From Thermodesulfovibrionia bacterium (GTDB lineage Bacteria; Nitrospirota; Thermodesulfovibrionia; UBA6902), in contig JAGVGM010000348.1 in the NCBI GenBank assembly GCA_020057065.1, positions 345 to 64,344 on the forward strand: DNA of 64,000 nt, in the 5' to 3' direction. Below the pieces are notes generated by a model. That model searched no databases, was not told where the DNA came from, and was given only the letters and a program-made list of their open reading frames with translations. Position numbers and translations under genes: made by a program. Positions 1-64,000 of the stretch are shown here, in pieces. Position 1 is the stretch's first letter. Every line of letters begins with the position of its first letter.

Positions 1-843
1 CCTGTCAGTAACTCTTGCAACCCGGACCATTGCCTTAATATCATGCACCCTGATCATATTGGCCCCGTTGAATATCCCGATGGCAACGGCTGCCGCGGTC
101 CCTTCAAGTCTTTCCGTAACAGGCAGATCGCCGAGTATCCTGCCGATAAATGACTTTCTTGAGGGGCCTATGAGTATAGGCTTTTCAAGGCCTGAAAACT
201 CGTCAAGCTTTTTTATTATCTCAAGATTGTGCTCAAGTGTTTTCCCAAAACCGATCCCAGGGTCTATGACGATTTTATCATCGGCAACTCCTGCATTCCT
301 GGCAATTTCGATCCCCTCTCTCAGATAATCGATCACCTCAGGCATAAGGGATTTGTAAGATGGATTCTTATGCATGTTCTTCGGGGTACCCTTTATATGC
401 ATTATTACAACAGGCACATTATGCCTTGCTGCAACATATGGCATTTGGGGATCAAATCTTAATCCGCTTATGTCATTGATAATTGAAGCTCCTGCTGAAA
501 CAGCTTCCTCGGCAACAGCAGATTTATATGTGTCTATTGATAGGGGGATTTTAACCTTGTTTGCAAGAGCCTCAATGACAGGCACAACCCGGCTGATCTC
601 TTCTTTTACGGAAATCTTCCCAGCGCCCGGTCTCGTGGACTCTCCGCCGATATCAATTATATCCGCTCCTTCATCCTGCATACGGAGGGCCTGCTCAACA
701 GCCCTTTCTTTGTTAAAATATTTGCCGCCGTCAGAAAACGAATCAGGGGTAACATTCAGTATCCCCATTATGTATGTTCGTTGTGAAAAGTCAAAGTTGA
801 AATTTTTCCAGGCGAGTTTCAAAGTTACTCCCAATGTGTTCAT
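1..843 (-). CDS. folP: Dihydropteroate synthase, C-terminus cut by window edge
   Basis: Not in the ORF track because there is no stop inside the window. Minus-strand translation from ATG 843-841 gives MNTLGVTLKLAWKNFNFDFSQRTYIMGILNVTPDSFSDGGKYF...IIDIGGESTRPG...PLSIDTYK...IINDISG...VIDPGIGFGKT...IRVHDI. The frame is open to nt 1. It lies downstream of ftsH, as in many bacteria. Plus-strand ORFs 59-886 are antisense shadows. Confidence 0.9.
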   Translation of the reverse strand, partial: MNTLGVTLKLAWKNFNFDFSQRTYIMGILNVTPDSFSDGGKYFNKERAVEQALRMQDEGADIIDIGGESTRPGAGKISVKEEISRVVPVIEALANKVKIPLSIDTYKSAVAEEAVSAGASIINDISGLRFDPQMPYVAARHNVPVVIMHIKGTPKNMHKNPSYKSLMPEVIDYLREGIEIARNAGVADDKIVIDPGIGFGKTLEHNLEIIKKLDEFSGLEKPILIGPSRKSFIGRILGDLPVTERLEGTAAAVAIGIFNGANMIRVHDIKAMVRVARVTDR

Positions 844-845
844 GT

Positions 846-903
846 GTCATGCTGAACTTGTTTCAGCATATAAAAAAAGACCCTGAAACAAGTTCAGGGT
901 GAC
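846..903. repeat. Split inverted repeat (GTCAT...ATGAC family) between ftsH and folP
   Basis: GTCATGCTGAACTTGTTTCAG-N16-CTGAAACAAGTTCAGGGTGAC. The 15-bp core arms are perfect reverse complements. Confidence 0.8.
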
Positions 904-934
904 AAAAGAATAAAATAATTTCAAATCGCTCAAA

Positions 935-2776
935 CTATGATGATGTTTCCGAAACAACCTTAACTTCTTTCTCCGTCTCTGCTTTTGGCATATCACCATT
1001 GGTACCCTGAATAATAGCCTCTATCTCAACGCCATCGAGAGTTTCTTTGTCACGCAGAGCCTGTGCAAGCTTCAGGAGAGTTGCCTTATTATTAATGAGG
1101 AGATTTTTGGCATATTCATATCTTTCAGAGATAATTGTCTTTACCTCTCCATCTATCTCTTCGGCTGTTTTTTCTGAATAATCCTTGTGCTTCATTATAT
1201 CTTTGCCGAGGAAAATCTGTTCCTCCCGTTTCCCGAACGTAATGGGGCCTAATTTGTCGCTCATTCCCCATTCGCATACCATTTTTCTTGACAGGTCTGT
1301 AGCTCTTTGAAGGTCATTGCCGGCGCCTGTAGTCATGTGCCCGAGGGCAACTTCTTCTGCAGCACGCCCGCCTAAGAGAACTGCCAGCGTATTCAGGATA
1401 TATTCTCTTGAATATGTGTATCTGTCATCTATTGGAAGCTGCTGGGTAATGCCGAGCGCCATCCCGCGCGGGATAATGCTGACCTTGTGCAGAGGATCCG
1501 TTCCGGGTGTCAGCTTGGCAACGAGGGCGTGACCTGCTTCATGGTGAGCCGTATTGTTCTTTTCATCTTCTGAAAGGATCATGCTCTTTCTTTCCTTGCC
1601 CATCATGACCTTGTCTTTCGCATCCTCGAAATCGATCATCTCAACCTTGGTCTTGGACTGCCTGGCCGCATTCAATGCTGCTTCATTTATAAGATTGGCA
1701 AGGTCTGCCCCTGAAAAACCGGGCGTTCCTCTTGCAAGCACCTCAAGCTTTACGTTATCGTCAAGCGGGATCTTCTTTATATGAACGTTGATTATTTCCA
1801 ATCTGCCTTTTACGTCCGGATGCGGAACCACAACCTGCCTGTCAAACCTCCCCGGTCTTAAAAGCGCAGGATCCAAAACATCCGGCCTGTTTGTTGATGC
1901 AAGTACGATAATTCCTTCATTTGGATCAAAGCCGTCAAGTTCAACCAGCAACTGGTTTAATGTTTGTTCACGCTCATCATGCCCGCCTCCAAGTCCTGCC
2001 CCCCTATGGCGTCCCACGGCATCTATTTCATCAATAAATATAATGCACGGGGCGCTCTTTTTTGCCTGTTCAAAAAGGTCCCGCACCCTTGAAGCGCCAA
2101 CGCCTACAAACATCTCCACAAAATCAGAACCGCTTATGGAGAAGAACGGAACCCCTGCTTCTCCCGCGATAGCCCGTGCAAGTAATGTCTTACCGGAACC
2201 GGGAGGGCCTACAAGCATAACGCCTTTTGGTATTTTCCCGCCAAGTTTCTGAAACCTCTGAGGGTCCTTTAAAAAGGCGATAATTTCCTGCACTTCTTCT
2301 TTAGCTTCTTCAATCCCTGCTACATCTGCAAATGTAGTTTTTATGCCTTTTTCAGAGCTGAGTTTGGCCCTGCTTCTGCCGAAAGAAAGCGCCTTGTTCC
2401 CGCCGGTCTGCATCTGCTTCATAAAAAACACCCATAAAATAACAAGAAGTATGACAGGCCCGAAATTGAAGAGGATGTTCATATACCAGGGAGTGTGGTC
2501 CGGCTTTGCAGAAATCTTTATATTCTTCTCTCTTAACTCTTTTATGAGATCAGGATAGTCAGGCGCATAGCTCTTAAACTTTGTCCCGCTTTTCAGTGTG
2601 CCGACAATTAAATTTTCCGGCTTTTTTATAGTTACTTCCGAGACTTCATCCTGCTGCAGTTTTACGATGAAGTCAGAGAATACTATTTCATCGTCAGGTT
2701 TTGACGTCTCAAGAAGATTGAAAACGAGGATCATCATCAAACCGAATAAAACCCATATGACTATACTTTTATACAA
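935..2776 (-). CDS. ftsH: ATP-dependent zinc metalloprotease FtsH
   Basis: 613 aa with an N-terminal TM, Walker A GPPGSGKT, an AAA+ core, and the zinc motif HEAGHAL. Confidence 0.97.
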
Positions 2777-2860
2777 ATCGAGTCCCTCCTGATTTTCATA
2801 TCACTAAGATTAACATATTTCTTTTTGTATTTCCAATAACTTGACTTATCAGAACAACAT

Positions 2861-3724
2861 CTATCTGCTTAATACGATCAGTACAAAGCCGATGAACATT
2901 AATATGCCGCCGAAAGTCCTTTCAGCAATCTTTTCCTCTTTAAAAAGCAAATGTCCATAGAGAATGCTGAAAAGCAGGCTCATCCGTTTTACCGAGATCA
3001 TATAGGCGACCTTTGCAAGGCTCATTGCAAGCATATGAAAGATTATCATCAGTGAATATGTAACACCGATGACCGCAAGCGGGAGTATATCTTTTCTGGT
3101 GATTATGATTTTGCCTTTGTTTTTATTTAATGCGATAGGTGTAAATAAAATTGTCATAAGAATAAAATAAAAACTTCCGAAAAAGACCGGCGATGAATTA
3201 GTTATCGCCATTTTTCCAAGTGAAGATGTAATGCTGTATATCAAAGCAACAGCGATCATCATGACAGAGCCTTTCTCGCTGAAGACTGCTTTCAGGGGCT
3301 CAAAAAGAGAATGTCTCATTTTATGTATGTTCAATGTATAACTGCCTGATGCAATGAGAATAATGCCGATACCGCCGCTGACAGAGACTTTTTCGCCGAG
3401 GATGAGGTAAGACGCCAGAATTAAAAAAAGCGGTGTTAATGCGAGAAAGGGCATCGTAAGGCTGATAGGAGAACTTTTTAAGGCCTTTGTATATAGAATC
3501 ATGGCAACTATTTCAAACGGCAAGGCGATCAAGGTTGCAAGCCAGAAATCTTTGTTCAAGTGAGGTATCTCGATGAAAAACAAACTTACAAGAAAGACGG
3601 GAAGGGCAAATAACAGCCTCGCCCATGCCACAAAATACTCATCTCCCGATGCAAGTATACGCTTGGTTAAGGCATCACTTGTGGCAAGAAGTATTGCTGT
3701 CAAGAGAGCGTATATAATCCACAA
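2861..3724 (-). CDS. DMT/EamA-family membrane transporter
   Basis: 287 aa and about 10 hydrophobic helices in two similar halves, typical of the EamA duplication. Substrate unknown. Confidence 0.7.
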   Translation of the reverse strand: MWIIYALLTAILLATSDALTKRILASGDEYFVAWARLLFALPVFLVSLFFIEIPHLNKDFWLATLIALPFEIVAMILYTKALKSSPISLTMPFLALTPLFLILASYLILGEKVSVSGGIGIILIASGSYTLNIHKMRHSLFEPLKAVFSEKGSVMMIAVALIYSITSSLGKMAITNSSPVFFGSFYFILMTILFTPIALNKNKGKIIITRKDILPLAVIGVTYSLMIIFHMLAMSLAKVAYMISVKRMSLLFSILYGHLLFKEEKIAERTFGGILMFIGFVLIVLSR

Positions 3725-3739
3725 AAGAGACTCCTATCT

Positions 3740-5110
3740 TTATTTTTCCAACTTGTACTCTTTGATCTTGGTCAACAGCGTCTTATAGCTTACCTTGAGT
3801 ATCTCCGCTGCCCTGGTCTTGTTGCCATGGGTATCTTCAAGGGCCTTTTTGATTCTCCGGGATTCAGCTATCCTGAGGGCCTCTTTCGCAACTTCATCAA
3901 GAGTGCCATCCATTGAAATATCTAATATGGTTTCAGAGGAAGCGGCAGGCAGGGTCAATCTGAGGTCTTTTTGAGTTATTGTGTTTCCTTCACATAGTAT
4001 CATGGTCCTTTCAATAACATTCTCGAGCTCCCTTACATTGCCTTTCCATGAATAGTTTTTCAGTATATCCATTGCATCTCCGGTTATATCCTTAAGCGAT
4101 TTATTCATTTCAGCAGCATACCTTGATATAAAATATTCAGCCAGCACCGGGATGTCGTCTTTTCTATCTCTCAAAGGCGGGATGATTATCGGAAATACGC
4201 TCAATCTGTAAAAGAGGTCCTGTCTGAATGTATTGTCAGCGACTGCAGCTTCAAGATCCCTGTTGCTCGCAGCTATGATCCTGATGTCCACCCTTACAGG
4301 ATTAGTTCCGCCTACCCTGTCTATCTCTCCCTCCTGTAAAGCCCTTAAAACCTTTGTCTGCAAGACCATATCCATTTCGCCGATCTCATCAAGGAATAAC
4401 GTACCCCTGTTTGCAAGCTCAAATTTGCCGAGTTTTTTTTCTCCTGCCCCGGTGAAGGCCCCCTTTTCATAACCGAAAAGTTCAGATTCAAGAAGCCCTC
4501 TCGGTATTGCCGCGCAGTTTATGGGGACGAACGGATATTCTTTTCTCGGGCTTAGATCATGAACGGCCCTGGCAAAGAGCTCTTTGCCGGTTCCGGACTC
4601 TCCTAAAAGTAAAACCGTTGTCTTTGCCTGAGAGACCTTCCGTATATCCTCTGCAACTTTTATCATCAAGGGGCTTTTCCCGACAATATCAGGTATCCCG
4701 AGGTGATGGGACAGGGCATCTTTCAGGAGCAGGTTCTCGGTAACAAGCCGCCTGTTACTTAGCGCTCTCTTTATAAGCAAAAGCAGATAATCGGTATCAA
4801 GCGGTTTTGTAATGAAATCATATGCACCGGTTTTTATGGCATTTACAGCGGTTTCAATAGATCCGAATGCGGTCATTACTATCACGGGGATCATGGGGTT
4901 CTCATCTTTAGATGCCTTTAGAACTTCAATCCCGTCTTTCCTGGGTAATTTCAGGTCGGTCAGAACAATATCAGCCTTATTCTCCCTGATGATCCTGATC
5001 CCCTCTGCACCATCACGGGCAATAATAATTTCATACCCCTCCAGCTCAAGGGTCTCCTTGAGCATCTGAGCCATAGACTCTTTGTCTTCTACTACGAGTA
5101 TTGTTTCCAT
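3740..5110 (-). CDS. Sigma-54-dependent response regulator (NtrC/AtoC family)
   Basis: Receiver domain (VLTDLKLP), AAA+ sigma-54 interaction domain (GESGTGKE, ESELFGYEKGAFTGA) and a C-terminal Fis-type HTH. No cognate kinase is adjacent. Confidence 0.92.
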   Translation of the reverse strand: METILVVEDKESMAQMLKETLELEGYEIIIARDGAEGIRIIRENKADIVLTDLKLPRKDGIEVLKASKDENPMIPVIVMTAFGSIETAVNAIKTGAYDFITKPLDTDYLLLLIKRALSNRRLVTENLLLKDALSHHLGIPDIVGKSPLMIKVAEDIRKVSQAKTTVLLLGESGTGKELFARAVHDLSPRKEYPFVPINCAAIPRGLLESELFGYEKGAFTGAGEKKLGKFELANRGTLFLDEIGEMDMVLQTKVLRALQEGEIDRVGGTNPVRVDIRIIAASNRDLEAAVADNTFRQDLFYRLSVFPIIIPPLRDRKDDIPVLAEYFISRYAAEMNKSLKDITGDAMDILKNYSWKGNVRELENVIERTMILCEGNTITQKDLRLTLPAASSETILDISMDGTLDEVAKEALRIAESRRIKKALEDTHGNKTRAAEILKVSYKTLLTKIKEYKLEK

Positions 5111-5122
5111 GTTATGTTTATT

Positions 5123-5207
5123 AAAAAATCTCCCCTAACCCCTCTTTTCCAAAGAGGGGGATCAAATAAGTCCCCCTTTGAAAAAGGGGGATGTAGGGGG
5201 ATTTTTT
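5123..5207. repeat. Composite G/C-homopolymer hairpin element (modules A+B)
   Basis: CCCTCTTT-CCAA-AGAGGG and TCCCCCTTTGAAAAAGGGGGA hairpins flanked by AAAAAATCTCCCC / GGGGGATTTTTT. The same two modules recur at 35337-35419. Confidence 0.8.
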
Positions 5208-5220
5208 AATATTTTTTGTT

Positions 5221-6657
5221 TCAACTTATTCCTGACAGCTTCTTCTTAAGCAGCTCATTCACCATCTTCGGATTCGCTTTGCCTTTTGTCGCCTTCATTA
5301 CCTGTCCAGCAAAGAATCCGAGGAGTTTCTCTTCCCCTGCCTTGAAACGCTCAACCTCTTTCAGATTTTTCACAAAGATATCATCCACCACTTTTTCAAT
5401 CTCGGATTCATCGCTTACCTGAACAAGCCCTTTTTCCTTTACGATAACATCGGCGTCCTTACCGGTTTTATACATTTCCTCAAAAACGGTCTTTGCGATC
5501 TTGCCGCTGATAGTGCCTTTCTCTATTAGGACAAGCATTTCCACAAGCTGTGCCGATTTGAGCGGGCATTCATCAAACGGTCTATTTTCTTCATTTAGAA
5601 GCCTCATAAGCTCGCCCATCATCCAGTTACTTACGCCCTTGGGGTCTCCGCCAAGCTTTACAGCCTGTTCAAACCACTCTGCTATTGCCCTCTCAGATGT
5701 AAGCAGGTCAGCATCCTGTTCGGGCAGACCGTATTGAGTAATAAATCTCTGCCGTCTTGCATCAGGCATTTCAACGAGTTGTGTCCTTATCTGTTCAATC
5801 CACACATTATTTACTTCAACAGGAACGAGATCAGGGTCGGGGAAATATCTGTAATCGTGTGCTTCTTCCTTTGAACGCATGGATTCCGTAATACCTCTGT
5901 TTGAATCCCACAGACGTGTCTCCTGTACAATCCTTCCTCCCTCATTCAAAATCTTTATCTGCCGCTTTATTTCATAGTCAAGCGCCTTCTCAATAAATTT
6001 AAAAGAATTCATGTTTTTTATTTCTGTCCTTGTCCCAAACTCTTTCTGCCCTGCCGGTCTTACTGATACATTCGCATCACAGCGCAGAGATCCCTGCTCC
6101 ATGTTGCCGTCACAAACCCCGATATAGCGGACAATCGCCCTCAGCTTCTTCACAAACTCCGCGGCCTCCTGCGGACTGCGGATGTCAGGTTCGGAAACAA
6201 TTTCCATCAGAGGCGTGCCAGCCCTGTTTAAATCAACAAAACTGTAATTGCCGGCGCCTTCATGAATATTCTTACCGGCGTCCTCCTCAAGATGGATCCT
6301 TGTGAGCCCTATTTTCCTTGTCTCACCATTGACAGTGATCTCAACAAAACCGTTTTCGCATATTGGAAGCTCGTACTGGCTTATCTGATAACCCTTCGGA
6401 AGGTCGGGGTAGAAATAATTCTTCCTCGCAAATCTGCTGTAAGGAGCGATCTTGCAGTTCACTGCAAGCCCTGTTTTTATAACGTACTCAATAGCCTTTT
6501 TGTTCATCACAGGTAGAACACCCGGCATTCCGATGCATACCGGACACGTCTGCGTATTCGGTTCCGAGCCGAATTTTACGGAACACCCGCAGAACATCTT
6601 CGACTCTGTCAGCAACTGCGCGTGTATCTCAAGACCTATGACCGCTTCGTATTGCAT
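5221..6657 (-). CDS. gatB: Asp/Glu-tRNA(Asn/Gln) amidotransferase subunit B
   Basis: 478 aa. N-terminus [15 protein letters not shown] and a C-terminal YqeY-like tail. It lies directly downstream of gatA. Confidence 0.95.
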
Positions 6658-6667
6658 CTAACTCCTT

Positions 6668-8122
6668 TTACAGCTTCGGTTTCCTCTTGTGCCAATCGGT
6701 TGACTGCTCATAAGCATATGCGATTTTCAATATTGTTTCTTCATCAAAATGTTTTCCTATTATCTGTAATCCCACAGGAAGATTATTTAAAGTAAAACCA
6801 CAGGGGATTGAAATGCCGGGCACCCCTGCGAGATTGACTGAAATAGTGAAAATATCAGCGAGGTACATCTGAAGAGGGTCCTCTGTCTTCTCGCCTGCCT
6901 TAAATGCAGGCGAAGGAGTTGTAGGAGTGACTATCGCATCCACTTTCTTAAAGGCCCTGTCAAAATCCTGTTTAATCAGTGTCCTTACCTGCTGAGCTTT
7001 TTTGTAATAAGCGTCATAATACCCGGAAGACAGGGTGTAAGTCCCCAGGATTATCCTTCTTTTAACTTCTGCTCCAAAGCCTTTTTCCCTGGTCTTCATA
7101 TACATATCAACGAGGTCTTGCCCTTCCACTCTCAATCCGTACTTGACTCCGTCATATCGTGCAAGATTGGATGACGCCTCAGAAGTTGCGAGTATGTAAT
7201 AAGCTGCTACCGCATAGCGTGTGTGCGGGAGAGATATTTCAACAGGGATCGCACCAAGTGATTCGAGCTTGCTGATAGCATTTTTTACCGCCTCTTCTAC
7301 CTCCCTGTCCATTCCTTCCATGAAGTATTCTTTTGGAACTCCCAATTTCAACCCTTTGATATCCTGTCCGATAACAGATGTAAAATCGGGCACATAAATA
7401 CCGGCTGACGTTGAATCATTTGGATCATGACCGCTGATAACATTCAGCAGAATTGCTGCATCTTTTACGTTCTTTGTGATCGGCCCTATTTGATCAAGTG
7501 ATGAGGCAAATGCGACGAGGCCGTAACGCGATACCCTTCCATATGTCGGCTTCAACCCTACTACCCCGCAGAATGCCGCAGGCTGCCTTATTGAGCCTCC
7601 GGTGTCAGAACCAAGCGCTGCAATGCACATATCAGCAGAAACTGCAGCAGCAGATCCCCCGCTTGAGCCGCCTGGTATTCTTGTTATATCCCAGGGATTC
7701 CGTGTATGTCCAAAAGCAGAGTTCTCTGTTGATGAACCCATAGCAAATTCATCAAGATTAGTTTTCCCGACAAGTATACTTCCCTGTCCCTTAAGTTTTT
7801 TTATAACAGTGCTGTCATAAGGCGGGATGAAATTTTCGAGTATCTTTGACGAGCAGGTGGTCCTGATACCTTCCGTACAGATATTATCTTTTATTGCGAC
7901 AGGTATACCAAAAAGCGCGGCCTTACTTTCCTCTTTCATCCTGTTTCCAGGATCTTTTGCCTGATTTAATGCCTGGTCTCTGGTAAGAGTAACGTACGCT
8001 TTTACTTTATCCTCAACAGCTTCTATTCTTTTAAATATCGCTTCCGTGAGTTCCAGAGGGCTGACCTCGCCTTTGTCTATAACAGCTCTCGCTTCCTCAA
8101 GATTGAGAGTGTAAAGATCCAA
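6668..8122 (-). CDS. gatA: Glu-tRNA(Gln) amidotransferase subunit A
   Basis: 484 aa with the amidase signature [11 protein letters not shown]. Adjacent to gatB. Confidence 0.95.
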
Positions 8123-8570
8123 TGCCCCTCCCTAACCCCTCTATCATTACCTTTGCCTTCTGCAATATCTGCTGTTCGCTCCTGTAAGATAATGTTTCAA
8201 TTGCCTCATCTATCGTAAACCATCTTGCCTCATCCACTTCATGGTCGTGGTCTCCTGTATCCCTTTTAATATATTTCAGGAGAAAAAAATAGACCATCTT
8301 ATGTACTTTAATCCTTTCTTCATCAATACAGTACCAATAAGAGATTTGACCTATCTTCTCAATTATTTCCCCATAAAGACCTGTTTCCTCTCTTACCTCC
8401 CTTAAAGCCGTCGCTTCAGGGGCTTCGTTCTTATCTATCAAACCCTTTGGAAGACACCATGCCTTTTTTCCTCTCACCGCAATAAGCGCAACCTCAATAC
8501 GGTCCTCCGATTTACGGCATATTACACCGCCTGATGAGATCTGTTGTTTTATTATCGGAGGCTTCGTCAT
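8097..8570 (-). CDS. NUDIX hydrolase
   Basis: 157 aa with Nudix box [23 protein letters not shown]. Its 3' end overlaps the gatA start by 26 nt. Confidence 0.8.
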
Positions 8571-8703
8571 TCAATTAACAATTATGAATTAGTAATGAGT
8601 AATTAAGGAATTATTATTTCTGAATTTGTTAGTAACTAATGAATAACTATGGAAATTAACTTCCTGAATTATTCATTCTTCATTACTCATTGTTCATTAT
8701 TTT
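8571..8703. repeat. A+T-rich dyad spacer built from TAATGAG-like units
   Basis: The left half carries AATTAGTAATGAGTAATT and the right half carries CATTACTCATTGTTCATTA (opposite orientation). The 18-nt core 8587-8604 is identical to 58640-58657. AATTAACAATT is shared with 16053-16064. Confidence 0.75.
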
Positions 8704-9810
8704 TTATTGTGACAGGCTCTTTTGAATCCATGGCACAACTATCCTCATTGTATCATTGTAAAATACCAGGGCTATTAAAGATAACAGTAATGCCATACCT
8801 ACTTTATTTGCGATAACTAATACCCTTTCACTCAAGGGCTTTCCTCTCAATGCTTCAATGGCAAAAAACATTATATGCCCTCCATCGAGAACAGGGACGG
8901 GCAGCAGATTCAGTATTGCAAGATTGATGCTGATTATGGCAATAAAATTAAAATAGGCAAACGCCCCGATCGCAGCCGCTTTGGCTGCAGCGTCAACTAT
9001 TAATATCGGCCCGCCTACCTGCTTTGCCGATACCGAACCTGTAAACAGCTTGACCACAACCTCAACTGTCAGAACACTCCATCTATAAACCGCCTCTACC
9101 GCTTTAAAAGGCGCACTGAAGATGCTGGTACTCTGAATTATCTTCGCACCCATCTTCTTTGAAATACCTATTCTTCCGACAACTATCTCCTTATCGTTTT
9201 CGTCTTTGGTTTTTACTGCCTCCGGGACGACCTGTATATTAATTAATTCATTTCCTCTTTTTATCTTTAATGCTACTTCCTTCCCCGGATTCTTTGAAAA
9301 TATCTCTGCCATCTCGCTCCAGTCCATCACGGATACACCGTCGATAGCAACGATTGTGTCATCTTTCTTCAGCCCGGCCTTCATTGCCGGAGCATCATCC
9401 ACAATATTCTCTATCGTGGTTGTCATACTATCAAGTTCCGGAATTGCAACAGGCAGTTTGAAACACAGAAAGGCAAGAAAAATTACATATGCAAGCACAA
9501 GATTAAAGACAGGTCCTGCAACGACAATAGCCGCCCTTTTCCAGACAGGCTGACATTGAAAAGACCTCGGTTTGTCTTCTTCGCTGATTTCTTCTCCCGG
9601 TTCCTCGCCGAGCGGTTTTACATAACCTCCAAGAGGAATTGCAGATATCAGGTATTCAGTCTCTCCGATCTTTTTCCCAATCAACTTTGGGCCAAAACCG
9701 AGAGAAAATTTCAGCACCTTAACGCCAACAAGCTTTGCAACTATAAAATGTCCAAGCTCATGAAAGAAAATCAGTAATCCAAAAAAAACTACCGCCCAGA
9801 ATATTGACAT
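8704..9810 (-). CDS. rseP: RIP zinc metalloprotease RseP (site-2 protease, M50)
   Basis: 368 aa with HELGHF, a central PDZ-like segment and NLLPVPVLDGGH. Part of the conserved uppS-cdsA-dxr-rseP cluster. Confidence 0.93.
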   Translation of the reverse strand: MSIFWAVVFFGLLIFFHELGHFIVAKLVGVKVLKFSLGFGPKLIGKKIGETEYLISAIPLGGYVKPLGEEPGEEISEEDKPRSFQCQPVWKRAAIVVAGPVFNLVLAYVIFLAFLCFKLPVAIPELDSMTTTIENIVDDAPAMKAGLKKDDTIVAIDGVSVMDWSEMAEIFSKNPGKEVALKIKRGNELINIQVVPEAVKTKDENDKEIVVGRIGISKKMGAKIIQSTSIFSAPFKAVEAVYRWSVLTVEVVVKLFTGSVSAKQVGGPILIVDAAAKAAAIGAFAYFNFIAIISINLAILNLLPVPVLDGGHIMFFAIEALRGKPLSERVLVIANKVGMALLLSLIALVFYNDTMRIVVPWIQKSLSQ

Positions 9811-9860
9811 AATTTAAATTCCTTTATTGATATTTTAATTTGCGAAGCACCGCCTCGCCC

Positions 9861-11051
9861 CTACATTCTTTTTGTACGGGCGGGTTTTAAACCCGCCCCT
9901 ACTCTAAAACTCTCAACTATTTCTGCTGCTTTACTCTTTGCCCGGTTTGATGCATTTATTGTCTCCTCGATCGTTACAGCATTGAATGCTTTATGCTCAG
10001 CCATAGTTCCGGACACAACATGAGCGATCGATGTAAAAGATATTTCATTATCCAGAAACGCCTCTACAGCCACTTCATTTGCGGCATTCAATACACAAGG
10101 CATTGTTCCGCCTGTCCTTATTGCCTTATAAGTCAGAGAAAGAGAAGGATATCTTGCTGCATCCGGTTCTTCAAAAGTAAGCTCCCTGACCTCCGCAAGG
10201 TTGAGCATCGGCAAGACATCAGAAAACCTTTCAGGATAAGAGAGCGCATAGCTGATGGGCCCCTTCATATCCGGCAATGACATATGGGCAATCATGCTGC
10301 CATCGATAAATTTGACCATCGAATGAACTATACTCTGAGGATGAATGATCACCTCAACTTTTTCAGGTGGCAGATTGAAAAGCCAGCAGGCCTCAATAAC
10401 TTCAAGTCCTTTGTTCATCAGTGTAGCTGAGTCAATAGTTATTTTTCTTCCCATGTTCCATGTTGGATGTTTTAAGGCCTCTTCAGGGGCTGCCGAATCA
10501 AGCTCCGAAATTTTCTTTCTGAGAAAAGGGCCTCCTGACGCCGTCAACACAACCTTCTCAACCTCATTCATGTCCCTGCCGTTCAAACACTGAAATACAG
10601 CGCTGTGTTCACTGTCGACAGGCAATATTCTAACACCTCTTTCCGAGGCCTCAGAGATAATGATACTCCCGGCCATCACCAGCGCCTCTTTTGTTGCAAG
10701 GGCTATATCCTTTCCGGACCTGATAGCTTCATATGTCGGGACCAGTCCGGCTGACCCAACTATTGCTGATACGACCATATCCGCATCTTTATGGGTAGCC
10801 ACACTTACAAGCCCCTGCTCACCTGAAAGTATCTCAACCTGGAGATCCATCTTTCTCAGGGCTTCTGCAGCAGTTTCGTCGAATACCGCAACTATTTCAG
10901 GTCGTAAGGCCTGTATCTGATATTTCAGCAATTCTATATTGTTATTAGCTGCAAGCCCGACAACCTTAAATTTATCAGGATGGCTGCTTATGACTTCAAT
11001 GGTGTTCCTGCCAATAGACCCTGTTGAACCTAAAATGGAAAGCCTTTTCAA
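9861..11051 (-). CDS. dxr: 1-deoxy-D-xylulose 5-phosphate reductoisomerase
   Basis: 396 aa with the GSTGSIG NADPH motif and conserved cluster context. The last ~14 codons (VGAGLKPARTKRM) are read from the palindromic repeat at 9884-9912. Confidence 0.95.
   Translation of the reverse strand: MKRLSILGSTGSIGRNTIEVISSHPDKFKVVGLAANNNIELLKYQIQALRPEIVAVFDETAAEALRKMDLQVEILSGEQGLVSVATHKDADMVVSAIVGSAGLVPTYEAIRSGKDIALATKEALVMAGSIIISEASERGVRILPVDSEHSAVFQCLNGRDMNEVEKVVLTASGGPFLRKKISELDSAAPEEALKHPTWNMGRKITIDSATLMNKGLEVIEACWLFNLPPEKVEVIIHPQSIVHSMVKFIDGSMIAHMSLPDMKGPISYALSYPERFSDVLPMLNLAEVRELTFEEPDAARYPSLSLTYKAIRTGGTMPCVLNAANEVAVEAFLDNEISFTSIAHVVSGTMAEHKAFNAVTIEETINASNRAKSKAAEIVESFRVGAGLKPARTKRM
9884..9912. 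repeat. GC-stem palindrome (GTAsGGGCGGG-N-CCCGCCCCTAC family)
   Basis: GTACGGGCGGGTTTTAAACCCGCCCCTAC. Near-identical copies lie at 12584-12612 and 53439-53467, with variants at 33760-33784 and 56202-56225. Confidence 0.85.
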
Positions 11052-11863
11052 AAATACCTCACAATGAAATAAAGGACCGGCCCGGTTACAAGAAAGCCAT
11101 CGATCTTGTCAAGTATTCCGCCATGGCCGGGTATGAAATTACTCGAGTCCTTGACCCCTGCGTCTCTTTTAAACATGGATTCGATCAAATCGCCAATTAG
11201 TGCAGCAATTCCCAAAGTAATTCCGATTGTTATTACGCTCATTGTTGAAAGCGTGGGAATATCAAAAATATTTTTTATGATAACAACCCCCAATATTCCT
11301 CCGATTATACTTCCAAAGGCTCCCTCTATTGTCTTGTTTGGGCTTACAGCAGGATATAATTTATGTCGTCCCAGATATGTTCCAATGTAGTAAGCCATAC
11401 TATCAGAAAGCCACGTCGCTATATAAAGAAGGAATATGTACTCCAAACCATTATCCCCGGTCCTTAACAGCCATTGAAAGCTTAAAAAAAATGCTATATA
11501 AAAAAACCCTACGGTGATCGGAGCAATCTCAGACATGCATCCCGATGGTGTATTTGCGAAAAAAAGTCTTAGCAGTAATAAAAGCAACAGGCTGACAAAA
11601 ATACCTTCTTTAACATAAGCCGGATAACGGCAAAAAACATAAAACAACAAGATCCCGATCATTATACATGGGATATAGAGCCTTGCCGGTACCCTGTACA
11701 TTTCATAAAATTCCCGCATGGCAATCACTGCAACAACTCCGAGCAGGACAAGAAAATACGGCAGCGGCTCCAGATAATAAATATAAGCAATAAATACCGG
11801 CAATATTAAAGCGCCTGTAACATGCCTCTTTATAAGTGAACTGCTTTTTCCCTCTTTTTGCAT
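11048..11863 (-). CDS. cdsA: Phosphatidate cytidylyltransferase
   Basis: Multi-TM protein with C-terminal PGHGGILDKIDGF. I moved the start to ATG 11863 (MQKEGK...), 1 nt after the uppS stop (TAA 11867-11865). The longer track ORF would overlap uppS by 89 nt. Confidence 0.9.
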   Translation of the reverse strand: MQKEGKSSSLIKRHVTGALILPVFIAYIYYLEPLPYFLVLLGVVAVIAMREFYEMYRVPARLYIPCIMIGILLFYVFCRYPAYVKEGIFVSLLLLLLLRLFFANTPSGCMSEIAPITVGFFYIAFFLSFQWLLRTGDNGLEYIFLLYIATWLSDSMAYYIGTYLGRHKLYPAVSPNKTIEGAFGSIIGGILGVVIIKNIFDIPTLSTMSVITIGITLGIAALIGDLIESMFKRDAGVKDSSNFIPGHGGILDKIDGFLVTGPVLYFIVRYF

Positions 11864-11864
11864 C

Positions 11865-12566
11865 TTATTTACCTGCTTTCTCCGGCAGTGCACCGAAGCG
11901 CCGTTCCCTTCCCTGATATTCATTGATGGCTGCCATGAATTCTTCCCTTCCAAAATCCGGCCAAAGCGTCTCGGTAAAATAAAATTCAGAATATGCTGAC
12001 TGCCATAAAAGGAAATTGCTGAGTCTCATCTCACCGCTGGTGCGTATTATCAGATCAGGGTCTGGTATTCCCGCTGTATACAGATAAGATTCAAAGGCCT
12101 CTTCATCAACATCTTTGGCCCTGACGCCCTTCTTTATGATCTTTTTTACGGCATTTATTATCTCGGCCCTGCCTCCGTAGCTCAGCGCACTTGAAAGCAC
12201 AAGTCCTGTATTGTTTTTTGTCAGTTCCTCAAAGTCCCTCAATAATTTCCTAATATTATCAGGAAGCTTCTCAATATTGCCGACAGCCCTGAAAATTATA
12301 TTCATATCATGCAGCCTGTGCATCTCGCTTCTTAAATATTTATCAAGTATTCGCATAAGGGCCTTTACCTCGGTCATGGGTCTGTTCCAGTTTTCAATTG
12401 AAAAAGTATAAAAAGTGACCGCCTGCAGGCCGACTGCAGCAGCAGTATCTATTATTTCGTTTACTCTCTTGACCCCGTTTCTATGCCCCTCTATACGGGG
12501 AAGACCCCTCTGCCTGGCCCAGCGGCCATTTCCATCCATGATAAGCGCTACGTGTTTGATATTCAT
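11865..12566 (-). CDS. uppS: Isoprenyl transferase / undecaprenyl-diphosphate synthase
   Basis: 233 aa with HVALIMDGNGRWA and IRTSGEMRLSNFLLWQ. Confidence 0.95.
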   Translation of the reverse strand: MNIKHVALIMDGNGRWARQRGLPRIEGHRNGVKRVNEIIDTAAAVGLQAVTFYTFSIENWNRPMTEVKALMRILDKYLRSEMHRLHDMNIIFRAVGNIEKLPDNIRKLLRDFEELTKNNTGLVLSSALSYGGRAEIINAVKKIIKKGVRAKDVDEEAFESYLYTAGIPDPDLIIRTSGEMRLSNFLLWQSAYSEFYFTETLWPDFGREEFMAAINEYQGRERRFGALPEKAGK

Positions 12567-12583
12567 TATGCCTGAATTTTATT

Positions 12584-12612
12584 GTAGGGGCGGGTTTCAA
12601 ACCCGCCCTTAT
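12584..12612. repeat. GC-stem palindrome (same family as 9884-9912)
   Basis: GTAGGGGCGGGTTTCAAACCCGCCCTTAT in the 49-nt spacer between the FG-GAP gene stop and the uppS start. Confidence 0.85.
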
Positions 12613-12615
12613 AGA

Positions 12616-14388
12616 TCATTTCTCTCCTAAATCGTAATAATACAACACGCTGCCCTTTGATAGCTCCCCGGAAGCGGCATTCTGGAGCACTGACCACAAA
12701 CTTTCCTTTACAATAAAAAACAACTTATTCCCTTCTATCCAATAATCGGTTATCCTCCCCGGAAGTTCAGTGAGAAGTAGTTTCTCATCCATTTCGCCGC
12801 TGTCCCACCACAAGGAATGAATCTCTGTTCCCTTTGTTCCTAACCCGGGGGCATTTGTGAATAAAGGTATGTTGCTCACTACGATTAGTTCCTCTCCGCG
12901 ATCTGTCCTTACCGGGATAAGTCTGCCCCTGATATACCATTTTGCAACCGGGTTAGCTGCCGAATACGTGTTCTTTTCAAATGAAAATCTAAACTTTCCA
13001 TATGAACTGCCGCTTTTCCATATCTCATGTCCCTGATCGTCGTAGAGTATTAAATAACCGTCATCATCAAACGTCATAAGCTGATGCCGGCCGTTGTTCT
13101 GCCAGTCAACGAAAGTAAAACCATATATATTGATATCGGGAGGAAGGGCCATTTGCCTTTTGGGCTGATAAGTGCCGTCCTTCCATTCTCCCTCGTAAAC
13201 AGGACCGGCAAATATCCTGCCCGTATCAAACTTCTGCATAAACAGAGTTTTTCCACTGACCCTGAGAAAATACGGCATCTTATCCTTTATTTTTTTGTAC
13301 CTCTCTAAAGGATCATATTCAATAACTAACGATTTTACTGTAATATTATCAGACCTCATTGATGCCGCTCCGTCACCTGTGTTGATGCTGCCGGTTCCTG
13401 TCATATAGGTAATAAATATCTCCGCCTTCCCGTTATTATTGACATCCAGCACATCTATGGACAAATGTCTTTCCTGCGGGGTTCCTTTTAAAGACCATAC
13501 TTCCTGCAGTTTCTCTTTGAAATTATAGATGCTTATTTTATTGTCATCACTCACTATAAGCTCCATATTTCCGTCACCGTCAACATCACCAATCGCAAAG
13601 AGCTGCCCCCCCGAAAGACGGTAACTCCCTAACGGTTCCTTATTAACCAGTGAAGCTGAAACAAGCTCTTCCCCGGGTGAAAGCATTTTAACAGTGTCAC
13701 TGCCTGCTAATTCCTCCATGCCGGCAAATGCTTTTGCATCTTCTGCCCAGTACAATTTAATATTTAATGCCCTTTTTTCATCTTTGACAGGTGTTGAGAA
13801 TAAAAGGACCGCTTCAGCGTTCATATTCCCTGCAAGATGTGCGAGTTCCTCCGGTTGATATGTCGGCGTATATGATTCGAGAATTTCAAACCTTCCTGAA
13901 TCCTTTAACGAGCTGTAAAAGGCCTCGGACAGCATCCAGTCTGATTTCCTTTCCTGAAAAAAGGCGAGCTTTATCTTTGATGTAGTGATCCTTGCAACAT
14001 CTCCTGCTTTTATATCCCCTTTTATTACCGTACATATACAAAACCCTTTCGGTTCTTTGAACTCCTTTACTTCGATCTTACCGATAAATTCCTCCGCATT
14101 GCCCAGATGCTCTTTCGTAACAGGATGATAAAAAGGCTTTCCCTTTCTGTAGACGGAAAACCGCATGCCCTGCTTTATAATACCCTGCCCTTCAAATTTT
14201 ACAGATACAACTCCATCAGCAATATCAATAACCGTCCCATTTACCGGGGTGAAATATGAAAGGACAAAATCCCTTGCCGATGTAACCGGATGGTCCGTCT
14301 CAGCGTTTTGAGAAATATCTCCAAATACCGCCGAGTTTGCAGTAAATAATATGCAACTTATTAATATTGCAATATAAAATTTTTTCAT
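12616..14388 (-). CDS. Exported FG-GAP/VCBS-like repeat protein (possible lipoprotein)
   Basis: I set the start at ATG 14388 (GGGGA 6 nt upstream), giving MKKFYIAILISC (lipobox-like LISC). Repeats are DVDGDGNMELIV, DVLDVNNNGKAEIF and VDWQNNGRHQLM. Confidence 0.55.
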   Translation of the reverse strand: MKKFYIAILISCILFTANSAVFGDISQNAETDHPVTSARDFVLSYFTPVNGTVIDIADGVVSVKFEGQGIIKQGMRFSVYRKGKPFYHPVTKEHLGNAEEFIGKIEVKEFKEPKGFCICTVIKGDIKAGDVARITTSKIKLAFFQERKSDWMLSEAFYSSLKDSGRFEILESYTPTYQPEELAHLAGNMNAEAVLLFSTPVKDEKRALNIKLYWAEDAKAFAGMEELAGSDTVKMLSPGEELVSASLVNKEPLGSYRLSGGQLFAIGDVDGDGNMELIVSDDNKISIYNFKEKLQEVWSLKGTPQERHLSIDVLDVNNNGKAEIFITYMTGTGSINTGDGAASMRSDNITVKSLVIEYDPLERYKKIKDKMPYFLRVSGKTLFMQKFDTGRIFAGPVYEGEWKDGTYQPKRQMALPPDINIYGFTFVDWQNNGRHQLMTFDDDGYLILYDDQGHEIWKSGSSYGKFRFSFEKNTYSAANPVAKWYIRGRLIPVRTDRGEELIVVSNIPLFTNAPGLGTKGTEIHSLWWDSGEMDEKLLLTELPGRITDYWIEGNKLFFIVKESLWSVLQNAASGELSKGSVLYYYDLGEK

Positions 14389-14485
14389 ACGTTTCCCCTG
14401 ATATTTCATATGACTGGTTATTATACCCCAAATTGAACGATTTTAATAAATTCCTCTATCGGCTTTGCCTTAATATAGGTTTTCC

Positions 14486-14521
14486 GCAAAAGAAAGGGTT
14501 CAGTTTTAATCTGAACCCTCT
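14486..14521 (-). terminator. Rho-independent terminator after mlaD
   Basis: The minus-strand RNA reads AGGGUUCAG-AUUAAAA-CUGAACCCU followed by UUCUUUUG, 30 nt past the mlaD stop. Confidence 0.7.
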
Positions 14522-14551
14522 TTATCTATCAGACTATTGAACAATCCCACA

Positions 14552-16027
14552 TCAGGGCAAAGACGGACTCGGCATCTTCCCTAATAAATATTTAAAGTCC
14601 TCGTCCTCAAATTTCAGGCCGCCGCCTATGTATATTCCTCTTCTGCCGGAATTTAAAAGGTTATCGATACCACTGCTTATGAAGATATACTTAAAAACCC
14701 TGTAATCAACTCCTATCTTTGCGTGTGATTTTTCAGCCTCAGCCTCTTTAGCATTGAAATCCCACATATCGAATCTTACCCTGCCTTTGTCATTGTCAAA
14801 AAAGTAATCCGCTCCCAATCCAAATGTATTTTCGATCATTCCTATCCTTAATGCAATATCGTCAAACCGTCTTGCAAACTGCGCTGAGAACTCCATCTTG
14901 CTTGTTGTTTCTTCTTCGGTTGTTTTAACACCGTTTATTACTCTATCGGTCGTTTCAACCGTACCCTTTGGATCAGTCACTATACCGAGGACATAGTACT
15001 TATCTTTATTAGGCTGGAGGGTAAGATCAAAATATCCTTTCCAGTCGGCATCGGTGGTATTATATTCAGTGTGAAAGTCCATAAAGGTCTTCAGCCTTCC
15101 AACGAAATCGACTGACTTCCCGGCTTCATCAGAGATCTTGCTCAGTGAATTATAGATCTTATCTTCTTTCACAAGCTTGCCCAGGGTGCCTTCACCGCTT
15201 TCGATCTGCTGTGCAATTTTACTCGCAGACCTTGAGACCTCCCGGATATTCTCCATACTCTCCTTAAAATTGTATCTGTTTTCCCCGACCACTTCCTTCA
15301 GATCGCTCGCCAGCTTACCCAGGTCGTCTATAAGCTTTGGCCCCTTATCTCCCAATGTCTTTGCGGTCCTGCTCATATCATCCACAAATCCCGGTCCCTT
15401 TTCAGCAAGGGCTTCGGTGAATTTATCGAGTTGCACAATTACGTTGTGTAAAGGCACTTTATTGTCCTTCGAAATTTCCTTCAGATTCTGTGTAAGAGTC
15501 CTGAGGTTAAGAATAGACTCAGAAAGAGCTTCTCTCTCTTTGTCCCCAAAAACATCTTTAATGCTTTCGGTAAGATCGCCTATATTAGTTGCAGCAGATG
15601 TCAGTTCGTGCGCAAGCATATCTATATCGGCAGCATGTATAACATTTGTTAAGGTATCGCCGGATTTAAGAAGCGGTTGGTCCGGTGTGCCTGTTGAAAT
15701 AGCAAGATACCTGTCGCCAAGAAGTCCCGACATTTTCAGGGATACCGTTGCATTTTTATATAATTTTATATCAGGGTTAAGGAGAAGGGTAAGTTTTGCT
15801 TTTCCGTTCTCGAGAACTATCTTATCTACTATGCCTGCTTCCACCCCGGCAACTTTTATCCGTGATTTTTCATCCAGACCGCTTATGTCGTTAAATTCTG
15901 TATAAAGCTTGAACCCTTTTTCCCACATGAAAGTCATTCTTCCGACCTTGAAAGTCATATATGACAGCAGCATGATTACTATTATTGCAAAGATGCCGAC
16001 TTTCAGTTCTGTCGTTACGTTCTTCAT
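14552..16027 (-). CDS. mlaD: MlaD/MCE-family protein with long C-terminal extension
   Basis: N-terminal TM plus MCE domain (ELKVGIFAIIVIMLL...IKVAGVEAGIVDKI), a helical middle region, and a beta-rich C-terminal part of about 180 aa. Lies downstream of mlaE-mlaF. Confidence 0.8.
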   Translation of the reverse strand: MKNVTTELKVGIFAIIVIMLLSYMTFKVGRMTFMWEKGFKLYTEFNDISGLDEKSRIKVAGVEAGIVDKIVLENGKAKLTLLLNPDIKLYKNATVSLKMSGLLGDRYLAISTGTPDQPLLKSGDTLTNVIHAADIDMLAHELTSAATNIGDLTESIKDVFGDKEREALSESILNLRTLTQNLKEISKDNKVPLHNVIVQLDKFTEALAEKGPGFVDDMSRTAKTLGDKGPKLIDDLGKLASDLKEVVGENRYNFKESMENIREVSRSASKIAQQIESGEGTLGKLVKEDKIYNSLSKISDEAGKSVDFVGRLKTFMDFHTEYNTTDADWKGYFDLTLQPNKDKYYVLGIVTDPKGTVETTDRVINGVKTTEEETTSKMEFSAQFARRFDDIALRIGMIENTFGLGADYFFDNDKGRVRFDMWDFNAKEAEAEKSHAKIGVDYRVFKYIFISSGIDNLLNSGRRGIYIGGGLKFEDEDFKYLLGKMPSPSLP

Positions 16028-16124
16028 ATTCTTTAATTAATTTTTAATTACAAATTAACAATTCACAATTAATGAGTTATTTATTTCATTAATTATTAAT
16101 TAATCATTGCTCATTGTTAATTAT
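16028..16124. repeat. A+T-rich dyad spacer (TAATGAG/AATTAACAAT family)
   Basis: AATTAACAAT (left) faces ATTGTTAATT (right). It shares AATTAACAATT with 8573-8583. Confidence 0.7.
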
Positions 16125-16883
16125 CTATCTTTCCACCCCTTCTAAAACAATAGGTCCCGTTGCACTGCCTTTGGTGAACTGCCTTACAAACGGGTCCGAA
16201 GTGTTCTCAATCTCAACAGGGCTGCCCTCTGCGATAATTACACCATTATAAAGCATAGCGATCGTATCTGCAATCTTGTATGCGCTCTTCATGTCATGTG
16301 TAATTGTTACAGAGGTAACGTGTAATTCTTCCCTCATCTTTATAATAAGATCATTAATGGCGTCAGCCATTATGGGATCTAAGCCCGTGGTAGGCTCGTC
16401 ATAAAGAAGAATTTCAGGTGTCATGGCTATAGCCCTGGCAAGGCCTACACGCTTTCTCATACCTCCTGAAAGCTCTGATGGCATCACATTCTCAACACCG
16501 ACCAGCCCGACCATTTTAAGTTTCTGTACTGCAATCTCCTTTATCTCCGGATCGGTAAGATGCGTATGTCTTTTCAATCCAAAGCCGACATTTTCCCATA
16601 CCTTCATTGAATCAAAAAGCGCAGCCGACTGAAACAGCATGCCGAATTTCTTCCTGATGTCATGCAGTCCGTCCTCATCAAGTTGAGAGAGGTCGGTGGA
16701 ATCAATTATTACGGTCCCGCTATCAGGTTTCAAAAGACCGATTATGTGCTTCAGGAGCACGCTCTTTCCGGAACCGCTGCCTCCGATCACAACAACGCTA
16801 TCGCCTTTTTTAACCTTAAGGTTTACACCACGCAGCACGTCTTTTCCTTCAAAAGATTTATATATATCCTTAAGCTCGATCAT
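16125..16883 (-). CDS. mlaF: ABC transporter ATP-binding protein MlaF
   Basis: 252 aa with Walker A GGSGSGKS, signature LSGGMRKR and Walker B LLYDEP. Confidence 0.9.
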   Translation of the reverse strand: MIELKDIYKSFEGKDVLRGVNLKVKKGDSVVVIGGSGSGKSVLLKHIIGLLKPDSGTVIIDSTDLSQLDEDGLHDIRKKFGMLFQSAALFDSMKVWENVGFGLKRHTHLTDPEIKEIAVQKLKMVGLVGVENVMPSELSGGMRKRVGLARAIAMTPEILLYDEPTTGLDPIMADAINDLIIKMREELHVTSVTITHDMKSAYKIADTIAMLYNGVIIAEGSPVEIENTSDPFVRQFTKGSATGPIVLEGVER

Positions 16884-16886
16884 TTG

Positions 16887-16925
16887 TCTCTCTTAACTCT
16901 TAACTCCGAACTCTTAACTCTCTTA
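16887..16925. repeat. Simple-sequence spacer (CTCTTAA-type units)
   Basis: TCTCTCTTAACTCTTAACTCCGAACTCTTAACTCTCTTA fills the whole mlaE-mlaF spacer. Confidence 0.7.
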
Positions 16926-17699
16926 CTAGAACAGCCACGCAGACAGAAAATAATCAGATATAAGTATGGTCATTGATGAGTAGACCACTGCACCGGTTGT
17001 TGCATGTCCTACACCCTCAGCGCCTCCTCTGGTATAAAAACCCTTGTAGCAGCTTACAAGGGCAAATGAGGCGCCAAAAAAACATGCCTTGATCAGTCCA
17101 TTGTACACATCCTCTGTTTCAAGATAATCCCAGGTGGTCCTTAAATATGTTTTTGAACTTGTGCCAAGCAGTATCACTGTAACAAAATACCCGCCGATAA
17201 TACCCACAATGTCGGTCACTACAGTAAGGGCCGGAAGCATTATCGTGCCTGATAAAAATCTTGGCACTACAAGGTATTTTACCGGGTTAGTTGCAAGGGT
17301 CTCCAGGGCATCAATCTGTTCTGTAACCCTCATGGTCCCCAGCTCCGCCGCTATTGCGGCTCCGGCGCGTCCGGTAACAATAAGCGCCGTAAGGACAGGG
17401 CCCAGTTCTCTGGTCATGGAAAGCGCTACAACAGAACCGACAAGCCCCTCGGCCCCGAACCGCTTGAAACCCGTGTAACTCTGAAGGGCTAAGACCATCC
17501 CTGTAAATACAGCCGTGATCAGGACTACAGGCAGTGATTTCACTCCTATCTCAAGCATTTGCTTGATAATATTCCGTATCTCAAAAGGAGGTTTAAATAT
17601 CCACTTTATTGTTGAATAAAGCAGAAGCATGATCCTGCCGACCCCTGCAATCGGCCCTTCAATAATCAGGCCTATGTATTCAATGAGTTTTACAAGCAT
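16926..17699 (-). CDS. mlaE: ABC transporter permease MlaE
   Basis: 257 aa, multi-TM, MlaE/Ttg2B-like. First gene of the mlaEFD unit. Confidence 0.88.
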   Translation of the reverse strand: MLVKLIEYIGLIIEGPIAGVGRIMLLLYSTIKWIFKPPFEIRNIIKQMLEIGVKSLPVVLITAVFTGMVLALQSYTGFKRFGAEGLVGSVVALSMTRELGPVLTALIVTGRAGAAIAAELGTMRVTEQIDALETLATNPVKYLVVPRFLSGTIMLPALTVVTDIVGIIGGYFVTVILLGTSSKTYLRTTWDYLETEDVYNGLIKACFFGASFALVSCYKGFYTRGGAEGVGHATTGAVVYSSMTILISDYFLSAWLF

Positions 17700-17786
17700 G
17701 TCAAATTATACGATATTTTGAATTTTGCTGAAAGAGTTTTTTTTCGGTGTGTAATTGGGCATGAGGTTGTGTAGGGGCAGGTCGCA

Positions 17787-20700
17787 CTATATTTGCCCTT
17801 TCACAAAGTAATCAGCCAATAACTCAGCCTGCTTCAGGACAGTATCAATTGCTTTCTGCTGTTTGTCCGGTGGATACCCGTATTTGTTCAACGTTCTTCT
17901 TACCAGCACCATCAGCTTTGCCCTTGCACTCTCCCGAATGGTCCAGTCTATAGTTGCATTGGCCTTTATCTTCTCTGCTACTTCAATCGCAATAATTCTC
18001 AATTTTTCATCGCCTAAGACTTCGACTGCCGACTCACTCTCTGCAAGCGCATCATAGAAGGCCAATTCTTCTTTTGATAAACCCATTTGAGTTTCTCTTT
18101 CGTCATGCTCTCTAATTTTTTTAGCGACTTCATCAACTAAGAACTGTATAATTTCTGCTGTTGTCAGTAATCCATTGTTGTACTTCTTGATAGCAGTTTC
18201 AAGCATTTCAAGCAAGGCCTTACTTTTCACCAGGTTGGTTCTTGCACGGTTTCGGATTTCGTCATTGAGGATTTTCTTCAACAATTCGAGCGCAAGGTTC
18301 TGATGCTTCATTCCCTTTATCTCTAATAAAAATTCTTCTGACAGAATAGATATCTCAGGCTTCTTTATGCCTGCTGCATCAAAAATATCTATAACTTTAT
18401 CGGAACTCAAGGCCTCATCAACGATCTGTTTGATGGCTGTTTCAATATCTATATCTGACCTGCCGGTGCCGCCGCCGACAAACTTTACAAGCCTCGCCTT
18501 TACTGCCTGAAAGAACGCGACTTCATCTTTAACAGCTAATGCCTTTTCATGTGGTATGGAAAGCACAAAAGCCTGATTGAGCAATGTTACCTCACGGATA
18601 AAACGGTCCTTGCCGTCTTCCAAACCCAGGATATGTTCCTCTGACTGTAAGATGATGGACAGTTTTTCTTTGGGCGAAACTGAAAAGAAACGTTTGTAAT
18701 TAAAACCTGTCCCCGGATAGTTGTTATAATAAGCAGCAGGTTCTGCAACAATAATTGCATCTTTTGTCTTGCTTTCTTCAAAGAAGATATGGCGCACCAC
18801 TTCTAATTTTTCAATAAGCATTGCAACTGCCTTTTCCTGAGTCTCTGCCGGATCCCCTTTCCCGCCTGAATCAGAATAGAAGGACAATGCCTTTTTAAGG
18901 TCTGATGCAATGCCCAAATAGTCCACCACCAATCCGCCGGGCTTGTCTTTGAATACCCTGTTCACCCTGGCTATGGCCTGCATTAAGGTGTGTCCCCTCA
19001 TCGGCTTATCAATATACATCGTATGCAAACAAGGCGCATCAAACCCTGTGAGCCACATATCACGGACGATAACCAGTTTCAACAGGTCTGCCGGGTCTTT
19101 CATTCTGTCAGATAAAGCCTTGCGTTGTGCTTTGGTGGTGTGCTGCTTCTGCATAACGGGACCGTCTGCGCTGGATGCAGTCATAATAACTTTGATTTCA
19201 CCTTTGGTCAGATCGTCATTATGCCACTCCGGCCTTATGTTGATTATTTCGTTGTAGAGGTCAACAGCAATTCTACGGCTCATGGCTACAATCATCCCCT
19301 TGCCGTCAAATACGGCTTGCCGTTGCTCAAAGTGATTAACAATATCCCTGGCTAAGTTTTTTATCCTTTCCTGATTTCCTGCAATGGCTTCAAGCTTGGT
19401 CCACCTGGCTTTGACTCTTTGCTTGTCGGTTAATTCTTCGTCTTCTTCAAGTTCCTTGTCGAACTCTGCGATTAATCGTCTGCCTTCTTCATCCAGATTG
19501 ACTTTGGCCAAGCGGCTTTCGTAGTAAATCTTAACAGTAGCTCCGTCGGCTACTGATTGCGAAATATCGTAGATATCAACATACTGCCCGAATACTGCTG
19601 GAGTGTTTATATCTGTGCTCTCAATGGGGGTTCCCGTGAAACCAATGTAAGTGGCGTTGGGCAAGGCATCTCTCATATACTTGGCAAAACCATAGGCTAT
19701 GCGTTTACCGATTATCTCTTTTGTTTCTTTATCTTTTTCATCAATCAACTTCGCCTCAAAGCCATATTGTGTTCTGTGTGCCTCATCTGCAATGACAACA
19801 ATGTTGGTACGGTCAGAAAGCCGGTCGTATTCTGCCCTGCCTGCGTCCGGTAAAAATTTTTGAATAGTGGTGAATACAATGCCGCCGGAAGCCACATTCA
19901 ACAGCTCTTTCAAATGTTCCCTATCCCGCGCCTGTACCGGTTCCTGCCTGAGCAACTGTTTTGAAGATGCGAAGGTATCAAACAACTGATCGTCCAAATC
20001 GTTACGGTCTGTGATTACAACGACAGTCGGATTGTTCAGGCTTAATACCAGCTTGCCTGTATAGAAAACCATAGAAATGGATTTGCCGCTTCCCTGTGTG
20101 TGCCATACAACACCACCTTTCCGGTTGCCTTCTGCAGAGGCGGCTTTAAGTGTGTTTTCCACGGCCTTGTTGACCGCATAATATTGATGGTAGGCCGCTA
20201 ACTTTTTTTCAGTTGCAATCTGTATGACGCCTGTTTTGGGGTCTTCTTTCTTTGATTTTTCAAATACGATGAAATTGCGGACAAGGTCTAATATAACAGT
20301 GGTATTAAGCATTCCTTTTACGAGAGTTTCCAATTGAGGAGCAAACCGTGAAGACTCGGTTCTTCCGTCTGCGCTTTTCCAGATCATATAACGGCTGTAC
20401 CCCGCCGAGATGCTTCCTGCCCTGCATTCCATTCCATCTGAAATTATACAAACAGCATTGTATGTAAACAGACCCGGAATAGTGGCTTTGTAAGTTTGAA
20501 TCTGATCAAAGGCTTTCCTGATGGTGGCGTTTTCATCCGCAGCATTTTTCAATTCAACCACGACGAGTGGAATGCCGTTGATAAAAAGTAAAATGTCAGG
20601 CCGCTTGTTTTGATTGTTCTCAATAATCGTGTATTGATTGACCGCCAGGAATTCGTTATTGGAAGGATGATCAAAGTCAATCAAAGCCACTTCATAACTT

Positions 20701-21023
20701 CTTTCATAGCCATCCTGCTGATATGGTATTTTTATTTTTTCTATAAGAAACTGGTGAAAGGTTTCGTTGTTGTGCAGTACATCAGGTGAATAAATACGCA
20801 GCACTTTTTGCACAGCCTGTTCTTGTGCGTCCGCAGGAATAGCAGGATTTAACCTTGCAACAACTTTGCGTAAGCGTTGCGTTAAAATGATTTGCTCAAA
20901 ACTTACCCTCTCGGCATCTTCGGCGCCCGGAGCAATAGCGAGGCCGTGAATATACTCCCAGCCTAATGCCTGAAATGTTTCAATTGCAAAGGTTTCTATG
21001 CTGGTTTCGGTAATTTTGGTCAT
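17787..21023 (-). CDS. hsdR: Type I restriction enzyme R subunit
   Basis: 1078 aa with an N-terminal nuclease region, SF2 motifs HTQGSGKS and ADEAHRTQ, and a C-terminal helical domain. Confidence 0.95.
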   Translation of the reverse strand: MTKITETSIETFAIETFQALGWEYIHGLAIAPGAEDAERVSFEQIILTQRLRKVVARLNPAIPADAQEQAVQKVLRIYSPDVLHNNETFHQFLIEKIKIPYQQDGYERSYEVALIDFDHPSNNEFLAVNQYTIIENNQNKRPDILLFINGIPLVVVELKNAADENATIRKAFDQIQTYKATIPGLFTYNAVCIISDGMECRAGSISAGYSRYMIWKSADGRTESSRFAPQLETLVKGMLNTTVILDLVRNFIVFEKSKKEDPKTGVIQIATEKKLAAYHQYYAVNKAVENTLKAASAEGNRKGGVVWHTQGSGKSISMVFYTGKLVLSLNNPTVVVITDRNDLDDQLFDTFASSKQLLRQEPVQARDREHLKELLNVASGGIVFTTIQKFLPDAGRAEYDRLSDRTNIVVIADEAHRTQYGFEAKLIDEKDKETKEIIGKRIAYGFAKYMRDALPNATYIGFTGTPIESTDINTPAVFGQYVDIYDISQSVADGATVKIYYESRLAKVNLDEEGRRLIAEFDKELEEDEELTDKQRVKARWTKLEAIAGNQERIKNLARDIVNHFEQRQAVFDGKGMIVAMSRRIAVDLYNEIINIRPEWHNDDLTKGEIKVIMTASSADGPVMQKQHTTKAQRKALSDRMKDPADLLKLVIVRDMWLTGFDAPCLHTMYIDKPMRGHTLMQAIARVNRVFKDKPGGLVVDYLGIASDLKKALSFYSDSGGKGDPAETQEKAVAMLIEKLEVVRHIFFEESKTKDAIIVAEPAAYYNNYPGTGFNYKRFFSVSPKEKLSIILQSEEHILGLEDGKDRFIREVTLLNQAFVLSIPHEKALAVKDEVAFFQAVKARLVKFVGGGTGRSDIDIETAIKQIVDEALSSDKVIDIFDAAGIKKPEISILSEEFLLEIKGMKHQNLALELLKKILNDEIRNRARTNLVKSKALLEMLETAIKKYNNGLLTTAEIIQFLVDEVAKKIREHDERETQMGLSKEELAFYDALAESESAVEVLGDEKLRIIAIEVAEKIKANATIDWTIRESARAKLMVLVRRTLNKYGYPPDKQQKAIDTVLKQAELLADYFVKGQI

Positions 21024-21035
21024 TTTGTAAATCTT

Positions 21036-21230
21036 TTACAAAATATTGAGCTTTTCTTTTTCAAACAGAGAACGCAAAAGCCTGTCGGAGGTGAGGAAGA
21101 CGCATTTTTCGCTCTTTAATGTAAGGAATATCTCGGCAATATCATTGGAAAGGGCTTTCATTACGAAATCAGACCCTTCTTCCTGATGGTAAAGTTTAAT
21201 GAGGGAAGAAGTATCCAGAAACGTCTTCAT
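21036..21230 (-). pseudogene. Internally deleted PIN-domain (VapC-like) remnant
   Basis: The 64-aa product joins a PIN N-terminus (MKTFLDTSSLIKLYHQEEGS) directly to a PIN C-terminus (VFLTSDRLLRSLFEKEKLNIL). The central ~60-70 aa of a normal PIN fold is missing. Confidence 0.6.
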
Positions 21231-21358
21231 ACAGCGCTCCTGCGCTCTGCTGATTCAGCGCCGGGGGCAATAGCCAAGCCGTGAAGGTATTGAAAGCCGA
21301 GTCTTTCCAACTCCTCAATGGTGTGACGTTCGATCTCGCTTTCAGTTATTTTACTCAT
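21227..21358 (-). pseudogene. Ghost 5' fragment of a second, diverged hsdR allele
   Basis: The minus strand reads MSKITESEIERHTIEELERLGFQYLHGLAIAPGAESAERRSAV*. The intact HsdR N-terminus reads MTKITETSIETFAIETFQALGWEYIHGLAIAPGAEDAER. ATGA overlaps occur at both ends. Confidence 0.75.
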
Positions 21359-21930
21359 CTTGTTCTTCTGGCCTGGCTTCGCGCCTGATAGAGCCTCTCT
21401 GTAAATCCGCCTTCGTCCAGAAACTGTTTTTCAAGCTGCCTCAACAACTGATCCAGTAAATAGTTCGCCTGATGAATCAGGCAGATGATGGTGTTCGCCG
21501 CCGCTTCCGGCGGCGAAGCTTCGATATAGGTCTTATAGGTCACATAGGACCTATCTTCTTTCCAGGCCATCTTTCGGATGGCTTGTGCCTGAGGATTATC
21601 TTTTCCCCAAAGCAACAGTCCCTTCTGTCGCAAAAAATCCTGATAATCCAGAAGCAGTTCTTCAAGGCTGGCACGAGCCACGCCGATCAATTTCAGTTCA
21701 GTCTTTTTTGAAGTCCCTGACGCCATGCTTCCCTCGGCGATATTCTGCTTGCCGCTACGCGCCGCCTGCACCATCTGGTCATGAGTTCGCGAACGCCTGT
21801 CAATGAAGCGGTCACAGAATGCTACTGTGGCGTCATAGACGATTTCTGAGTTCTGGTAAGATTTCAGATTGCGGTATCCGCCGTGAGGTAGTATTAAAGC
21901 GGTCTTTGATTTTTCATTCTTGTTGTTCAT
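21355..21930 (-). CDS. Four-helix-bundle protein (23S rRNA intervening-sequence-protein-like) with C-terminal extension
   Basis: Motifs YQNSEIVYDATVAFCDRF...QMVQAARSGKQNIAEGS...ARASLEELLLDYQDFL. I set the start at ATG 21930 (GAAGGGG upstream). This gene class is commonly embedded in Type I R-M loci. Confidence 0.65.
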   Translation of the reverse strand: MNNKNEKSKTALILPHGGYRNLKSYQNSEIVYDATVAFCDRFIDRRSRTHDQMVQAARSGKQNIAEGSMASGTSKKTELKLIGVARASLEELLLDYQDFLRQKGLLLWGKDNPQAQAIRKMAWKEDRSYVTYKTYIEASPPEAAANTIICLIHQANYLLDQLLRQLEKQFLDEGGFTERLYQARSQARRTR

Positions 21931-22027
21931 GTTGTCCCCTTCTTTGTTTTTTGGTTTTAGCAGCCCCATTAGTCTTATTTGTCCCATACGTCCTATTCTT
22001 ATTATCAGTCTTTCCCGTTTTTCTTAG

Positions 22028-22132
22028 TCAGTCTTTTTTCACCCTCACTTCTCCACTTATCAGCTTGGGTAATAGTGTATCACGCAGGCGGGTGAGGATT
22101 TGGTTTGTGCTTGATTTTATTTTTTGAAACAT
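22028..22132 (-). pseudogene. Ghost 3' end of an hsdS gene
   Basis: A 34-codon ORF reads MFQKIKSSTNQILTRLRDTLLPKLISGEVRVKKD*. The LRDTLLPKLISGE block is the canonical HsdS C-terminal conserved tail. It starts 2 nt after the stop of the hsdM-hsdS fusion ORF. Confidence 0.7.
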
Positions 22133-22134
22133 GA

Positions 22135-23712
22135 TTATTCCTCATCAATTAATTCAGGTTCATTAATATTTGCACGCCTTACTGATAATGCTTCTACGCT
22201 GCTGATTTCAATTAGCTTTCTGATTGGTCTTGCGAATGATTCAAATTTTTCAAGAATTGGTTTTGGTGGAACTAAGATTTTAACTTTTTTAATTCCTTTT
22301 ACATTTAAGCTATCAAGTATTGTCCCAATGTCGGTTTCACGGTAGGTTTCAATTTGCATGTAAGCACTTAGCAAAGAATTGATCAAATAGGCGGGAGTAA
22401 CTTTACCTTTATTTGGTCTGACTGCGGTCATATTTCTACCGATTGCAAAACTTCCATAAAAAGGAATTTGTGCAATTGCTCCGACTCTTCCTGTGTTTGT
22501 AATTAGACAATCACCTTCAATTGCTTCAATGTTTCTTATCCAAAAATTATATTGCTCTTCAGTGATGAAGAATTTTTCTGTTAAGTCAATTAATCCATCT
22601 TCAGCGATGTTGTAAACTTGAAGTAGTAGATAGTCAGTCGGATTTATACTTGGTTCGGGTTTCTTACTGTGCAAACAATCAATAACAGTGGTTGCATTTT
22701 GAAGTGTTTCAAATTCCCAACCATCTGGAATTTTTCCCTGAAATGAATCAATAAACTTTCCTTTGTTTGATTTGAAAGGGTTGTTGTCCTTATTCGGAAA
22801 TTCAAAATCTATGAACCAATAATGAAAAAGAGTTTTACTTAGTTCAAGAAGGTTGTTGATGTTGAGATTGGAAAATTTTGTTTTTGCAATTTCTGAGTAG
22901 CCAATTCTTTGAAATGAATTTTGAATTTCCTTTTCAAGAGATGCTCTTAACGTTTCATCTTTTGAAAAACTTCGCATCAAAGCAGACATGTTCTCTTTAA
23001 AATCTACTCTGATTTTTAAATCAGTTTCAAGCTCAATATATTTATTTGGTGAAAGATTAAATTCTTTTTCAGCAATATCTTTTAGTGTTACCGATTTACA
23101 GAAACCGGGAATGTTTTTGTAATCGGATGATTTTGCTTTCCATTGATGATAAGTTGAAGAGATAAAAGTCAAATCATCTTCAGTCAGAACTCTTTGGTTT
23201 TTGTCTATCAGCGTTCCCTTTCCCCTTGCATCCATCAATAGAACTTCCTTATTCCTATTCCTGTTTGTTGCGGATTCTCTTTTATTTCTTGTGACAAACC
23301 ATAAACAAGCAGGGATCGATGTATTGTAAAAAAGCCGGTTAGGCATTACAACAATACAATCCAGAAAATCTGATTCAATAATTGCTTTTCTAATATGCCC
23401 ATCACCAGTATTTGTTGCTGATAAAGATGAGTTGCCTAAAACGAAACCTGCAATGCCATTAGGGGCTAAATGATAGATGAAATGCTGAACCCATGCAAAG
23501 TTTGCGTTGTTCGGCGGCGGTGGCAGCTTCTGACCCAACACACTCCAGCGTGCATCATCCCGGAGCAGTTCACCGCTCCAGTCGCTATCATTGAATGGCG
23601 GGTTGGCAATGATGTAATCAGCCTTCAGGTCTTTGTGCATATCACTCAGAAAAGAACCTTCGTTGTTCCACTTTACGTTACTGCTGTCGATATGACGGAT
23701 AGCAAGGTTCAT
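22135..23712 (-). CDS. hsdM/hsdS: C-terminal half of HsdM (NPPF catalytic domain) fused in frame to a single-TRD half HsdS
   Basis: aa 1-~270: LAIRHID...IIANPPFN...[10 protein letters not shown] plus a coiled-coil tail (HsdM). aa ~290-525: [13 protein letters not shown] (HsdS central conserved region), one target-recognition domain, then [19 protein letters not shown]. There is no stop between the two parts. Confidence 0.8.
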
Positions 23713-24494
23713 CTTTGCCAGACGCCAGGTGGTCTGATTGCTTTCCTGTCCGTAAATTGAGATGCGGTCTGCCGGATTGAGAGACAGCCCGTTTTTCTTT
23801 TTCTTATAGTAATCCCGATGGCCTCTACAAATTTTTCACTCTGTACAAACATTCCGCCTGAACCACAGCAGGGATCAAACACTCTGCCTTCGTATGGCTC
23901 CAGCATCTCAACCAACAGCTTTACGACACTGCCCGGCGTATAGAACTGGCCTCCCTTTTTACCTTCCGCCAAGGCAAATTCACCGAGGAAATATTCAAAC
24001 ACCCTGCCCAGAAGGTCTTTACTTCTGGCTTCCTTAGTACCCAATTCAGCGCTGCCAACAAGGTCAATCAAGCCGCCAAGACTTTGCTTGTCCAACTTCT
24101 CTTGCGCAAACACTTTCGGCAATACACCTCTTAGCGAAGGATTGTCTTTTTCAATCGCATCCATCGCTTCGTCAACATCCTTGCCGATGGTCGGAAGTTT
24201 TGCCCGACCCTGCAGCCAGCCCCAGCGTGAAGAAGGCGGCACGTAAAACACTTTTTCAGCGGTGTACTCATTTTTATCTTCAGGGTCTGCACCTTCACTT
24301 TTCTGTGTGGTAAGTTTTTGATACAGTTCTTCAAATGCATCAGAGATATATTTCAGGAAAATTAAGCCCAATACAATATGCTTATACTCGGCGGCATCCA
24401 TATTCTTCCGCAGCTTGTCCGCCGTCTTCCAAAGTTTTTTCTCTAACGGTTCATCATTCTGGTTGTTCTTCTCTTTCACAATTCGAGCCATCAA
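23709..24494 (-). pseudogene. hsdM: N-terminal part of HsdM, separated from the rest by a frameshift
   Basis: HsdM_N-like helical domain followed by [17 protein letters not shown]...[21 protein letters not shown]. After that the frame yields unrelated sequence. The other frame continues [41 protein letters not shown]. Confidence 0.8.
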
Positions 24495-24639
24495 TCATTC
24501 TCCTGTATCATTTTAATGGAGGCGCGTCCTGCTCATATATCCCTCTCCCCTTCACCGATTGCCCTATTATACCCCAGCCGTGAAAAAGGGGAAACTGAAA
24601 AGTGCGAAAGAGCGGAAGCGGGGAAGCGAAAAAGTTTAA

Positions 24640-25761
24640 TCAATAATACGATGCGAATCTTCGCATTCTCACATTTTCTATCATACTAAGCGCAATGAAG
24701 TTTGAAAGCAATGCCGTTCCGCCATAACTCATAAGAGGAAGCGGGATCCCCACGACGGGCATCAAACCAAGCGTCATTCCGACATTGACGAAAAAATAAA
24801 AGAAGAACATGTACGTCACACCGAGCGCCAGAAAACGCCCTGCATTATCCCTTGCCTTGTCCGCAGTATCAAAACCTCTCCATATGATAAACAGGTAAAA
24901 AAGAAATAACACCAGACTGCCCGCAAAGCCCCATTCCTCTGCAAAGATCGAAAAGATGAAGTCGGTATGTTTCTCCGGTAAAAATCTGTACGGTCCCTGT
25001 GTGCCTTTCAAATATCCTTTGCCTAAAAAGCCCCCGGCTCCTATGGACACCTTTGACTGCTTAATGTGATATCCAATACCCTGAGGATCGGCCTGCGGGT
25101 CCATAAAAGCAACGATCCTGTTTTTCTGATAATCCTTCAGTCCTCCCCATAAAAATTTACCTGCAATGGGAGAAACTATCAGTCCGATAATGACAGCAGT
25201 TATGATAATCTTTTTCTCCACACCGACAGTAAGGATCATTGCTATAAAGATAAACATCAAGATCAGCATTGTCCCGAGATCCGGTTGTTTAAGAATAAGT
25301 ATTGCAGGCAGAATGAAAAAGACAGCAATGATCTTTAGAATTTCATGTGCTCCGAGTTTCCTTCCCTGATCCAGACCCGAAAAATAGCGTGAAATGGCTA
25401 AAATAAAAAATATCTTGAAAAATTCTGAAGGCTGAAACGACAGGAAGCCAAGATTAAGCCACCTCTGCGCCCCCATGCCTTTCTTTCCGGCAACAAGAAC
25501 AAGGATCAAAAGAAAAATGCCGGTGATGTAAAGTATATTGGCATATCTTACAGGCCACCTGTAATCAACGATCAGCAGCACGAAAAAACATGCAAGACTC
25601 AGGGCGGTCCAGTTTAACTGCTTCAGATAGAATAATTCCTGATGGGTTTCAAGCAGAGGTCTTGTAGAACTGTATATCGTCATTACTCCTATCAAGGATA
25701 AAATAACGACTACAACTAAAAAACCCAAATCAAAATCTTTAATTATCCTGCGGTCTATCAT
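24640..25761 (-). CDS. rodA: Peptidoglycan glycosyltransferase RodA (SEDS family)
   Basis: 373 aa, multi-TM, FtsW/RodA/SpoVE-like. Directly downstream of mrdA in the mre cluster. Confidence 0.9.
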   Translation of the reverse strand: MIDRRIIKDFDLGFLVVVVILSLIGVMTIYSSTRPLLETHQELFYLKQLNWTALSLACFFVLLIVDYRWPVRYANILYITGIFLLILVLVAGKKGMGAQRWLNLGFLSFQPSEFFKIFFILAISRYFSGLDQGRKLGAHEILKIIAVFFILPAILILKQPDLGTMLILMFIFIAMILTVGVEKKIIITAVIIGLIVSPIAGKFLWGGLKDYQKNRIVAFMDPQADPQGIGYHIKQSKVSIGAGGFLGKGYLKGTQGPYRFLPEKHTDFIFSIFAEEWGFAGSLVLFLFYLFIIWRGFDTADKARDNAGRFLALGVTYMFFFYFFVNVGMTLGLMPVVGIPLPLMSYGGTALLSNFIALSMIENVRMRRFASYY

Positions 25762-25782
25762 GTTAGCTGAGAGCTGATAGCT
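25762..25782. repeat. TCAGC-type simple-sequence spacer
   Basis: The minus strand reads GAGCTATCAGCTCTCAGCTAAC and fills the mrdA-rodA spacer. The same unit type lies inside dnaE and hisC. Confidence 0.6.
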
Positions 25783-27615
25783 CTAATCTCCTGCATTTCC
25801 CTGATTGTCCTGAATGTGCTCCCCCTGATTTTGATCCCCAATTTCCCCGTTTTCCTGCTTACCTCCCTCAATTTCCGGTTTAGGCGGATTAAAATATGTC
25901 TCAATGACTTTCCTGGCTATCGGAGCAGAAACGCTCCCTCCATGCCCCCCATGTTCAACAAAAACAGATACGGCTATCTCAGGGTTGTTTTGAGGGGCAA
26001 ATGCTACAAACCATGCATGATCTTTGTATTTATCCGGTAGATCCTTTTCTTTAACAACTCCGCCAACAACCTGTGCCGTGCCTGTCTTGCCTCCAATGCT
26101 TACAATGTTCGATCGTGCTGCCCCGCCTGTGCCGCCGCCTTCGTAAACAACGCCGATAAGCGCCTTTTTGACCATCTCGACATATTCCGGATTTAATTCT
26201 GCAACGCTTTCAGGTTTCATATCATTATTGCCGTTGTTTACAAGATGCAGTTTATACAGCTTCCCTCCATTCACTACAGTAGCGATCATTCTCGCCATCT
26301 GGATCGGAGTGACTGCAAGATAACCCTGGCCTATCGCTACGCTGAGTGTCTCGCCCTGATACCATTTTTCTTTCCTCATCTTAAGTTTCCACTTTGTGGA
26401 AGGGACTATGCCTGAGGCCTCGCTTTCAAGTTCAACCCCTGTAGGCCTGCCAAGTCCTAAAGCCGATGCATATTGGGCAATTGTATCTATATTGATCCTC
26501 TTACCAATTTCGTAGAAATAAACATCACAGGACTCAACAAGCGCCCTGTGAAGACTGACACTGCCGTGACCTCCCTGTTTCCAGCACCTGAAAAGTCTGC
26601 TGAAAAATGTACCTCCGCTGCAAAATGCGGGAGTGTTCTCCGTAACAATGCCATCTTCAAGTGCGGCAAGCGCTGTGACCGGTTTAAAGGTTGAGCCGGG
26701 TGGATACTGGTTCTGGATCGCCCTGTTCATCAAAGGCTTACGGGGATCATTCATCAGTTCTTTCCAGTCATCACGCCCTATCCCCCCTACAAAAAGATTC
26801 GGGTCAAAGGAAGGTGCGCTGGCCATTGCCAATATCTCTCCGGTATCAGGTTTTATAGCTACCACGGCCCCGGTTTTATTCTCGAGACTTTTTTCCGCCT
26901 CCATCTGAGCGTTAATGTCTATGGAAAGTTTTATGTCATTGCCTCTTGAAGGCTTTTGTATCCTGATAAATTTGATCATGTTGCCGAGAGCGTCAACTTC
27001 AACAATCTTTTTGCCATCAATTCCCCTTAATATACTGTCATAACTTTTTTCGATCCCGAACTGCCCTATAAAAGCCTGCTGGGATATATTGCTGAATTCC
27101 GGAGAAGCTAACTGTTTAGGTGTGGGGTTGCCAAGATAACCAAGCACATGACTTGCTGCCTGTCCATACAGATATCCCCTGGCGCTTGTCACCTCGACCT
27201 GCAAGCCCGGGAAATCAATTTTCCTTGCCTCTATCCTTGCGACCTCTTCAAATGAAACATTCTGCCTGAGTTTAATGATCTCATACGGATTTAAAGAAGC
27301 CCGTGCGAGTCTTTTTATATGTTCCGGTGAGAGTGAGACAAGCCTGCCGAGTTCTGATATTGTATCATCATCCTTCGGCATATTTTCACTTACTATGGAC
27401 ACATCATAGGAAAGGACATTTTTGACAAGGGGATTGTCATTCCTGTCATAGATCACTCCTCTCGGCGCAGGGATGTCTATGACCCTTAACCTGTTCCGTT
27501 CGTCGATCTTCCTGTATTCATCGCCCTTTATCACCTGCAGATGCCAGAGCCGCAGAACAAAAATACAGAACACTGAAAGTACAATGTAAAAAGCGGCAGT
27601 TATCCGTTTGTCCAT
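25783..27615 (-). CDS. mrdA: Penicillin-binding protein 2 (elongasome transpeptidase)
   Basis: 610 aa with an N-terminal TM, SxxK (GSTFKP) and KTGTAQ. Context is mreBCD-mrdA-rodA. Confidence 0.93.
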   Translation of the reverse strand: MDKRITAAFYIVLSVFCIFVLRLWHLQVIKGDEYRKIDERNRLRVIDIPAPRGVIYDRNDNPLVKNVLSYDVSIVSENMPKDDDTISELGRLVSLSPEHIKRLARASLNPYEIIKLRQNVSFEEVARIEARKIDFPGLQVEVTSARGYLYGQAASHVLGYLGNPTPKQLASPEFSNISQQAFIGQFGIEKSYDSILRGIDGKKIVEVDALGNMIKFIRIQKPSRGNDIKLSIDINAQMEAEKSLENKTGAVVAIKPDTGEILAMASAPSFDPNLFVGGIGRDDWKELMNDPRKPLMNRAIQNQYPPGSTFKPVTALAALEDGIVTENTPAFCSGGTFFSRLFRCWKQGGHGSVSLHRALVESCDVYFYEIGKRINIDTIAQYASALGLGRPTGVELESEASGIVPSTKWKLKMRKEKWYQGETLSVAIGQGYLAVTPIQMARMIATVVNGGKLYKLHLVNNGNNDMKPESVAELNPEYVEMVKKALIGVVYEGGGTGGAARSNIVSIGGKTGTAQVVGGVVKEKDLPDKYKDHAWFVAFAPQNNPEIAVSVFVEHGGHGGSVSAPIARKVIETYFNPPKPEIEGGKQENGEIGDQNQGEHIQDNQGNAGD

Positions 27616-27616
27616 A

Positions 27617-28087
27617 TCACGCCAATCCTCTGTCTTTTCCCCGGTTGAACATCGGATACAGGATCATAGCCGCTATGCCTGTATAAACAGTTCCCACGAC
27701 CGAAACGCTCCATGATCTGTTCACAAAGGAGATCTTTGAAAAGGTCTCAAGGCATGCATCCGTAACAAGAATATCAACCACCGAGAAGATCACGATCATG
27801 GAAGTGCTTATGATGATATTCCACTGGAACAGGTTGTTCCTGACCGTCCTTGCAAGATACGCAACTATGACCTTGCTTAGAATATTGGGTCCGATAATAA
27901 ATCCGCTCGCAGTGTCAAGCAGCAAACCCGTCATTGCGCCGTAAGCAGCATAATGCGCCCGCCGGTCCATGTCAGAATAAAAACATACAAGTACAAGAAC
28001 GAGATCGGGTTTTATGCCGTGAAAAAACAGTCCCTGAACTGCGGCAGCCAGGTAAGCATAGAAAATATAAATTAAGAACAGTTTCAT
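27617..28087 (-). CDS. mreD: Rod shape-determining protein MreD
   Basis: 156 aa, polytopic membrane protein. Assigned by its position between mreC and mrdA. Confidence 0.8.
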   Translation of the reverse strand: MKLFLIYIFYAYLAAAVQGLFFHGIKPDLVLVLVCFYSDMDRRAHYAAYGAMTGLLLDTASGFIIGPNILSKVIVAYLARTVRNNLFQWNIIISTSMIVIFSVVDILVTDACLETFSKISFVNRSWSVSVVGTVYTGIAAMILYPMFNRGKDRGLA

Positions 28088-28860
28088 CTCTTCAATATCA
28101 AAATTTCTTCAACTTTATTTAGATGTTGCGCAGGCTGTACCTCGATCTGCTGGAAAATATCTCCCCCCTCCCTGTCGACAGAGGTTACATAACCTACCAG
28201 AAGGCCTTCCGGGAATATTCCGTCAAGCCCTGAGGTAATGACACTTTCACCTGCCTCCACCTCGAAATCTTTAGATACGTATTTCAAATAACATCTGTCT
28301 TCACCATTGCCTTCAAGGATGCCTTCCACTCTTGAAGACTCAAGTCTCACGGCAACGGAAGAATTTACATCGGTAATAAGAATAACATTGGCCCTTTCAT
28401 TGAATACTCTGTGAATTTTTCCCGCAAGTCCCAAAGGCGTGACCGCAACCATATCCTTAGCAACTCCATTGATAATACCTTTGTTTATCCAGAGGATCTG
28501 AAACCAGTTAGTCGGGTCCCGCGCAAAGACCTCGGCAGCAGCCACATAATCAGCCCTCTGCGATTTCAGATCGATAAGACTGCGCAGTCTCTCATTCTCA
28601 TATGCCGCTTCCTTATAACGGGTTCTTTCCTCTTCACACTTTTTCAGCCTGTCAAGCAGGATTTTTTCTTCAGGGCTTTTTCCGATGAAGGGTATATGGT
28701 CAAATAAATTCAAGAGGTAAGAACCGCCCTGCTCGATAAGCTTTAACGGGTAAAGCGTGAAATCGAAAAGACGCCTTTCGCCTTTAACACTCTGGTATGT
28801 AAGCAATGCAAATATTAGAAGAATAAAAAGGGCGGAAAGAATAAATTTTTTTTTTAACAT
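28084..28860 (-). CDS. mreC: Rod shape-determining protein MreC
   Basis: 258 aa with an N-terminal TM, a coiled coil (ENERLRSLIDLK) and beta-barrel domains. Downstream of mreB. Confidence 0.88.
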   Translation of the reverse strand: MLKKKFILSALFILLIFALLTYQSVKGERRLFDFTLYPLKLIEQGGSYLLNLFDHIPFIGKSPEEKILLDRLKKCEEERTRYKEAAYENERLRSLIDLKSQRADYVAAAEVFARDPTNWFQILWINKGIINGVAKDMVAVTPLGLAGKIHRVFNERANVILITDVNSSVAVRLESSRVEGILEGNGEDRCYLKYVSKDFEVEAGESVITSGLDGIFPEGLLVGYVTSVDREGGDIFQQIEVQPAQHLNKVEEILILKR

Positions 28861-28977
28861 TCCGAATATAAATAAAATTCAAAATTCGAAGCACGAAATA
28901 CGAAACAAATTTCAATTCCCAATATGCAAATTTTCAAAACTGTTTCGAATTTCGAAATTCGGATTTCGGTTTTGTTT
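28861..28977. repeat. Dyad simple-sequence spacer (TTCGAAAT-type units)
   Basis: AAATTCGAAGCACGAAATACGAAAC ... GTTTCGAATTTCGAAATTCGGATTTCGG. The two arms are in opposite orientation and fill the mreB-mreC spacer. Confidence 0.75.
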
Positions 28978-29994
<1,017 letters not shown>

Positions 29995-30495
29995 TTAATC
30001 CTCCCGTTTTTCCTCAATAACATGTGTTTTAGCAAGCTCATCGCCCAGCCTCATGCCCGTTTCGCTGCCTAATAAAATAAGGCTCTCAAAAAGCACAACG
30101 ACCGCTGCAGCAATAAAAGAAAATATCCAGCCTATAAGGGGCATTATATTAAAGATCCCGAACACCATAAATCCAACAGCAAATGGAAAATTCCTGAAGA
30201 TCGATTCCTTAAAGCTGCAGGCTGTAACCTTATCCGTATTATTATAAATTATCACCCTGAGACCTATCAGCTTTTTGCCGACACTCCTTCCTTCAAACAA
30301 TCCGTCGGCTATTAAAAGATATGTCAGACCGGCGAAAAAACCAACCCTTGGTATTACTTCATAAAGGGCGGCAACAATGATAAAGTCAATGGTTCTGGCT
30401 ATTATCCTGTTTAAAAAGCCTGCCTTTCCTGTTTCTTTTGGTCCACTAATAGGTTGATTAAAAAGAGACTCCGAGACATTCATTTTTAATTCCAT
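29995..30495 (-). CDS. RDD-family membrane protein
   Basis: 166 aa with RIIARTIDFIIVAALY and three hydrophobic helices. Its stop abuts the mreB start. Confidence 0.6.
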   Translation of the reverse strand: MELKMNVSESLFNQPISGPKETGKAGFLNRIIARTIDFIIVAALYEVIPRVGFFAGLTYLLIADGLFEGRSVGKKLIGLRVIIYNNTDKVTACSFKESIFRNFPFAVGFMVFGIFNIMPLIGWIFSFIAAAVVVLFESLILLGSETGMRLGDELAKTHVIEEKRED

Positions 30496-30642
30496 AGATA
30501 CTAACAGATAGCCTGTTTAATTTCAAGAAACAGTATAATTTGAAAGAGGGGAAATTATCAATGTAGAAGCGTTGAAGAAGGTAAAGAGAGAATTAGAGAC
30601 AGCTTAAAAAATGAGAAAAGATGTTCATTGTTGACCTACTCT

Positions 30643-30681
30643 TTGCATACTTTATGGTAATACTATATAATAATACTATAT
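30643..30681 (+). promoter_or_regulatory. Sigma-70-type promoter with overlapping direct-repeat operator for vapBC
   Basis: TTGCAT (30643-30648) - 17 nt - TATAAT (30666-30671). TAATACTATAT is repeated at 30658-30668 and 30671-30681. SD AAGGAGG lies at 30693-30699 and the ATG at 30704. Confidence 0.6.
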
Positions 30682-30703
30682 TAGATATGTAAAAGGAGGC
30701 TGT

Positions 30704-30943
30704 ATGTCGCTTGTAAAAACATCTGTAACCATACCAGATGATGTCCTGTCAGAGGCAAAAAAAATATCGGACAACTTCAGTTCTCTCGTCACAGTAGCGC
30801 TGAAAGAATATCTGCGAAGGAAAAATGTTGAAAAAGCAGTTGCCAGTTTCGGCAAGTGGAAGGGCCGGGACAAGGCCAGCGTTGAAATTGTAAGGGAACT
30901 CAGAAAGGAAGAAGGGCGTAAGTATGCAAAACGTTCTCGTTGA
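30704..30943 (+). CDS. vapB: RHH (CopG/VapB-like) antitoxin
   Basis: 79 aa. The N-terminus MSLVKTSVTIPDDVLSEAKKISDNFSSLVTVALKEYL fits a ribbon-helix-helix pattern. Overlaps the PIN gene by 20 nt. Confidence 0.8.
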   Translation: MSLVKTSVTIPDDVLSEAKKISDNFSSLVTVALKEYLRRKNVEKAVASFGKWKGRDKASVEIVRELRKEEGRKYAKRSR

Positions 30944-31301
30944 TACTGATGTAGCCATAGACTACCTGAGAGGGTTGCAATATGCAAAAGACCTTATGCT
31001 TACTTTATGGGATGCAAACACGGCATACTTCAGTATCCTGTCAGTATATGAATTATACGCAGGAATGAGGGACGACGAGATTGAAGACACCGGGTATTTT
31101 GTGAATGCTTGCAACATAGAACACATAGACCTCGATATTGCCAAAAAGGGCGGGGAACTTTACAGGCAATACAGGACAAAGGGGATAACACTTACCGCTC
31201 TTGATTGCCTGATAAATGCAACCGCTGTTATAAACGGATATAAAGTAGCTACAAGGAATAAAGATCATTATCCTGATAAGAAGATGCTGTATCCAATATA
31301 A
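30924..31301 (+). CDS. vapC: PIN-domain toxin VapC
   Basis: 125 aa with VLVDTDVAIDYLRG (first acidic residue) and ...ALDCLINATAVINGYKVATRNKDHY. Confidence 0.85.
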   Translation: MQNVLVDTDVAIDYLRGLQYAKDLMLTLWDANTAYFSILSVYELYAGMRDDEIEDTGYFVNACNIEHIDLDIAKKGGELYRQYRTKGITLTALDCLINATAVINGYKVATRNKDHYPDKKMLYPI

Positions 31302-31309
31302 TTCCATTG

Positions 31310-31324
31310 TGGCACTGCAGATGC
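31310..31324 (+). promoter_or_regulatory. Possible sigma-54 (-24/-12) promoter
   Basis: TGGCAC-TGCAG-ATGC, with GG at 31311-12 and GC at 31323-24 (12-nt spacing). It lies ~235 nt upstream of the next ATG. The -12 element is imperfect. Confidence 0.3.
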
Positions 31325-31560
31325 GCTTGATATGAAGCTGGTTGTAAAATTACAGGCAAAGAGAAGCTGAGATTTCTAAAGGGTTGGTTAACTGCAACCA
31401 TGTCCCCTCAAGGGTCAGCATCATCTATAAATAATTCTTATAACACCTAAAAGTATCTTGCTTTATCCCCTCTTATAGTCGCAAAATAAACTATCTCTTT
31501 TGTAACAATCAATAACAGGCGTATTGTCTGCTAATTTTTATATTTTTGGGGGTAAAGAAA

Positions 31561-32118
31561 ATGAGAAAACTATCTTTAATAATTGTAGCAGTCACTGTAA
31601 TGATTGCATTTACAGGAATGCTGAACAAAGGAGAGGCTGGATCAATCTATGGGTGTTATAAGAAGAATAATGGTCAACTTCGGATAGTCAGCAGTAGTGG
31701 CAAGTGCCTGCCGTCAGAAAAGCAGATTGTTTTAAATCAATCCAGTGACGGCAAATACGAATTTGTGGGATTTTCCACGGCTAAGAGTAGTGGTGCTGCC
31801 GGAATTTTGAAATTACACCAGTTATGTCAGGCAGATTTTCCTAACAGCAGGATGTGTACAAGTTTAGAAATTATTAGAACAGTAAACGTACCTTCAGCAA
31901 CTGGTTCTGGATGGGTACAACCACTTTTTGTTGGTTCTGGTGCATATGCATATTCCGTATATACAGCAGATGCATCTGGTATTGAAGATATACCAAATGA
32001 AATGACATGTTATGGCTGGTCAGACATTTATCGTCGAGGTTTGACTGTTTCTACAGACGGCAAGTTTGGTCAAACAGAATGCAGCGAAGTTCTCTCCATT
32101 GCCTGTTGTGCGCCTTAA
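31561..32118 (+). CDS. Secreted cysteine-rich protein, function unknown
   Basis: I set the start at ATG 31561 (GGGGGT upstream). Signal peptide is MRKLSLIIVAVTVMIAFTGMLNKGEA. An N-terminal IYGCYKKNNGQLRIV...C hairpin-like motif is present, with 8 further Cys including C-terminal ACCAP. Confidence 0.55.
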   Translation: MRKLSLIIVAVTVMIAFTGMLNKGEAGSIYGCYKKNNGQLRIVSSSGKCLPSEKQIVLNQSSDGKYEFVGFSTAKSSGAAGILKLHQLCQADFPNSRMCTSLEIIRTVNVPSATGSGWVQPLFVGSGAYAYSVYTADASGIEDIPNEMTCYGWSDIYRRGLTVSTDGKFGQTECSEVLSIACCAP

Positions 32119-32303
32119 AACAAGAGAGTTGTGGCAAAAGAAAATATAAGTTCTATTCTTTTTGTTACAGGCGGAACAACATTAGCTTTTAGAAGGTATC
32201 TGAAAAAGAGAAAACAACTACCCTCTCCCCATGTTTCCCTAAGTAATCACTTGACTTGCGTCTGCTGATCATAAGACAATATTACAGTTAGAGTGAAAAG
32301 AAA

Positions 32304-33260
32304 ATGAAAAAGACAGTCAGTAAAATAAAAACAGAATATCCCAATCCTTTCTATGATCCATTTCACCAGCAATTTATTCTAATTCAAAAACGTAAAAATG
32401 AACTTTTTAAACGTGATCCGATTTTCACTTTAAAACGTGAGAATACACCACCTGATGAATATGAACGAATTTCCAAAACTGATTTACCCAAAAAATGGAA
32501 CACTACACTATGGAGAAATGAGGGATCTCCAAATTTATCCATAGGAAGAATACGTAAAGTCTTAGTAGGAGAATGCGTTCGTTCAGGGGGCAAGAAAATA
32601 GTTACTGGTAAGAATATATCAGGAGAGGTTGATACCTATTATGAACGTCGAATAAGAGAAGGAAATATTTTTATAATAATTAATCCATCACTATTAACTT
32701 TAAATGATGAGAAGAAGGTAAAAACTCATGTATGGAATATGGTTAAACGTGAAATTTTAAATATAAAAGAAAAGGAAGGAATAAAGAATGGATGGGACCC
32801 TTTAGCACCACCGGGTGAACATAAGGAAATTGCGTTTATATACCGGATAGGGGAAGAAACTTTTAGGAAATATCTTAAATGGTACGACTGGCATTTACAG
32901 CATAAGATTGGATTCAGATTAATCGCATTTACAGAAAATCAAAGCGCAGGTGATATTGATAAGGCAAATAGTCTTATTGAAAAAATCATTAAGAAACCTA
33001 AGAAACCCAAAGTAGGTAATTATAATCCATCAAAAAATATAGTTGCGGTATCGGGCGAAGACAAAATTGAAAAAGCTGTAAAACTTATTTATAAGGCAAT
33101 ACATAGAAAACCTTATTCAAAGACAAAAATAGTGCCTTTACTATATTTAGATAATCGTAATTGCCCTGAACATGGTAATATTGCCAATTGCCCTTTTAAG
33201 TGCCAATACCTTCAAGATTGGTACAATACGGCAAACAGAATACTCCCGCCCAAAAATTAA
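32304..33260 (+). CDS. Orphan basic protein, function unknown
   Basis: 318 aa, Lys/Arg-rich, with a C-terminal Cys/His cluster CPEHGNIANCPFKCQY. I recognise no family. Confidence 0.5.
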   Translation: MKKTVSKIKTEYPNPFYDPFHQQFILIQKRKNELFKRDPIFTLKRENTPPDEYERISKTDLPKKWNTTLWRNEGSPNLSIGRIRKVLVGECVRSGGKKIVTGKNISGEVDTYYERRIREGNIFIIINPSLLTLNDEKKVKTHVWNMVKREILNIKEKEGIKNGWDPLAPPGEHKEIAFIYRIGEETFRKYLKWYDWHLQHKIGFRLIAFTENQSAGDIDKANSLIEKIIKKPKKPKVGNYNPSKNIVAVSGEDKIEKAVKLIYKAIHRKPYSKTKIVPLLYLDNRNCPEHGNIANCPFKCQYLQDWYNTANRILPPKN

Positions 33261-33356
33261 TCTAGAGAAAAAAGCCCACCCCACCCTTTTTCGGATTCTC
33301 AATAGTAGAAGGACTAAATCTTTTTACGAAATTAAATCCGAAAGGAGAAAGGAACT

Positions 33357-33584
33357 TTGGTAATAAAGAAAATAAAATTTGAGTTGCTTGTAGTCACAGA
33401 AAATAATACAAAAAGAAAAAGTTGGAAGCCGCCGGATTATTGGAAACATTTTATATGTACTGAGGTGCATAGGTTATTCACAATTGCAGCAATAGGTTTT
33501 GTATATATCTTTATCGTTTATTCAGACAATCTGATAAAACGAATTTTTGAGTGGCTTATAGATATCCTGAAAGATATTAATTGA
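33357..33584 (+). CDS. Small single-TM protein (TTG start), hypothetical
   Basis: 75 aa. AGGAG lies 9 nt upstream of the TTG, and there is one hydrophobic helix, FTIAAIGFVYIFIVY. Confidence 0.3.
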   Translation: MVIKKIKFELLVVTENNTKRKSWKPPDYWKHFICTEVHRLFTIAAIGFVYIFIVYSDNLIKRIFEWLIDILKDIN

Positions 33585-33628
33585 ACATCACAAACGCCTA
33601 CTTTACAAAAACTATATCCTCAGGCAGC

Positions 33629-33666
33629 AAAAACAGAAAAGGGGCTAACCTGTGTCGGCTAACCCC
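33629..33666 (-). terminator. Rho-independent terminator of tRNA-Gly
   Basis: The minus-strand RNA reads GGGGUUAGCC-GACACA-GGUUAGCCCC (10 bp including 2 G-U pairs), then UUUUCUGUUUUU. On the plus strand the same positions are C-A mismatches, so the structure is strand-specific. Confidence 0.7.
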
Positions 33667-33676
33667 TTGAATTTTC

Positions 33677-33751
33677 TGGAGCGGGCGAGGGGGCTCGAAC
33701 CCCCGACCCCAACCTTGGCAAGGTTGTGCTCTACCACTGAGCTACACCCGC
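33677..33751 (-). tRNA. tRNA-Gly (anticodon GCC), CCA encoded
   Basis: The minus strand reads GCGGGTG-TA-GCTC-AGTGGTA-GAGC-A-CAACC-TTGCCAA-GGTTG-GGGTC-GGGGG-TTCGAGC-CCCCT-CGCCCGC-T-CCA. It folds as a cloverleaf of 75 nt. Confidence 0.93.
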
Positions 33752-33759
33752 TTGATAAA

Positions 33760-33784
33760 GGGGCGTATCGCGATACGCCCCTAC
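33760..33784. repeat. GC-stem palindrome variant
   Basis: GGGGCGTATCGCGATACGCCCCTAC between the tRNA-Gly 5' end and trpE. Confidence 0.8.
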
Positions 33785-33852
33785 AACTATTAACTCAAAT
33801 CGTCTATAATAGACAAATTAAATAGTAATGAATAAAAGAGGGTCTTGTCAAT

Positions 33853-35334
33853 ATGCTGTATCCTGATTTCAACGAATTCAAGAAAAAAACTGCGGAAGGG
33901 AACCTGATCCCGGTCTACAGGGAAATCCTTGCAGACCTTGAAACCCCTCTATCGGCATTCCTTAAATTAAAAGGCAAAACGGGTTTTCTCCTGGAGAGTC
34001 TTGAAGGCGGAGAGAAATGGGCACGATACTCCTTTATCGGGAGCAATCCGTCTTTAATAATCGAAGGCAAAGGGAAAAATCTGACTATAAAAAGAGGCGC
34101 TCTGAAAGAAAAAGTTGGTTTTGTCAGGGACCCTCTTGAAGTTATATCCGCTGAATTAAAGAAATATAAGCCCGTAATTATTCCGGGATTGCCGCGATTC
34201 TTTGGCGGTTTTGTAGGTTATATAGGGTACGATACAGTCCGGCATTTTGAAAAACTGCCTGATGCGCATCGCCCCGGACTTAACCTTCCGGACATATTTC
34301 TGATGTTTACAGATACGCTTCTGGTGTTTGACAATCTGACGCATAAAATTAAAGTGATTTCGAATGCTCACATAGAAAATAGTCCTGAAGAAGCATATGA
34401 AAAAGCACTTGTAAAGATCGATTCCATAGTCAAAAAACTTAAAACAAAAGCAGTGATCCGGAGAAAATCATCGCTTCAGAATAAATCTGATTCTGAAGCG
34501 GCTGCCTTCACATCAAATTTCTCAAAAGATGACTTCATGAAGGCTGTCGAGAAGACAAAAGAATATGTCAGGTCGGGAGATATAATTCAGGCTGTGATAT
34601 CGCAGAATTTTCAGAGGGATACAGATATCCCGCCGATAAATGCATACAGGGCTCTTCGCGTTATAAATCCGTCGCCATATATGTACTATATAGAGACAGG
34701 TAAATGCACGCTTGCCGGGTCTTCACCTGAAATTCTTGTCAGGTTCGAAGGAGACACTATTGAATTAAGGCCTATTGCCGGAACAAGGCGGAGAGGTTAT
34801 ACAACAGAAGAAGACCTTTCAATGGAAGAAGAACTTAAGGCAGATCCGAAGGAGATGGCTGAACACATTATGCTCGTTGATCTGGGTAGGAACGATCTTG
34901 GAAGGGTCGCCGCAACAGGCAGTGTTCAGGTAACTGAATTGATGAGCGTAGAGAGATATTCTCATGTCATGCATCTTGTATCGAATGTTACAGGTAAATT
35001 AAAGAATGGGTATGATGCATTTGATGTCATCAGGGCGTCATTCCCGGCCGGTACAGTAACAGGCGCTCCAAAGATAAGGGCCATGGAGATCATTGAAGAG
35101 CTTGAACCCTCAAAGCGCGGACCTTACGCCGGCTCTGTAGGATACTTTGATTTTTCAGGTAATATGGACATGTGCATTACAATAAGAACGATAATCTTTA
35201 AAGACAAAAAAGCCTATATACAGGCAGGCGCCGGAATAGTTGCCGACTCCGATCCGGAAAAGGAGTACAAGGAAACCGTAAACAAGGCAAAGGGCATGTT
35301 CAAGGCCATCGAAATGGCGGAAAACGAACTGTAG
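33853..35334 (+). CDS. trpE: Anthranilate synthase component I
   Basis: 493 aa with LLESLEGGEKWARYSF, ...IAGTRRRG... and GAGIVADSDPEKEYKET. Confidence 0.95.
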   Translation: MLYPDFNEFKKKTAEGNLIPVYREILADLETPLSAFLKLKGKTGFLLESLEGGEKWARYSFIGSNPSLIIEGKGKNLTIKRGALKEKVGFVRDPLEVISAELKKYKPVIIPGLPRFFGGFVGYIGYDTVRHFEKLPDAHRPGLNLPDIFLMFTDTLLVFDNLTHKIKVISNAHIENSPEEAYEKALVKIDSIVKKLKTKAVIRRKSSLQNKSDSEAAAFTSNFSKDDFMKAVEKTKEYVRSGDIIQAVISQNFQRDTDIPPINAYRALRVINPSPYMYYIETGKCTLAGSSPEILVRFEGDTIELRPIAGTRRRGYTTEEDLSMEEELKADPKEMAEHIMLVDLGRNDLGRVAATGSVQVTELMSVERYSHVMHLVSNVTGKLKNGYDAFDVIRASFPAGTVTGAPKIRAMEIIEELEPSKRGPYAGSVGYFDFSGNMDMCITIRTIIFKDKKAYIQAGAGIVADSDPEKEYKETVNKAKGMFKAIEMAENEL

Positions 35335-35336
35335 AT

Positions 35337-35419
35337 TTCCCCTCTTTGAAAAAGAGGGGTTAGGGGAGATTTTTCAAGAATTACAAAATCCCCCTGCATC
35401 CCCCTTTTACAAAGGGGGA
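35337..35419. repeat. Composite G/C-homopolymer hairpin element (modules B+A)
   Basis: CCCCTCTTTGAAAAAGAGGGGTTAGGGGAGATTTTT ... AAAATCCCCCTGCATCCCCCTTTTACAAAGGGGGA. Both modules match the reverse complement of 5123-5207 but in swapped order. Confidence 0.8.
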
Positions 35420-35439
35420 TTGTAAAAGGGAGAAGATTT

Positions 35440-36024
35440 ATGCTATTAATGATTGACAATTATGATTCTTTCACTTACAACCTCGTACAGTACCTCGGGG
35501 AACTGGGTGAGGATATACGGGTATTCAGAAACGACAAGATCACAATTCCTGAAATACAAAAATTAAATCCTGACAGGGTCGTTATCTCTCCAGGCCCTTG
35601 TACACCAAAAGAGGCCGGTATTTCCATAAAAGTGATACAGCACTTCGCCGGTAAGATCCCTATTCTCGGCGTATGCCTTGGTCATCAATCGATCGGCGCG
35701 GCATATGGAGCGGAAATAGTAAATGCACCCAGATTAATGCATGGGAAAACTTCAATGATATATCATGATGGAAAAACTATTTTTAAAGATATTCCCAATC
35801 CTTTCGAAGCAACCCGCTATCATTCACTGATTATAAAAAAAGAGACACTGTCAGACGATTTTGAAATAACGGCATGGACAGATCAGGATGAAATTATGGG
35901 AATAAGACACAAAATATTTACTATTGAAGGCATCCAGTTCCATCCGGAATCAATACTCACAAAAGAAGGGAAAAATCTGTTAAGGAATTTTTTGAAGCTG
36001 AAGGTTGCTGAATCTTCCGGCTGA
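35440..36024 (+). CDS. trpG: Anthranilate synthase component II (glutamine amidotransferase)
   Basis: 194 aa with [23 protein letters not shown] and FHPES. Confidence 0.93.
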
Positions 36025-36071
36025 TTAGAAACTGTTTACAAAATATAGTGAGCACATAAAAGCATGTCAGT

Positions 36072-36114
36072 AACCCCCTCTGTCCCCCTTAAATTAAGGG
36101 GGACAGAGGGGGTT
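36072..36114. repeat. 43-nt perfect palindrome
   Basis: AACCCCCTCTGTCCCCCTTAA-A-TTAAGGGGGACAGAGGGGGTT. The 21-nt arms are exactly complementary. Confidence 0.9.
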
Positions 36115-36140
36115 AAGGATAAATCAGTTACAATTACAAT

Positions 36141-36599
36141 ATGAAACCAGGTTACCACGTAACATTCTCTACAATACTCTCAGGAATCTTGTTTATGATG
36201 ACAAAATCATGGAGCATTACCGCCGCATGTTTCATATCAGGAATCTTGATCGACCTGGATCATGTACTGGATTTTTTTATTCTATACGGATGGCGGTCGT
36301 TCACCATAAAGAGATTCTTTCATGTTTTCTATCATGTACAGTTTAAGCAAATATACCTTTTCTTTCATGCATGGGAATGGCTTTTACTGCTTTACTTAGC
36401 AGCATGGATAACAGGCTGGAACCCATGGTTCATCGGTATGTTTGTTGGTGCAGGTCATCATATAATTCTTGATTACATTAGCAATGGCGGTTACCTTTGG
36501 AGCTATTCAATTTTATTGCGGTGGAGAAATAACTTTGACTTTGAGACAACCTTCCCGGGACTGATTAAGTACCGTGAAAAGCAGGGAACCAATGATTAA
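36141..36599 (+). CDS. Small polytopic membrane protein, possibly DUF457/YdjM-like metal-dependent hydrolase
   Basis: 152 aa and 4-5 hydrophobic helices, with His/Asp clusters IDLDHVLDF, FHAWEW and GAGHHIILD. The family call is tentative. Confidence 0.4.
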   Translation: MKPGYHVTFSTILSGILFMMTKSWSITAACFISGILIDLDHVLDFFILYGWRSFTIKRFFHVFYHVQFKQIYLFFHAWEWLLLLYLAAWITGWNPWFIGMFVGAGHHIILDYISNGGYLWSYSILLRWRNNFDFETTFPGLIKYREKQGTND

Positions 36600-37602
36600 A
36601 GAGGCAATTAATTTATTAGTGCAGGGCAAAAATCTCTCTGAGGGTGAGATGATCAGCTCAATGAGAGATATCATGGAAGGACAGGCGACCGACGCACAGA
36701 TAGCATCTTTTCTAACCGCGCTAAGGATCAAAGGGGAAACAGTTGACGAGATCACAGGCGCTGTAAAGGTCATGCGGGAAAAAGCGACAAAGATCATAGC
36801 GCCTGCAAATACGGTCGATACCTGCGGTACCGGCGGTGATATGGCTCATACCTTCAATATCTCTACAACATCCGCTCTTGTGGTTGCAGCCTGCGGATTG
36901 CCGGTTGCGAAACATGGGAACCGTTCGGTATCAAGCCGCTCCGGGAGTGCGGATGTTCTTGAAGCGCTCGGGGTAAAGATCGACCTTGAGCCAAAAAAAG
37001 TTGAAAGCTGTCTTGCATCAACAGGCTTCGGGTTTATGTTCGCACCGTTGTTTCACCCCGCGATGAAATATGCTGTTGGACCACGAAGGGAACTGGGCAT
37101 AAGGACCGTATTCAACATTCTCGGGCCTCTGACCAACCCTGCAGGGGCTGAGAGACAGGTTCTGGGTGTCTTTAATGACAGTCTTACAGAAACAATGGCC
37201 AGTGTGCTCGCAAATCTTGGTGTTAAACACGCATTCATAGTCCACGGAGAGGATGGTCTTGATGAGATAACTAATACTGACAGGACAAAGGTCTCCGAAC
37301 TGAAGAACGGAAGGGTCAATACGTATTTCATAACACCTGAAGATTTCGGCTTTCAAAGGGCAAAGAAATCAGACCTCACCGGTGGTACAGCTCAGGACAA
37401 TGCTTCTATAACAATGGAAATACTGAAGGGCCGAAAAGGCCCAATGAGAGATATCGTAATTATGAATTCAGCGGCAGCTCTGATAGCAGCTGATCGTGCA
37501 GACAATTTTCTGGCAGCGGCAGGTATTGCAACAGAGGCAATAGATTCCGGAGCGGCATTAAAAAAACTGGAGGAGATAAAAGTTGTAAGTAATAAATTGT
37601 AG
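36592..37602 (+). CDS. trpD: Anthranilate phosphoribosyltransferase
   Basis: Motifs CGTGGDMAHTFNIST and AKHGNRSVSSRSGSADVLEALG. I set the start at ATG 36592 (MIKEAINLL), overlapping the preceding stop by 8 nt. Confidence 0.93.
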   Translation: MIKEAINLLVQGKNLSEGEMISSMRDIMEGQATDAQIASFLTALRIKGETVDEITGAVKVMREKATKIIAPANTVDTCGTGGDMAHTFNISTTSALVVAACGLPVAKHGNRSVSSRSGSADVLEALGVKIDLEPKKVESCLASTGFGFMFAPLFHPAMKYAVGPRRELGIRTVFNILGPLTNPAGAERQVLGVFNDSLTETMASVLANLGVKHAFIVHGEDGLDEITNTDRTKVSELKNGRVNTYFITPEDFGFQRAKKSDLTGGTAQDNASITMEILKGRKGPMRDIVIMNSAAALIAADRADNFLAAAGIATEAIDSGAALKKLEEIKVVSNKL

Positions 37603-37649
37603 TAATTCGGCGTTTGACACACCAACCTGTAATGTTCTAAAATTTTGTC

Positions 37650-40600
37650 ATGCATTCCGAGTATGTCCCGCTTCATCTCCACACTGAGTACAGCTTACTC
37701 GACGGAGCAATAAAAATTGATGACCTTATAGCAAAGGCAAAGGAGTATAATCTGGCAGCCCTTGCTATAACCGATCATGGAAACCTGTTCGGCGCAATAG
37801 ATTTTTACAAAAAAGTCTCCAAGGCAGGATTAAAACCGATCATTGGTTGTGAAGTATACATCGCTCCCAAAAGCCGTTTTGATAAAGGGGCGTCGAATGA
37901 AGCCACAGAGTCTTCTTTCCATCTCATTCTGTTATGTAAAGACATGAACGGCTACAAGAACCTTTCACGGCTGATAAGCAAGGCATATCTTGAGGGTTTT
38001 TATTATAAGCCGAGAATAGACAAGGACATCCTGTCACAATACAGCGGCGGCCTTATCGGGTTTTCTTCATGTCTGAAAGGCGAGATCCCGCGCTATCTTT
38101 TATCAGGGCAGATTGACAAAGCGCGTAACGCCGCACTGGAATACAGAAAAATTCTTGGTTCTGATAACTTTTATCTCGAGATCCAGTCAAACGAACTTCC
38201 GGAACAGGACAAAGTAAATAAACAGCTCATAGAATTAAGCAGAGACCTTCATATACCGCTTGTAGCGACCAATGATTGCCACTATCTGAACAGGAGTGAT
38301 GCAAAGGCGCATGAGGTCCTTTTGTGCATACAGACCGGAAAGACCATGAACGATACTGACAGGATGAAATTCTCAAAAGATACGTTTTACTTTAAAAGCC
38401 CGCAGGAAATGAAGGACGCATTCAAAGAAGTGCCTGAGGCCCTTGAGAACTCGAAGAGGATCGCAGAAAAATGTAATCTCGACTTTAAATTCAATGAATT
38501 TAAACTTCCAAGATTTACTGTGCCTGAGGGCGAAAAGGTAAACAGTTATCTGCAAAAACTTGCAGAAAGCGGTCTGAACAAAAAGCTCAACGGCAGCATA
38601 CCGGGCCACTATTCAGAAAGGCTTGATAGCGAGCTTGCAATGATCGAAAAGATGGGATTCTCCTCTTATTTTCTGATCGTATGGGATTTCATAAGCTATG
38701 CAAAAAGCAAAGATATACCGGTAGGACCCGGCAGGGGCTCTGCTGCCGGCAGTCTTGTGGCTTACGGTCTGGATATAACCGATATAGACCCGATCAAATA
38801 CGGACTCCTTTTTGAGAGATTTTTAAACCCTGAAAGGATCAGTATGCCTGATATCGATGTTGATTTCTGTATGGACAGGCGCTCCGAAGTTATTGATTAT
38901 GTTTCTAACCGGTACGGGAAGGATCATGTAGCGCAGATCATAACGTTCGGCACCATGCAGGCCCGTGCAGCGATCCGGGATGTAGGAAGGGCCCTTAATA
39001 TCCCCTACTCTGAAGTCGATAAGGTTGCAAAGCTGGTCCCGATGGTCGCCAAAATCAATATAAAGACCGCGATCGGTATGGAGCCTAAACTAAAAGAGCT
39101 ATATCAGTCCAAACCGGACATAAAAGAACTGATAGACATCGCACAGATACTTGAAGGGCTTTCAAGGCATGCCTCAACACATGCAGCAGGCATTGTCATA
39201 TCTCCGGAGCCTTTAACCGAGTTCCTTCCTCTTTTCAAGTCCCCCAATGAAGAGGCGATAACTACACAGTTCGATATGAATGCAATAAAAGATCTCGGTC
39301 TTTTAAAGTTCGACTTCCTCGGGTTAAAAACGCTTACTATTATTGATAAGGCTGAAAAGATCATAAACCAATCCGGTAAGCTCTCGGCTCTCAGCGGTCA
39401 GCAGTCAGCGGTCAGCAGTCAGCAATTTTCCATAAAAGGTATCCCCCTTGATGATACGGCAACATATGAAATCCTGAGCGCCGGTAAAACTGCAGGGATA
39501 TTCCAGCTTGAAAGCTCAGGTATGAGAGACCTGCTGACAAGAATGAAGCCTGATGTATTTGAGGACCTGATCGCCCTTGTTGCGCTTTACAGGCCCGGTC
39601 CTCTCGGCAGTGGCATGGTAGATGAATTCATTCAGGGTAAAAATAGCAGCAAGTCCCCTGGTGAAAAAACGACCACCGGCTCAATAGCCAAGCTTAATAT
39701 CCCAAAACTGAATGACATACTGAAGGAGACCCACGGAATTATTCTTTATCAGGAACAGGTCATGGAGATCGCGCACAAACTTGCAAACTTCAGTCTTGCA
39801 CAGGCTGATATCCTGAGGAAGGCGATGGGCGGTAAGAATCCCGAAGAGATGGAAAAAATGAAAACTATATTCATCGAGGGATTAAAGGAGAATAAGGTAT
39901 CAGAGAAGAAGGCCGAGATGCTCTACAACCTCGTACTCCAGTTTGCCCAGTACGGTTTTAACAAATCACACTCAGCGGCATATGCGCTGATAGCATATCA
40001 GACCGCTTACCTTAAGGCGCATTATCCTGTTGAATTTATGGCTGCATCACTCAGCGCAGATATGGATAATACTGCAAAAGTGGTAACGTATATCGGAGAA
40101 TGCAAGGAGATGGGAATAGACGTCCTTCCGCCGGACATCAATGAAAGCACGAGAGAGTTCAAAGTTATTGACAAGTCCATACGTTTCGGTCTTGAGGCGG
40201 TCAAGGGGGTTGGAAGCGCGGCAATAGATTCTATAATAGAGACAAGAAACAGCAAGAGTTTAGACTCGTTCTTTGATTTCTGTTCAAGGATGGATTCACG
40301 GCGGGTGAATAAAAAAGTTATTGAAAGCCTGATAAAAGCAGGGGCGCTGGACTCTCTGGGGAAACGTTCTCAGTTGATGTTCAATCTGCCGGCTATTATG
40401 GATGCGGCAATGCGTTTTCAGAAAGAGAGTGATTCAGGGCAGGAAAGTATGTTCGGCATAATGAGCCAGCCGGCTTCTCCCAGACTGACAGATGTTGATG
40501 AGTGGGATGAAGCCAAACGCCTTATGATGGAGAAAGAAGCGCTTGGTTTCTATATAACAGGACACCCGCTTAACAGATACAGGGAAAAATTTACGGAGCT

Positions 40601-41225
40601 CTCCATAATCCCTACACATGAATTGCTGGAAATGGAAGAAAAACGCGATGTCAATATAGGCGGCCTCGTGAGGGACTTGAAACAGATACAGACAAAAAAT
40701 AAAGGCGATCTGATGGCATACATCACGTTAGAAGACCAATATGGGACCATCGAGGTGATCGTCTTCCCGGATGTTTACAGGGAATCCCAGAATATAATCA
40801 CACAGGATACACCGATCATTATTTCGGGTAATACGGACAAGACTGACAAAGGTCTGAAAGTGATCGCCAAGAAGATATTCTCAATTGACGACAACGACCT
40901 GAACAAAGAATTAAAAACAGGCGGCAATTCGCAAAACAAGAATAACAGACGGGATACCGGTGCGTCGTCCGGTTCACAAAAACTATCTTCATCACAATAT
41001 AAGTCCCTTGTTCTGACCATGCTTAATACAGCCAGGCCCGAGACACTTCCAAAACTCAATGAAGTGTTTTCAAGATACACCGGTGATTGTCCGGTTTATC
41101 TTAAAATTGTCTCTCCCCGGAACTGGGAGACCCTTTTAAAAACGGAAAGGCACGTGTCGCCTTCTAAAGAATTGATCTCGGAGATGGAAAATATTCTGGG
41201 AGAAGGAACAGCAACTTTAAATTAA
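37650..41225 (+). CDS. dnaE: DNA polymerase III alpha subunit
   Basis: 1191 aa with a PHP domain (HLHTEYSLLDGA, ITDHGNLFG), a Pol III alpha core and a C-terminal OB fold. Confidence 0.97.
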   Translation: MHSEYVPLHLHTEYSLLDGAIKIDDLIAKAKEYNLAALAITDHGNLFGAIDFYKKVSKAGLKPIIGCEVYIAPKSRFDKGASNEATESSFHLILLCKDMNGYKNLSRLISKAYLEGFYYKPRIDKDILSQYSGGLIGFSSCLKGEIPRYLLSGQIDKARNAALEYRKILGSDNFYLEIQSNELPEQDKVNKQLIELSRDLHIPLVATNDCHYLNRSDAKAHEVLLCIQTGKTMNDTDRMKFSKDTFYFKSPQEMKDAFKEVPEALENSKRIAEKCNLDFKFNEFKLPRFTVPEGEKVNSYLQKLAESGLNKKLNGSIPGHYSERLDSELAMIEKMGFSSYFLIVWDFISYAKSKDIPVGPGRGSAAGSLVAYGLDITDIDPIKYGLLFERFLNPERISMPDIDVDFCMDRRSEVIDYVSNRYGKDHVAQIITFGTMQARAAIRDVGRALNIPYSEVDKVAKLVPMVAKINIKTAIGMEPKLKELYQSKPDIKELIDIAQILEGLSRHASTHAAGIVISPEPLTEFLPLFKSPNEEAITTQFDMNAIKDLGLLKFDFLGLKTLTIIDKAEKIINQSGKLSALSGQQSAVSSQQFSIKGIPLDDTATYEILSAGKTAGIFQLESSGMRDLLTRMKPDVFEDLIALVALYRPGPLGSGMVDEFIQGKNSSKSPGEKTTTGSIAKLNIPKLNDILKETHGIILYQEQVMEIAHKLANFSLAQADILRKAMGGKNPEEMEKMKTIFIEGLKENKVSEKKAEMLYNLVLQFAQYGFNKSHSAAYALIAYQTAYLKAHYPVEFMAASLSADMDNTAKVVTYIGECKEMGIDVLPPDINESTREFKVIDKSIRFGLEAVKGVGSAAIDSIIETRNSKSLDSFFDFCSRMDSRRVNKKVIESLIKAGALDSLGKRSQLMFNLPAIMDAAMRFQKESDSGQESMFGIMSQPASPRLTDVDEWDEAKRLMMEKEALGFYITGHPLNRYREKFTELSIIPTHELLEMEEKRDVNIGGLVRDLKQIQTKNKGDLMAYITLEDQYGTIEVIVFPDVYRESQNIITQDTPIIISGNTDKTDKGLKVIAKKIFSIDDNDLNKELKTGGNSQNKNNRRDTGASSGSQKLSSSQYKSLVLTMLNTARPETLPKLNEVFSRYTGDCPVYLKIVSPRNWETLLKTERHVSPSKELISEMENILGEGTATLN
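39395..39422. repeat. Tandem 14-nt duplication (TCAGC-type simple repeat) inside dnaE
   Basis: CGGTCAGCAGTCAG occurs twice (39395-39408 and 39409-39422), within a TCAGC-rich tract at ~39385-39425 translated as LSALSGQQSAVSSQQ. Confidence 0.9.
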
Positions 41226-41237
41226 GAATGAAAAGGG

Positions 41238-41322
41238 GCCAAGGGTTCAGGGTTTAAGGGTTTATAGTGATGGAAGAGATTTTTTCACTTGAACCCTCGA
41301 ACCCTTGAACCCTCGAACCCTA
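41238..41322. repeat. Dyad simple-sequence element (GAACCCT-type units) after dnaE
   Basis: CAAGGGTTCAGGGTTTAAGGGTTT ... CTTGAACCCTCGAACCCTTGAACCCTCGAACCCT. The two arms are reverse-complementary in unit composition. Confidence 0.8.
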
Positions 41323-41344
41323 TTTTAAATTATACGGAGCACAC

Positions 41345-42322
41345 ATGCATTACTACCTGGATTTCGAGCGTCCGGTTGCGGAGCTGGAAAATAAAATAGA
41401 AGAGTTGAAGCGCCTTGCTGACGGCAAGGATATGAACATTAACTCCGAATTAAAGAAGCTCGAAAAAAAAGCAAAGGATTTACGCGCAGACATATTTTCA
41501 AAAATAACCCCCTGGCAGAAGACCCTTATTGCACGCCACCCGGAAAGGCCGTACACACTTGACTATATAAAGCTACTGACGGAAGACTTTGTGGAACTGC
41601 ATGGAGACAGGAGATTCGGCGACGACCTTTCAATAATTGCTGGCTTTGCAAAATTTCAGGGAATAAACGTAACCGTCATCGGACATCAGAAAGGCAAAAC
41701 CACAAAAGCCAGAATAGAGAGAAATTTCGGCCAGCCCCATCCTGAAGGATACAGAAAAGCTTTAAGGGTAATGAAGCTTGCGGAAAGATTCGGTAATCCT
41801 ATTTTAACTTTTATCGATACACCTGGAGCTTATCCGGGTATCGGCGCAGAAGAAAGAGGGCAGGCTGAGGCGATTGCGAATAATCTTCTTGAGATGTTTA
41901 CAATTAAAACCCCTATTATCGCTACTGTAATTGGAGAAGGAGGAAGCGGCGGAGCCATTGCGCTTGCAGTCGGAGATGCTGTTCTTATGCTCGAGCATTC
42001 AATCTATTCAGTGATCTCGCCGGAAGGATGTGCTGCTATTTTATGGAAAAAGAACGGAACTGAGGTGGGGCAGGAAGACTATGAAAAAGCCTCTGAAACT
42101 CTTAAGTTAACCGCTCAGGACCTCTACGGCTTCGGGGTAATTGATGAGATAATACCTGAACCCATCGGAGGGGCGCACAGGGATTATCAGGAAACTGCAA
42201 AGTCTGTGGAGAAAGTTTTAAAGCAGCATCTCACGGAATTATTGAAAAAACCTGTTGATACCCTTCTTGAAGATCGATACAATAAATTCAGGTTAATGGG
42301 TGCTTTTGCTGAAAAACAGTAG
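41345..42322 (+). CDS. accA: Acetyl-CoA carboxylase carboxyltransferase alpha subunit
   Basis: 325 aa with [23 protein letters not shown] and GEGGSGGA. Confidence 0.95.
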
Positions 42323-42340
42323 ATGCTAATTGGGATAAAT

Positions 42341-42823
42341 CTAAAATAATCTTTGCTTATACCATAATCCTTTTTTGTTTTCTCTTGCTTCTCTTTCGTA
42401 CTGTCTAAATTCATCAATATACTTAAAAGGATATTTAGTGTGTGCAAAACCATAGCCTCGCTTGATGATTTCTGCATTGAGAAGCGTTCCGTCCTCCAGA
42501 TAGACATAGGCAAGTAATCTTCCATACTTATCTCTTTTCTGCCAGTCATATTCAAGCCTGACTATTTTCCCTTCTACTATATGTTTGGTAAACCCTGATG
42601 CCTCTTTGCCAAAATACTCAACAGGTTTTAAAGGGTGGACTGTTTCCGGAGTGTCAACACCTATGAGCCTGATTTTTTCTGTTTTGCCATTTACCAGGAC
42701 CACAAGCGTATCACCGTCAATGACCCTTGTACAAAGATAATAGTCCTGAGCCGCAGCAATCCCGCTCAGGACTATTAAGATTATTAGCAGCCGCAGGATG
42801 GACTTAATGAACTGTCGCAGCAT
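42341..42823 (-). CDS. Secreted thermonuclease (SNase-like)
   Basis: 160 aa with a signal/TM segment LRLLIILIVLSGIAAAQ, then LIGVDTPETVHP, YGRLLAYVYL and LNAEIIKRGYG. Confidence 0.85.
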   Translation of the reverse strand: MLRQFIKSILRLLIILIVLSGIAAAQDYYLCTRVIDGDTLVVLVNGKTEKIRLIGVDTPETVHPLKPVEYFGKEASGFTKHIVEGKIVRLEYDWQKRDKYGRLLAYVYLEDGTLLNAEIIKRGYGFAHTKYPFKYIDEFRQYEREARENKKGLWYKQRLF

Positions 42824-43182
42824 ACCGCTCTCCCTGTTACTTCATCACACCCGCATACACCGCCATGCCATGAACAGCAGCCCTGTCTTTCTTCAACATC
42901 TTTCATTTGAAGTTGTGCGAAGGTGTGGCAGAAATTATTTTTCATTTCTGAACTTGATGCAACAGGCGGTCTGCAAACCTTGCAAGGAACATATCCGGCT
43001 TTGATTGCATCTTCTGGACTTTTGAACTTTACAAGGTTAGCGGTATTAATCTTTTGTGCCCATCTGCAATCAGGATAATGATATTTGTTTGAATTCCTGG
43101 ACCCCCAGAATTCACCAGCCTGGGCTTGAGCAAAGAACAGAACTAACAAGGTTACTGCTATTGTTTGTATAAGCCTTTTCAT
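42784..43182 (-). CDS. Secreted Cys-rich protein with Ada-like KYHxxxC...PCKxC zinc motif
   Basis: 132 aa with a signal peptide, KYHYPDCRWAQKI...AGYVPCKVCRP, and a C-terminal GCCSWHGGVCGC...CC...SCGC. Confidence 0.55.
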   Translation of the reverse strand: MKRLIQTIAVTLLVLFFAQAQAGEFWGSRNSNKYHYPDCRWAQKINTANLVKFKSPEDAIKAGYVPCKVCRPPVASSSEMKNNFCHTFAQLQMKDVEERQGCCSWHGGVCGCDEVTGRAVCCDSSLSPSCGC

Positions 43183-43185
43183 TTA

Positions 43186-43485
43186 CTACCTCCCATATTG
43201 ATTACGCTCGGAATCATCATGAATCCCGTTATTGTTATCATCTGTATCCAGGTAATTTGGCGTACCGTCCTTGTCGTTATCCCTGCTATAAGGATTGATC
43301 TTGTCTGAGTAAGACTTGGATGGCCCATAGTTATTCCACTTGTATCCATCGGGATTTGAACGGTAGTAAGGTTGAACATATGTTCCATTGCTGCGGTAAT
43401 ACCCTCTAACTTGCCCTGCAACGGCGCCTCTTGCAAAACTTAGTACAAAGCAGACTACCAGTAAAACTGACAGTGTCTTTTTCAT
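43186..43485 (-). CDS. Small secreted protein with Asp-rich (Ca-binding-like) tail
   Basis: 99 aa with a signal peptide, GYYRSNGTYVQPYYRSNPDGYKWNNY, and DNDKDGTPNYLDTDDNNNGIHDD (thrombospondin type-3-like). Confidence 0.5.
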   Translation of the reverse strand: MKKTLSVLLVVCFVLSFARGAVAGQVRGYYRSNGTYVQPYYRSNPDGYKWNNYGPSKSYSDKINPYSRDNDKDGTPNYLDTDDNNNGIHDDSERNQYGR

Positions 43486-43633
43486 CTTTTCTACCTCCTT
43501 TTAAAATGTTTTTTTATTAGCTTCTTGAGGTAAAAGACAATGGAGGATCGAAAATCTTGCAGGTTTTTTGAAATTATTTCGTTATAAAATTAAGGCTATG
43601 TTATAATGAAGAAAAACGGGGGGGACTAATGTT

Positions 43634-44029
43634 ATGCATAAAGCAAAGACCAGGATAGAAGCAATCAGGTATTTAGAAAATGCCAAAGAGTTATTACGCA
43701 ACTCACCGATAGAAGGCGATAGATACGAAGACCTTAAATATGTTCAGGAAGCCTGCGGGACGGCTTATCTTGCAATTCTAAAGGCAATTGATGAATACCT
43801 GATAAAAAGGGGAGTGAGCCAAAAAGAACTGCCCCAGTCGGTTGAAGGTTACAGGGATATGCTAAAAAAATATCTGACTCCCCACAACGGCAAACTCACA
43901 AAAGAATTTGAAAAACTATATAAAGAGCTTCATATCGCAGGATATTACAGGGGACTGATAGAAGACGTTAACGCACTTAAGGATATTTTTAAATCAGCCA
44001 GGGCGTTCATAAACAAAGTCCGGGTATAA
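43634..44029 (+). CDS. Small all-helical protein (DUF5618-like by recollection)
   Basis: 131 aa with AIRYLENAKELL...YEDLKYVQEACGTAYLAILKAIDEYL...LHIAGYYRG. The family name is from memory only. Confidence 0.4.
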   Translation: MHKAKTRIEAIRYLENAKELLRNSPIEGDRYEDLKYVQEACGTAYLAILKAIDEYLIKRGVSQKELPQSVEGYRDMLKKYLTPHNGKLTKEFEKLYKELHIAGYYRGLIEDVNALKDIFKSARAFINKVRV

Positions 44030-44038
44030 AACCATTCC

Positions 44039-47000
44039 TTACTTCCAATCTCCGATAAGAATAAACGGCGCCCAGAAGTAGGGATGAGAGCCATCAACAG
44101 TTGTTACAGATTCCGGCACCTTTTCCGGCTCACTTACTTTTGATGAAGTAATTCCGCCGACTCCTCTGACGATTCCCTTGCCTGTTTTTCCACGTATCAT
44201 CTCAAGCTGAGCCATGCGAAGGGATTCGGATTTGGGGTGAGTTTTGAGGTTTTTGTAAAAGAGATTCATAAGTTCGGATGTGGACTGATCATTGACCCGC
44301 CAAAGGCTGGCAACTATAGAAGGCGTTCCGGCATAAATAAATCCCCTCGTCAAGCCTACCAGTTCATCTCCATTTGTCAGTTTCCCCATCGCTGTTTCAC
44401 AGGCGCTCAGTGTTACAAGTGATGTGTTTTTGAGATTAAGGTTGAAGATTTCATTGACCTCCAGCCTGCCGTCCTCATCTTTGTCTTTTGCAAGCCTGAT
44501 ACTGGAAAATAACGGGGCATCAGGATTCAATTCACCATGACTTGCAAAGTGGATTATGTTGTAATTACCCGATAATGCCTTTACCTTTCCCTCGGTGGCG
44601 CTTCCTTTTAAATATAAAACGGATTCGGGATAAGTGTCTTTTATCTTCTTGACCTCATCTTCTGCATATGGGAGATTCAATTTCTCATCACCAATGTCAG
44701 GATTGCCGAATGCTATAACTTTATCAGTAATCTTCTTTCTCTTTTCATAGACAAATTTCAGAACGCTTGCGCTTGGAGTATAAAACATGTCGTATTCCTC
44801 AATGAGGAATTTGTCTTTGTTCAGCAATGCGTGAAAGGGAAGATAGTGGAGAACAGAGTGAGGCACGATGCCGATTCTCTTTGTCTTAATGTACGGCTTT
44901 GCCGGTTTGATGAGGAGGTTATAGAGTTCATCAGCATCTTTGCTGTATTCAGGTTTCAAATTAGCAATCTTCTCCCTGAATGCATTTACCTTCTCCTTTA
45001 ACTCCTTGTCTTTTATCGGGATCTCAATAACCTGCAAATCCGATTTACCCACAACCCACAAAAGAGTTTTATCAGGAGTGATGAAGTATTCGAGTAACGT
45101 TGTATCAATATCCAGAAGCTCCTGTACTTCTTTTAAAGTGATAGGGTTGACGGTTAAGAGAGTGGAGAGTTCAGGATTGTCTTTTTTTATCTTCTCCATC
45201 AATGACGTATATTCAGTTCTTGCTTCAATTAACTGCTTTTCCAAAAAAAGCTCCATTTGCGGATTAACTTTTTTATCAGGTCTCTCATGCGCCTCCCTTA
45301 TTTTTTCGGAAAGGTAATTGATCCTGAATTGAAGCCTTCTTTCTTCTTCAAAAATTCTGTTATTTTGCAACTTTGATTTGCTTCCTAAAAGATCAAGAAA
45401 AGCCCTCGACTTTGCTCTCTCGGTGTAATTAAATGCATCGTCGTGTTCATTGATTTTCAAAAGGAATAAGATGATGTTTTCATAAACACTATTTGCACTT
45501 ATGGCTATTGACATCTTTGCAACTACTGATTGAGCATTTTCTCTGGATGTCTCAAGAAGGTTGATAGCATTAAGATACTGTTTTTTTGCTTCTTTCATAT
45601 CCCCTAATTTGTCAGATATATACCCAAGACCATGATATAAATTCCATCTGGTATGGTTATCTGTTATTTCATTGGAAATATTTGCAGCTTTTTGAAGAAA
45701 GGCCTGAGCTTGCTGATAATCTTCTTTTTCACTGTAAATTGCCCCAGTGATAATCAAACTAAGAGTCATAAGATCTGTAATATTGTATTTCTGAGAAACG
45801 GATAACAGTTTCTCAGCATACTCCAATGCTCTGTCATAATCTTTATTTGCACCGTAAGCAAGCGCGAGAGCAAAGTAAGCTGTATAAATAATAGGCGTAT
45901 TTTGCAAGTTATGCTGTTTTGCTATTTCAATGGCTTGCACTGCATCTTTTATCGCTTCTTTATTGTAATCCAAAGTTTCATGAATATATAATTTTATACG
46001 AGCAATATCACCAAGTACTAATATAATATTTTCAAAATCATTAATTTGTTTATAGAGTTCCAAAGCTTTTTGTTGGTATTTTAGGGCAGTATCATAGTCA
46101 TGCAAAGAAGCAAAACTCGAAAGAATATTAGCAACTTCCTTCATATTCCCCAGTTCATTATAAACAGTTAAAGCTTTTTGAAAATAATTTAAAGCATCAA
46201 TATCTTTGTTGAGATTTGAACTTGCACGACCCATAGCATCAAAACACTTGGCTTCCCCTGTTTTATTAGAAGACTTGTTATAAATATTTTGAGCAATTTT
46301 CAAGTGTATTATTGCATCATTCGGTTTGCCAATAGAAGAATAGACAGTAGCAAACGTATAATGAAGATCAGCGTTTTCTGGTCTAATTTTGAGTGTTTCT
46401 TCAAAAGATTTTATTGCGTCGTCATATTTTTTCATGTCAAAATATGCAAAGCCAATATCGTAATGAGCCTCGGGGTTTATGCTTATTGCTTTATTGAAAG
46501 CCTCGATTGCTTTTTCGTGCTGTTTAAGTCCCATATAAACGTAACCTAAGCCTGAATAAGGACTTGCATCATCCGGTTTAAGCTTTATTATTTCTTTGTA
46601 TATCTCTACCGCCTTTTCATATTGACCTGTTCTTCGGTAATTGAATGCTAAAAAATCGTAAGCAGTTGGATCATCCGGTTGCAGCTTTATGGCTTCTTGA
46701 TATGCTTCAGACGCTTTTTCATATTGTTCTATTTTTTCGTAAACAAATCCCAAAGAAAGGTTGGCAGACGCATTATTCGGCTGGATTTTAATAGCTTCTT
46801 TAAATGCCTCTATTGCCTTATTATATTCACCCAATTCTTCATAACTTGATGCTAACCAATAATAATTAGAAGCAATAAAAGAACTTGTATCCCAATCTAA
46901 GAACACTTTAAAGAAATTATATGTTTTAATACTCTCTTGAAACAACTCTACTGCTTTTTTTAATGCCTCTATCTGTTGATAACGCTCACCTAATATTCCG

Positions 47001-47242
47001 TAACTCTTTCCGAGCCAATAATAAGCATCAGGATAAGCTGGCTTTAGCAATACTGCACCTTTAAATGCCTCAACGGCTTTCTCATATTCTCCTGCTTTAA
47101 AGTAGTTCAACCCGTCATCAAAATATTTCTGGGATTCTTGATACTTCAGCGCTTCCTCATTCGCGTCTGCATGGCAGAGGTGTGAAGAAAATATTAAGAC
47201 GAGCGGTATCAGAAAGAATATTATGAAATGTTTGGCAGGCAT
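44039..47242 (-). CDS. Exported TPR-repeat / CHAT-domain protein
   Basis: I set the start at ATG 47242 (the track start is a TTG 42 nt upstream). Signal peptide is MPAKHFIIFFLIPLVLIFSSHLCHA. About 600 aa of TPR repeats (AYYWLGKSY, AIEAFKEAIK...) are followed by a C-terminal CHAT domain with the His/Cys dyad IIHFASHGE / LVTLSACETA. Confidence 0.85.
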   Translation of the reverse strand: MPAKHFIIFFLIPLVLIFSSHLCHADANEEALKYQESQKYFDDGLNYFKAGEYEKAVEAFKGAVLLKPAYPDAYYWLGKSYGILGERYQQIEALKKAVELFQESIKTYNFFKVFLDWDTSSFIASNYYWLASSYEELGEYNKAIEAFKEAIKIQPNNASANLSLGFVYEKIEQYEKASEAYQEAIKLQPDDPTAYDFLAFNYRRTGQYEKAVEIYKEIIKLKPDDASPYSGLGYVYMGLKQHEKAIEAFNKAISINPEAHYDIGFAYFDMKKYDDAIKSFEETLKIRPENADLHYTFATVYSSIGKPNDAIIHLKIAQNIYNKSSNKTGEAKCFDAMGRASSNLNKDIDALNYFQKALTVYNELGNMKEVANILSSFASLHDYDTALKYQQKALELYKQINDFENIILVLGDIARIKLYIHETLDYNKEAIKDAVQAIEIAKQHNLQNTPIIYTAYFALALAYGANKDYDRALEYAEKLLSVSQKYNITDLMTLSLIITGAIYSEKEDYQQAQAFLQKAANISNEITDNHTRWNLYHGLGYISDKLGDMKEAKKQYLNAINLLETSRENAQSVVAKMSIAISANSVYENIILFLLKINEHDDAFNYTERAKSRAFLDLLGSKSKLQNNRIFEEERRLQFRINYLSEKIREAHERPDKKVNPQMELFLEKQLIEARTEYTSLMEKIKKDNPELSTLLTVNPITLKEVQELLDIDTTLLEYFITPDKTLLWVVGKSDLQVIEIPIKDKELKEKVNAFREKIANLKPEYSKDADELYNLLIKPAKPYIKTKRIGIVPHSVLHYLPFHALLNKDKFLIEEYDMFYTPSASVLKFVYEKRKKITDKVIAFGNPDIGDEKLNLPYAEDEVKKIKDTYPESVLYLKGSATEGKVKALSGNYNIIHFASHGELNPDAPLFSSIRLAKDKDEDGRLEVNEIFNLNLKNTSLVTLSACETAMGKLTNGDELVGLTRGFIYAGTPSIVASLWRVNDQSTSELMNLFYKNLKTHPKSESLRMAQLEMIRGKTGKGIVRGVGGITSSKVSEPEKVPESVTTVDGSHPYFWAPFILIGDWK

Positions 47243-47299
47243 GGAATAACTTTCGTCCTTTTTGTTATTGCGGCTTATCCGCAATCGTACTCAATAAAA

Positions 47300-47322
47300 G
47301 ATTCCGAACAAGTCGGAATGAC
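47300..47322. repeat. Single hairpin unit of GTCAT...ATGAC family
   Basis: GATTCCGA-ACAAG-TCGGAATGAC. Confidence 0.65.
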
Positions 47323-47403
47323 AAACCCCGGCAAGGGGAAATGACGCCTGCGGCTGCCTTTAAAGTCATGGGCTGTCACTAATATCCATGTGGATCGAAT
47401 ATA

Positions 47404-47778
47404 TCAGGCCAAATTTATCATCTTGACTTCGCTTCCCTTATACAAGACAAAATGAGCATCCGTTGTATAGATCTCTTTTACTTTGGCTTCTACAAGTGAA
47501 GCAATAATTAGTGAATCTAATCCGGGAATATTATACTTATGAGAAATGTGACCGGCTTTTAGCGCGACCTCTTCATTGATGGGAATAACGGAGATGGAGA
47601 GTTTAATATCATCGATAATCGAGTGCCATTTGCGAAAATGTCCCTGTAAAAGTTTTTTTTGCAGTTCAAATAAAACGACGCTGGAAGTAATTATTTCCCG
47701 ATCTTTCCATATCCTGATAGCCGTAGGATTTTGTTCTTCTAATGCAAAGAAAAAACCTGTATCAACCCCTGCAACCAT
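47404..47778 (-). CDS. vapC: PIN-domain toxin (VapC-like)
   Basis: I set the start at ATG 47778 (MVAGVDTGFFFALEE). C-terminal motif is GLDSLIIASLVEAKVKEIYTTDAHF. Overlaps the upstream RHH gene by 17 nt. Confidence 0.8.
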   Translation of the reverse strand: MVAGVDTGFFFALEEQNPTAIRIWKDREIITSSVVLFELQKKLLQGHFRKWHSIIDDIKLSISVIPINEEVALKAGHISHKYNIPGLDSLIIASLVEAKVKEIYTTDAHFVLYKGSEVKMINLA

Positions 47779-48007
47779 CAGCCCCTGTCCTTTCCCTGTG
47801 AAAATTTTCCCAGCCTTTCTTCCCTCCAAGTGGTTTATCTTTGAAGAATTTCAAGACGCGTTCTTTTGCTTTCCTTTTTTCTTCTTCGTGCAGATACTGC
47901 TCAACAGCTTCACGCAATATTTGCGAAACCGGAATCTTGGCAGCCGATGCCTTTGCTTTGATTACCTCCAATATTTTTTGACTTAGATGTAAACTAACCG
48001 CCGGCAT
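47762..48007 (-). CDS. RHH (CopG-like) antitoxin
   Basis: I set the start at ATG 48007, preceded by GGAGG-N8. Sequence is MPAVSLHLSQKILEVIKAKASAAKIPVSQILREAVEQYL. Confidence 0.75.
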   Translation of the reverse strand: MPAVSLHLSQKILEVIKAKASAAKIPVSQILREAVEQYLHEEEKRKAKERVLKFFKDKPLGGKKGWENFHRERTGADGCRG

Positions 48008-48070
48008 ATATTTCACCTCCAAAATTCATTTGAATTTATAAAAATATCATAACATTATTCGTTCTCATTC

Positions 48071-48136
48071 TGTCATACCGGACTTGATTCGGCATCCAGT
48101 GACTTTTTTCTGGATTCCCGTTTTCACGGGAATGAA
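48071..48136. repeat. Degenerate units of GTCAT...ATGAC family
   Basis: TGTCATACCGGACTTGATTCGGCATCCAGTGAC and GGATTCCCG-TTTTCA-CGGGAATGAAG. Confidence 0.6.
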
Positions 48137-48191
48137 GAAAGCAGAGCTACGACCCTGAAATAAGTTCACGATAACAGCAATAGATATTAAT

Positions 48192-51100
48192 CTACGATTC
48201 CTTGTATTCATCTATTTCCCCGTCTTCATCATAGTCCAGTCCATAAAGGTCAATCTTTCCATCCCCATTAGTATCATAAGCCCATGTATCAAGTTTCTGG
48301 TTTTTATTGGTGTCGTAAGCTCTTGCATCTATCTTCCCGTCTTCATCACTGTCTAAATCAATATAATCAAGCACCTTGTCATGATTTAAGTCCACAAGGT
48401 ACATATCCATCTTTCCATTTCCGTTTAAATCAACTCCTGCCGCATCTGTAACTCCATCATCGTTAAGATCAATCTCATAATACTTAGCATTTTTTAGAGG
48501 ATCGTTAATTGATACCTTTTGAGCTACAGGTCTTTGGGCAAAACGGCTTTCCTTCTTCTCCATAAATTCCTTGATCACATCCACAGAAACAGCAAAATTA
48601 AGACCTTCTCCTTTTTTTACAAATGAATTTATGCCAATGAGTTCAGCCTTATCATTCAAAAGAGGCCCACCTGAATTTCCAGGATTGATGGGGGTTTGAG
48701 TTTGGATTACTCTGCTCTTATGCTTCACTTTATCAGTGTAGGCCCACTCGTAATCAGGTCTAATCTGGCTGATTATTCCTTTTGTATAGGTCCATATCTC
48801 CCCTTCAGGATGTCCTATTGCATGGACTTCCTGTGCTATTTCAACTTCATCCATGGAACCCAGTTTAACCACTGGAAGTTTATCCGGTGGGTATTCGATT
48901 TTTAGAAGGGCAAGGTCTGTTATCTCATCAACTTTGATAACCTTGGCAGTATAGGCATTTTCTTTTTTCAACCCGACACCTTTTTGGGGCTTAAAAAAGA
49001 CAACCACTCTGTCATATCCATTAATAACATGCCAGTTAGTGAGTACATTCCCTTGGTTATTTAAAACAGAACCTGATCCAATGCTCTCATCAGTTCCTAC
49101 AAGCACCACAGCAGGAGACACTTCTTTGTAAACCTGAACCCCTCCAACTCCCCTGCTATCTTCAAGTAAGAGGTTCTTATTTATATTTTTAAAATTATTT
49201 TCTATAGCTTTTTCATTTGTGGTTCTTTCTGAAGTATCAAGTATTTTTATCAACGACGGTTCACTACTTCTAATGAGGATGTTATTAAGTTCAGAAATCT
49301 CTTTTCCTTTTTTAGTTATATTCTTAGACATCAATGGCTTGTTACCAATATGTCTGAAACTAATAGCCCTGACCACTGCGCCTGTTCCTTTTACAATTTC
49401 AGTAACACTTTGAATTGCTTTTCCTCCTTTAAGGTGAAAGCTTTTTGCTTTTCCCTCTGTAATTCCGCCAACGCCTCTTTCAACTAATTGAATTTCGTTT
49501 CTTACTTTACTTGAAATAGCCTTTTTCTGTTCTGATGTAACACCCTCCATCTTACCAAGCATCTGCTCAATATTGTTTAAAGGTTTTTCAGATGCGAGCA
49601 CATAGATAGTTTCTGTTCCTATGTTTTCATCAAGCCAAAACCATTGTCCTTCTGCAGGGACAGAATAATCTTTTCCATTTTCAATTTTATTGCTCAAAGG
49701 AATTTTAGGATCGGGGAACAGTTGGCTCGCTTCACCGTTGCTATCATAGATAAGGATATAAATATATGCATCTTTATTAGAACTGAAATGTACCTGAAAA
49801 TTATCATATGAACGAAGAATGCCGCCCTCCCTGATAATCACTTCCGAAACAGACCCATCAGATTCTTCTCTCTGCCCTATGATGTTCATGGACAATTCAA
49901 GTGGTGAAGTATTTGTTATAGCATCTACCTTTTGCGATTGTATTGATGAGGTATTTTCATCAGTTGGTTTAACCTTTCCCTTAATGCTATAGAAAATTGC
50001 CACCAGTGCAAATACTATCAGTATTCCATAAATAATCTTTGAGAAAGCCTTTTTTGAGTGTTTATCGGAATCACTATCAGGGGATCGAAACTTATTATCT
50101 TTTTTGTCCATTGGAATCTCCTTGTGAGCACCTGCAAATTGTAAAGATTCAGTCTCTGCAGTTGCTGTCTTTGTAAATATTTCAAATGAAGGGTCTCCGT
50201 AGAGCATATAGCTTGCCCAGATAATATTATTCTTACCGTAAATTTCAATAAGCTGTTTTCTGGCTTTCAATAGAGCTTGCCCTATAGAGGCATTCTCAGC
50301 AACTGCCCTGTAAAATTCGATTGCAAATACTGAACTGGGGGAATCGAGCACTTCCCAGAATGTACCTATATAGTGAGTAACCCCGGCAAGAAGAAAGGCA
50401 TTTGCAAGACCATAAATCTCATTTTCAAAGCCTTCGGTAATGTTCCACTCACCGGTGCGTCCTGAATGACAGGCATTTGCAAAAATTAGTGATGGTAAGG
50501 GTGCACTGCCTGCCATTTTGATAATATCTGAAGCAGTCATTTTTCCATCATACATAACCCATCCGCTTTGAGAAGGATTATTGAGGTCATAATCTGCATG
50601 TCCTGCATAATGGACAATATCAAAATCACGCATGTTCTTTTTTATATATTGAATATCTGTTTGACTGCTTACCAAACTTACTTTGATTTTTTCGGCTTTT
50701 TCGCTAAGTTCATCACGGATTTTTATTCCTTCTTTGTATGCTGCCTCAAGATTTCCTTGAGGATCAGCCATAATAAGCACATTAAGAGACTCTCTTTTTC
50801 CGCGTTTTTGTATTCTTACCATGCTCTGCTTGGTGCTGACAATCCTTCCAATACCAAACTTCAGGCAGAGAAACTCCTCTCCATCAAAAAGAAGTTCCCA
50901 TGGAATATGAACTAACTGGTCATCCAAATATAAAACAAGCGTATCCGATAAGGTAGAGCGCAAAGAATTCTTTGCCTTTGGAGTTAGAAGTTCATCGTAA
51001 AGATTCTGACCTGCCTTTTTGAGGTCATTGATTACTTCCGGAACTATCTCACCACGTCTATTCGCTCTGTTGAGCAGAGTAACAACTTCTTTACAAAGCC

Positions 51101-51242
51101 TGTTTATCTCATTAAAAGAAATCCGGTGGTCTTCATAATGCTTTAACGTCTGCCCGTCAACTGAGGCTTTTTCATAAGCGCTGACCCTTATCTTTTCACC
51201 TTCTCTAATCAGGTCGAGTATAAAAACAGATGCCTTGCTCAT
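48192..51242 (-). CDS. Membrane-spanning CHAT (caspase-like) / DUF4384-like / trypsin-like serine protease / Asp-rich repeat fusion protein
   Basis: 1016 aa. CHAT spans aa ~100-355 (HYAGH215ADYD, FANAC258HSG). TM spans aa ~401-420 (SKIIYGILIVFALVAIFYSI). The DUF4384-like part is DAYIYILIYDSNGEASQLFP. The S1-type triad is TNWH738V, ITD776LALL, GNS857GGPL. The C-terminus carries DxDxDG-like repeats. The start overlaps the anti-sigma stop (ATGA). Confidence 0.85.
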   Translation of the reverse strand: MSKASVFILDLIREGEKIRVSAYEKASVDGQTLKHYEDHRISFNEINRLCKEVVTLLNRANRRGEIVPEVINDLKKAGQNLYDELLTPKAKNSLRSTLSDTLVLYLDDQLVHIPWELLFDGEEFLCLKFGIGRIVSTKQSMVRIQKRGKRESLNVLIMADPQGNLEAAYKEGIKIRDELSEKAEKIKVSLVSSQTDIQYIKKNMRDFDIVHYAGHADYDLNNPSQSGWVMYDGKMTASDIIKMAGSAPLPSLIFANACHSGRTGEWNITEGFENEIYGLANAFLLAGVTHYIGTFWEVLDSPSSVFAIEFYRAVAENASIGQALLKARKQLIEIYGKNNIIWASYMLYGDPSFEIFTKTATAETESLQFAGAHKEIPMDKKDNKFRSPDSDSDKHSKKAFSKIIYGILIVFALVAIFYSIKGKVKPTDENTSSIQSQKVDAITNTSPLELSMNIIGQREESDGSVSEVIIREGGILRSYDNFQVHFSSNKDAYIYILIYDSNGEASQLFPDPKIPLSNKIENGKDYSVPAEGQWFWLDENIGTETIYVLASEKPLNNIEQMLGKMEGVTSEQKKAISSKVRNEIQLVERGVGGITEGKAKSFHLKGGKAIQSVTEIVKGTGAVVRAISFRHIGNKPLMSKNITKKGKEISELNNILIRSSEPSLIKILDTSERTTNEKAIENNFKNINKNLLLEDSRGVGGVQVYKEVSPAVVLVGTDESIGSGSVLNNQGNVLTNWHVINGYDRVVVFFKPQKGVGLKKENAYTAKVIKVDEITDLALLKIEYPPDKLPVVKLGSMDEVEIAQEVHAIGHPEGEIWTYTKGIISQIRPDYEWAYTDKVKHKSRVIQTQTPINPGNSGGPLLNDKAELIGINSFVKKGEGLNFAVSVDVIKEFMEKKESRFAQRPVAQKVSINDPLKNAKYYEIDLNDDGVTDAAGVDLNGNGKMDMYLVDLNHDKVLDYIDLDSDEDGKIDARAYDTNKNQKLDTWAYDTNGDGKIDLYGLDYDEDGEIDEYKES

Positions 51243-51949
51243 TTAACAGACTCCAGTTCCAGCGATATTCTGCCTATGACTTCTTTGCTTTTAACAATAT
51301 GCAGTTCGTAAATGCCATTCTGGATATTCTTAAAAGAAACCTGTCCGTTAATGGTCATAAATGAGGCAAGTTCCCTTTTCCCTAAAAGCAGATTAATTCT
51401 TAGATCATTTATTAGCGCGCCTGATTTACTATCAGATGTTTTTATATTCATTTCATAAGTAATGTCATCAACTCTCTCAACAATTATATCAACCTTGATT
51501 TCATCAAATGTGTTACTTAAGTGAACTACGTTCTTCATTTCTGCTGTAGTCCCCTGTCTAACTCCCGCAGTAGCAAGTCCCAAAGGAGTGAACATAGCGC
51601 CTGTATCCTTGAGAATTCTCACGGAATCTTTTGCAAATTCCAATACGACCTCAAGCAGGGATTTATAAGTTTTCGCCTTTACAAGGCTTTTTGCCCTGTC
51701 AGTAATTCCCTGAGAAGCTCTCATTAATTCTTCCTTCTCAAGGCCCTGTTTTACCCGGTGAAGAATTGTGCTCTGTTTACGGCAGGCGCTGCACAGATAA
51801 AGATGATTCTCAACTTTTTCTCTGGCTGCATTATCTAATATATTGTTAAGGTATGCGGCAAAGAGTTCTTCTGAGAGACATTCAGTGTGTTCTTTGTCTT
51901 CAGAATTCCTGCTGATGAGGACTTTTAGAAGTTTATCGTAATTATCCAT
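51239..51949 (-). CDS. Putative anti-sigma factor (zf-HC2 type), apparently soluble
   Basis: 236 aa with an N-terminal H-x3-C-x2-C motif (VENHLYLCSACRKQ). I see no convincing TM helix. The C-terminal half is beta-rich. It lies between the ECF sigma and the CHAT protease. Confidence 0.65.
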   Translation of the reverse strand: MDNYDKLLKVLISRNSEDKEHTECLSEELFAAYLNNILDNAAREKVENHLYLCSACRKQSTILHRVKQGLEKEELMRASQGITDRAKSLVKAKTYKSLLEVVLEFAKDSVRILKDTGAMFTPLGLATAGVRQGTTAEMKNVVHLSNTFDEIKVDIIVERVDDITYEMNIKTSDSKSGALINDLRINLLLGKRELASFMTINGQVSFKNIQNGIYELHIVKSKEVIGRISLELESVK

Positions 51950-51990
51950 AGCGCTCCCTTTTCTTCTCTTTCTTAAAAGACAACCACAGC

Positions 51991-52611
51991 CTATATTTCT
52001 TGCAACAAATTTTTCTTCTTTGCGATCTTCTGTAATTTATCAATAATCCTGCTTTTCTTGCTGTAGATGGCGCTGACCGATAAATTTATAATCCCTGCGA
52101 TTTCTTCGGGCTGCAACTCATCCTCAAAACAATACTTGAGAAATAACTTGTCATTAGGGCTTAGTCCCTCGATAAGCTCTCTTAACAGTTCAGCTTTCTC
52201 CGATTCCTTAATCTGCTCAATAACTGAAGGTTGAGGGTCTGGAATAGTATCTTTAAAGGTTCTTTCTTCGCTATCTGATCGATCATCCAATGAAATGGAG
52301 TCTTTATTCCTCTTAATGAAATTCAAGGTGGTATTCGTAGTGATAATCATTATCCAGCTTGAGACTGTACAACCATTAATCCCCTTGTACTGTCTTAATT
52401 TTTTGTAATCATTTTCAATCAGCGACAAAAAGACACTGTTATGTATATCCTCCAGATCCTGATACATAAAATTCGGACAATATATTTTCAGAGTTTTGTG
52501 AAGCGTATGATATACGAGGTCCGTATATCTTTCGACAAACTTATCCCATGCCGTTTTGTCCCCTTTGATACATGAGTTTAACAAATCCTTTTCTGAAAGC
52601 TCAGTGTTCAT
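51991..52611 (-). CDS. ECF-type RNA polymerase sigma factor
   Basis: I set the start at ATG 52611 (MNTELSEKDLL). Region 2 is FVERYTDLVYHTLHK...DIHNSVFLSLIEN. Region 4 is LSPNDKLFLKYCFEDELQPEEIAGIINLSVSAIYSKKSRI. Confidence 0.85.
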   Translation of the reverse strand: MNTELSEKDLLNSCIKGDKTAWDKFVERYTDLVYHTLHKTLKIYCPNFMYQDLEDIHNSVFLSLIENDYKKLRQYKGINGCTVSSWIMIITTNTTLNFIKRNKDSISLDDRSDSEERTFKDTIPDPQPSVIEQIKESEKAELLRELIEGLSPNDKLFLKYCFEDELQPEEIAGIINLSVSAIYSKKSRIIDKLQKIAKKKNLLQEI

Positions 52612-52633
52612 GTCCCGGAATTTTAATTGTTTA

Positions 52634-52662
52634 ATTATATTACCGCAAGAGGAGATTGTAAA
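52634..52662 (-). promoter_or_regulatory. Sigma-70-type promoter for the sigma/anti-sigma/CHAT unit
   Basis: The minus strand reads TTTACA (52662-52657) - 17 nt - TATAAT (52639-52634), about 23 nt upstream of ATG 52611. Confidence 0.55.
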
Positions 52663-52722
52663 CACTATCTATAAACAACCCATTCACAACAAAATCAAAA
52701 ATGTTAAAATCATAACGATAAG

Positions 52723-53442
52723 ATGAAAGAACAAGTATGTTTAGGCAACTGGACCAGGGAGACACTGGATATTCTTTTATATGAATCCTGGGCGATAACT
52801 GATACCGGCAAAAGGATAGACTTTCTTTCCGGAAAATTCCTTGGCGTTGAATACAGAGAATCAACATTAATAGGTGATATAAATACAACAGAAATACTCG
52901 TCATCAATCTTAACGGTGTTGATTGCTTCACCTTTCTTGATTGCATCGAGGCGATGAGGATATCGAACTCCTTTTCTGAATTTAAGGAAAACCTCAAGAA
53001 AGTAAGATATCAGTCGGGGAAGATTGTCTTTGAAAACAGAAACCACTTTTTCACTGACTGGAGAGAATACAATTCAGACTTGGTCGGAGATATAACAGAA
53101 CACGTCAGCAAGGGAAAAAGCTCACAGGTAAAAAAAATACTGAACCGAAAAGATGTCGGAACCTGTTTCCTACCAGGCATTTCATGCAGGGAAAGACAAA
53201 TTGTCTATATCCCTGCCGGAAACGTTGCTGATGCAGTAATTGAAAACCTGAGAACAGGCGATTACATCGGAATATATTCGGAGAAGCCGGGACTGGACGT
53301 ATCACATGTCGGGATTCTCATGAAAAATAAAGAAGATGTTCTTTTCAGACACGCTTCAAAAAGCAGTATGAGAGTTGTTGATGAAGATTTCAGAAATTAT
53401 ATAGCTGACAAGCCCGGGATTGTAGTATTGAGGCCGATGTAG
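52723..53442 (+). CDS. DUF1460-type N-acetylmuramoyl-L-alanine amidase-like protein
   Basis: 239 aa with NLNGVDCFTFLDCIEAMR, NRNHFFTDW and GDYIGIYSEKPGLDVSHVGIL. Its TAG stop lies inside the palindrome at 53439-53467. Adjacent to ampG. Confidence 0.6.
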   Translation: MKEQVCLGNWTRETLDILLYESWAITDTGKRIDFLSGKFLGVEYRESTLIGDINTTEILVINLNGVDCFTFLDCIEAMRISNSFSEFKENLKKVRYQSGKIVFENRNHFFTDWREYNSDLVGDITEHVSKGKSSQVKKILNRKDVGTCFLPGISCRERQIVYIPAGNVADAVIENLRTGDYIGIYSEKPGLDVSHVGILMKNKEDVLFRHASKSSMRVVDEDFRNYIADKPGIVVLRPM

Positions 53443-53467
53443 GGGCGGGTTTGAAACCCGCCCTTAC
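53439..53467. repeat. GC-stem palindrome (same family as 9884-9912)
   Basis: GTAGGGGCGGGTTTGAAACCCGCCCTTAC. Confidence 0.85.
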
Positions 53468-53475
53468 AATAATAT

Positions 53476-54684
53476 ATGAGTATGCTTAAAACCATCTTCA
53501 GTCGCCGCATGCTGGTATCCTTCCTCATGGGATTTTCCAGCGGTTTGCCGCTACTCCTGACCATAACGGTTTTACAGGCGTGGATGAAGGAAGAAGGAGT
53601 GGACTTGACCGTCATCGGTTTCATGTCCCTCGTCGGACTTCCGTACACAGTGAAATTTCTTTGGGCGCCTGTTATGGACCGCTTCACCCTGCCCTTCCTG
53701 GGACGCAGAAGAGGATGGCTGTTGACTGCACAGGCTGCAATGATCTGCTCAACTATTTTACTTGGTATTTCAGACCCGAAAAATCCCTGGATGATCGCGG
53801 TTGCTGCATTTCTTGTAACTTTTTTCAGCGCATCTCAGGATATCGTAGTGGACGCCTATCGGCGTGAAGACCTTGCTGATAATGAACTGGGTTTGGGTTC
53901 TTCACTTTACGTTAACGGTTATCGCGTTGGGATGCTCCTTGCCTCTGGAGGCGGACTTATTATGGCTGACCATATATCCTTTTCAGCAGTTTATCTAATT
54001 ATGGCCGCCTGTATGCTTGCAGGAGTTGTAACTACATTATTGACACCTGAACCAATTATACTTATCGAAACGCCGAGAAGCTTAAAAGAAGCTGTTTTCA
54101 ACCCTCTGACTGAATACTTTTCCAGACAGGGGGCCTGGTTGATACTCGCTTTTATCCTTCTTTATAAAATAGGCGATACCATGGCAAGCGCAATGACTAC
54201 GCCATTTTATCTCGATGTCGGCTTTTCAAAGACAGAGATTGGCACTGTAGTGAAACTTTTCGGTTTCTGGGCCACTATTATCGGAAGCCTGTTAGGAGGA
54301 GTAATAATGCTGGGTCTGGGGATATATCGTTCCCTCTGGATATTCGGTTTTTTCCAGGCGATATCAACTGCCGGTTTTGCACTGCTGGCAAATATCGGAT
54401 ACAGTGTACCGGCGCTTGCCGGAGTGATCGCTTTTGAAAATCTGAGCGGGGGCATGGGGACCGCTGCTTATGTTGCATTTATGGGAAGCATTACAAACAG
54501 GAAGTTCACCGCAACCCAATACGCCCTTCTGAGCAGCCTTATGGGCATACCAAGAGTACTGGCGTCCGCCCCGACAGGGTATCTTGCAAAAAATCTTGGC
54601 TGGACAAATTTTTTCATCATTTGTACCCTGATTGCGATCCCGGGTATGCTGCTTTTGTTGAAACTTGCTCCCAAAGAGGATTAA
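53476..54684 (+). CDS. ampG: AmpG-family muropeptide MFS permease
   Basis: 402 aa and about 12 TM, with GFSSGLPLLL, LWAPVMDRF...GRRRGWL and QDIVVDAYR. Confidence 0.8.
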   Translation: MSMLKTIFSRRMLVSFLMGFSSGLPLLLTITVLQAWMKEEGVDLTVIGFMSLVGLPYTVKFLWAPVMDRFTLPFLGRRRGWLLTAQAAMICSTILLGISDPKNPWMIAVAAFLVTFFSASQDIVVDAYRREDLADNELGLGSSLYVNGYRVGMLLASGGGLIMADHISFSAVYLIMAACMLAGVVTTLLTPEPIILIETPRSLKEAVFNPLTEYFSRQGAWLILAFILLYKIGDTMASAMTTPFYLDVGFSKTEIGTVVKLFGFWATIIGSLLGGVIMLGLGIYRSLWIFGFFQAISTAGFALLANIGYSVPALAGVIAFENLSGGMGTAAYVAFMGSITNRKFTATQYALLSSLMGIPRVLASAPTGYLAKNLGWTNFFIICTLIAIPGMLLLLKLAPKED

Positions 54685-54872
54685 CTCAGAAAATGCAGAT
54701 ATTGTCCCAAAATATAAAAATCCGAAATGTGTCACGGCACACTCATGTCCCTGTCCTCTACTGTGCAACTCTACTTTTTGAGAATCTAAATAAGTAACTT
54801 TTTCCCCAATCTATATTATAAGTCCTTAATAATTAAAATAGAATTAGAAATCATATTTATTTACTACCCTGC

Positions 54873-54888
54873 TGGCACTATAATTGCA
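54873..54888 (+). promoter_or_regulatory. Sigma-54 (-24/-12) promoter
   Basis: CTGGCAC-TATAA-TTGCA matches the YTGGCAC-N5-TTGCW consensus, with GG at 54874-75 and GC at 54886-87 (12-nt spacing). It lies 18 nt upstream of ATG 54906. Confidence 0.7.
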
Positions 54889-54947
54889 AAGATACTTTAC
54901 AGTTTATGGATATCTATGTAAATCAATTAAGCAATAGGGAGGAACGT

Positions 54948-55133
54948 TTGATTAATCATGCTGCAAGACAATGCTGTCCTTTAGTTCAGGAGCCTTTGGG
55001 TGATTGTTATTGTTTTAAATTAGGCAGTCAGGATATAGAGAACGCAGTTTATTACTGTAGTAAAAATTACAAGACATGCAATATTTACAAGGTCCAATTC
55101 TTCAAACATACAGGAGTCACCTTTGAAGCCTAA
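54948..55133 (+). CDS. Small Cys-rich protein, function unknown
   Basis: The track ORF starts at ATG 54906, but an in-frame TTG at 54948 has AGGGAGG 5 nt upstream. The product is ~61-75 aa with CC-x9-C-x-C ... C ... C. Confidence 0.35.
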   Translation: MINHAARQCCPLVQEPLGDCYCFKLGSQDIENAVYYCSKNYKTCNIYKVQFFKHTGVTFEA

Positions 55134-55486
55134 AAAAATATTCTTATTAATAAGAGTGTTCTTTTGTCTATTAGCATCCTCTGTTAATGCCGGGTTATGG
55201 GGGGAGAGTGTGGATATGGTTGACCTATAAGGATTAGCAAACCTTAGCTGATGATTTTACTGATTTTTCCATAAATAACAAACCGGTATCTATTCCTGCA
55301 GATATTAGAGGACCAAAATCCTGGGGGCCACGTCCAGACAATCCCGGCTATATTCATTTTATAGAGCGTCCTAATGTAGGTAATCCTCCGTTTGTACCGA
55401 TTGCGCCTGAACCGGTAAGCTATCTGCTCTTTATTGTCGGCGCGGCAGCATTGTCAGGCAAAATATATTTGAAAAGAAAAAAGTAA
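55123..55486 (+). pseudogene. Disrupted PEP-CTERM protein gene (signal-peptide ORF plus frame-separated PEP-CTERM tail)
   Basis: AGGAG-N6-TTG at 55123 starts MKPKKIFLLIRVFFCLLASSVNA|GLWGESVDMVDL* (stop at 55228-30). A different frame is open over 55235-55486 without any start codon and ends ...NPPFVPIAPEPVSYLLFIVGAAALSGKIYLKRKK* (PEP motif, TM, basic tail). Stops occur in all three frames at 55221-55234. Confidence 0.55.
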
Positions 55487-55515
55487 GATTAAGAAAATGT
55501 AATCACACAACAAAC

Positions 55516-55579
55516 GTCATTCCCGCTTGTCGGGAATCTTCTTTAAAACAAGGAAAGATTCCGGATTGTCCGGAATGAC
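55516..55579. repeat. Two tandem hairpin units of the GTCAT...ATGAC family
   Basis: GTC-ATTCCCG-CTTGT-CGGGAAT ... ATTCCGG-ATTGT-CCGGAAT-GAC. Confidence 0.8.
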
Positions 55580-55656
55580 AAAAAAAAGAATCTCTCAATT
55601 TAGGCAATTATCTCTCCAAGGTCAAGATCCGGCCACTTGTGTTATAATTTCCCGAA

Positions 55657-56745
55657 ATGGATATTCAGAAACTTGTAAAACCCAACATACGTTCACTTCG
55701 CGCATATCATGCTGAAGAAATCCCGTGTAAGGTAAAACTGGACGCAAATGAAAGCCCGTACTCAGCAATCAGCAATCAGCGGTCAGCAATCAGCTTAGAA
55801 AAAAATTTGCAAACGCTGAACCGCTATCCTGATCCGCAGGCAACAGCCCTCAGAAAACTCATGGCAAAGGAATTAAAAGTAAAGCCTGGAAATATCCTTC
55901 ACGGAAACGGTTCGGACGAGCTCATTTATTATATGATCACAACATTCGGCGGGTCGGTCATGTATCCTGTACCGACGTTCTCAATGTACGGGATTATTTC
56001 ACAGGCGCTTGACGAAAAAAAGATTGAGATACCACTGGACAAGGACTTCGACATTGATACAGAGAAGACCATAACAGCAATAAAGAAATACAGGCCGAAA
56101 CTGATATTTTTAAGTTCTCCCAATAATCCTACAGGCAATTGTTTTTCTTCAGAAAGGATCCTGAGAATCATCAAGGCCACGTCATTCAGCAAGCAACATA
56201 AGGGCGATTCACGAATCGCTCCTACATCGTCCCTTGTTGTGGTTGATGAGGCTTATCAATCATTTTCAAATGAAAAAAGTTTTTTACCGTTGCTCGATAA
56301 ATACAGAAACCTTATTGTTTTAAGGACCCTCAGCAAGATAGGACTTGCGGGTTTACGACTCGGCTTTCTCATTGCAAATGAAGAAATTATAAATGAGGTG
56401 AATAAAGTACGTCTTCCGTTCAATGTCAATTCACTTTCACAGGCGGTTGCAGTCGAGGCATTGAAAAATAAAAAACAGATGCGCTCATATTTAACTTCAA
56501 TTATTTCGGAAAGAAAAAGACTGTTTCGCGAGATGGAAAAAATAGACGGGATAACGCCGTATCCTTCGGATGCAAATTTTATATTATTCAGAGCAGCTGA
56601 TGCTGTCAGAGTATACAAACGTTTGTTAGCGAAAGGGGTCCTTATCCGGGACCTGACCGGAGTTATTGAAAATTGCCTGAGAGTGACCGTAGGAACCCCG
56701 GGGGAGAATACGGTTTTTCTGAGAACACTAAAACAATTAATATAA
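55657..56745 (+). CDS. hisC: Histidinol-phosphate aminotransferase
   Basis: 362 aa with LDANESPY, NRYPDP, VVVDEAYQSF and the PLP-lysine context LRTLSKIGLAGLRLGF. Two repeat-derived segments lie in frame. Confidence 0.92.
   Translation: MDIQKLVKPNIRSLRAYHAEEIPCKVKLDANESPYSAISNQRSAISLEKNLQTLNRYPDPQATALRKLMAKELKVKPGNILHGNGSDELIYYMITTFGGSVMYPVPTFSMYGIISQALDEKKIEIPLDKDFDIDTEKTITAIKKYRPKLIFLSSPNNPTGNCFSSERILRIIKATSFSKQHKGDSRIAPTSSLVVVDEAYQSFSNEKSFLPLLDKYRNLIVLRTLSKIGLAGLRLGFLIANEEIINEVNKVRLPFNVNSLSQAVAVEALKNKKQMRSYLTSIISERKRLFREMEKIDGITPYPSDANFILFRAADAVRVYKRLLAKGVLIRDLTGVIENCLRVTVGTPGENTVFLRTLKQLI
55762..55795. repeat. Heptamer repeat TCAGCRR x ~4.7 inside hisC
   Basis: TCAGCAA TCAGCAA TCAGCGG TCAGCAA TCAGC, translated as SAISNQRSAIS. 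Confidence 0.9.
56202..56225. repeat. GC-stem palindrome variant inside hisC
   Basis: GGGCGATTCACGAATCGCTCCTAC (imperfect arms GGGCGATTC/GAATCGCTC plus the family TAC tail), translated within SFSKQHKGDSRIAPTSS just before VVVDEAY. Confidence 0.6.
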
Positions 56746-56771
56746 AAATTCTAATTAATGGAGGTCTTTAA

Positions 56772-57365
56772 ATGCCGAGAAAAGCAACGATCACAAGAAA
56801 GACAAAAGAGACCAATATAAAACTGAGCATCAATCTTGACGGTACAGGGGCTTACAAAGCAAACACCTCGATCCCTTTTGTGGACCACATGCTGAGTCTT
56901 ATGTCGAAACACGGGCATATAGATTTAAATATTGAGGCAAAGGGAGATATAGAAGTAGATTATCATCACCTCATGGAAGATATCGGTATTGTGCTGGGAG
57001 AGGCCATTAAAAAAGCGCTTGGTGAAAAATTACAGATAAGGCGATACGGCGAAGCATTGACCCCTATGGATGAAAGCCTTGCACAGGTTGTGATCGACCT
57101 GAGCGGAAGGGCTTATCTGGTTTACAGAGTAAGACTGTCTAAAGAAACTGCATTAATTCAAAATCTCGGGGTATCGCTTTTTGAGGATTTTTTCAGGGCC
57201 ATGACAAATCACGCAGGGATGAATCTGCATATAATCCTTCATTACGGCCGGGACCCTCACCATATCTTTGAGGCGATCTTTAAAGGATTGGGAAGGGCCT
57301 TACGTACTGCGTCAGAGATCCATCCCAAGGCAAAGGGCGTGCCGTCAACAAAGGGAACGCTTTAA
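56772..57365 (+). CDS. hisB: Imidazoleglycerol-phosphate dehydratase
   Basis: 197 aa with RKTKETNI, VDYHHLMEDIGI and HHIFEAIFKGLGRAL. Confidence 0.95.
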   Translation: MPRKATITRKTKETNIKLSINLDGTGAYKANTSIPFVDHMLSLMSKHGHIDLNIEAKGDIEVDYHHLMEDIGIVLGEAIKKALGEKLQIRRYGEALTPMDESLAQVVIDLSGRAYLVYRVRLSKETALIQNLGVSLFEDFFRAMTNHAGMNLHIILHYGRDPHHIFEAIFKGLGRALRTASEIHPKAKGVPSTKGTL

Positions 57366-57421
57366 AATGACTGTGTTAAGATTTATTTTATAAATTCATA
57401 GATGGAAAGGATGGTGTATTT

Positions 57422-58633
57422 ATGGCAATTAAAAGAATAGGTATTATTACAAGCGGTGGAGACGCCGGTGGACTGAATGCAGTAATTAAAGGCGTTGCGC
57501 GTGAGGCGTATGCGCATGGAATTGAATCTGTTGTTATTCCCAACGGATATGCAGGTCTTTATAACCTCGTTGATCTGGAACAGGTTGTTGTGCTCAATGC
57601 GGATCGGGTAAGCCGTATAGAAGCATCGCTTGCAGGTTCGGAGGCAGGCCATTCAAGGGTAAAAATAAGCAAGATAAAAGACCCAAACACATACACAAGG
57701 ATAAAAGACGGGCTGAAGAAGTTCGGCATTGACGCATTGATAATAAGCGGCGGAGATGACACCGGCAGCGTAGTTGTAGACCTCGGCGGGCAGGGCATCC
57801 CCTGCGTGCATGTCCCCAAGACTATGGACCTCGACCTTCAGCCTTACAGTGTCGGCGGTGATTCCGCGATCAACAGGATAGCAGTGATGACGCGCGACTT
57901 AAAAACTACCGGCATGAGCCATAACCGCGTCATGGTAATTGAAGTGTTTGGACGCTACGTCGGTCACACTGCGTTTCGCGGCGGCATCGGCGCAGAGGCC
58001 GACTGCATACTGATTCCTGAAATTCCTGTTGACTTTGACGTTATCTACGAGCATATTAAGGCCACATATTTCAACAGAATTGAAAGGAGCGATGTCAAAG
58101 CAGGCACATATATGATGGTAGTTGCAGAGGGAATTATGACAGCATCAGGCGAGCTGCTTTATGACGAATCTGCAGGAGTCGATGCCTTCGGACACAAAAA
58201 ACTTGCCGGCGCCGGAAAATATGTGAGACAACAGATTGAGAAGAGGATGAAGGTGGACCCTGCGATAAAGGAATTCATGAAAAAGGTCGGCATGTTTGCA
58301 CCGGGGGTGTATGAAATACCGGAGGTGAGGGAAGTAGCTCCGAGCCATCTTGTGCGCTGCGGCCAGACTTCCGCCTATGACGTGAACTTCGGCTACAGGG
58401 CAGGAGCTGCGGGGGTACTGCTGCTGCTTCAGGGTAAGACGGGCAATACGGTTGTTGACGTGAGCGGTAAAAAAGTGTTTTATATGCCGACAACTGAGGC
58501 TATCAAACGGAGAGAGGTTGATGTAAGCGAGATAGCCCTCTTTGAAAGCCTGGGAATATGCTTCGGGAGAAAACCGCAGAAATATGAGTTTGAATGTGAA
58601 CAGGCATCAATGCCGATAGACCGGCACGTGTAA
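57422..58633 (+). CDS. pfp: 6-phosphofructokinase, probably pyrophosphate-dependent
   Basis: 403 aa with ITSGGDAGGLNAVI. SGGDDTGS has Asp at the position equivalent to E. coli PfkA G104, and VPKTMDLDL has Lys at the position equivalent to G124. Both are the PPi-type residues. Confidence 0.75.
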   Translation: MAIKRIGIITSGGDAGGLNAVIKGVAREAYAHGIESVVIPNGYAGLYNLVDLEQVVVLNADRVSRIEASLAGSEAGHSRVKISKIKDPNTYTRIKDGLKKFGIDALIISGGDDTGSVVVDLGGQGIPCVHVPKTMDLDLQPYSVGGDSAINRIAVMTRDLKTTGMSHNRVMVIEVFGRYVGHTAFRGGIGAEADCILIPEIPVDFDVIYEHIKATYFNRIERSDVKAGTYMMVVAEGIMTASGELLYDESAGVDAFGHKKLAGAGKYVRQQIEKRMKVDPAIKEFMKKVGMFAPGVYEIPEVREVAPSHLVRCGQTSAYDVNFGYRAGAAGVLLLLQGKTGNTVVDVSGKKVFYMPTTEAIKRREVDVSEIALFESLGICFGRKPQKYEFECEQASMPIDRHV

Positions 58634-58639
58634 AAAAAT

Positions 58640-58657
58640 AATTAGTAATGAGTAATT
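58640..58657. repeat. 18-nt core identical to 8587-8604
   Basis: AATTAGTAATGAGTAATT, followed by GTTAATGAG. Confidence 0.85.
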
Positions 58658-58719
58658 GTTAATGAGTGAAACTCCTCGCGGCAAGTCGCAGGGAGTTTCA
58701 CTATTTTAAGTTCCGGAAC

Positions 58720-61593
58720 ATGAACATAACCCCTTACCATGCAAAATATTTTGCATACGAACTTACCCGCCGATATTCGTCAGACAGCTTACAAAAACTT
58801 GCAGCTTCATTATCCGATGCACAGGTTGATCTAAATCCCCATCAGATTGAAGCCGCACTGTTTGCCTTCCGCTCACCGCTTTCAAAAGGCGCTATTCTTG
58901 CGGATGAAGTTGGATTAGGAAAGACCATCGAGGCCGGTATTGTCATTTCGCAGAAATGGGCTGAACGCAAGAGAAAGATATTGATTATTGTTCCTTCCAG
59001 TCTTCGTAAACAGTGGAATCAGGAACTGACGGATAAATTCTTTTTGCCCTCGATTATTCTTGAGACAAAATCTTTCAATCAGGAAATCAAAAACGGAAAT
59101 CTGAATCCGTTTAGACAAAATGACATTGTAATATGTTCCTACCATTTTGCAAAAGCGAAAGATGTCTATATCAAACAGATCAACTGGGATTTGATAGTCA
59201 TTGATGAGGCACATCATTTACGGAATGTTTATAAGAACAGCAATAAGATCGCCAATGCTATCAAGGCTGCCGTAGCGCATTCGCCAAAACTTCTGCTTAC
59301 TGCAACCCCCCTTCAAAACACCCTCATGGAACTTTACGGATTGGTAAGCATCATTGATGATTATACGTTCGGAGATTTGCCAAGCTTCAAGAGCCGGTTT
59401 GCGCGATTGACCAACAATGATAATTTCGATGATTTAAAAGAGCGGTTAAAACCAATTTGCAAACGGACATTGAGGAGGCAGGTTCTTGAATATGTGAAAT
59501 ACACAAACCGCATTCCCATAACACAGGAATTTTATCCTACGGAAAATGAACAAAAGCTTTATGATCTGGTATCAGAATATTTGCAACGACAAAACCTTTA
59601 TGCTCTGCCTGCAAGTCAAAGGCAATTGATGACACTTATTCTCCGCAAACTGCTTGCATCGTCTACTTATGCAATCTCAGGAACATTAGAAGCGCTATCA
59701 AATAAATTAGATACAATTGTCGAAAATCAGGAAACCGCACCATTGTTTGATGAAAAAATATCAGAGGATTTTGAAATACTTGATGAGATGAAAGATGAGT
59801 GGACAGAAGACGATGAGGAGGCAGAAGAAACAAAGACCTACACCCCTGAAGAAATAAAATCAATCAAGGAAGAAAGTAAGTCCCTGAAGGAATTTCACGC
59901 ACTGGCAACATCAATAAAAAAGAACTCTAAAGGTGAGGTATTGATGACCGCATTGAAAGCAGGCTTTGCCGAGGCTGAGACGCGAGGCGGCGTTAAAAAG
60001 GCGGTTATCTTTACCGAATCAACCAGAACACAGAAATATCTCAATAATATTTTGGAGAATGCCGAATACAGCGGAAAAATTGTCCTGTTCAACGGCTCAA
60101 ATACTGATCCTAAATCACAGGAAATTTACAAACATTGGATTGAAAAGCATCAAGGGACTGACAGGATTACCGGCTCAAAGAGTGCTGATATGCGCGCCGC
60201 ACTGGTTGAGTATTTCAGGGATGAAGCAATTATTATGATCGCTACCGAAGCAGGGGCTGAAGGAATTAATTTGCAGTTTTGCTCATTGGTAGTCAATTAT
60301 GATCTTCCATGGAATCCACAGAGGATTGAGCAGAGAATTGGCAGATGCCACCGCTATGGACAAAGGCATGATGTCGTTGTAGTTAATTTTCTGAATAAGA
60401 AGAACGCCGCTGACCTCAGAGTCTATCAACTGTTATCAGAGAAATTTAAATTATTTGAAGGCGTATTCGGAGCAAGCGATGAAGTCTTAGGCAGTATTGA
60501 ATCAGGTGTTGATTTCGAAAAACGCATTGCTCAAATTTACCAGCAATGCAGATCAGAGGAAGAAATACAGACTGCATTTGACACCCTTCAGAAAGAGATG
60601 GAGCCGCAGATTGATGAGACAATGAGTCTTACCAGACGAAGACTGTTTGAGAACTTTGACGAGGAAGTGCATGAGAAACTAAGGATCAATTTAAAGGAAA
60701 GCAGAGAGTATCTTTCAAAATATGAAAACTGGCTCTGGCAGGTGACTAAATACTATCTTGACCCTTATGCTGACTTTGCAGAAGATGATTATTCTTTCAT
60801 GTTGCGTGAAAATCCCTTTGGAAGTGAAACAATACATCCGGGACCTTACAGGATAGGCAAGAACATTGAGGACGCTAACATTTACAGGATTGGACATCCC
60901 CTTGCCCAGCGTCTTATAGATAAGTGCAAATCCTTATCGCCGGACAGCCAAGAGGTAGTCTTTGATTACTCAAATACACCGAAGAGGATCAGCATCCTTG
61001 AGCCTTTTGTCGGTAAATCAGGCTGGTTGTCAGTAGCAAATCTGACTATACATTCTTTTGAATCGGAGGATAACATTCTGTTTTGTGGTATAACTGATAA
61101 TGACTTAGAACTCGATAGAGAACAATGTCAAAGGCTTTTTTCTTTATCCGCAGTTGTAGCTCCCATCCTTGATAAGGAGGGGTTAGGGGTGGTTGAGAAA
61201 CAAATTCAGCATATTGCCCACAAACAGCAGTCTGCCATTCTTCAAACCAATGCCGAACGCAACGGCGGCTTTTTTGATACCGAGATTGAAAAACTGGACA
61301 AATGGGCTGAGGACGTAAAAAACAGTATCGAATTAGAACTGAAGGAACTTGACCGTGAAATTAAAGCAGGGAAGACAGAGGCAAAAAAGATTCTGAATCT
61401 TGAGGAAAAGGTAAAAGCACAGCGACAAATAAAAGAGATGGAGAAGAAGCGAAATGAATTGAGGATGAATCTGTATCAGGCGCAGGATGAGATTGATCTG
61501 AAAAAGGAAAAGCTGATTAACGAAATAGAGTCACGGATGAAGCAACAGATAGAAACTAATGAGTTGTTTACTATAAAATGGAAGGTAGTTTAG
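58720..61593 (+). CDS. SNF2-family helicase with long C-terminal coiled-coil region
   Basis: I set the start at ATG 58720 (MNITPYHAKYFAYELTRR). Motifs are LADEVGLGKTIEAG, VIDEAHHLRN, LLLTATPLQN and QRIGRCHRYGQ. The C-terminal ~330 aa are non-helicase and carry a K/E-rich coiled coil. Confidence 0.85.
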   Translation: MNITPYHAKYFAYELTRRYSSDSLQKLAASLSDAQVDLNPHQIEAALFAFRSPLSKGAILADEVGLGKTIEAGIVISQKWAERKRKILIIVPSSLRKQWNQELTDKFFLPSIILETKSFNQEIKNGNLNPFRQNDIVICSYHFAKAKDVYIKQINWDLIVIDEAHHLRNVYKNSNKIANAIKAAVAHSPKLLLTATPLQNTLMELYGLVSIIDDYTFGDLPSFKSRFARLTNNDNFDDLKERLKPICKRTLRRQVLEYVKYTNRIPITQEFYPTENEQKLYDLVSEYLQRQNLYALPASQRQLMTLILRKLLASSTYAISGTLEALSNKLDTIVENQETAPLFDEKISEDFEILDEMKDEWTEDDEEAEETKTYTPEEIKSIKEESKSLKEFHALATSIKKNSKGEVLMTALKAGFAEAETRGGVKKAVIFTESTRTQKYLNNILENAEYSGKIVLFNGSNTDPKSQEIYKHWIEKHQGTDRITGSKSADMRAALVEYFRDEAIIMIATEAGAEGINLQFCSLVVNYDLPWNPQRIEQRIGRCHRYGQRHDVVVVNFLNKKNAADLRVYQLLSEKFKLFEGVFGASDEVLGSIESGVDFEKRIAQIYQQCRSEEEIQTAFDTLQKEMEPQIDETMSLTRRRLFENFDEEVHEKLRINLKESREYLSKYENWLWQVTKYYLDPYADFAEDDYSFMLRENPFGSETIHPGPYRIGKNIEDANIYRIGHPLAQRLIDKCKSLSPDSQEVVFDYSNTPKRISILEPFVGKSGWLSVANLTIHSFESEDNILFCGITDNDLELDREQCQRLFSLSAVVAPILDKEGLGVVEKQIQHIAHKQQSAILQTNAERNGGFFDTEIEKLDKWAEDVKNSIELELKELDREIKAGKTEAKKILNLEEKVKAQRQIKEMEKKRNELRMNLYQAQDEIDLKKEKLINEIESRMKQQIETNELFTIKWKVV

Positions 61594-61635
61594 AAAAGTG
61601 AGTCGGTTACAAAATGTAACCGGCTGAAACTGGAA

Positions 61636-61723
61636 GCAGCCGACGGGAAGCTGGGGTCGTGCAGGAAACAATAATATAGAAACAAATCTATTGTTTCTTG
61701 TAAAATTGGAGCTGACTTAAGGA
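61636..61723 (+). repeat. Conserved leader, copy 1 (direct repeat of 63635-63716)
   Basis: GCAGCCGA..GCTGGGGTCGTGCAGGAAACAATAAT.TAGA.ACAAA...ATTGTTTCTTGTAAAAT.GGAGCTGA.TTA.GAA. Internal 9-bp hairpin GAAACAATA/TATTGTTTC. Confidence 0.8.
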
Positions 61724-61733
61724 ATATAACTTC

Positions 61734-63584
61734 ATGAAGAATCAATATATAAATGATATTTTGTCCAGGATTCAATCTTCACTTGAAACGGGGAAGTTCA
61801 TTTCTATTGAAACAGAGTTCGTGGAGTTGAAAGGTTTATCGACCGGTGGTGATTGGAAATCCCTCAAAGAGACGGTCTGTGCTTTCCTTAATACAAATGG
61901 CGGTTATATTATTGCAGGTATTCATGAAAGGAATAAGCAATATGTTTTAAATGGATTTAACAGGGATAATGAGTCAAACCTGATTGATTTACGTAAAATC
62001 TTTCAGGCAGATAACGGAACCTTACCTGATTTATCTGATTATCTATCCTTTGAATATGAAGATTTTCAAAATACTAATCTGGTAGTTGTCTTAGTCCGTC
62101 CAGTTCCGGAAGACCTCAAATATCTGAAATTTGACGGCATTTATTATGAACGTATTCTATCGCAGGACAAAAAGATACCTGATACAAAAATACTCCAGCA
62201 TCAGGAGTATAAGCAAGAGCTTGAGTATGCGAAAGAAATCACACCGATTACAGAAGCGTCTATAAATGATTTAAGCCTTGATAAGATCAACCATTACATC
62301 ACTCTGCTTAATAGAGAAATCAGGAAAGAAACCTTAAAGGCGGATTTGCAGCAGTCTATGTCTTTTCTTGAAAGGCAGTATTTCATAAGACAGGAGCAGA
62401 TAACCACACTTGGGATGCTTATTTCCGGAGATGATCCGTTTCACTTTCTTGAAAACAGGGTAGAGGTCGATTGCTATCTTGATACCGGAGAATCTATTGC
62501 AAAGGATAAAAAGATATTCAGAAATGATGTGATAAGCCTTATGGAGGATACCTTCAAATTTGTATGGGGCAATATAAAGATAGGTCGGTCTGTTAGTGAA
62601 GGTGGCTCAACAGAACCTGAATATCCTGAAGATTTAATAAGAGAAGTTATCAATAATGCGTTAGCGCACAGGGATTATTATTCAAATAACTTTATTGCCG
62701 TAACTATAAAGCCCAATGAATATCTTGAAATAAAAAACCCCGGTACATTTAAACAGAAACTCACAGTCTCTCATCACACACATGAAATGCAGATCAGAAG
62801 GATTATTCCCGGAATTCCAGAGACCAAAAATCCCAAGCTTGCTTCTGCTTTGAAAGTATTTGAAAAAATAGAAAGCAGGGGCAGGGGAATGGCAACTTTG
62901 GTTAATGCCTGCCTGACAAACAAAATTGACCTGCCATATTATGATCTAAGCAATCCGGATACAATTTGCCTGAGAATTCCGTCAGGAAAATTAATTGATG
63001 AACAGATTGAAGGTTGGTTGAGCAGCTTTCGAAAATACATTCATAAAAAATCGGGCGACAATTTAACTGTTCATCATAAAGCTGTTCTTGCCTATTTTTA
63101 TAAATCAGAGGTCCTCAACCGTAAAAGGCTTTATACAATTCTGCTTGCTGAAAGCAATAATCACTTCAATGTAATTGAATCTCTGAAAAAGGCAGGACTG
63201 ATATTTGAACATCCTTTAAGCACAGAGAACGTGCCTCTTTACATGGTTGACAGAGAACTTATGAAAGACGATTTTTCGTCAGAGTTAAAAGCAATCTTTG
63301 AATCCGAATATATCTATCTTGACTCTGTATCTAAAAAAATACTGAATATTATTTACAGGCATACATTTTATAACGAAGAACCTGTGTCCGCAAGGCAGCT
63401 TACTCCTGAAATATATCGTACTGAGATTGGTTCCAAAATTGATATAAAAAAATTTGAAAATTTAGGCAGAAAAGTCAGAAACATGTGCAACAAACTGAAT
63501 AAAAAAACCATATTGATCAAGTCGTCCAAAGCCAAAGGCTACACTATAAATTCTGATTTCAAGAAACCGAATGGTTTGATTTAA
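61734..63584 (+). CDS. AlbA_2 (Schlafen-like) DNA-binding domain plus HATPase_c_4-like domain protein (COG2865 type)
   Basis: 616 aa with ETEFVELKG...ETVCAFLNTNGGYIIAGI (AlbA_2) and EDLIREVINNALAHRDY...GRGMATLV (ATPase-like). Confidence 0.75.
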   Translation: MKNQYINDILSRIQSSLETGKFISIETEFVELKGLSTGGDWKSLKETVCAFLNTNGGYIIAGIHERNKQYVLNGFNRDNESNLIDLRKIFQADNGTLPDLSDYLSFEYEDFQNTNLVVVLVRPVPEDLKYLKFDGIYYERILSQDKKIPDTKILQHQEYKQELEYAKEITPITEASINDLSLDKINHYITLLNREIRKETLKADLQQSMSFLERQYFIRQEQITTLGMLISGDDPFHFLENRVEVDCYLDTGESIAKDKKIFRNDVISLMEDTFKFVWGNIKIGRSVSEGGSTEPEYPEDLIREVINNALAHRDYYSNNFIAVTIKPNEYLEIKNPGTFKQKLTVSHHTHEMQIRRIIPGIPETKNPKLASALKVFEKIESRGRGMATLVNACLTNKIDLPYYDLSNPDTICLRIPSGKLIDEQIEGWLSSFRKYIHKKSGDNLTVHHKAVLAYFYKSEVLNRKRLYTILLAESNNHFNVIESLKKAGLIFEHPLSTENVPLYMVDRELMKDDFSSELKAIFESEYIYLDSVSKKILNIIYRHTFYNEEPVSARQLTPEIYRTEIGSKIDIKKFENLGRKVRNMCNKLNKKTILIKSSKAKGYTINSDFKKPNGLI

Positions 63585-63587
63585 TCA

Positions 63588-63713
63588 ATGTTGAAACCCC
63601 AAAAACTCGAACTCACATGGATAGGCAAGGATGAGCAGCCGAGGCTGGGGTCGTGTAGAAAGCAAATAATAGAGACAAACAAATTGTTTCTTGTAAAATG
63701 GAAGCTGATTTAG
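63588..63713 (+). pseudogene. Vestigial 5' end of a Mod-type (N4/N6) DNA methyltransferase gene
   Basis: The ORF reads MLKPQKLELTWIGKDEQPRLGSCRKQIIETNKLFLVKWKLI*. The KLELTWIGKDEQPRL block resembles the N-terminus I associate with PF01555-type Mod methylases. Resemblance stops at the start of the repeated leader. A more degraded version (KLEAADGKLGSCRKQ*) lies at 61624-61674. Confidence 0.45.
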
Positions 63714-63716
63714 AAG
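63635..63716 (+). repeat. Conserved leader, copy 2
   Basis: It aligns with 61636-61723 (see copy 1) and lies 1999 nt downstream of it. Confidence 0.8.
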
Positions 63717-63769
63717 AGGAGGGGCATGCAAAAAGAGCTTATCATGAAGCTCAACAAGGCTTTTGAAAT

Positions 63770-64000
63770 ATGAAATTTATTGAATCTGAAACAGTGGAAC
63801 TAAAAAAAACCACCTCTGAGATTAAAGAAGCGATTGTATCAATCGTTGCCATGCTCAATAAACATCAACACGGAGAATTATTTTTTGGAATTAATAACAC
63901 TGGCCTCGTGACCGGCCAGAACGTTACAGACAAGACATTGCGCGATGTATCAAAAGCCATATCAGACAATATCGAACCTAAAATTTATCCTGCCATAAGC
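63770..64000 (+). CDS. Second AlbA_2/Schlafen-like protein, N-terminal part (runs off window)
   Basis: Not in the track. From ATG 63770: MKFIESETVELKKTTSEIKEAIVSIVAMLNKHQHGELFFGINNTGLVTGQNV... The frame is open to nt 64000. It is preceded by a 15-codon ORF (63726-63773) whose TGA overlaps this ATG. Confidence 0.7.
   Translation, partial: MKFIESETVELKKTTSEIKEAIVSIVAMLNKHQHGELFFGINNTGLVTGQNVTDKTLRDVSKAISDNIEPKIYPAIS

Follow-up and report, generated by a model that had tools for sequence, protein, structure and literature searches.

What brought a helicase gene, two Schlafen-like genes and traces of a methylase gene together at the end of the window, the 64,000-nt stretch of DNA analysed here? 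An earlier note on this DNA had read positions 58720-64000 as an SNF2 helicase gene followed by AlbA_2/COG2865 passengers inserted at the 5' end of a mod gene. We put at roughly 65% the probability that this segment covers the SNF2 gene and some of the cargo slot in a three-gene operon (SNF2, slot, Mod, Res), that is, a Type III-like restriction-modification (R-M) operon whose cassettes are shuffled by homologous recombination on scar arms. The leftovers of neighbouring genes found in the cassettes (Table 1) would then be a record of cassette movement between genomes.

Table 1. Features of the SNF2 gene and cargo slot in the window
Feature	Position	Strand	Basis
SNF2-family helicase gene, 957 aa	58720..61593	+	Pfam, PADLOC, NCBIfam, orthologues
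Genuine 3' end of the SNF2 gene (KQQIETNELFTIKWKVV, stop)	61540..61593	+	Repeat family D1; nhmmer tail profile
Perfect stem-loop just 3' of the SNF2 stop	61603..61623	.	Sequence
Leader 1 part a, degraded mod 5' remnant (LKLEAADGKLGSC)	61624..61663	+	Alignments
Leader 1 part b, degraded SNF2 3' remnant	61664..61720	+	Family D1; orthologous leaders
Cargo gene 1, 616-aa Schlafen/AlbA_2 + GHKL ATPase	61734..63584	+	Pfam; orthologues
Leader 2 part a, mod 5' remnant (MLKPQKLELTWIGKDEQPRLGSC)	63588..63656	+	nhmmer head profile
Leader 2 part b, SNF2 3' remnant (RKQIIETNKLFLVKWKLI, stop)	63657..63713	+	nhmmer tail profile
DinD/Bro-N 5' remnant (MQKELIMKLNKAFEI, stop)	63726..63773	+	Bro-N proteins of L001 and L033
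Cargo gene 2, second AlbA_2, first 77 codons	63770..64000	+	Pfam; L005 homologue

The operon and its variable slot

The helicase ORF begins with ATG and carries, as the earlier note had it, a DEAHHLRN box (aa 162-169, nt 59203-59226). Pfam matched SNF2-rel_dom (1.3e-36), Helicase_C (3e-20) and also ResIII. A coiled coil is plausible at the C-terminus, where K, E, R, D and Q make up 51% of the last ~107 aa. The genuine 3' end matched the nhmmer tail profile at E=1.5e-18. The stem-loop behind the stop accounts for the fold of 61594-61736 (z=-4.3); no T-run follows it on the + strand, and it is missing from the corresponding position in the related locus L001. Neither a mod nor a res gene lies within 58720-64000 or elsewhere in the 64-kb window, and those of this locus are probably located past its end.

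Orthologues of the helicase, 61-92% identical, lead the same operon in L001-L048. Some 40 related loci, spread over several phyla, keep the order SNF2, variable slot, Mod, Res, with SNF2, slot and mod on one strand in 31/31 relatives whose contig reaches mod, and Res after mod wherever the contig is long enough. Mod of the relatives matched MTase_III (PADLOC, 660 bits) and PF01555, and Res matched REase_III (608 bits) and PF04851. These relatives bear out the placing of the helicase in a defence operon alongside an adenine methylase and, of the two systems proposed for it, DISARM or Type III-like, favour the second. Two plasmids, one an IncFIB plasmid of Salmonella and the other from Deinococcus, share this layout, and on them RefSeq names the SNF2, Mod and Res genes only generically; the SNF2 partner (~960 aa) is constant even at 31-54% identity (L040 and both plasmids). 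Locus L024, syntenic with the window (ampG, hisC, pfk and SNF2 at 78-84% nt identity), runs from pfk and SNF2 through a 5.6-kb slot into Mod and Res, in keeping with the suggestion of an intact mod beyond the window.

The slot between SNF2 and mod ranges from 70 nt to about 7 kb and holds 0-7 kb of cargo, nearly all on the + strand. AlbA_2 is the commonest cargo among the related loci (13 loci), followed by DUF1016/YhcG (8) and DinD/Bro-N (7); the remainder includes DUF2130 with OLD, RhuM, SIR2 with HerA, AIPR, Fic, DUF3800, RmuC and HigB-like with HTH-M78, and more. Slot content is wholly different even among close relatives (the window, L001, L003, L024 and L028). The proposal that AlbA_2 genes are passengers at the mod 5' end thus agrees with slot content in the relatives.

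Pfam confirmed both AlbA_2 genes of the window. Cargo gene 1 (AlbA_2, 1.5e-13, plus HATPase_c_4; PF04326 and PF13749) has orthologues, 85-92% identical, in seven metagenome contigs (L051-L057); the C-terminal ~200 aa of its product had no family match. It matched human SLFN12 weakly, with the E-x4-E-x-K motif aligned but Asn55 replacing the Asp of the NTDGG motif, which we take to be catalytic; from the sequence, nuclease activity of the product is uncertain. The start of cargo gene 2 (AlbA_2, 5.4e-13) is 67% identical to that of a cargo gene of L005 (442 aa; AlbA_2, HATPase_c_4, HTH_24), and its closest full-length relative also has a GHKL ATPase domain.

Composite scars ahead of the cargo genes

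Each AlbA_2 gene is preceded by a leader of ~100-125 nt, which had been described as a conserved stretch. It is indeed repeated (61647-61719 vs 63641-63712, 81% over 73 nt, E=6e-12), with the copies 1993-1994 nt apart; module 1 measures 1994 nt and module 2 runs past the window end. It includes a copy of the SNF2 3' end. The leader is a composite scar and not an element of its own: ~65 nt from the beginning of a Type III mod gene are joined to the last ~55 nt of SNF2.

In leader 2, 63588-63713 translates to MLKPQKLELTWIGKDEQPRLGSCRKQIIETNKLFLVKWKLI and a stop, the two parts being fused in frame into a 41-codon mini-ORF. Within its mod part, 63594-63656 matched positions 4-66 of a DNA profile built on 31 real mod 5' ends (nhmmer E=1.6e-13), and the peptide matched positions 1-21 of PADLOC MTase_III (E=0.003), substantiating the vestigial methylase start seen earlier. 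Compared with the true mod start of L001, this remnant shows 96.7% identity across 60 nt; as real mod genes do, it begins 3 nt past the AlbA_2 gene 1 stop. Its second part copies the SNF2 tail, with KQIIETNKLFLVKWKLI and a stop at 63660-63713 answering to the genuine end (nhmmer E=7e-6); it covers tail profile positions 43-95 (E=6.7e-6) and is a family D1 copy at 75%. Leader 2 additionally has 15 codons from the start of a DinD/Bro-N gene, which share the first 13-14 residues with 290-295-aa Bro-N proteins of L001 and L033, encoded after SNF2 in those loci. The TGA stop of this remnant overlaps the cargo gene 2 ATG (ATGA).

The degraded methylase start reported for the first copy was located at 61624-61671 (LKLEAADGKLGSCRKQ). 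Part a of leader 1 has lost the LTWIGKD codons and was identified by alignment to leader 2 and to the better-kept leaders of L051, L053, L054 and L055. Part b, which stops 13 nt ahead of the AlbA_2 gene 1 start codon, is a family D1 copy at 63%. Decay has gone too far in leader 1 for profiles alone to detect it (tail profile E=0.24 in slot sequence), so it was recognised via leader 2 and the orthologous leaders: it is identical at 66/76 positions to those of L051, L053 and L054 and at 62/76 to that of L056. The SNF2-tail parts of these four leaders matched the tail profile at E=2e-8 to 3e-6.

Movement of scars with cargo

The mod 5' profile gave 14 extra matches (E<1e-3) in 11 sources, namely the window and 10 related loci, to which 13 of the scars belong. 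All 14 lay within slots, which make up 97 kb of the 696 kb searched, and all 14 were co-oriented, with none on the minus strand. The scars move with their cargo. Upstream of AlbA_2 gene 1, a junction of mod-5' (position 67) and SNF2-3' (position 37) lies at 14 nt in L051, L053, L054 and L055, answering the call to seek the same leader beside AlbA_2 genes elsewhere, and L056 has the SNF2-3' part only. A mod start follows 3 nt past the stop of the gene in 6/6 contigs reaching there (L051-L054, L056 and L057). Its neighbours vary: another AlbA_2, DUF1016, PIN, ORF6N or housekeeping genes. Two DUF1016 cassette families each retain their own left scar in Nitrospirae and Planctomycetes loci. Remnants are frequently nearer to a foreign than to the resident mod (L028c, 90.3% vs 85.9%), in comparisons based on 60-100 nt only. 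Environmental contigs continue from AlbA_2 gene 1 into an intact-looking mod (loose end ...AGCCGAGGATATTGATTGAAGACCCGGAGA), with alternative breakpoints after the gene at 63631, 63636 and 63640. Similarity of the leaders accounts for the 'goes back' joints in Logan contigs, and no excised circle, pop-out or polymorphic junction was seen. Scars were not detectable in the multi-cargo loci L011, L014, L018 and L027 or in either plasmid, so cargo can be gained without them, and they might be inert debris.

We infer that scars formed as cassettes from sister loci recombined into the slot, with initial joins that would have been illegitimate or on very short homology. The mod::SNF2 junction falls within an 11-nt stretch almost identical in both genes; in L001 this microhomology pairs the SNF2 3' end GAGTCGAGGAT with the mod 5' end GAGCCGAGGAT. 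Once established, a scar would move with its cargo as a portable homology arm. A donor segment made up of mod-5' scar, cargo and mod could enter a related operon by RecA-type double crossover or, alternatively, in circular form through one crossover at the start of mod; either entry would add the cassette and restore an intact mod. Shuffling by homologous recombination on such arms is the most likely course, and the mini-ORFs would couple cargo translation to operon expression. Of the two insertion mechanisms first considered, site-specific or homology-driven, we thus retain the latter.

An improbable but still serious alternative is that the leaders are retained mainly as cargo expression signals (a ribosome-binding site, a translated leader for coupling and possibly a promoter in the SNF2 3' sequence), their use as homology arms being incidental. 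Mini-ORFs end at or near cargo starts, as at 63770 and in DUF1016-A, where the scar ORFs stop 3 nt ahead of the cargo ATG (TAG-ACA-ATG), and a promoter-like TAGAAA-18-TAAAAT match is present in 3/3 SNF2-3' copies. L051, L053 and L054 do not differ at all in the 75 nt before AlbA_2 gene 1, although their coding sequences differ by 9% (18% at third codon positions). However, the overall promoter scan gave 16 matches against 13.4 +/- 3.2 expected from shuffles, the mini-ORF is interrupted in leader 1 and has an early stop (KQ, stop) in L051-L055, and the leader, at 87% between the window and L051, is kept less well than the coding sequence, at 92%. This explanation is complementary to the recombination one, and the two are mutually compatible.

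We consider it unlikely that the leaders serve a site-specific cassette system as attachment sites resembling integron attC/attI, with the recombinase encoded elsewhere. A short conserved element does alternate with a gene along the array, and several remnant ends cluster at profile positions 66-68. The junction of mod ~67 with SNF2 tail ~37 also recurs before different cargo in the window and L051-L055, but common descent of one scar explains this. Remnant right ends spread over profile positions 39-104, and the slots examined contain no integrase or recombinase genes apart from insertion sequences (ISAzo13, which splits mod in L031, and IS256 in the Salmonella plasmid slot). The leader, composed of flanking-gene fragments, had no Rfam match and folds as single-stranded DNA no better than shuffles (z=0.26, -0.29). 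Variable breakpoints, the lack of a recombinase and the lack of leader structure above shuffles therefore disfavour a site-specific mechanism.

A class 1 DISARM locus, in which the helicase would be DrmD, the vestigial methylase DrmMI, and drmA, drmB and drmC would lie past the window, is very improbable. The PADLOC run that had been proposed gave DrmD as the best family match of the helicase (PDLC02619, 711 bits), as well as the MTase_III match of the leader 2 peptide, and NCBIfam DISARM_DrmD_b scored 715 bits, but this falls below the 950-bit cut-off and aligned aa 30-673 only. The methylase and third gene are of Type III in all relatives, their post-Res genes are locus-specific and none is DrmA/B/C-like, and the mod remnant of the window matches the Type III mod start of L001. 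The sub-cut-off score and the Type III Mod and Res of the relatives largely refute this reading.

Simple tandem duplication of one AlbA_2 gene with its upstream region, having no link to a methylase, would account for two AlbA_2 genes behind similar ~100-nt leaders 1994 nt apart, but is refuted by the absence of significant similarity between the two proteins (BLASTP E=0.054). Cargo gene 2 instead resembles the different cargo gene of L005, the leaders consist of identifiable mod, SNF2 and DinD pieces, and other contigs have AlbA_2 gene 1 as a single copy bearing the same scars. By sequence comparison the two genes are unrelated paralogues and the repetition is limited to the scars. The idea that the passengers had duplicated together with the mod 5' end therefore holds for the mod-start copy ahead of each, and not for the genes themselves. 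An assembly chimera produced by the repeated leader is just as implausible: ~100-nt repeats can mis-join metagenome contigs and no public run held more than one third of the words of 61400-64000, but independent contigs from other samples cover scar, AlbA_2 gene 1 and scar, the SNF2/leader 1/gene 1 join is free of sequence ambiguity, and the leader repeats, at only 81% identity, are too diverged to collapse in assembly.

Relation to known systems

The two post-slot genes of the relatives, mod then res, are those of Type III R-M systems (e.g. EcoP15I), from which this operon differs in its upstream ~960-aa SNF2 helicase as a constant third partner and in the cargo slot between SNF2 and mod. A literature search found no paper describing the SNF2-Mod-Res triad. 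Class 1 DISARM (drmD, drmMI, drmA, drmB, drmC) likewise has a DrmD-type helicase adjoining an adenine methylase, but here the C-terminal 285 aa of the helicase are uncovered by the curated model, the methylase is a Type III Mod, and relatives have Res where DrmA/B/C would sit.

Like integron arrays, the slot combines promoterless-looking cassettes and a short conserved element downstream of a fixed gene, and one cassette can be shared by different arrays. It differs in having no integrase, no attC-like fold and variable breakpoints, and in that its conserved element is a neighbouring-gene fragment. Transfer hotspots flanked by core genes turn over by homologous recombination in their flanks (Oliveira et al. 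2017, PMC5635113) and also place a hypervariable segment between two conserved anchors. Here the anchors are the last ~90 nt and first ~100 nt of neighbouring genes in one defence operon, and duplicated anchor fragments accompany the cargo.

Among prokaryotic Schlafen effectors (Cash; SLFN-pAgo; 'Schlatpase'), the combination of SLFN with GHKL seen in cargo gene 1 has been called 'Schlatpase' (bioRxiv 10.64898/2026.05.29.728809), and the L005 homologue of cargo gene 2 adds an HTH; no CARF/Csx15 or Argonaute sensor is present here. Prokaryotic Schlafens cut tRNA, and more than half are tied to R-M systems and other nucleases (PMC13462974). Back-up effectors embedded in defence loci are already known: Schlafen-HK-wHTH proteins serve as such within BREX and BREX-related loci (PMC12839542), and a Type Ic locus harbours PrrC (PMC12707154). 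By analogy with prokaryotic Schlafens and PrrC, the Schlafen cargo most likely supplies back-up effectors of the abortive-infection type. As in the PrrC and BREX cases, unrelated defence-type genes (here Schlafen-GHKL-HTH, DUF1016, Abi/AIPR, OLD, Fic and others) sit inside a core operon in the same reading direction. The host here is instead an SNF2-Type III operon to which coupling of the cargo is putative, and its cassettes bear scars from the core genes on either side, a record of how the cassettes were exchanged.

A helicase-led operon at the window's 3′ end

Immediately downstream of the housekeeping genes hisC, hisB and pfk, the window carries an SNF2 helicase gene and two Schlafen-like AlbA_2 genes, each of the latter preceded by a leader (table). 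The helicase, the AlbA_2 genes, a vestigial methylase start and the repeated leader had all been noticed by eye in an earlier note, and sequence and profile searches bore them out. The helicase matched SNF2-rel_dom (1.3e-36), Helicase_C and ResIII in Pfam, and its translation contains GLGKT (aa 65), DEAHHLRN (aa 162-169) and QRIGRCHRYGQ (aa 538). Translation probably starts at the ATG. An alternative GTG falls within a hairpin of 11-12 bp (AGTGAAACTCC...GGAGTTTCACT) that comes directly 3′ of the pfk stop, has ATTTT after it and lies 17 nt upstream of the helicase ATG; it is a probable terminator of pfk. A palindrome, TTCCGGAA, overlaps the ATG. The stem-loop after the helicase stop has no T-run on the + strand and is missing at the equivalent place in the related locus L001; it could be a processing or stabilising hairpin. 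Elsewhere in the window, on the - strand at 44039-52665, two proteins of more than 1000 aa (44039-47284 and 48192-51242) look, by eye only, TPR/CHAT-like and CHAT-plus-protease-like, and beside them lie ECF-sigma-like and anti-sigma-like genes, also called by eye (51239-52665). GC content falls to 0.33 at 45-47 kb.

Features at the 3′ end of the window
Feature	Position	Strand	Remarks
Hairpin, 11-12 bp	58665-58702		after pfk stop
Alternative helicase start, GTG	58666		inside the hairpin
SNF2 helicase gene, 957 aa	58720-61593	+	ORF, SNF2 motifs; likely start ATG at 58720
Repeat, reference copy	61540-61598		helicase gene 3′ end
Promoter-like match	61550-61579		in reference copy
Helicase stop codon	61591-61593
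Perfect hairpin	61603-61623		after helicase stop
Leader 1, ~100 nt	61624-61720
Repeat, second copy	61667-61725		in leader 1
Promoter-like match	61677-61706		in second copy
AlbA_2 gene 1, 616 aa	61734-63584		AlbA_2 + HATPase_c_4
Leader 2	63588-63713
mod-5′ profile match	63594-63656		in leader 2
Repeat, third copy	63660-63718		in leader 2
Helicase-tail profile match	63660-63712		in leader 2
Promoter-like match	63670-63699		in third copy
Mini-ORF, 15 codons	63726-63773		stop overlaps ATG of AlbA_2 gene 2
AlbA_2 gene 2, first 77 codons			runs past window end

A scan for helicase homologues, with one genome per species, gave 48 loci, about 40 of them with orthologues at 56-92% identity, from Nitrospirae, Planctomycetes (including Brocadia), deltaproteobacterial lineages, Bacteroidetes, Ignavibacteriaceae, Bdellovibrionota and others. 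In every locus with a contig extending to the methylase gene (mod), 31 in all, the helicase gene is followed on the same strand by a variable interval, the slot, and then by a methylase of ~550 aa; wherever the contig is long enough, a protein of ~890 aa (Res) lies 3′ of it. The methylase, with the N-terminus ..KLELTWIGK..LEPRILIEDPEKSYG, belongs to the N6-adenine family PF01555 in 31/31 of these relatives and matches PADLOC MTase_III (660 bits), and the third protein matches ResIII and PADLOC REase_III (608 bits). L001, whose helicase protein is 92% identical to the window's, also has DinD, Mod and Res. L024, the orthologous chromosomal locus of a related MAG, shows 78-84% nucleotide identity to the window over ampG, hisC, pfk and the helicase gene, and continues with a 5.6-kb slot, Mod and Res. 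By synteny with L024, the window's cargo would also lie inside an R-M operon. Only two vestigial mod starts occur within the window, and an intact mod, if present, would lie past nt 64000, with the expected start M..PQKLELTWIGKDEQPRLEPRILIEDPE. Exact-protein look-ups with the SNF2 helicase (both possible starts), AlbA_2 gene 1 and pfk returned no match, a 28-nt junction pattern had none in JGI metagenomes, and at most 33% of the words of 61400-64000 were present in any single public run.

The earlier note had proposed DISARM class 1 or a Type III-like defence locus with duplicated passengers. Its reading of a methylase-linked defence operon with passengers was largely right, and the DISARM option and the duplication of AlbA_2 modules fell away. 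The helicase scored 715 bits against NCBIfam DISARM_DrmD_b, under the 950-bit cut-off, with aa 30-673 aligned and the C-terminal 285 aa outside; it reached 281 bits against DISARM_DrmD (cut-off 610) and 711 bits against PADLOC DrmD, a model without a curated cut-off. A class 1 DISARM locus reportedly includes drmA, drmB and drmC (PLD), as described by Ofir et al. in 2018; no DrmA/B/C-like genes follow Res in the relatives, where REase_III comes after mod and the genes beyond vary by locus. A DrmMI-type methylase was rejected as well, the window's mod 5′ remnants matching the L001 mod, itself MTase_III/PF01555. Given the MTase_III and REase_III partners, the lack of DrmA/B/C and the DrmD_b score below cut-off, the system is, by its sequence relationships, probably a Type III-like R-M system with a constant SNF2 partner and not DISARM. 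In Type III R-M systems, Res is an SF2 helicase with an endonuclease, encoded downstream of mod; an asymmetric site is hemimethylated, and the DNA is cut only where a pair of unmodified sites stands in inverse orientation.

The operon is also found on plasmids, including a conjugative IncFIB plasmid of a human Salmonella isolate (L058, NZ_CP100694.1, 6232-16247), with IS256, an Abi gene and a hypothetical gene in the slot, and a Deinococcus plasmid (L059, 8995-19128), with AIPR, an HTH gene, a hypothetical gene and VapC. On both plasmids the genes have only generic names in RefSeq ('SNF2-related protein', 'site-specific DNA-methyltransferase', 'DEAD/DEAH box helicase family protein'). A helicase homologue occurs in 60 plasmid records, mostly from Salmonella, Klebsiella and Providencia. 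In Candidatus Brocadia pituitae (L031, 16066-18751) an ISAzo13-family transposase splits mod. Our literature search found no description of the SNF2-Type III triad or of gene-end scars in R-M slots.

Leaders made of gene ends

A repeat search of the window found one sequence in three places rather than two: at the genuine 3′ end of the helicase gene (KQQIETNELFTIKWKVV, then the stop), which is the reference copy, and in each of the leaders. Leader 2 is a single 41-codon ORF, MLKPQKLELTWIGKDEQPRL-GSC-RKQIIETNKLFLVKWKLI, closed by a stop. Using nhmmer with DNA profiles built from related loci (real mod 5′ ends, n=31; real helicase 3′ ends, n=43), we found that its first part matches mod-5′ profile positions 4-66 (E=1.6e-13) and its second part helicase-tail profile positions 43-95 (E=6.7e-6). 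The mod remnant agrees with the real L001 mod start at 58/60 positions (96.7%). The leader 2 peptide matches PADLOC MTase_III positions 1-21 (E=0.003), so the methylase-like start claimed in the earlier note survives HMM comparison, as it does against the mod profile. The mini-ORF that follows, MQKELIMKLNKAFEI and a TGA stop, is the start of a Bro-N/DinD-like gene found 3′ of the helicase in L001, L002 and L033; in L033, helicase stop and Bro-N/DinD start are ~13 nt apart, matching the mini-ORF's spacing in the window.

Leader 1 aligns with leader 2 over 73 nt at 81% identity (E=6e-12), with the LTWIGKD codons lost; judged from this alignment, it is a decayed copy of leader 2's mod::helicase junction. 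A decayed helicase-tail remnant also lies directly upstream of DinD in L001, and another related locus, L037, may carry a further one (nhmmer, E=0.44). Other roles for the leader were considered. An RNA element was rejected, since there was no Rfam match at E<=1 and the fold was no better than that of shuffles. A promoter-like match (TAGAAA, 18 nt, TAAAAT; 9/12) is common to the genuine helicase 3′ end and both scar copies; the promoter scan overall was not above shuffles or chance, and a promoter in the leader is only a lead. Evidence for selection on the leader is mixed: it is identical among the JGI contigs L051, L053 and L054, yet less conserved than coding sequence when compared with the window. 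The scar mini-ORFs begin at the ribosome-binding site of mod and run to the cargo ATG or stop just short of it, and the scars may also serve expression.

Slot cargo and the scars that travel with it

Of the 31 loci with a contig extending to mod, 26 have cargo genes between SNF2 and mod on the same strand; the slot is empty in the other five, and its length ranges from 70 nt (L009, L035) to ~7 kb (L006, L028). Nearly all cargo is on the operon strand. We typed it by clustering and Pfam annotation: AlbA_2/COG2865 genes were commonest (13 loci), followed by DUF1016/YhcG nucleases (8 loci) and DinD/Bro-N genes (PADLOC PDC-S13; 7 loci), with DUF2130 accompanied by an OLD-type ATPase-TOPRIM protein, RhuM, SIR2 with HerA, AAA_21, AIPR, Fic, DUF3800, RmuC, HigB-like with HTH-M78, PDDEXK_3, GIY-YIG and a QueC-like protein as further types. 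Close relatives have wholly different slots, two AlbA_2 genes in the window, DinD in L001, and AlbA_2, DUF2130, OLD and Bro-N in L024; the slot of L028 holds two DUF1016 genes, one DUF2130 gene and one gene of 955 aa. Some loci have a smaller second slot between mod and res, with Fic or DUF559. Post-mod cargo was seen at L028 11043-12104, L030 19095-20156 and L032 15578-16180 (between mod and res in the latter two), and is Fic in L030, a close homologue of it in L028 (not itself scanned) and DUF559 (Vsr-like) in L032. In L026 (14680-16101) a small GIY-YIG gene lies between two pieces of a DUF1016 cargo gene; the same GIY-YIG gene is present in L031, just 3′ of the DUF1016 gene. At L005 12912-20910 the helicase is followed by Fic, AlbA_2, a further SNF2 helicase that carries a NOV_C domain and scores 555 bits against PADLOC HmaA, and then Fic once more, and neither mod nor res was found in this locus.

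The window's two cargo genes are not each other's duplicates, their proteins comparing at E=0.054. Gene 1 has AlbA_2 (PF04326, aa 26-148) and then HATPase_c_4 (PF13749, GHKL, aa 330-404) and fits the Schlafen/AlbA_2 plus GHKL ('Schlatpase', COG2865-type) domain order. It keeps an E-x4-E-x-K motif in which E26 and E31 align with two Glu of human SLFN12, whose RNase acidic triad we take to be E200, E205 and D233, the last being the Asp of the NTDGG motif. Gene 1 has Asn55 at that Asp position, so its nuclease activity is uncertain. The part of gene 2 inside the window is the AlbA_2 start alone, 67% identical to the beginning of a 442-aa cargo gene of L005 with AlbA_2, HATPase_c_4 and HTH_24. A protein search with the 76-aa start of gene 2 matched short ORFs of 53-126 aa only, and the two that were viewed in context, at L049 7152-7741 and L050 8482-8806 on Thermodesulfovibrionales-type contigs, are internally deleted remnants beside kdtA, a locus unrelated to the SNF2 operon; this gene type thus seems often to be decaying. 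The name 'Schlatpase' has been given to the supradomain of AlbA_2 with PF13749 (bioRxiv 10.64898/2026.05.29.728809). Those prokaryotic Schlafens that have been characterised act in abortive infection by cleaving tRNA, and over half of the homologues associated with defence show a link to R-M systems and other nucleases (PMC13462974); BREX and BREX-related loci have been described with Schlafen-HK-wHTH proteins as embedded back-up effectors (PMC12839542), and the classic embedded effector is PrrC within a Type Ic locus (PMC12707154). By analogy with this literature, the Schlafen-like cargo probably consists of back-up effectors of the abortive-infection type.

Scars extend beyond the window. 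Across 696 kb of loci plus the window, of which slots make up 97 kb, the mod-5′ profile matched 31 real gene starts and 14 extra copies, of which the window has one and related loci 13. Each of the 14 falls within a slot, co-oriented and upstream of a second or later cargo unit, and the minus strand of the searched loci and window had none. They retain the mod start and end at profile positions 39-104, several at 66-68. Remnants often resemble a foreign mod more closely than the resident one. Scars are absent from several multi-cargo loci and from the slots of the two plasmid relatives (L058, L059).

Gene 1 offers the clearest view of scars accompanying cargo. Its orthologues, 85-92% identical, occur in seven JGI contigs. 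Four of these (L051, L053, L054 and L055) have, 14 nt ahead of the ATG, the mod(position 67)::helicase-tail(position 37) junction that the window shows too; in L056 the upstream scar is the helicase-tail part only. In 6/6 contigs reaching past the stop (L051-L054, L056, L057), a mod start follows 3 nt after it, with a different truncation point in each context, and the neighbours vary among another AlbA_2, DUF1016, a PIN gene, an ORF6N gene and housekeeping genes. In environmental Logan contigs, gene 1 precedes either an intact-looking mod (...AGCCGAGGATATTGATTGAAGACCCGGAGA) or other, distinct breakpoints. Two DUF1016 cassette families behave alike: across Nitrospirae and Planctomycetes loci, each family has a left scar of its own with an unchanged junction sequence. 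On the 96-kb contig L056 (7697-9898), gene 1 sits amid hydrogenase and other housekeeping genes with the helicase-tail scar upstream, a mod-5′ scar downstream and no helicase, mod or res nearby; an upstream 92-aa ORF starts like a different methylase type, TELVWEGKYDEYGNRREVDI. In L057 (570-1025), just after the gene 1 orthologue, a 151-aa in-frame fusion joins the Mod N-terminus to the Res C-terminus, which reads as an R-M core deleted with its cargo retained.

Proposed cassette exchange between sister operons, and known systems

Cassettes that carry legible scars of both neighbours and recur in different phyla point to a concrete, testable route by which defence genes could enter islands, and move between them, in the absence of an obvious mobile element: short duplicated gene ends would act as homology arms. 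The anatomy of the cassettes is directly observed, and from it we infer the exchange. The helicase C-terminus and Mod N-terminus are conserved even at 47-54% overall identity, so that slot-flanking DNA is similar between sister operons. An ordinary double crossover in these anchors would swap cargo tracelessly; scars would form if one join came about illegitimately or through very short homology. L001 contains a near-identical 11-nt stretch, GAGCCGAGGAT in mod (LEPRI) and GAGTCGAGGAT in the helicase (IESRM), and the mod::helicase junction falls there; unequal exchange or circle formation at this stretch could produce that junction. With a mod-5′ copy on the left and the real mod on the right, cargo would lie between direct repeats and could be inserted into any related operon by RecA-type recombination, entering either in linear form, as 'scar, cargo, mod', or in circular form through a single crossover at the mod start. 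Either form would restore an intact mod and lengthen the array by one unit.

Such a homology-arm route would explain the window's gene order, the variable breakpoints, the lack of recombinases and the recurrence of cassette plus scar across phyla. The Logan contigs gave no direct evidence of ongoing recombination: apparent circular or pop-out forms, the 'goes back' joints, proved to be L051-type leaders, which resemble leader 2 more than the decayed leader 1. We give a probability of only about 0.3 to the full reading, namely that SNF2-Mod-Res is an unnamed, widespread defence platform whose SNF2-to-mod junction is a recombinase-free, integron-like landing pad; that cassettes bear gene-end fragments of their own operon as portable homology arms, pop out between direct mod-5′ repeats and re-enter sister operons by RecA-type recombination, so that arrays of back-up effectors are built and exchanged across phyla; and that the Mod N-terminus and SNF2 C-terminus are kept conserved partly for this exchange. 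The triad bears only generic labels from annotation pipelines, and its presence on conjugative Salmonella plasmids opens the system and its embedded Schlafen-type effectors to study in a tractable host.

Known systems resemble this arrangement in part. An integron has a tyrosine-recombinase integrase beside its array, whereas none was seen at 54000-64000 of the window, and the examined slots of related loci had no integrase or recombinase except the insertion sequences ISAzo13 (L031) and IS256 (Salmonella plasmid). Integron attC sites are imperfect inverted repeats that fold as single strands; in contrast, leader 2 folds like its shuffles on either strand (z=0.26 and -0.29), and the leader consists of coding fragments. 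In the PrrC paradigm an accessory gene lies inside an R-M operon, as in the relatives and, by synteny, in the window; in that paradigm the R-M complex keeps the effector inactive until inhibition of R-M by a phage sets it free. Accessory effectors embedded in R-M-type operons are already known, as is hotspot turnover through flanking homology (PMC5635113). What appears to be new is the SNF2-Mod-Res host operon, the position of the slot, and gene-end scars that are still legible and can be transferred, suggesting that cassettes are exchanged without a recombinase.
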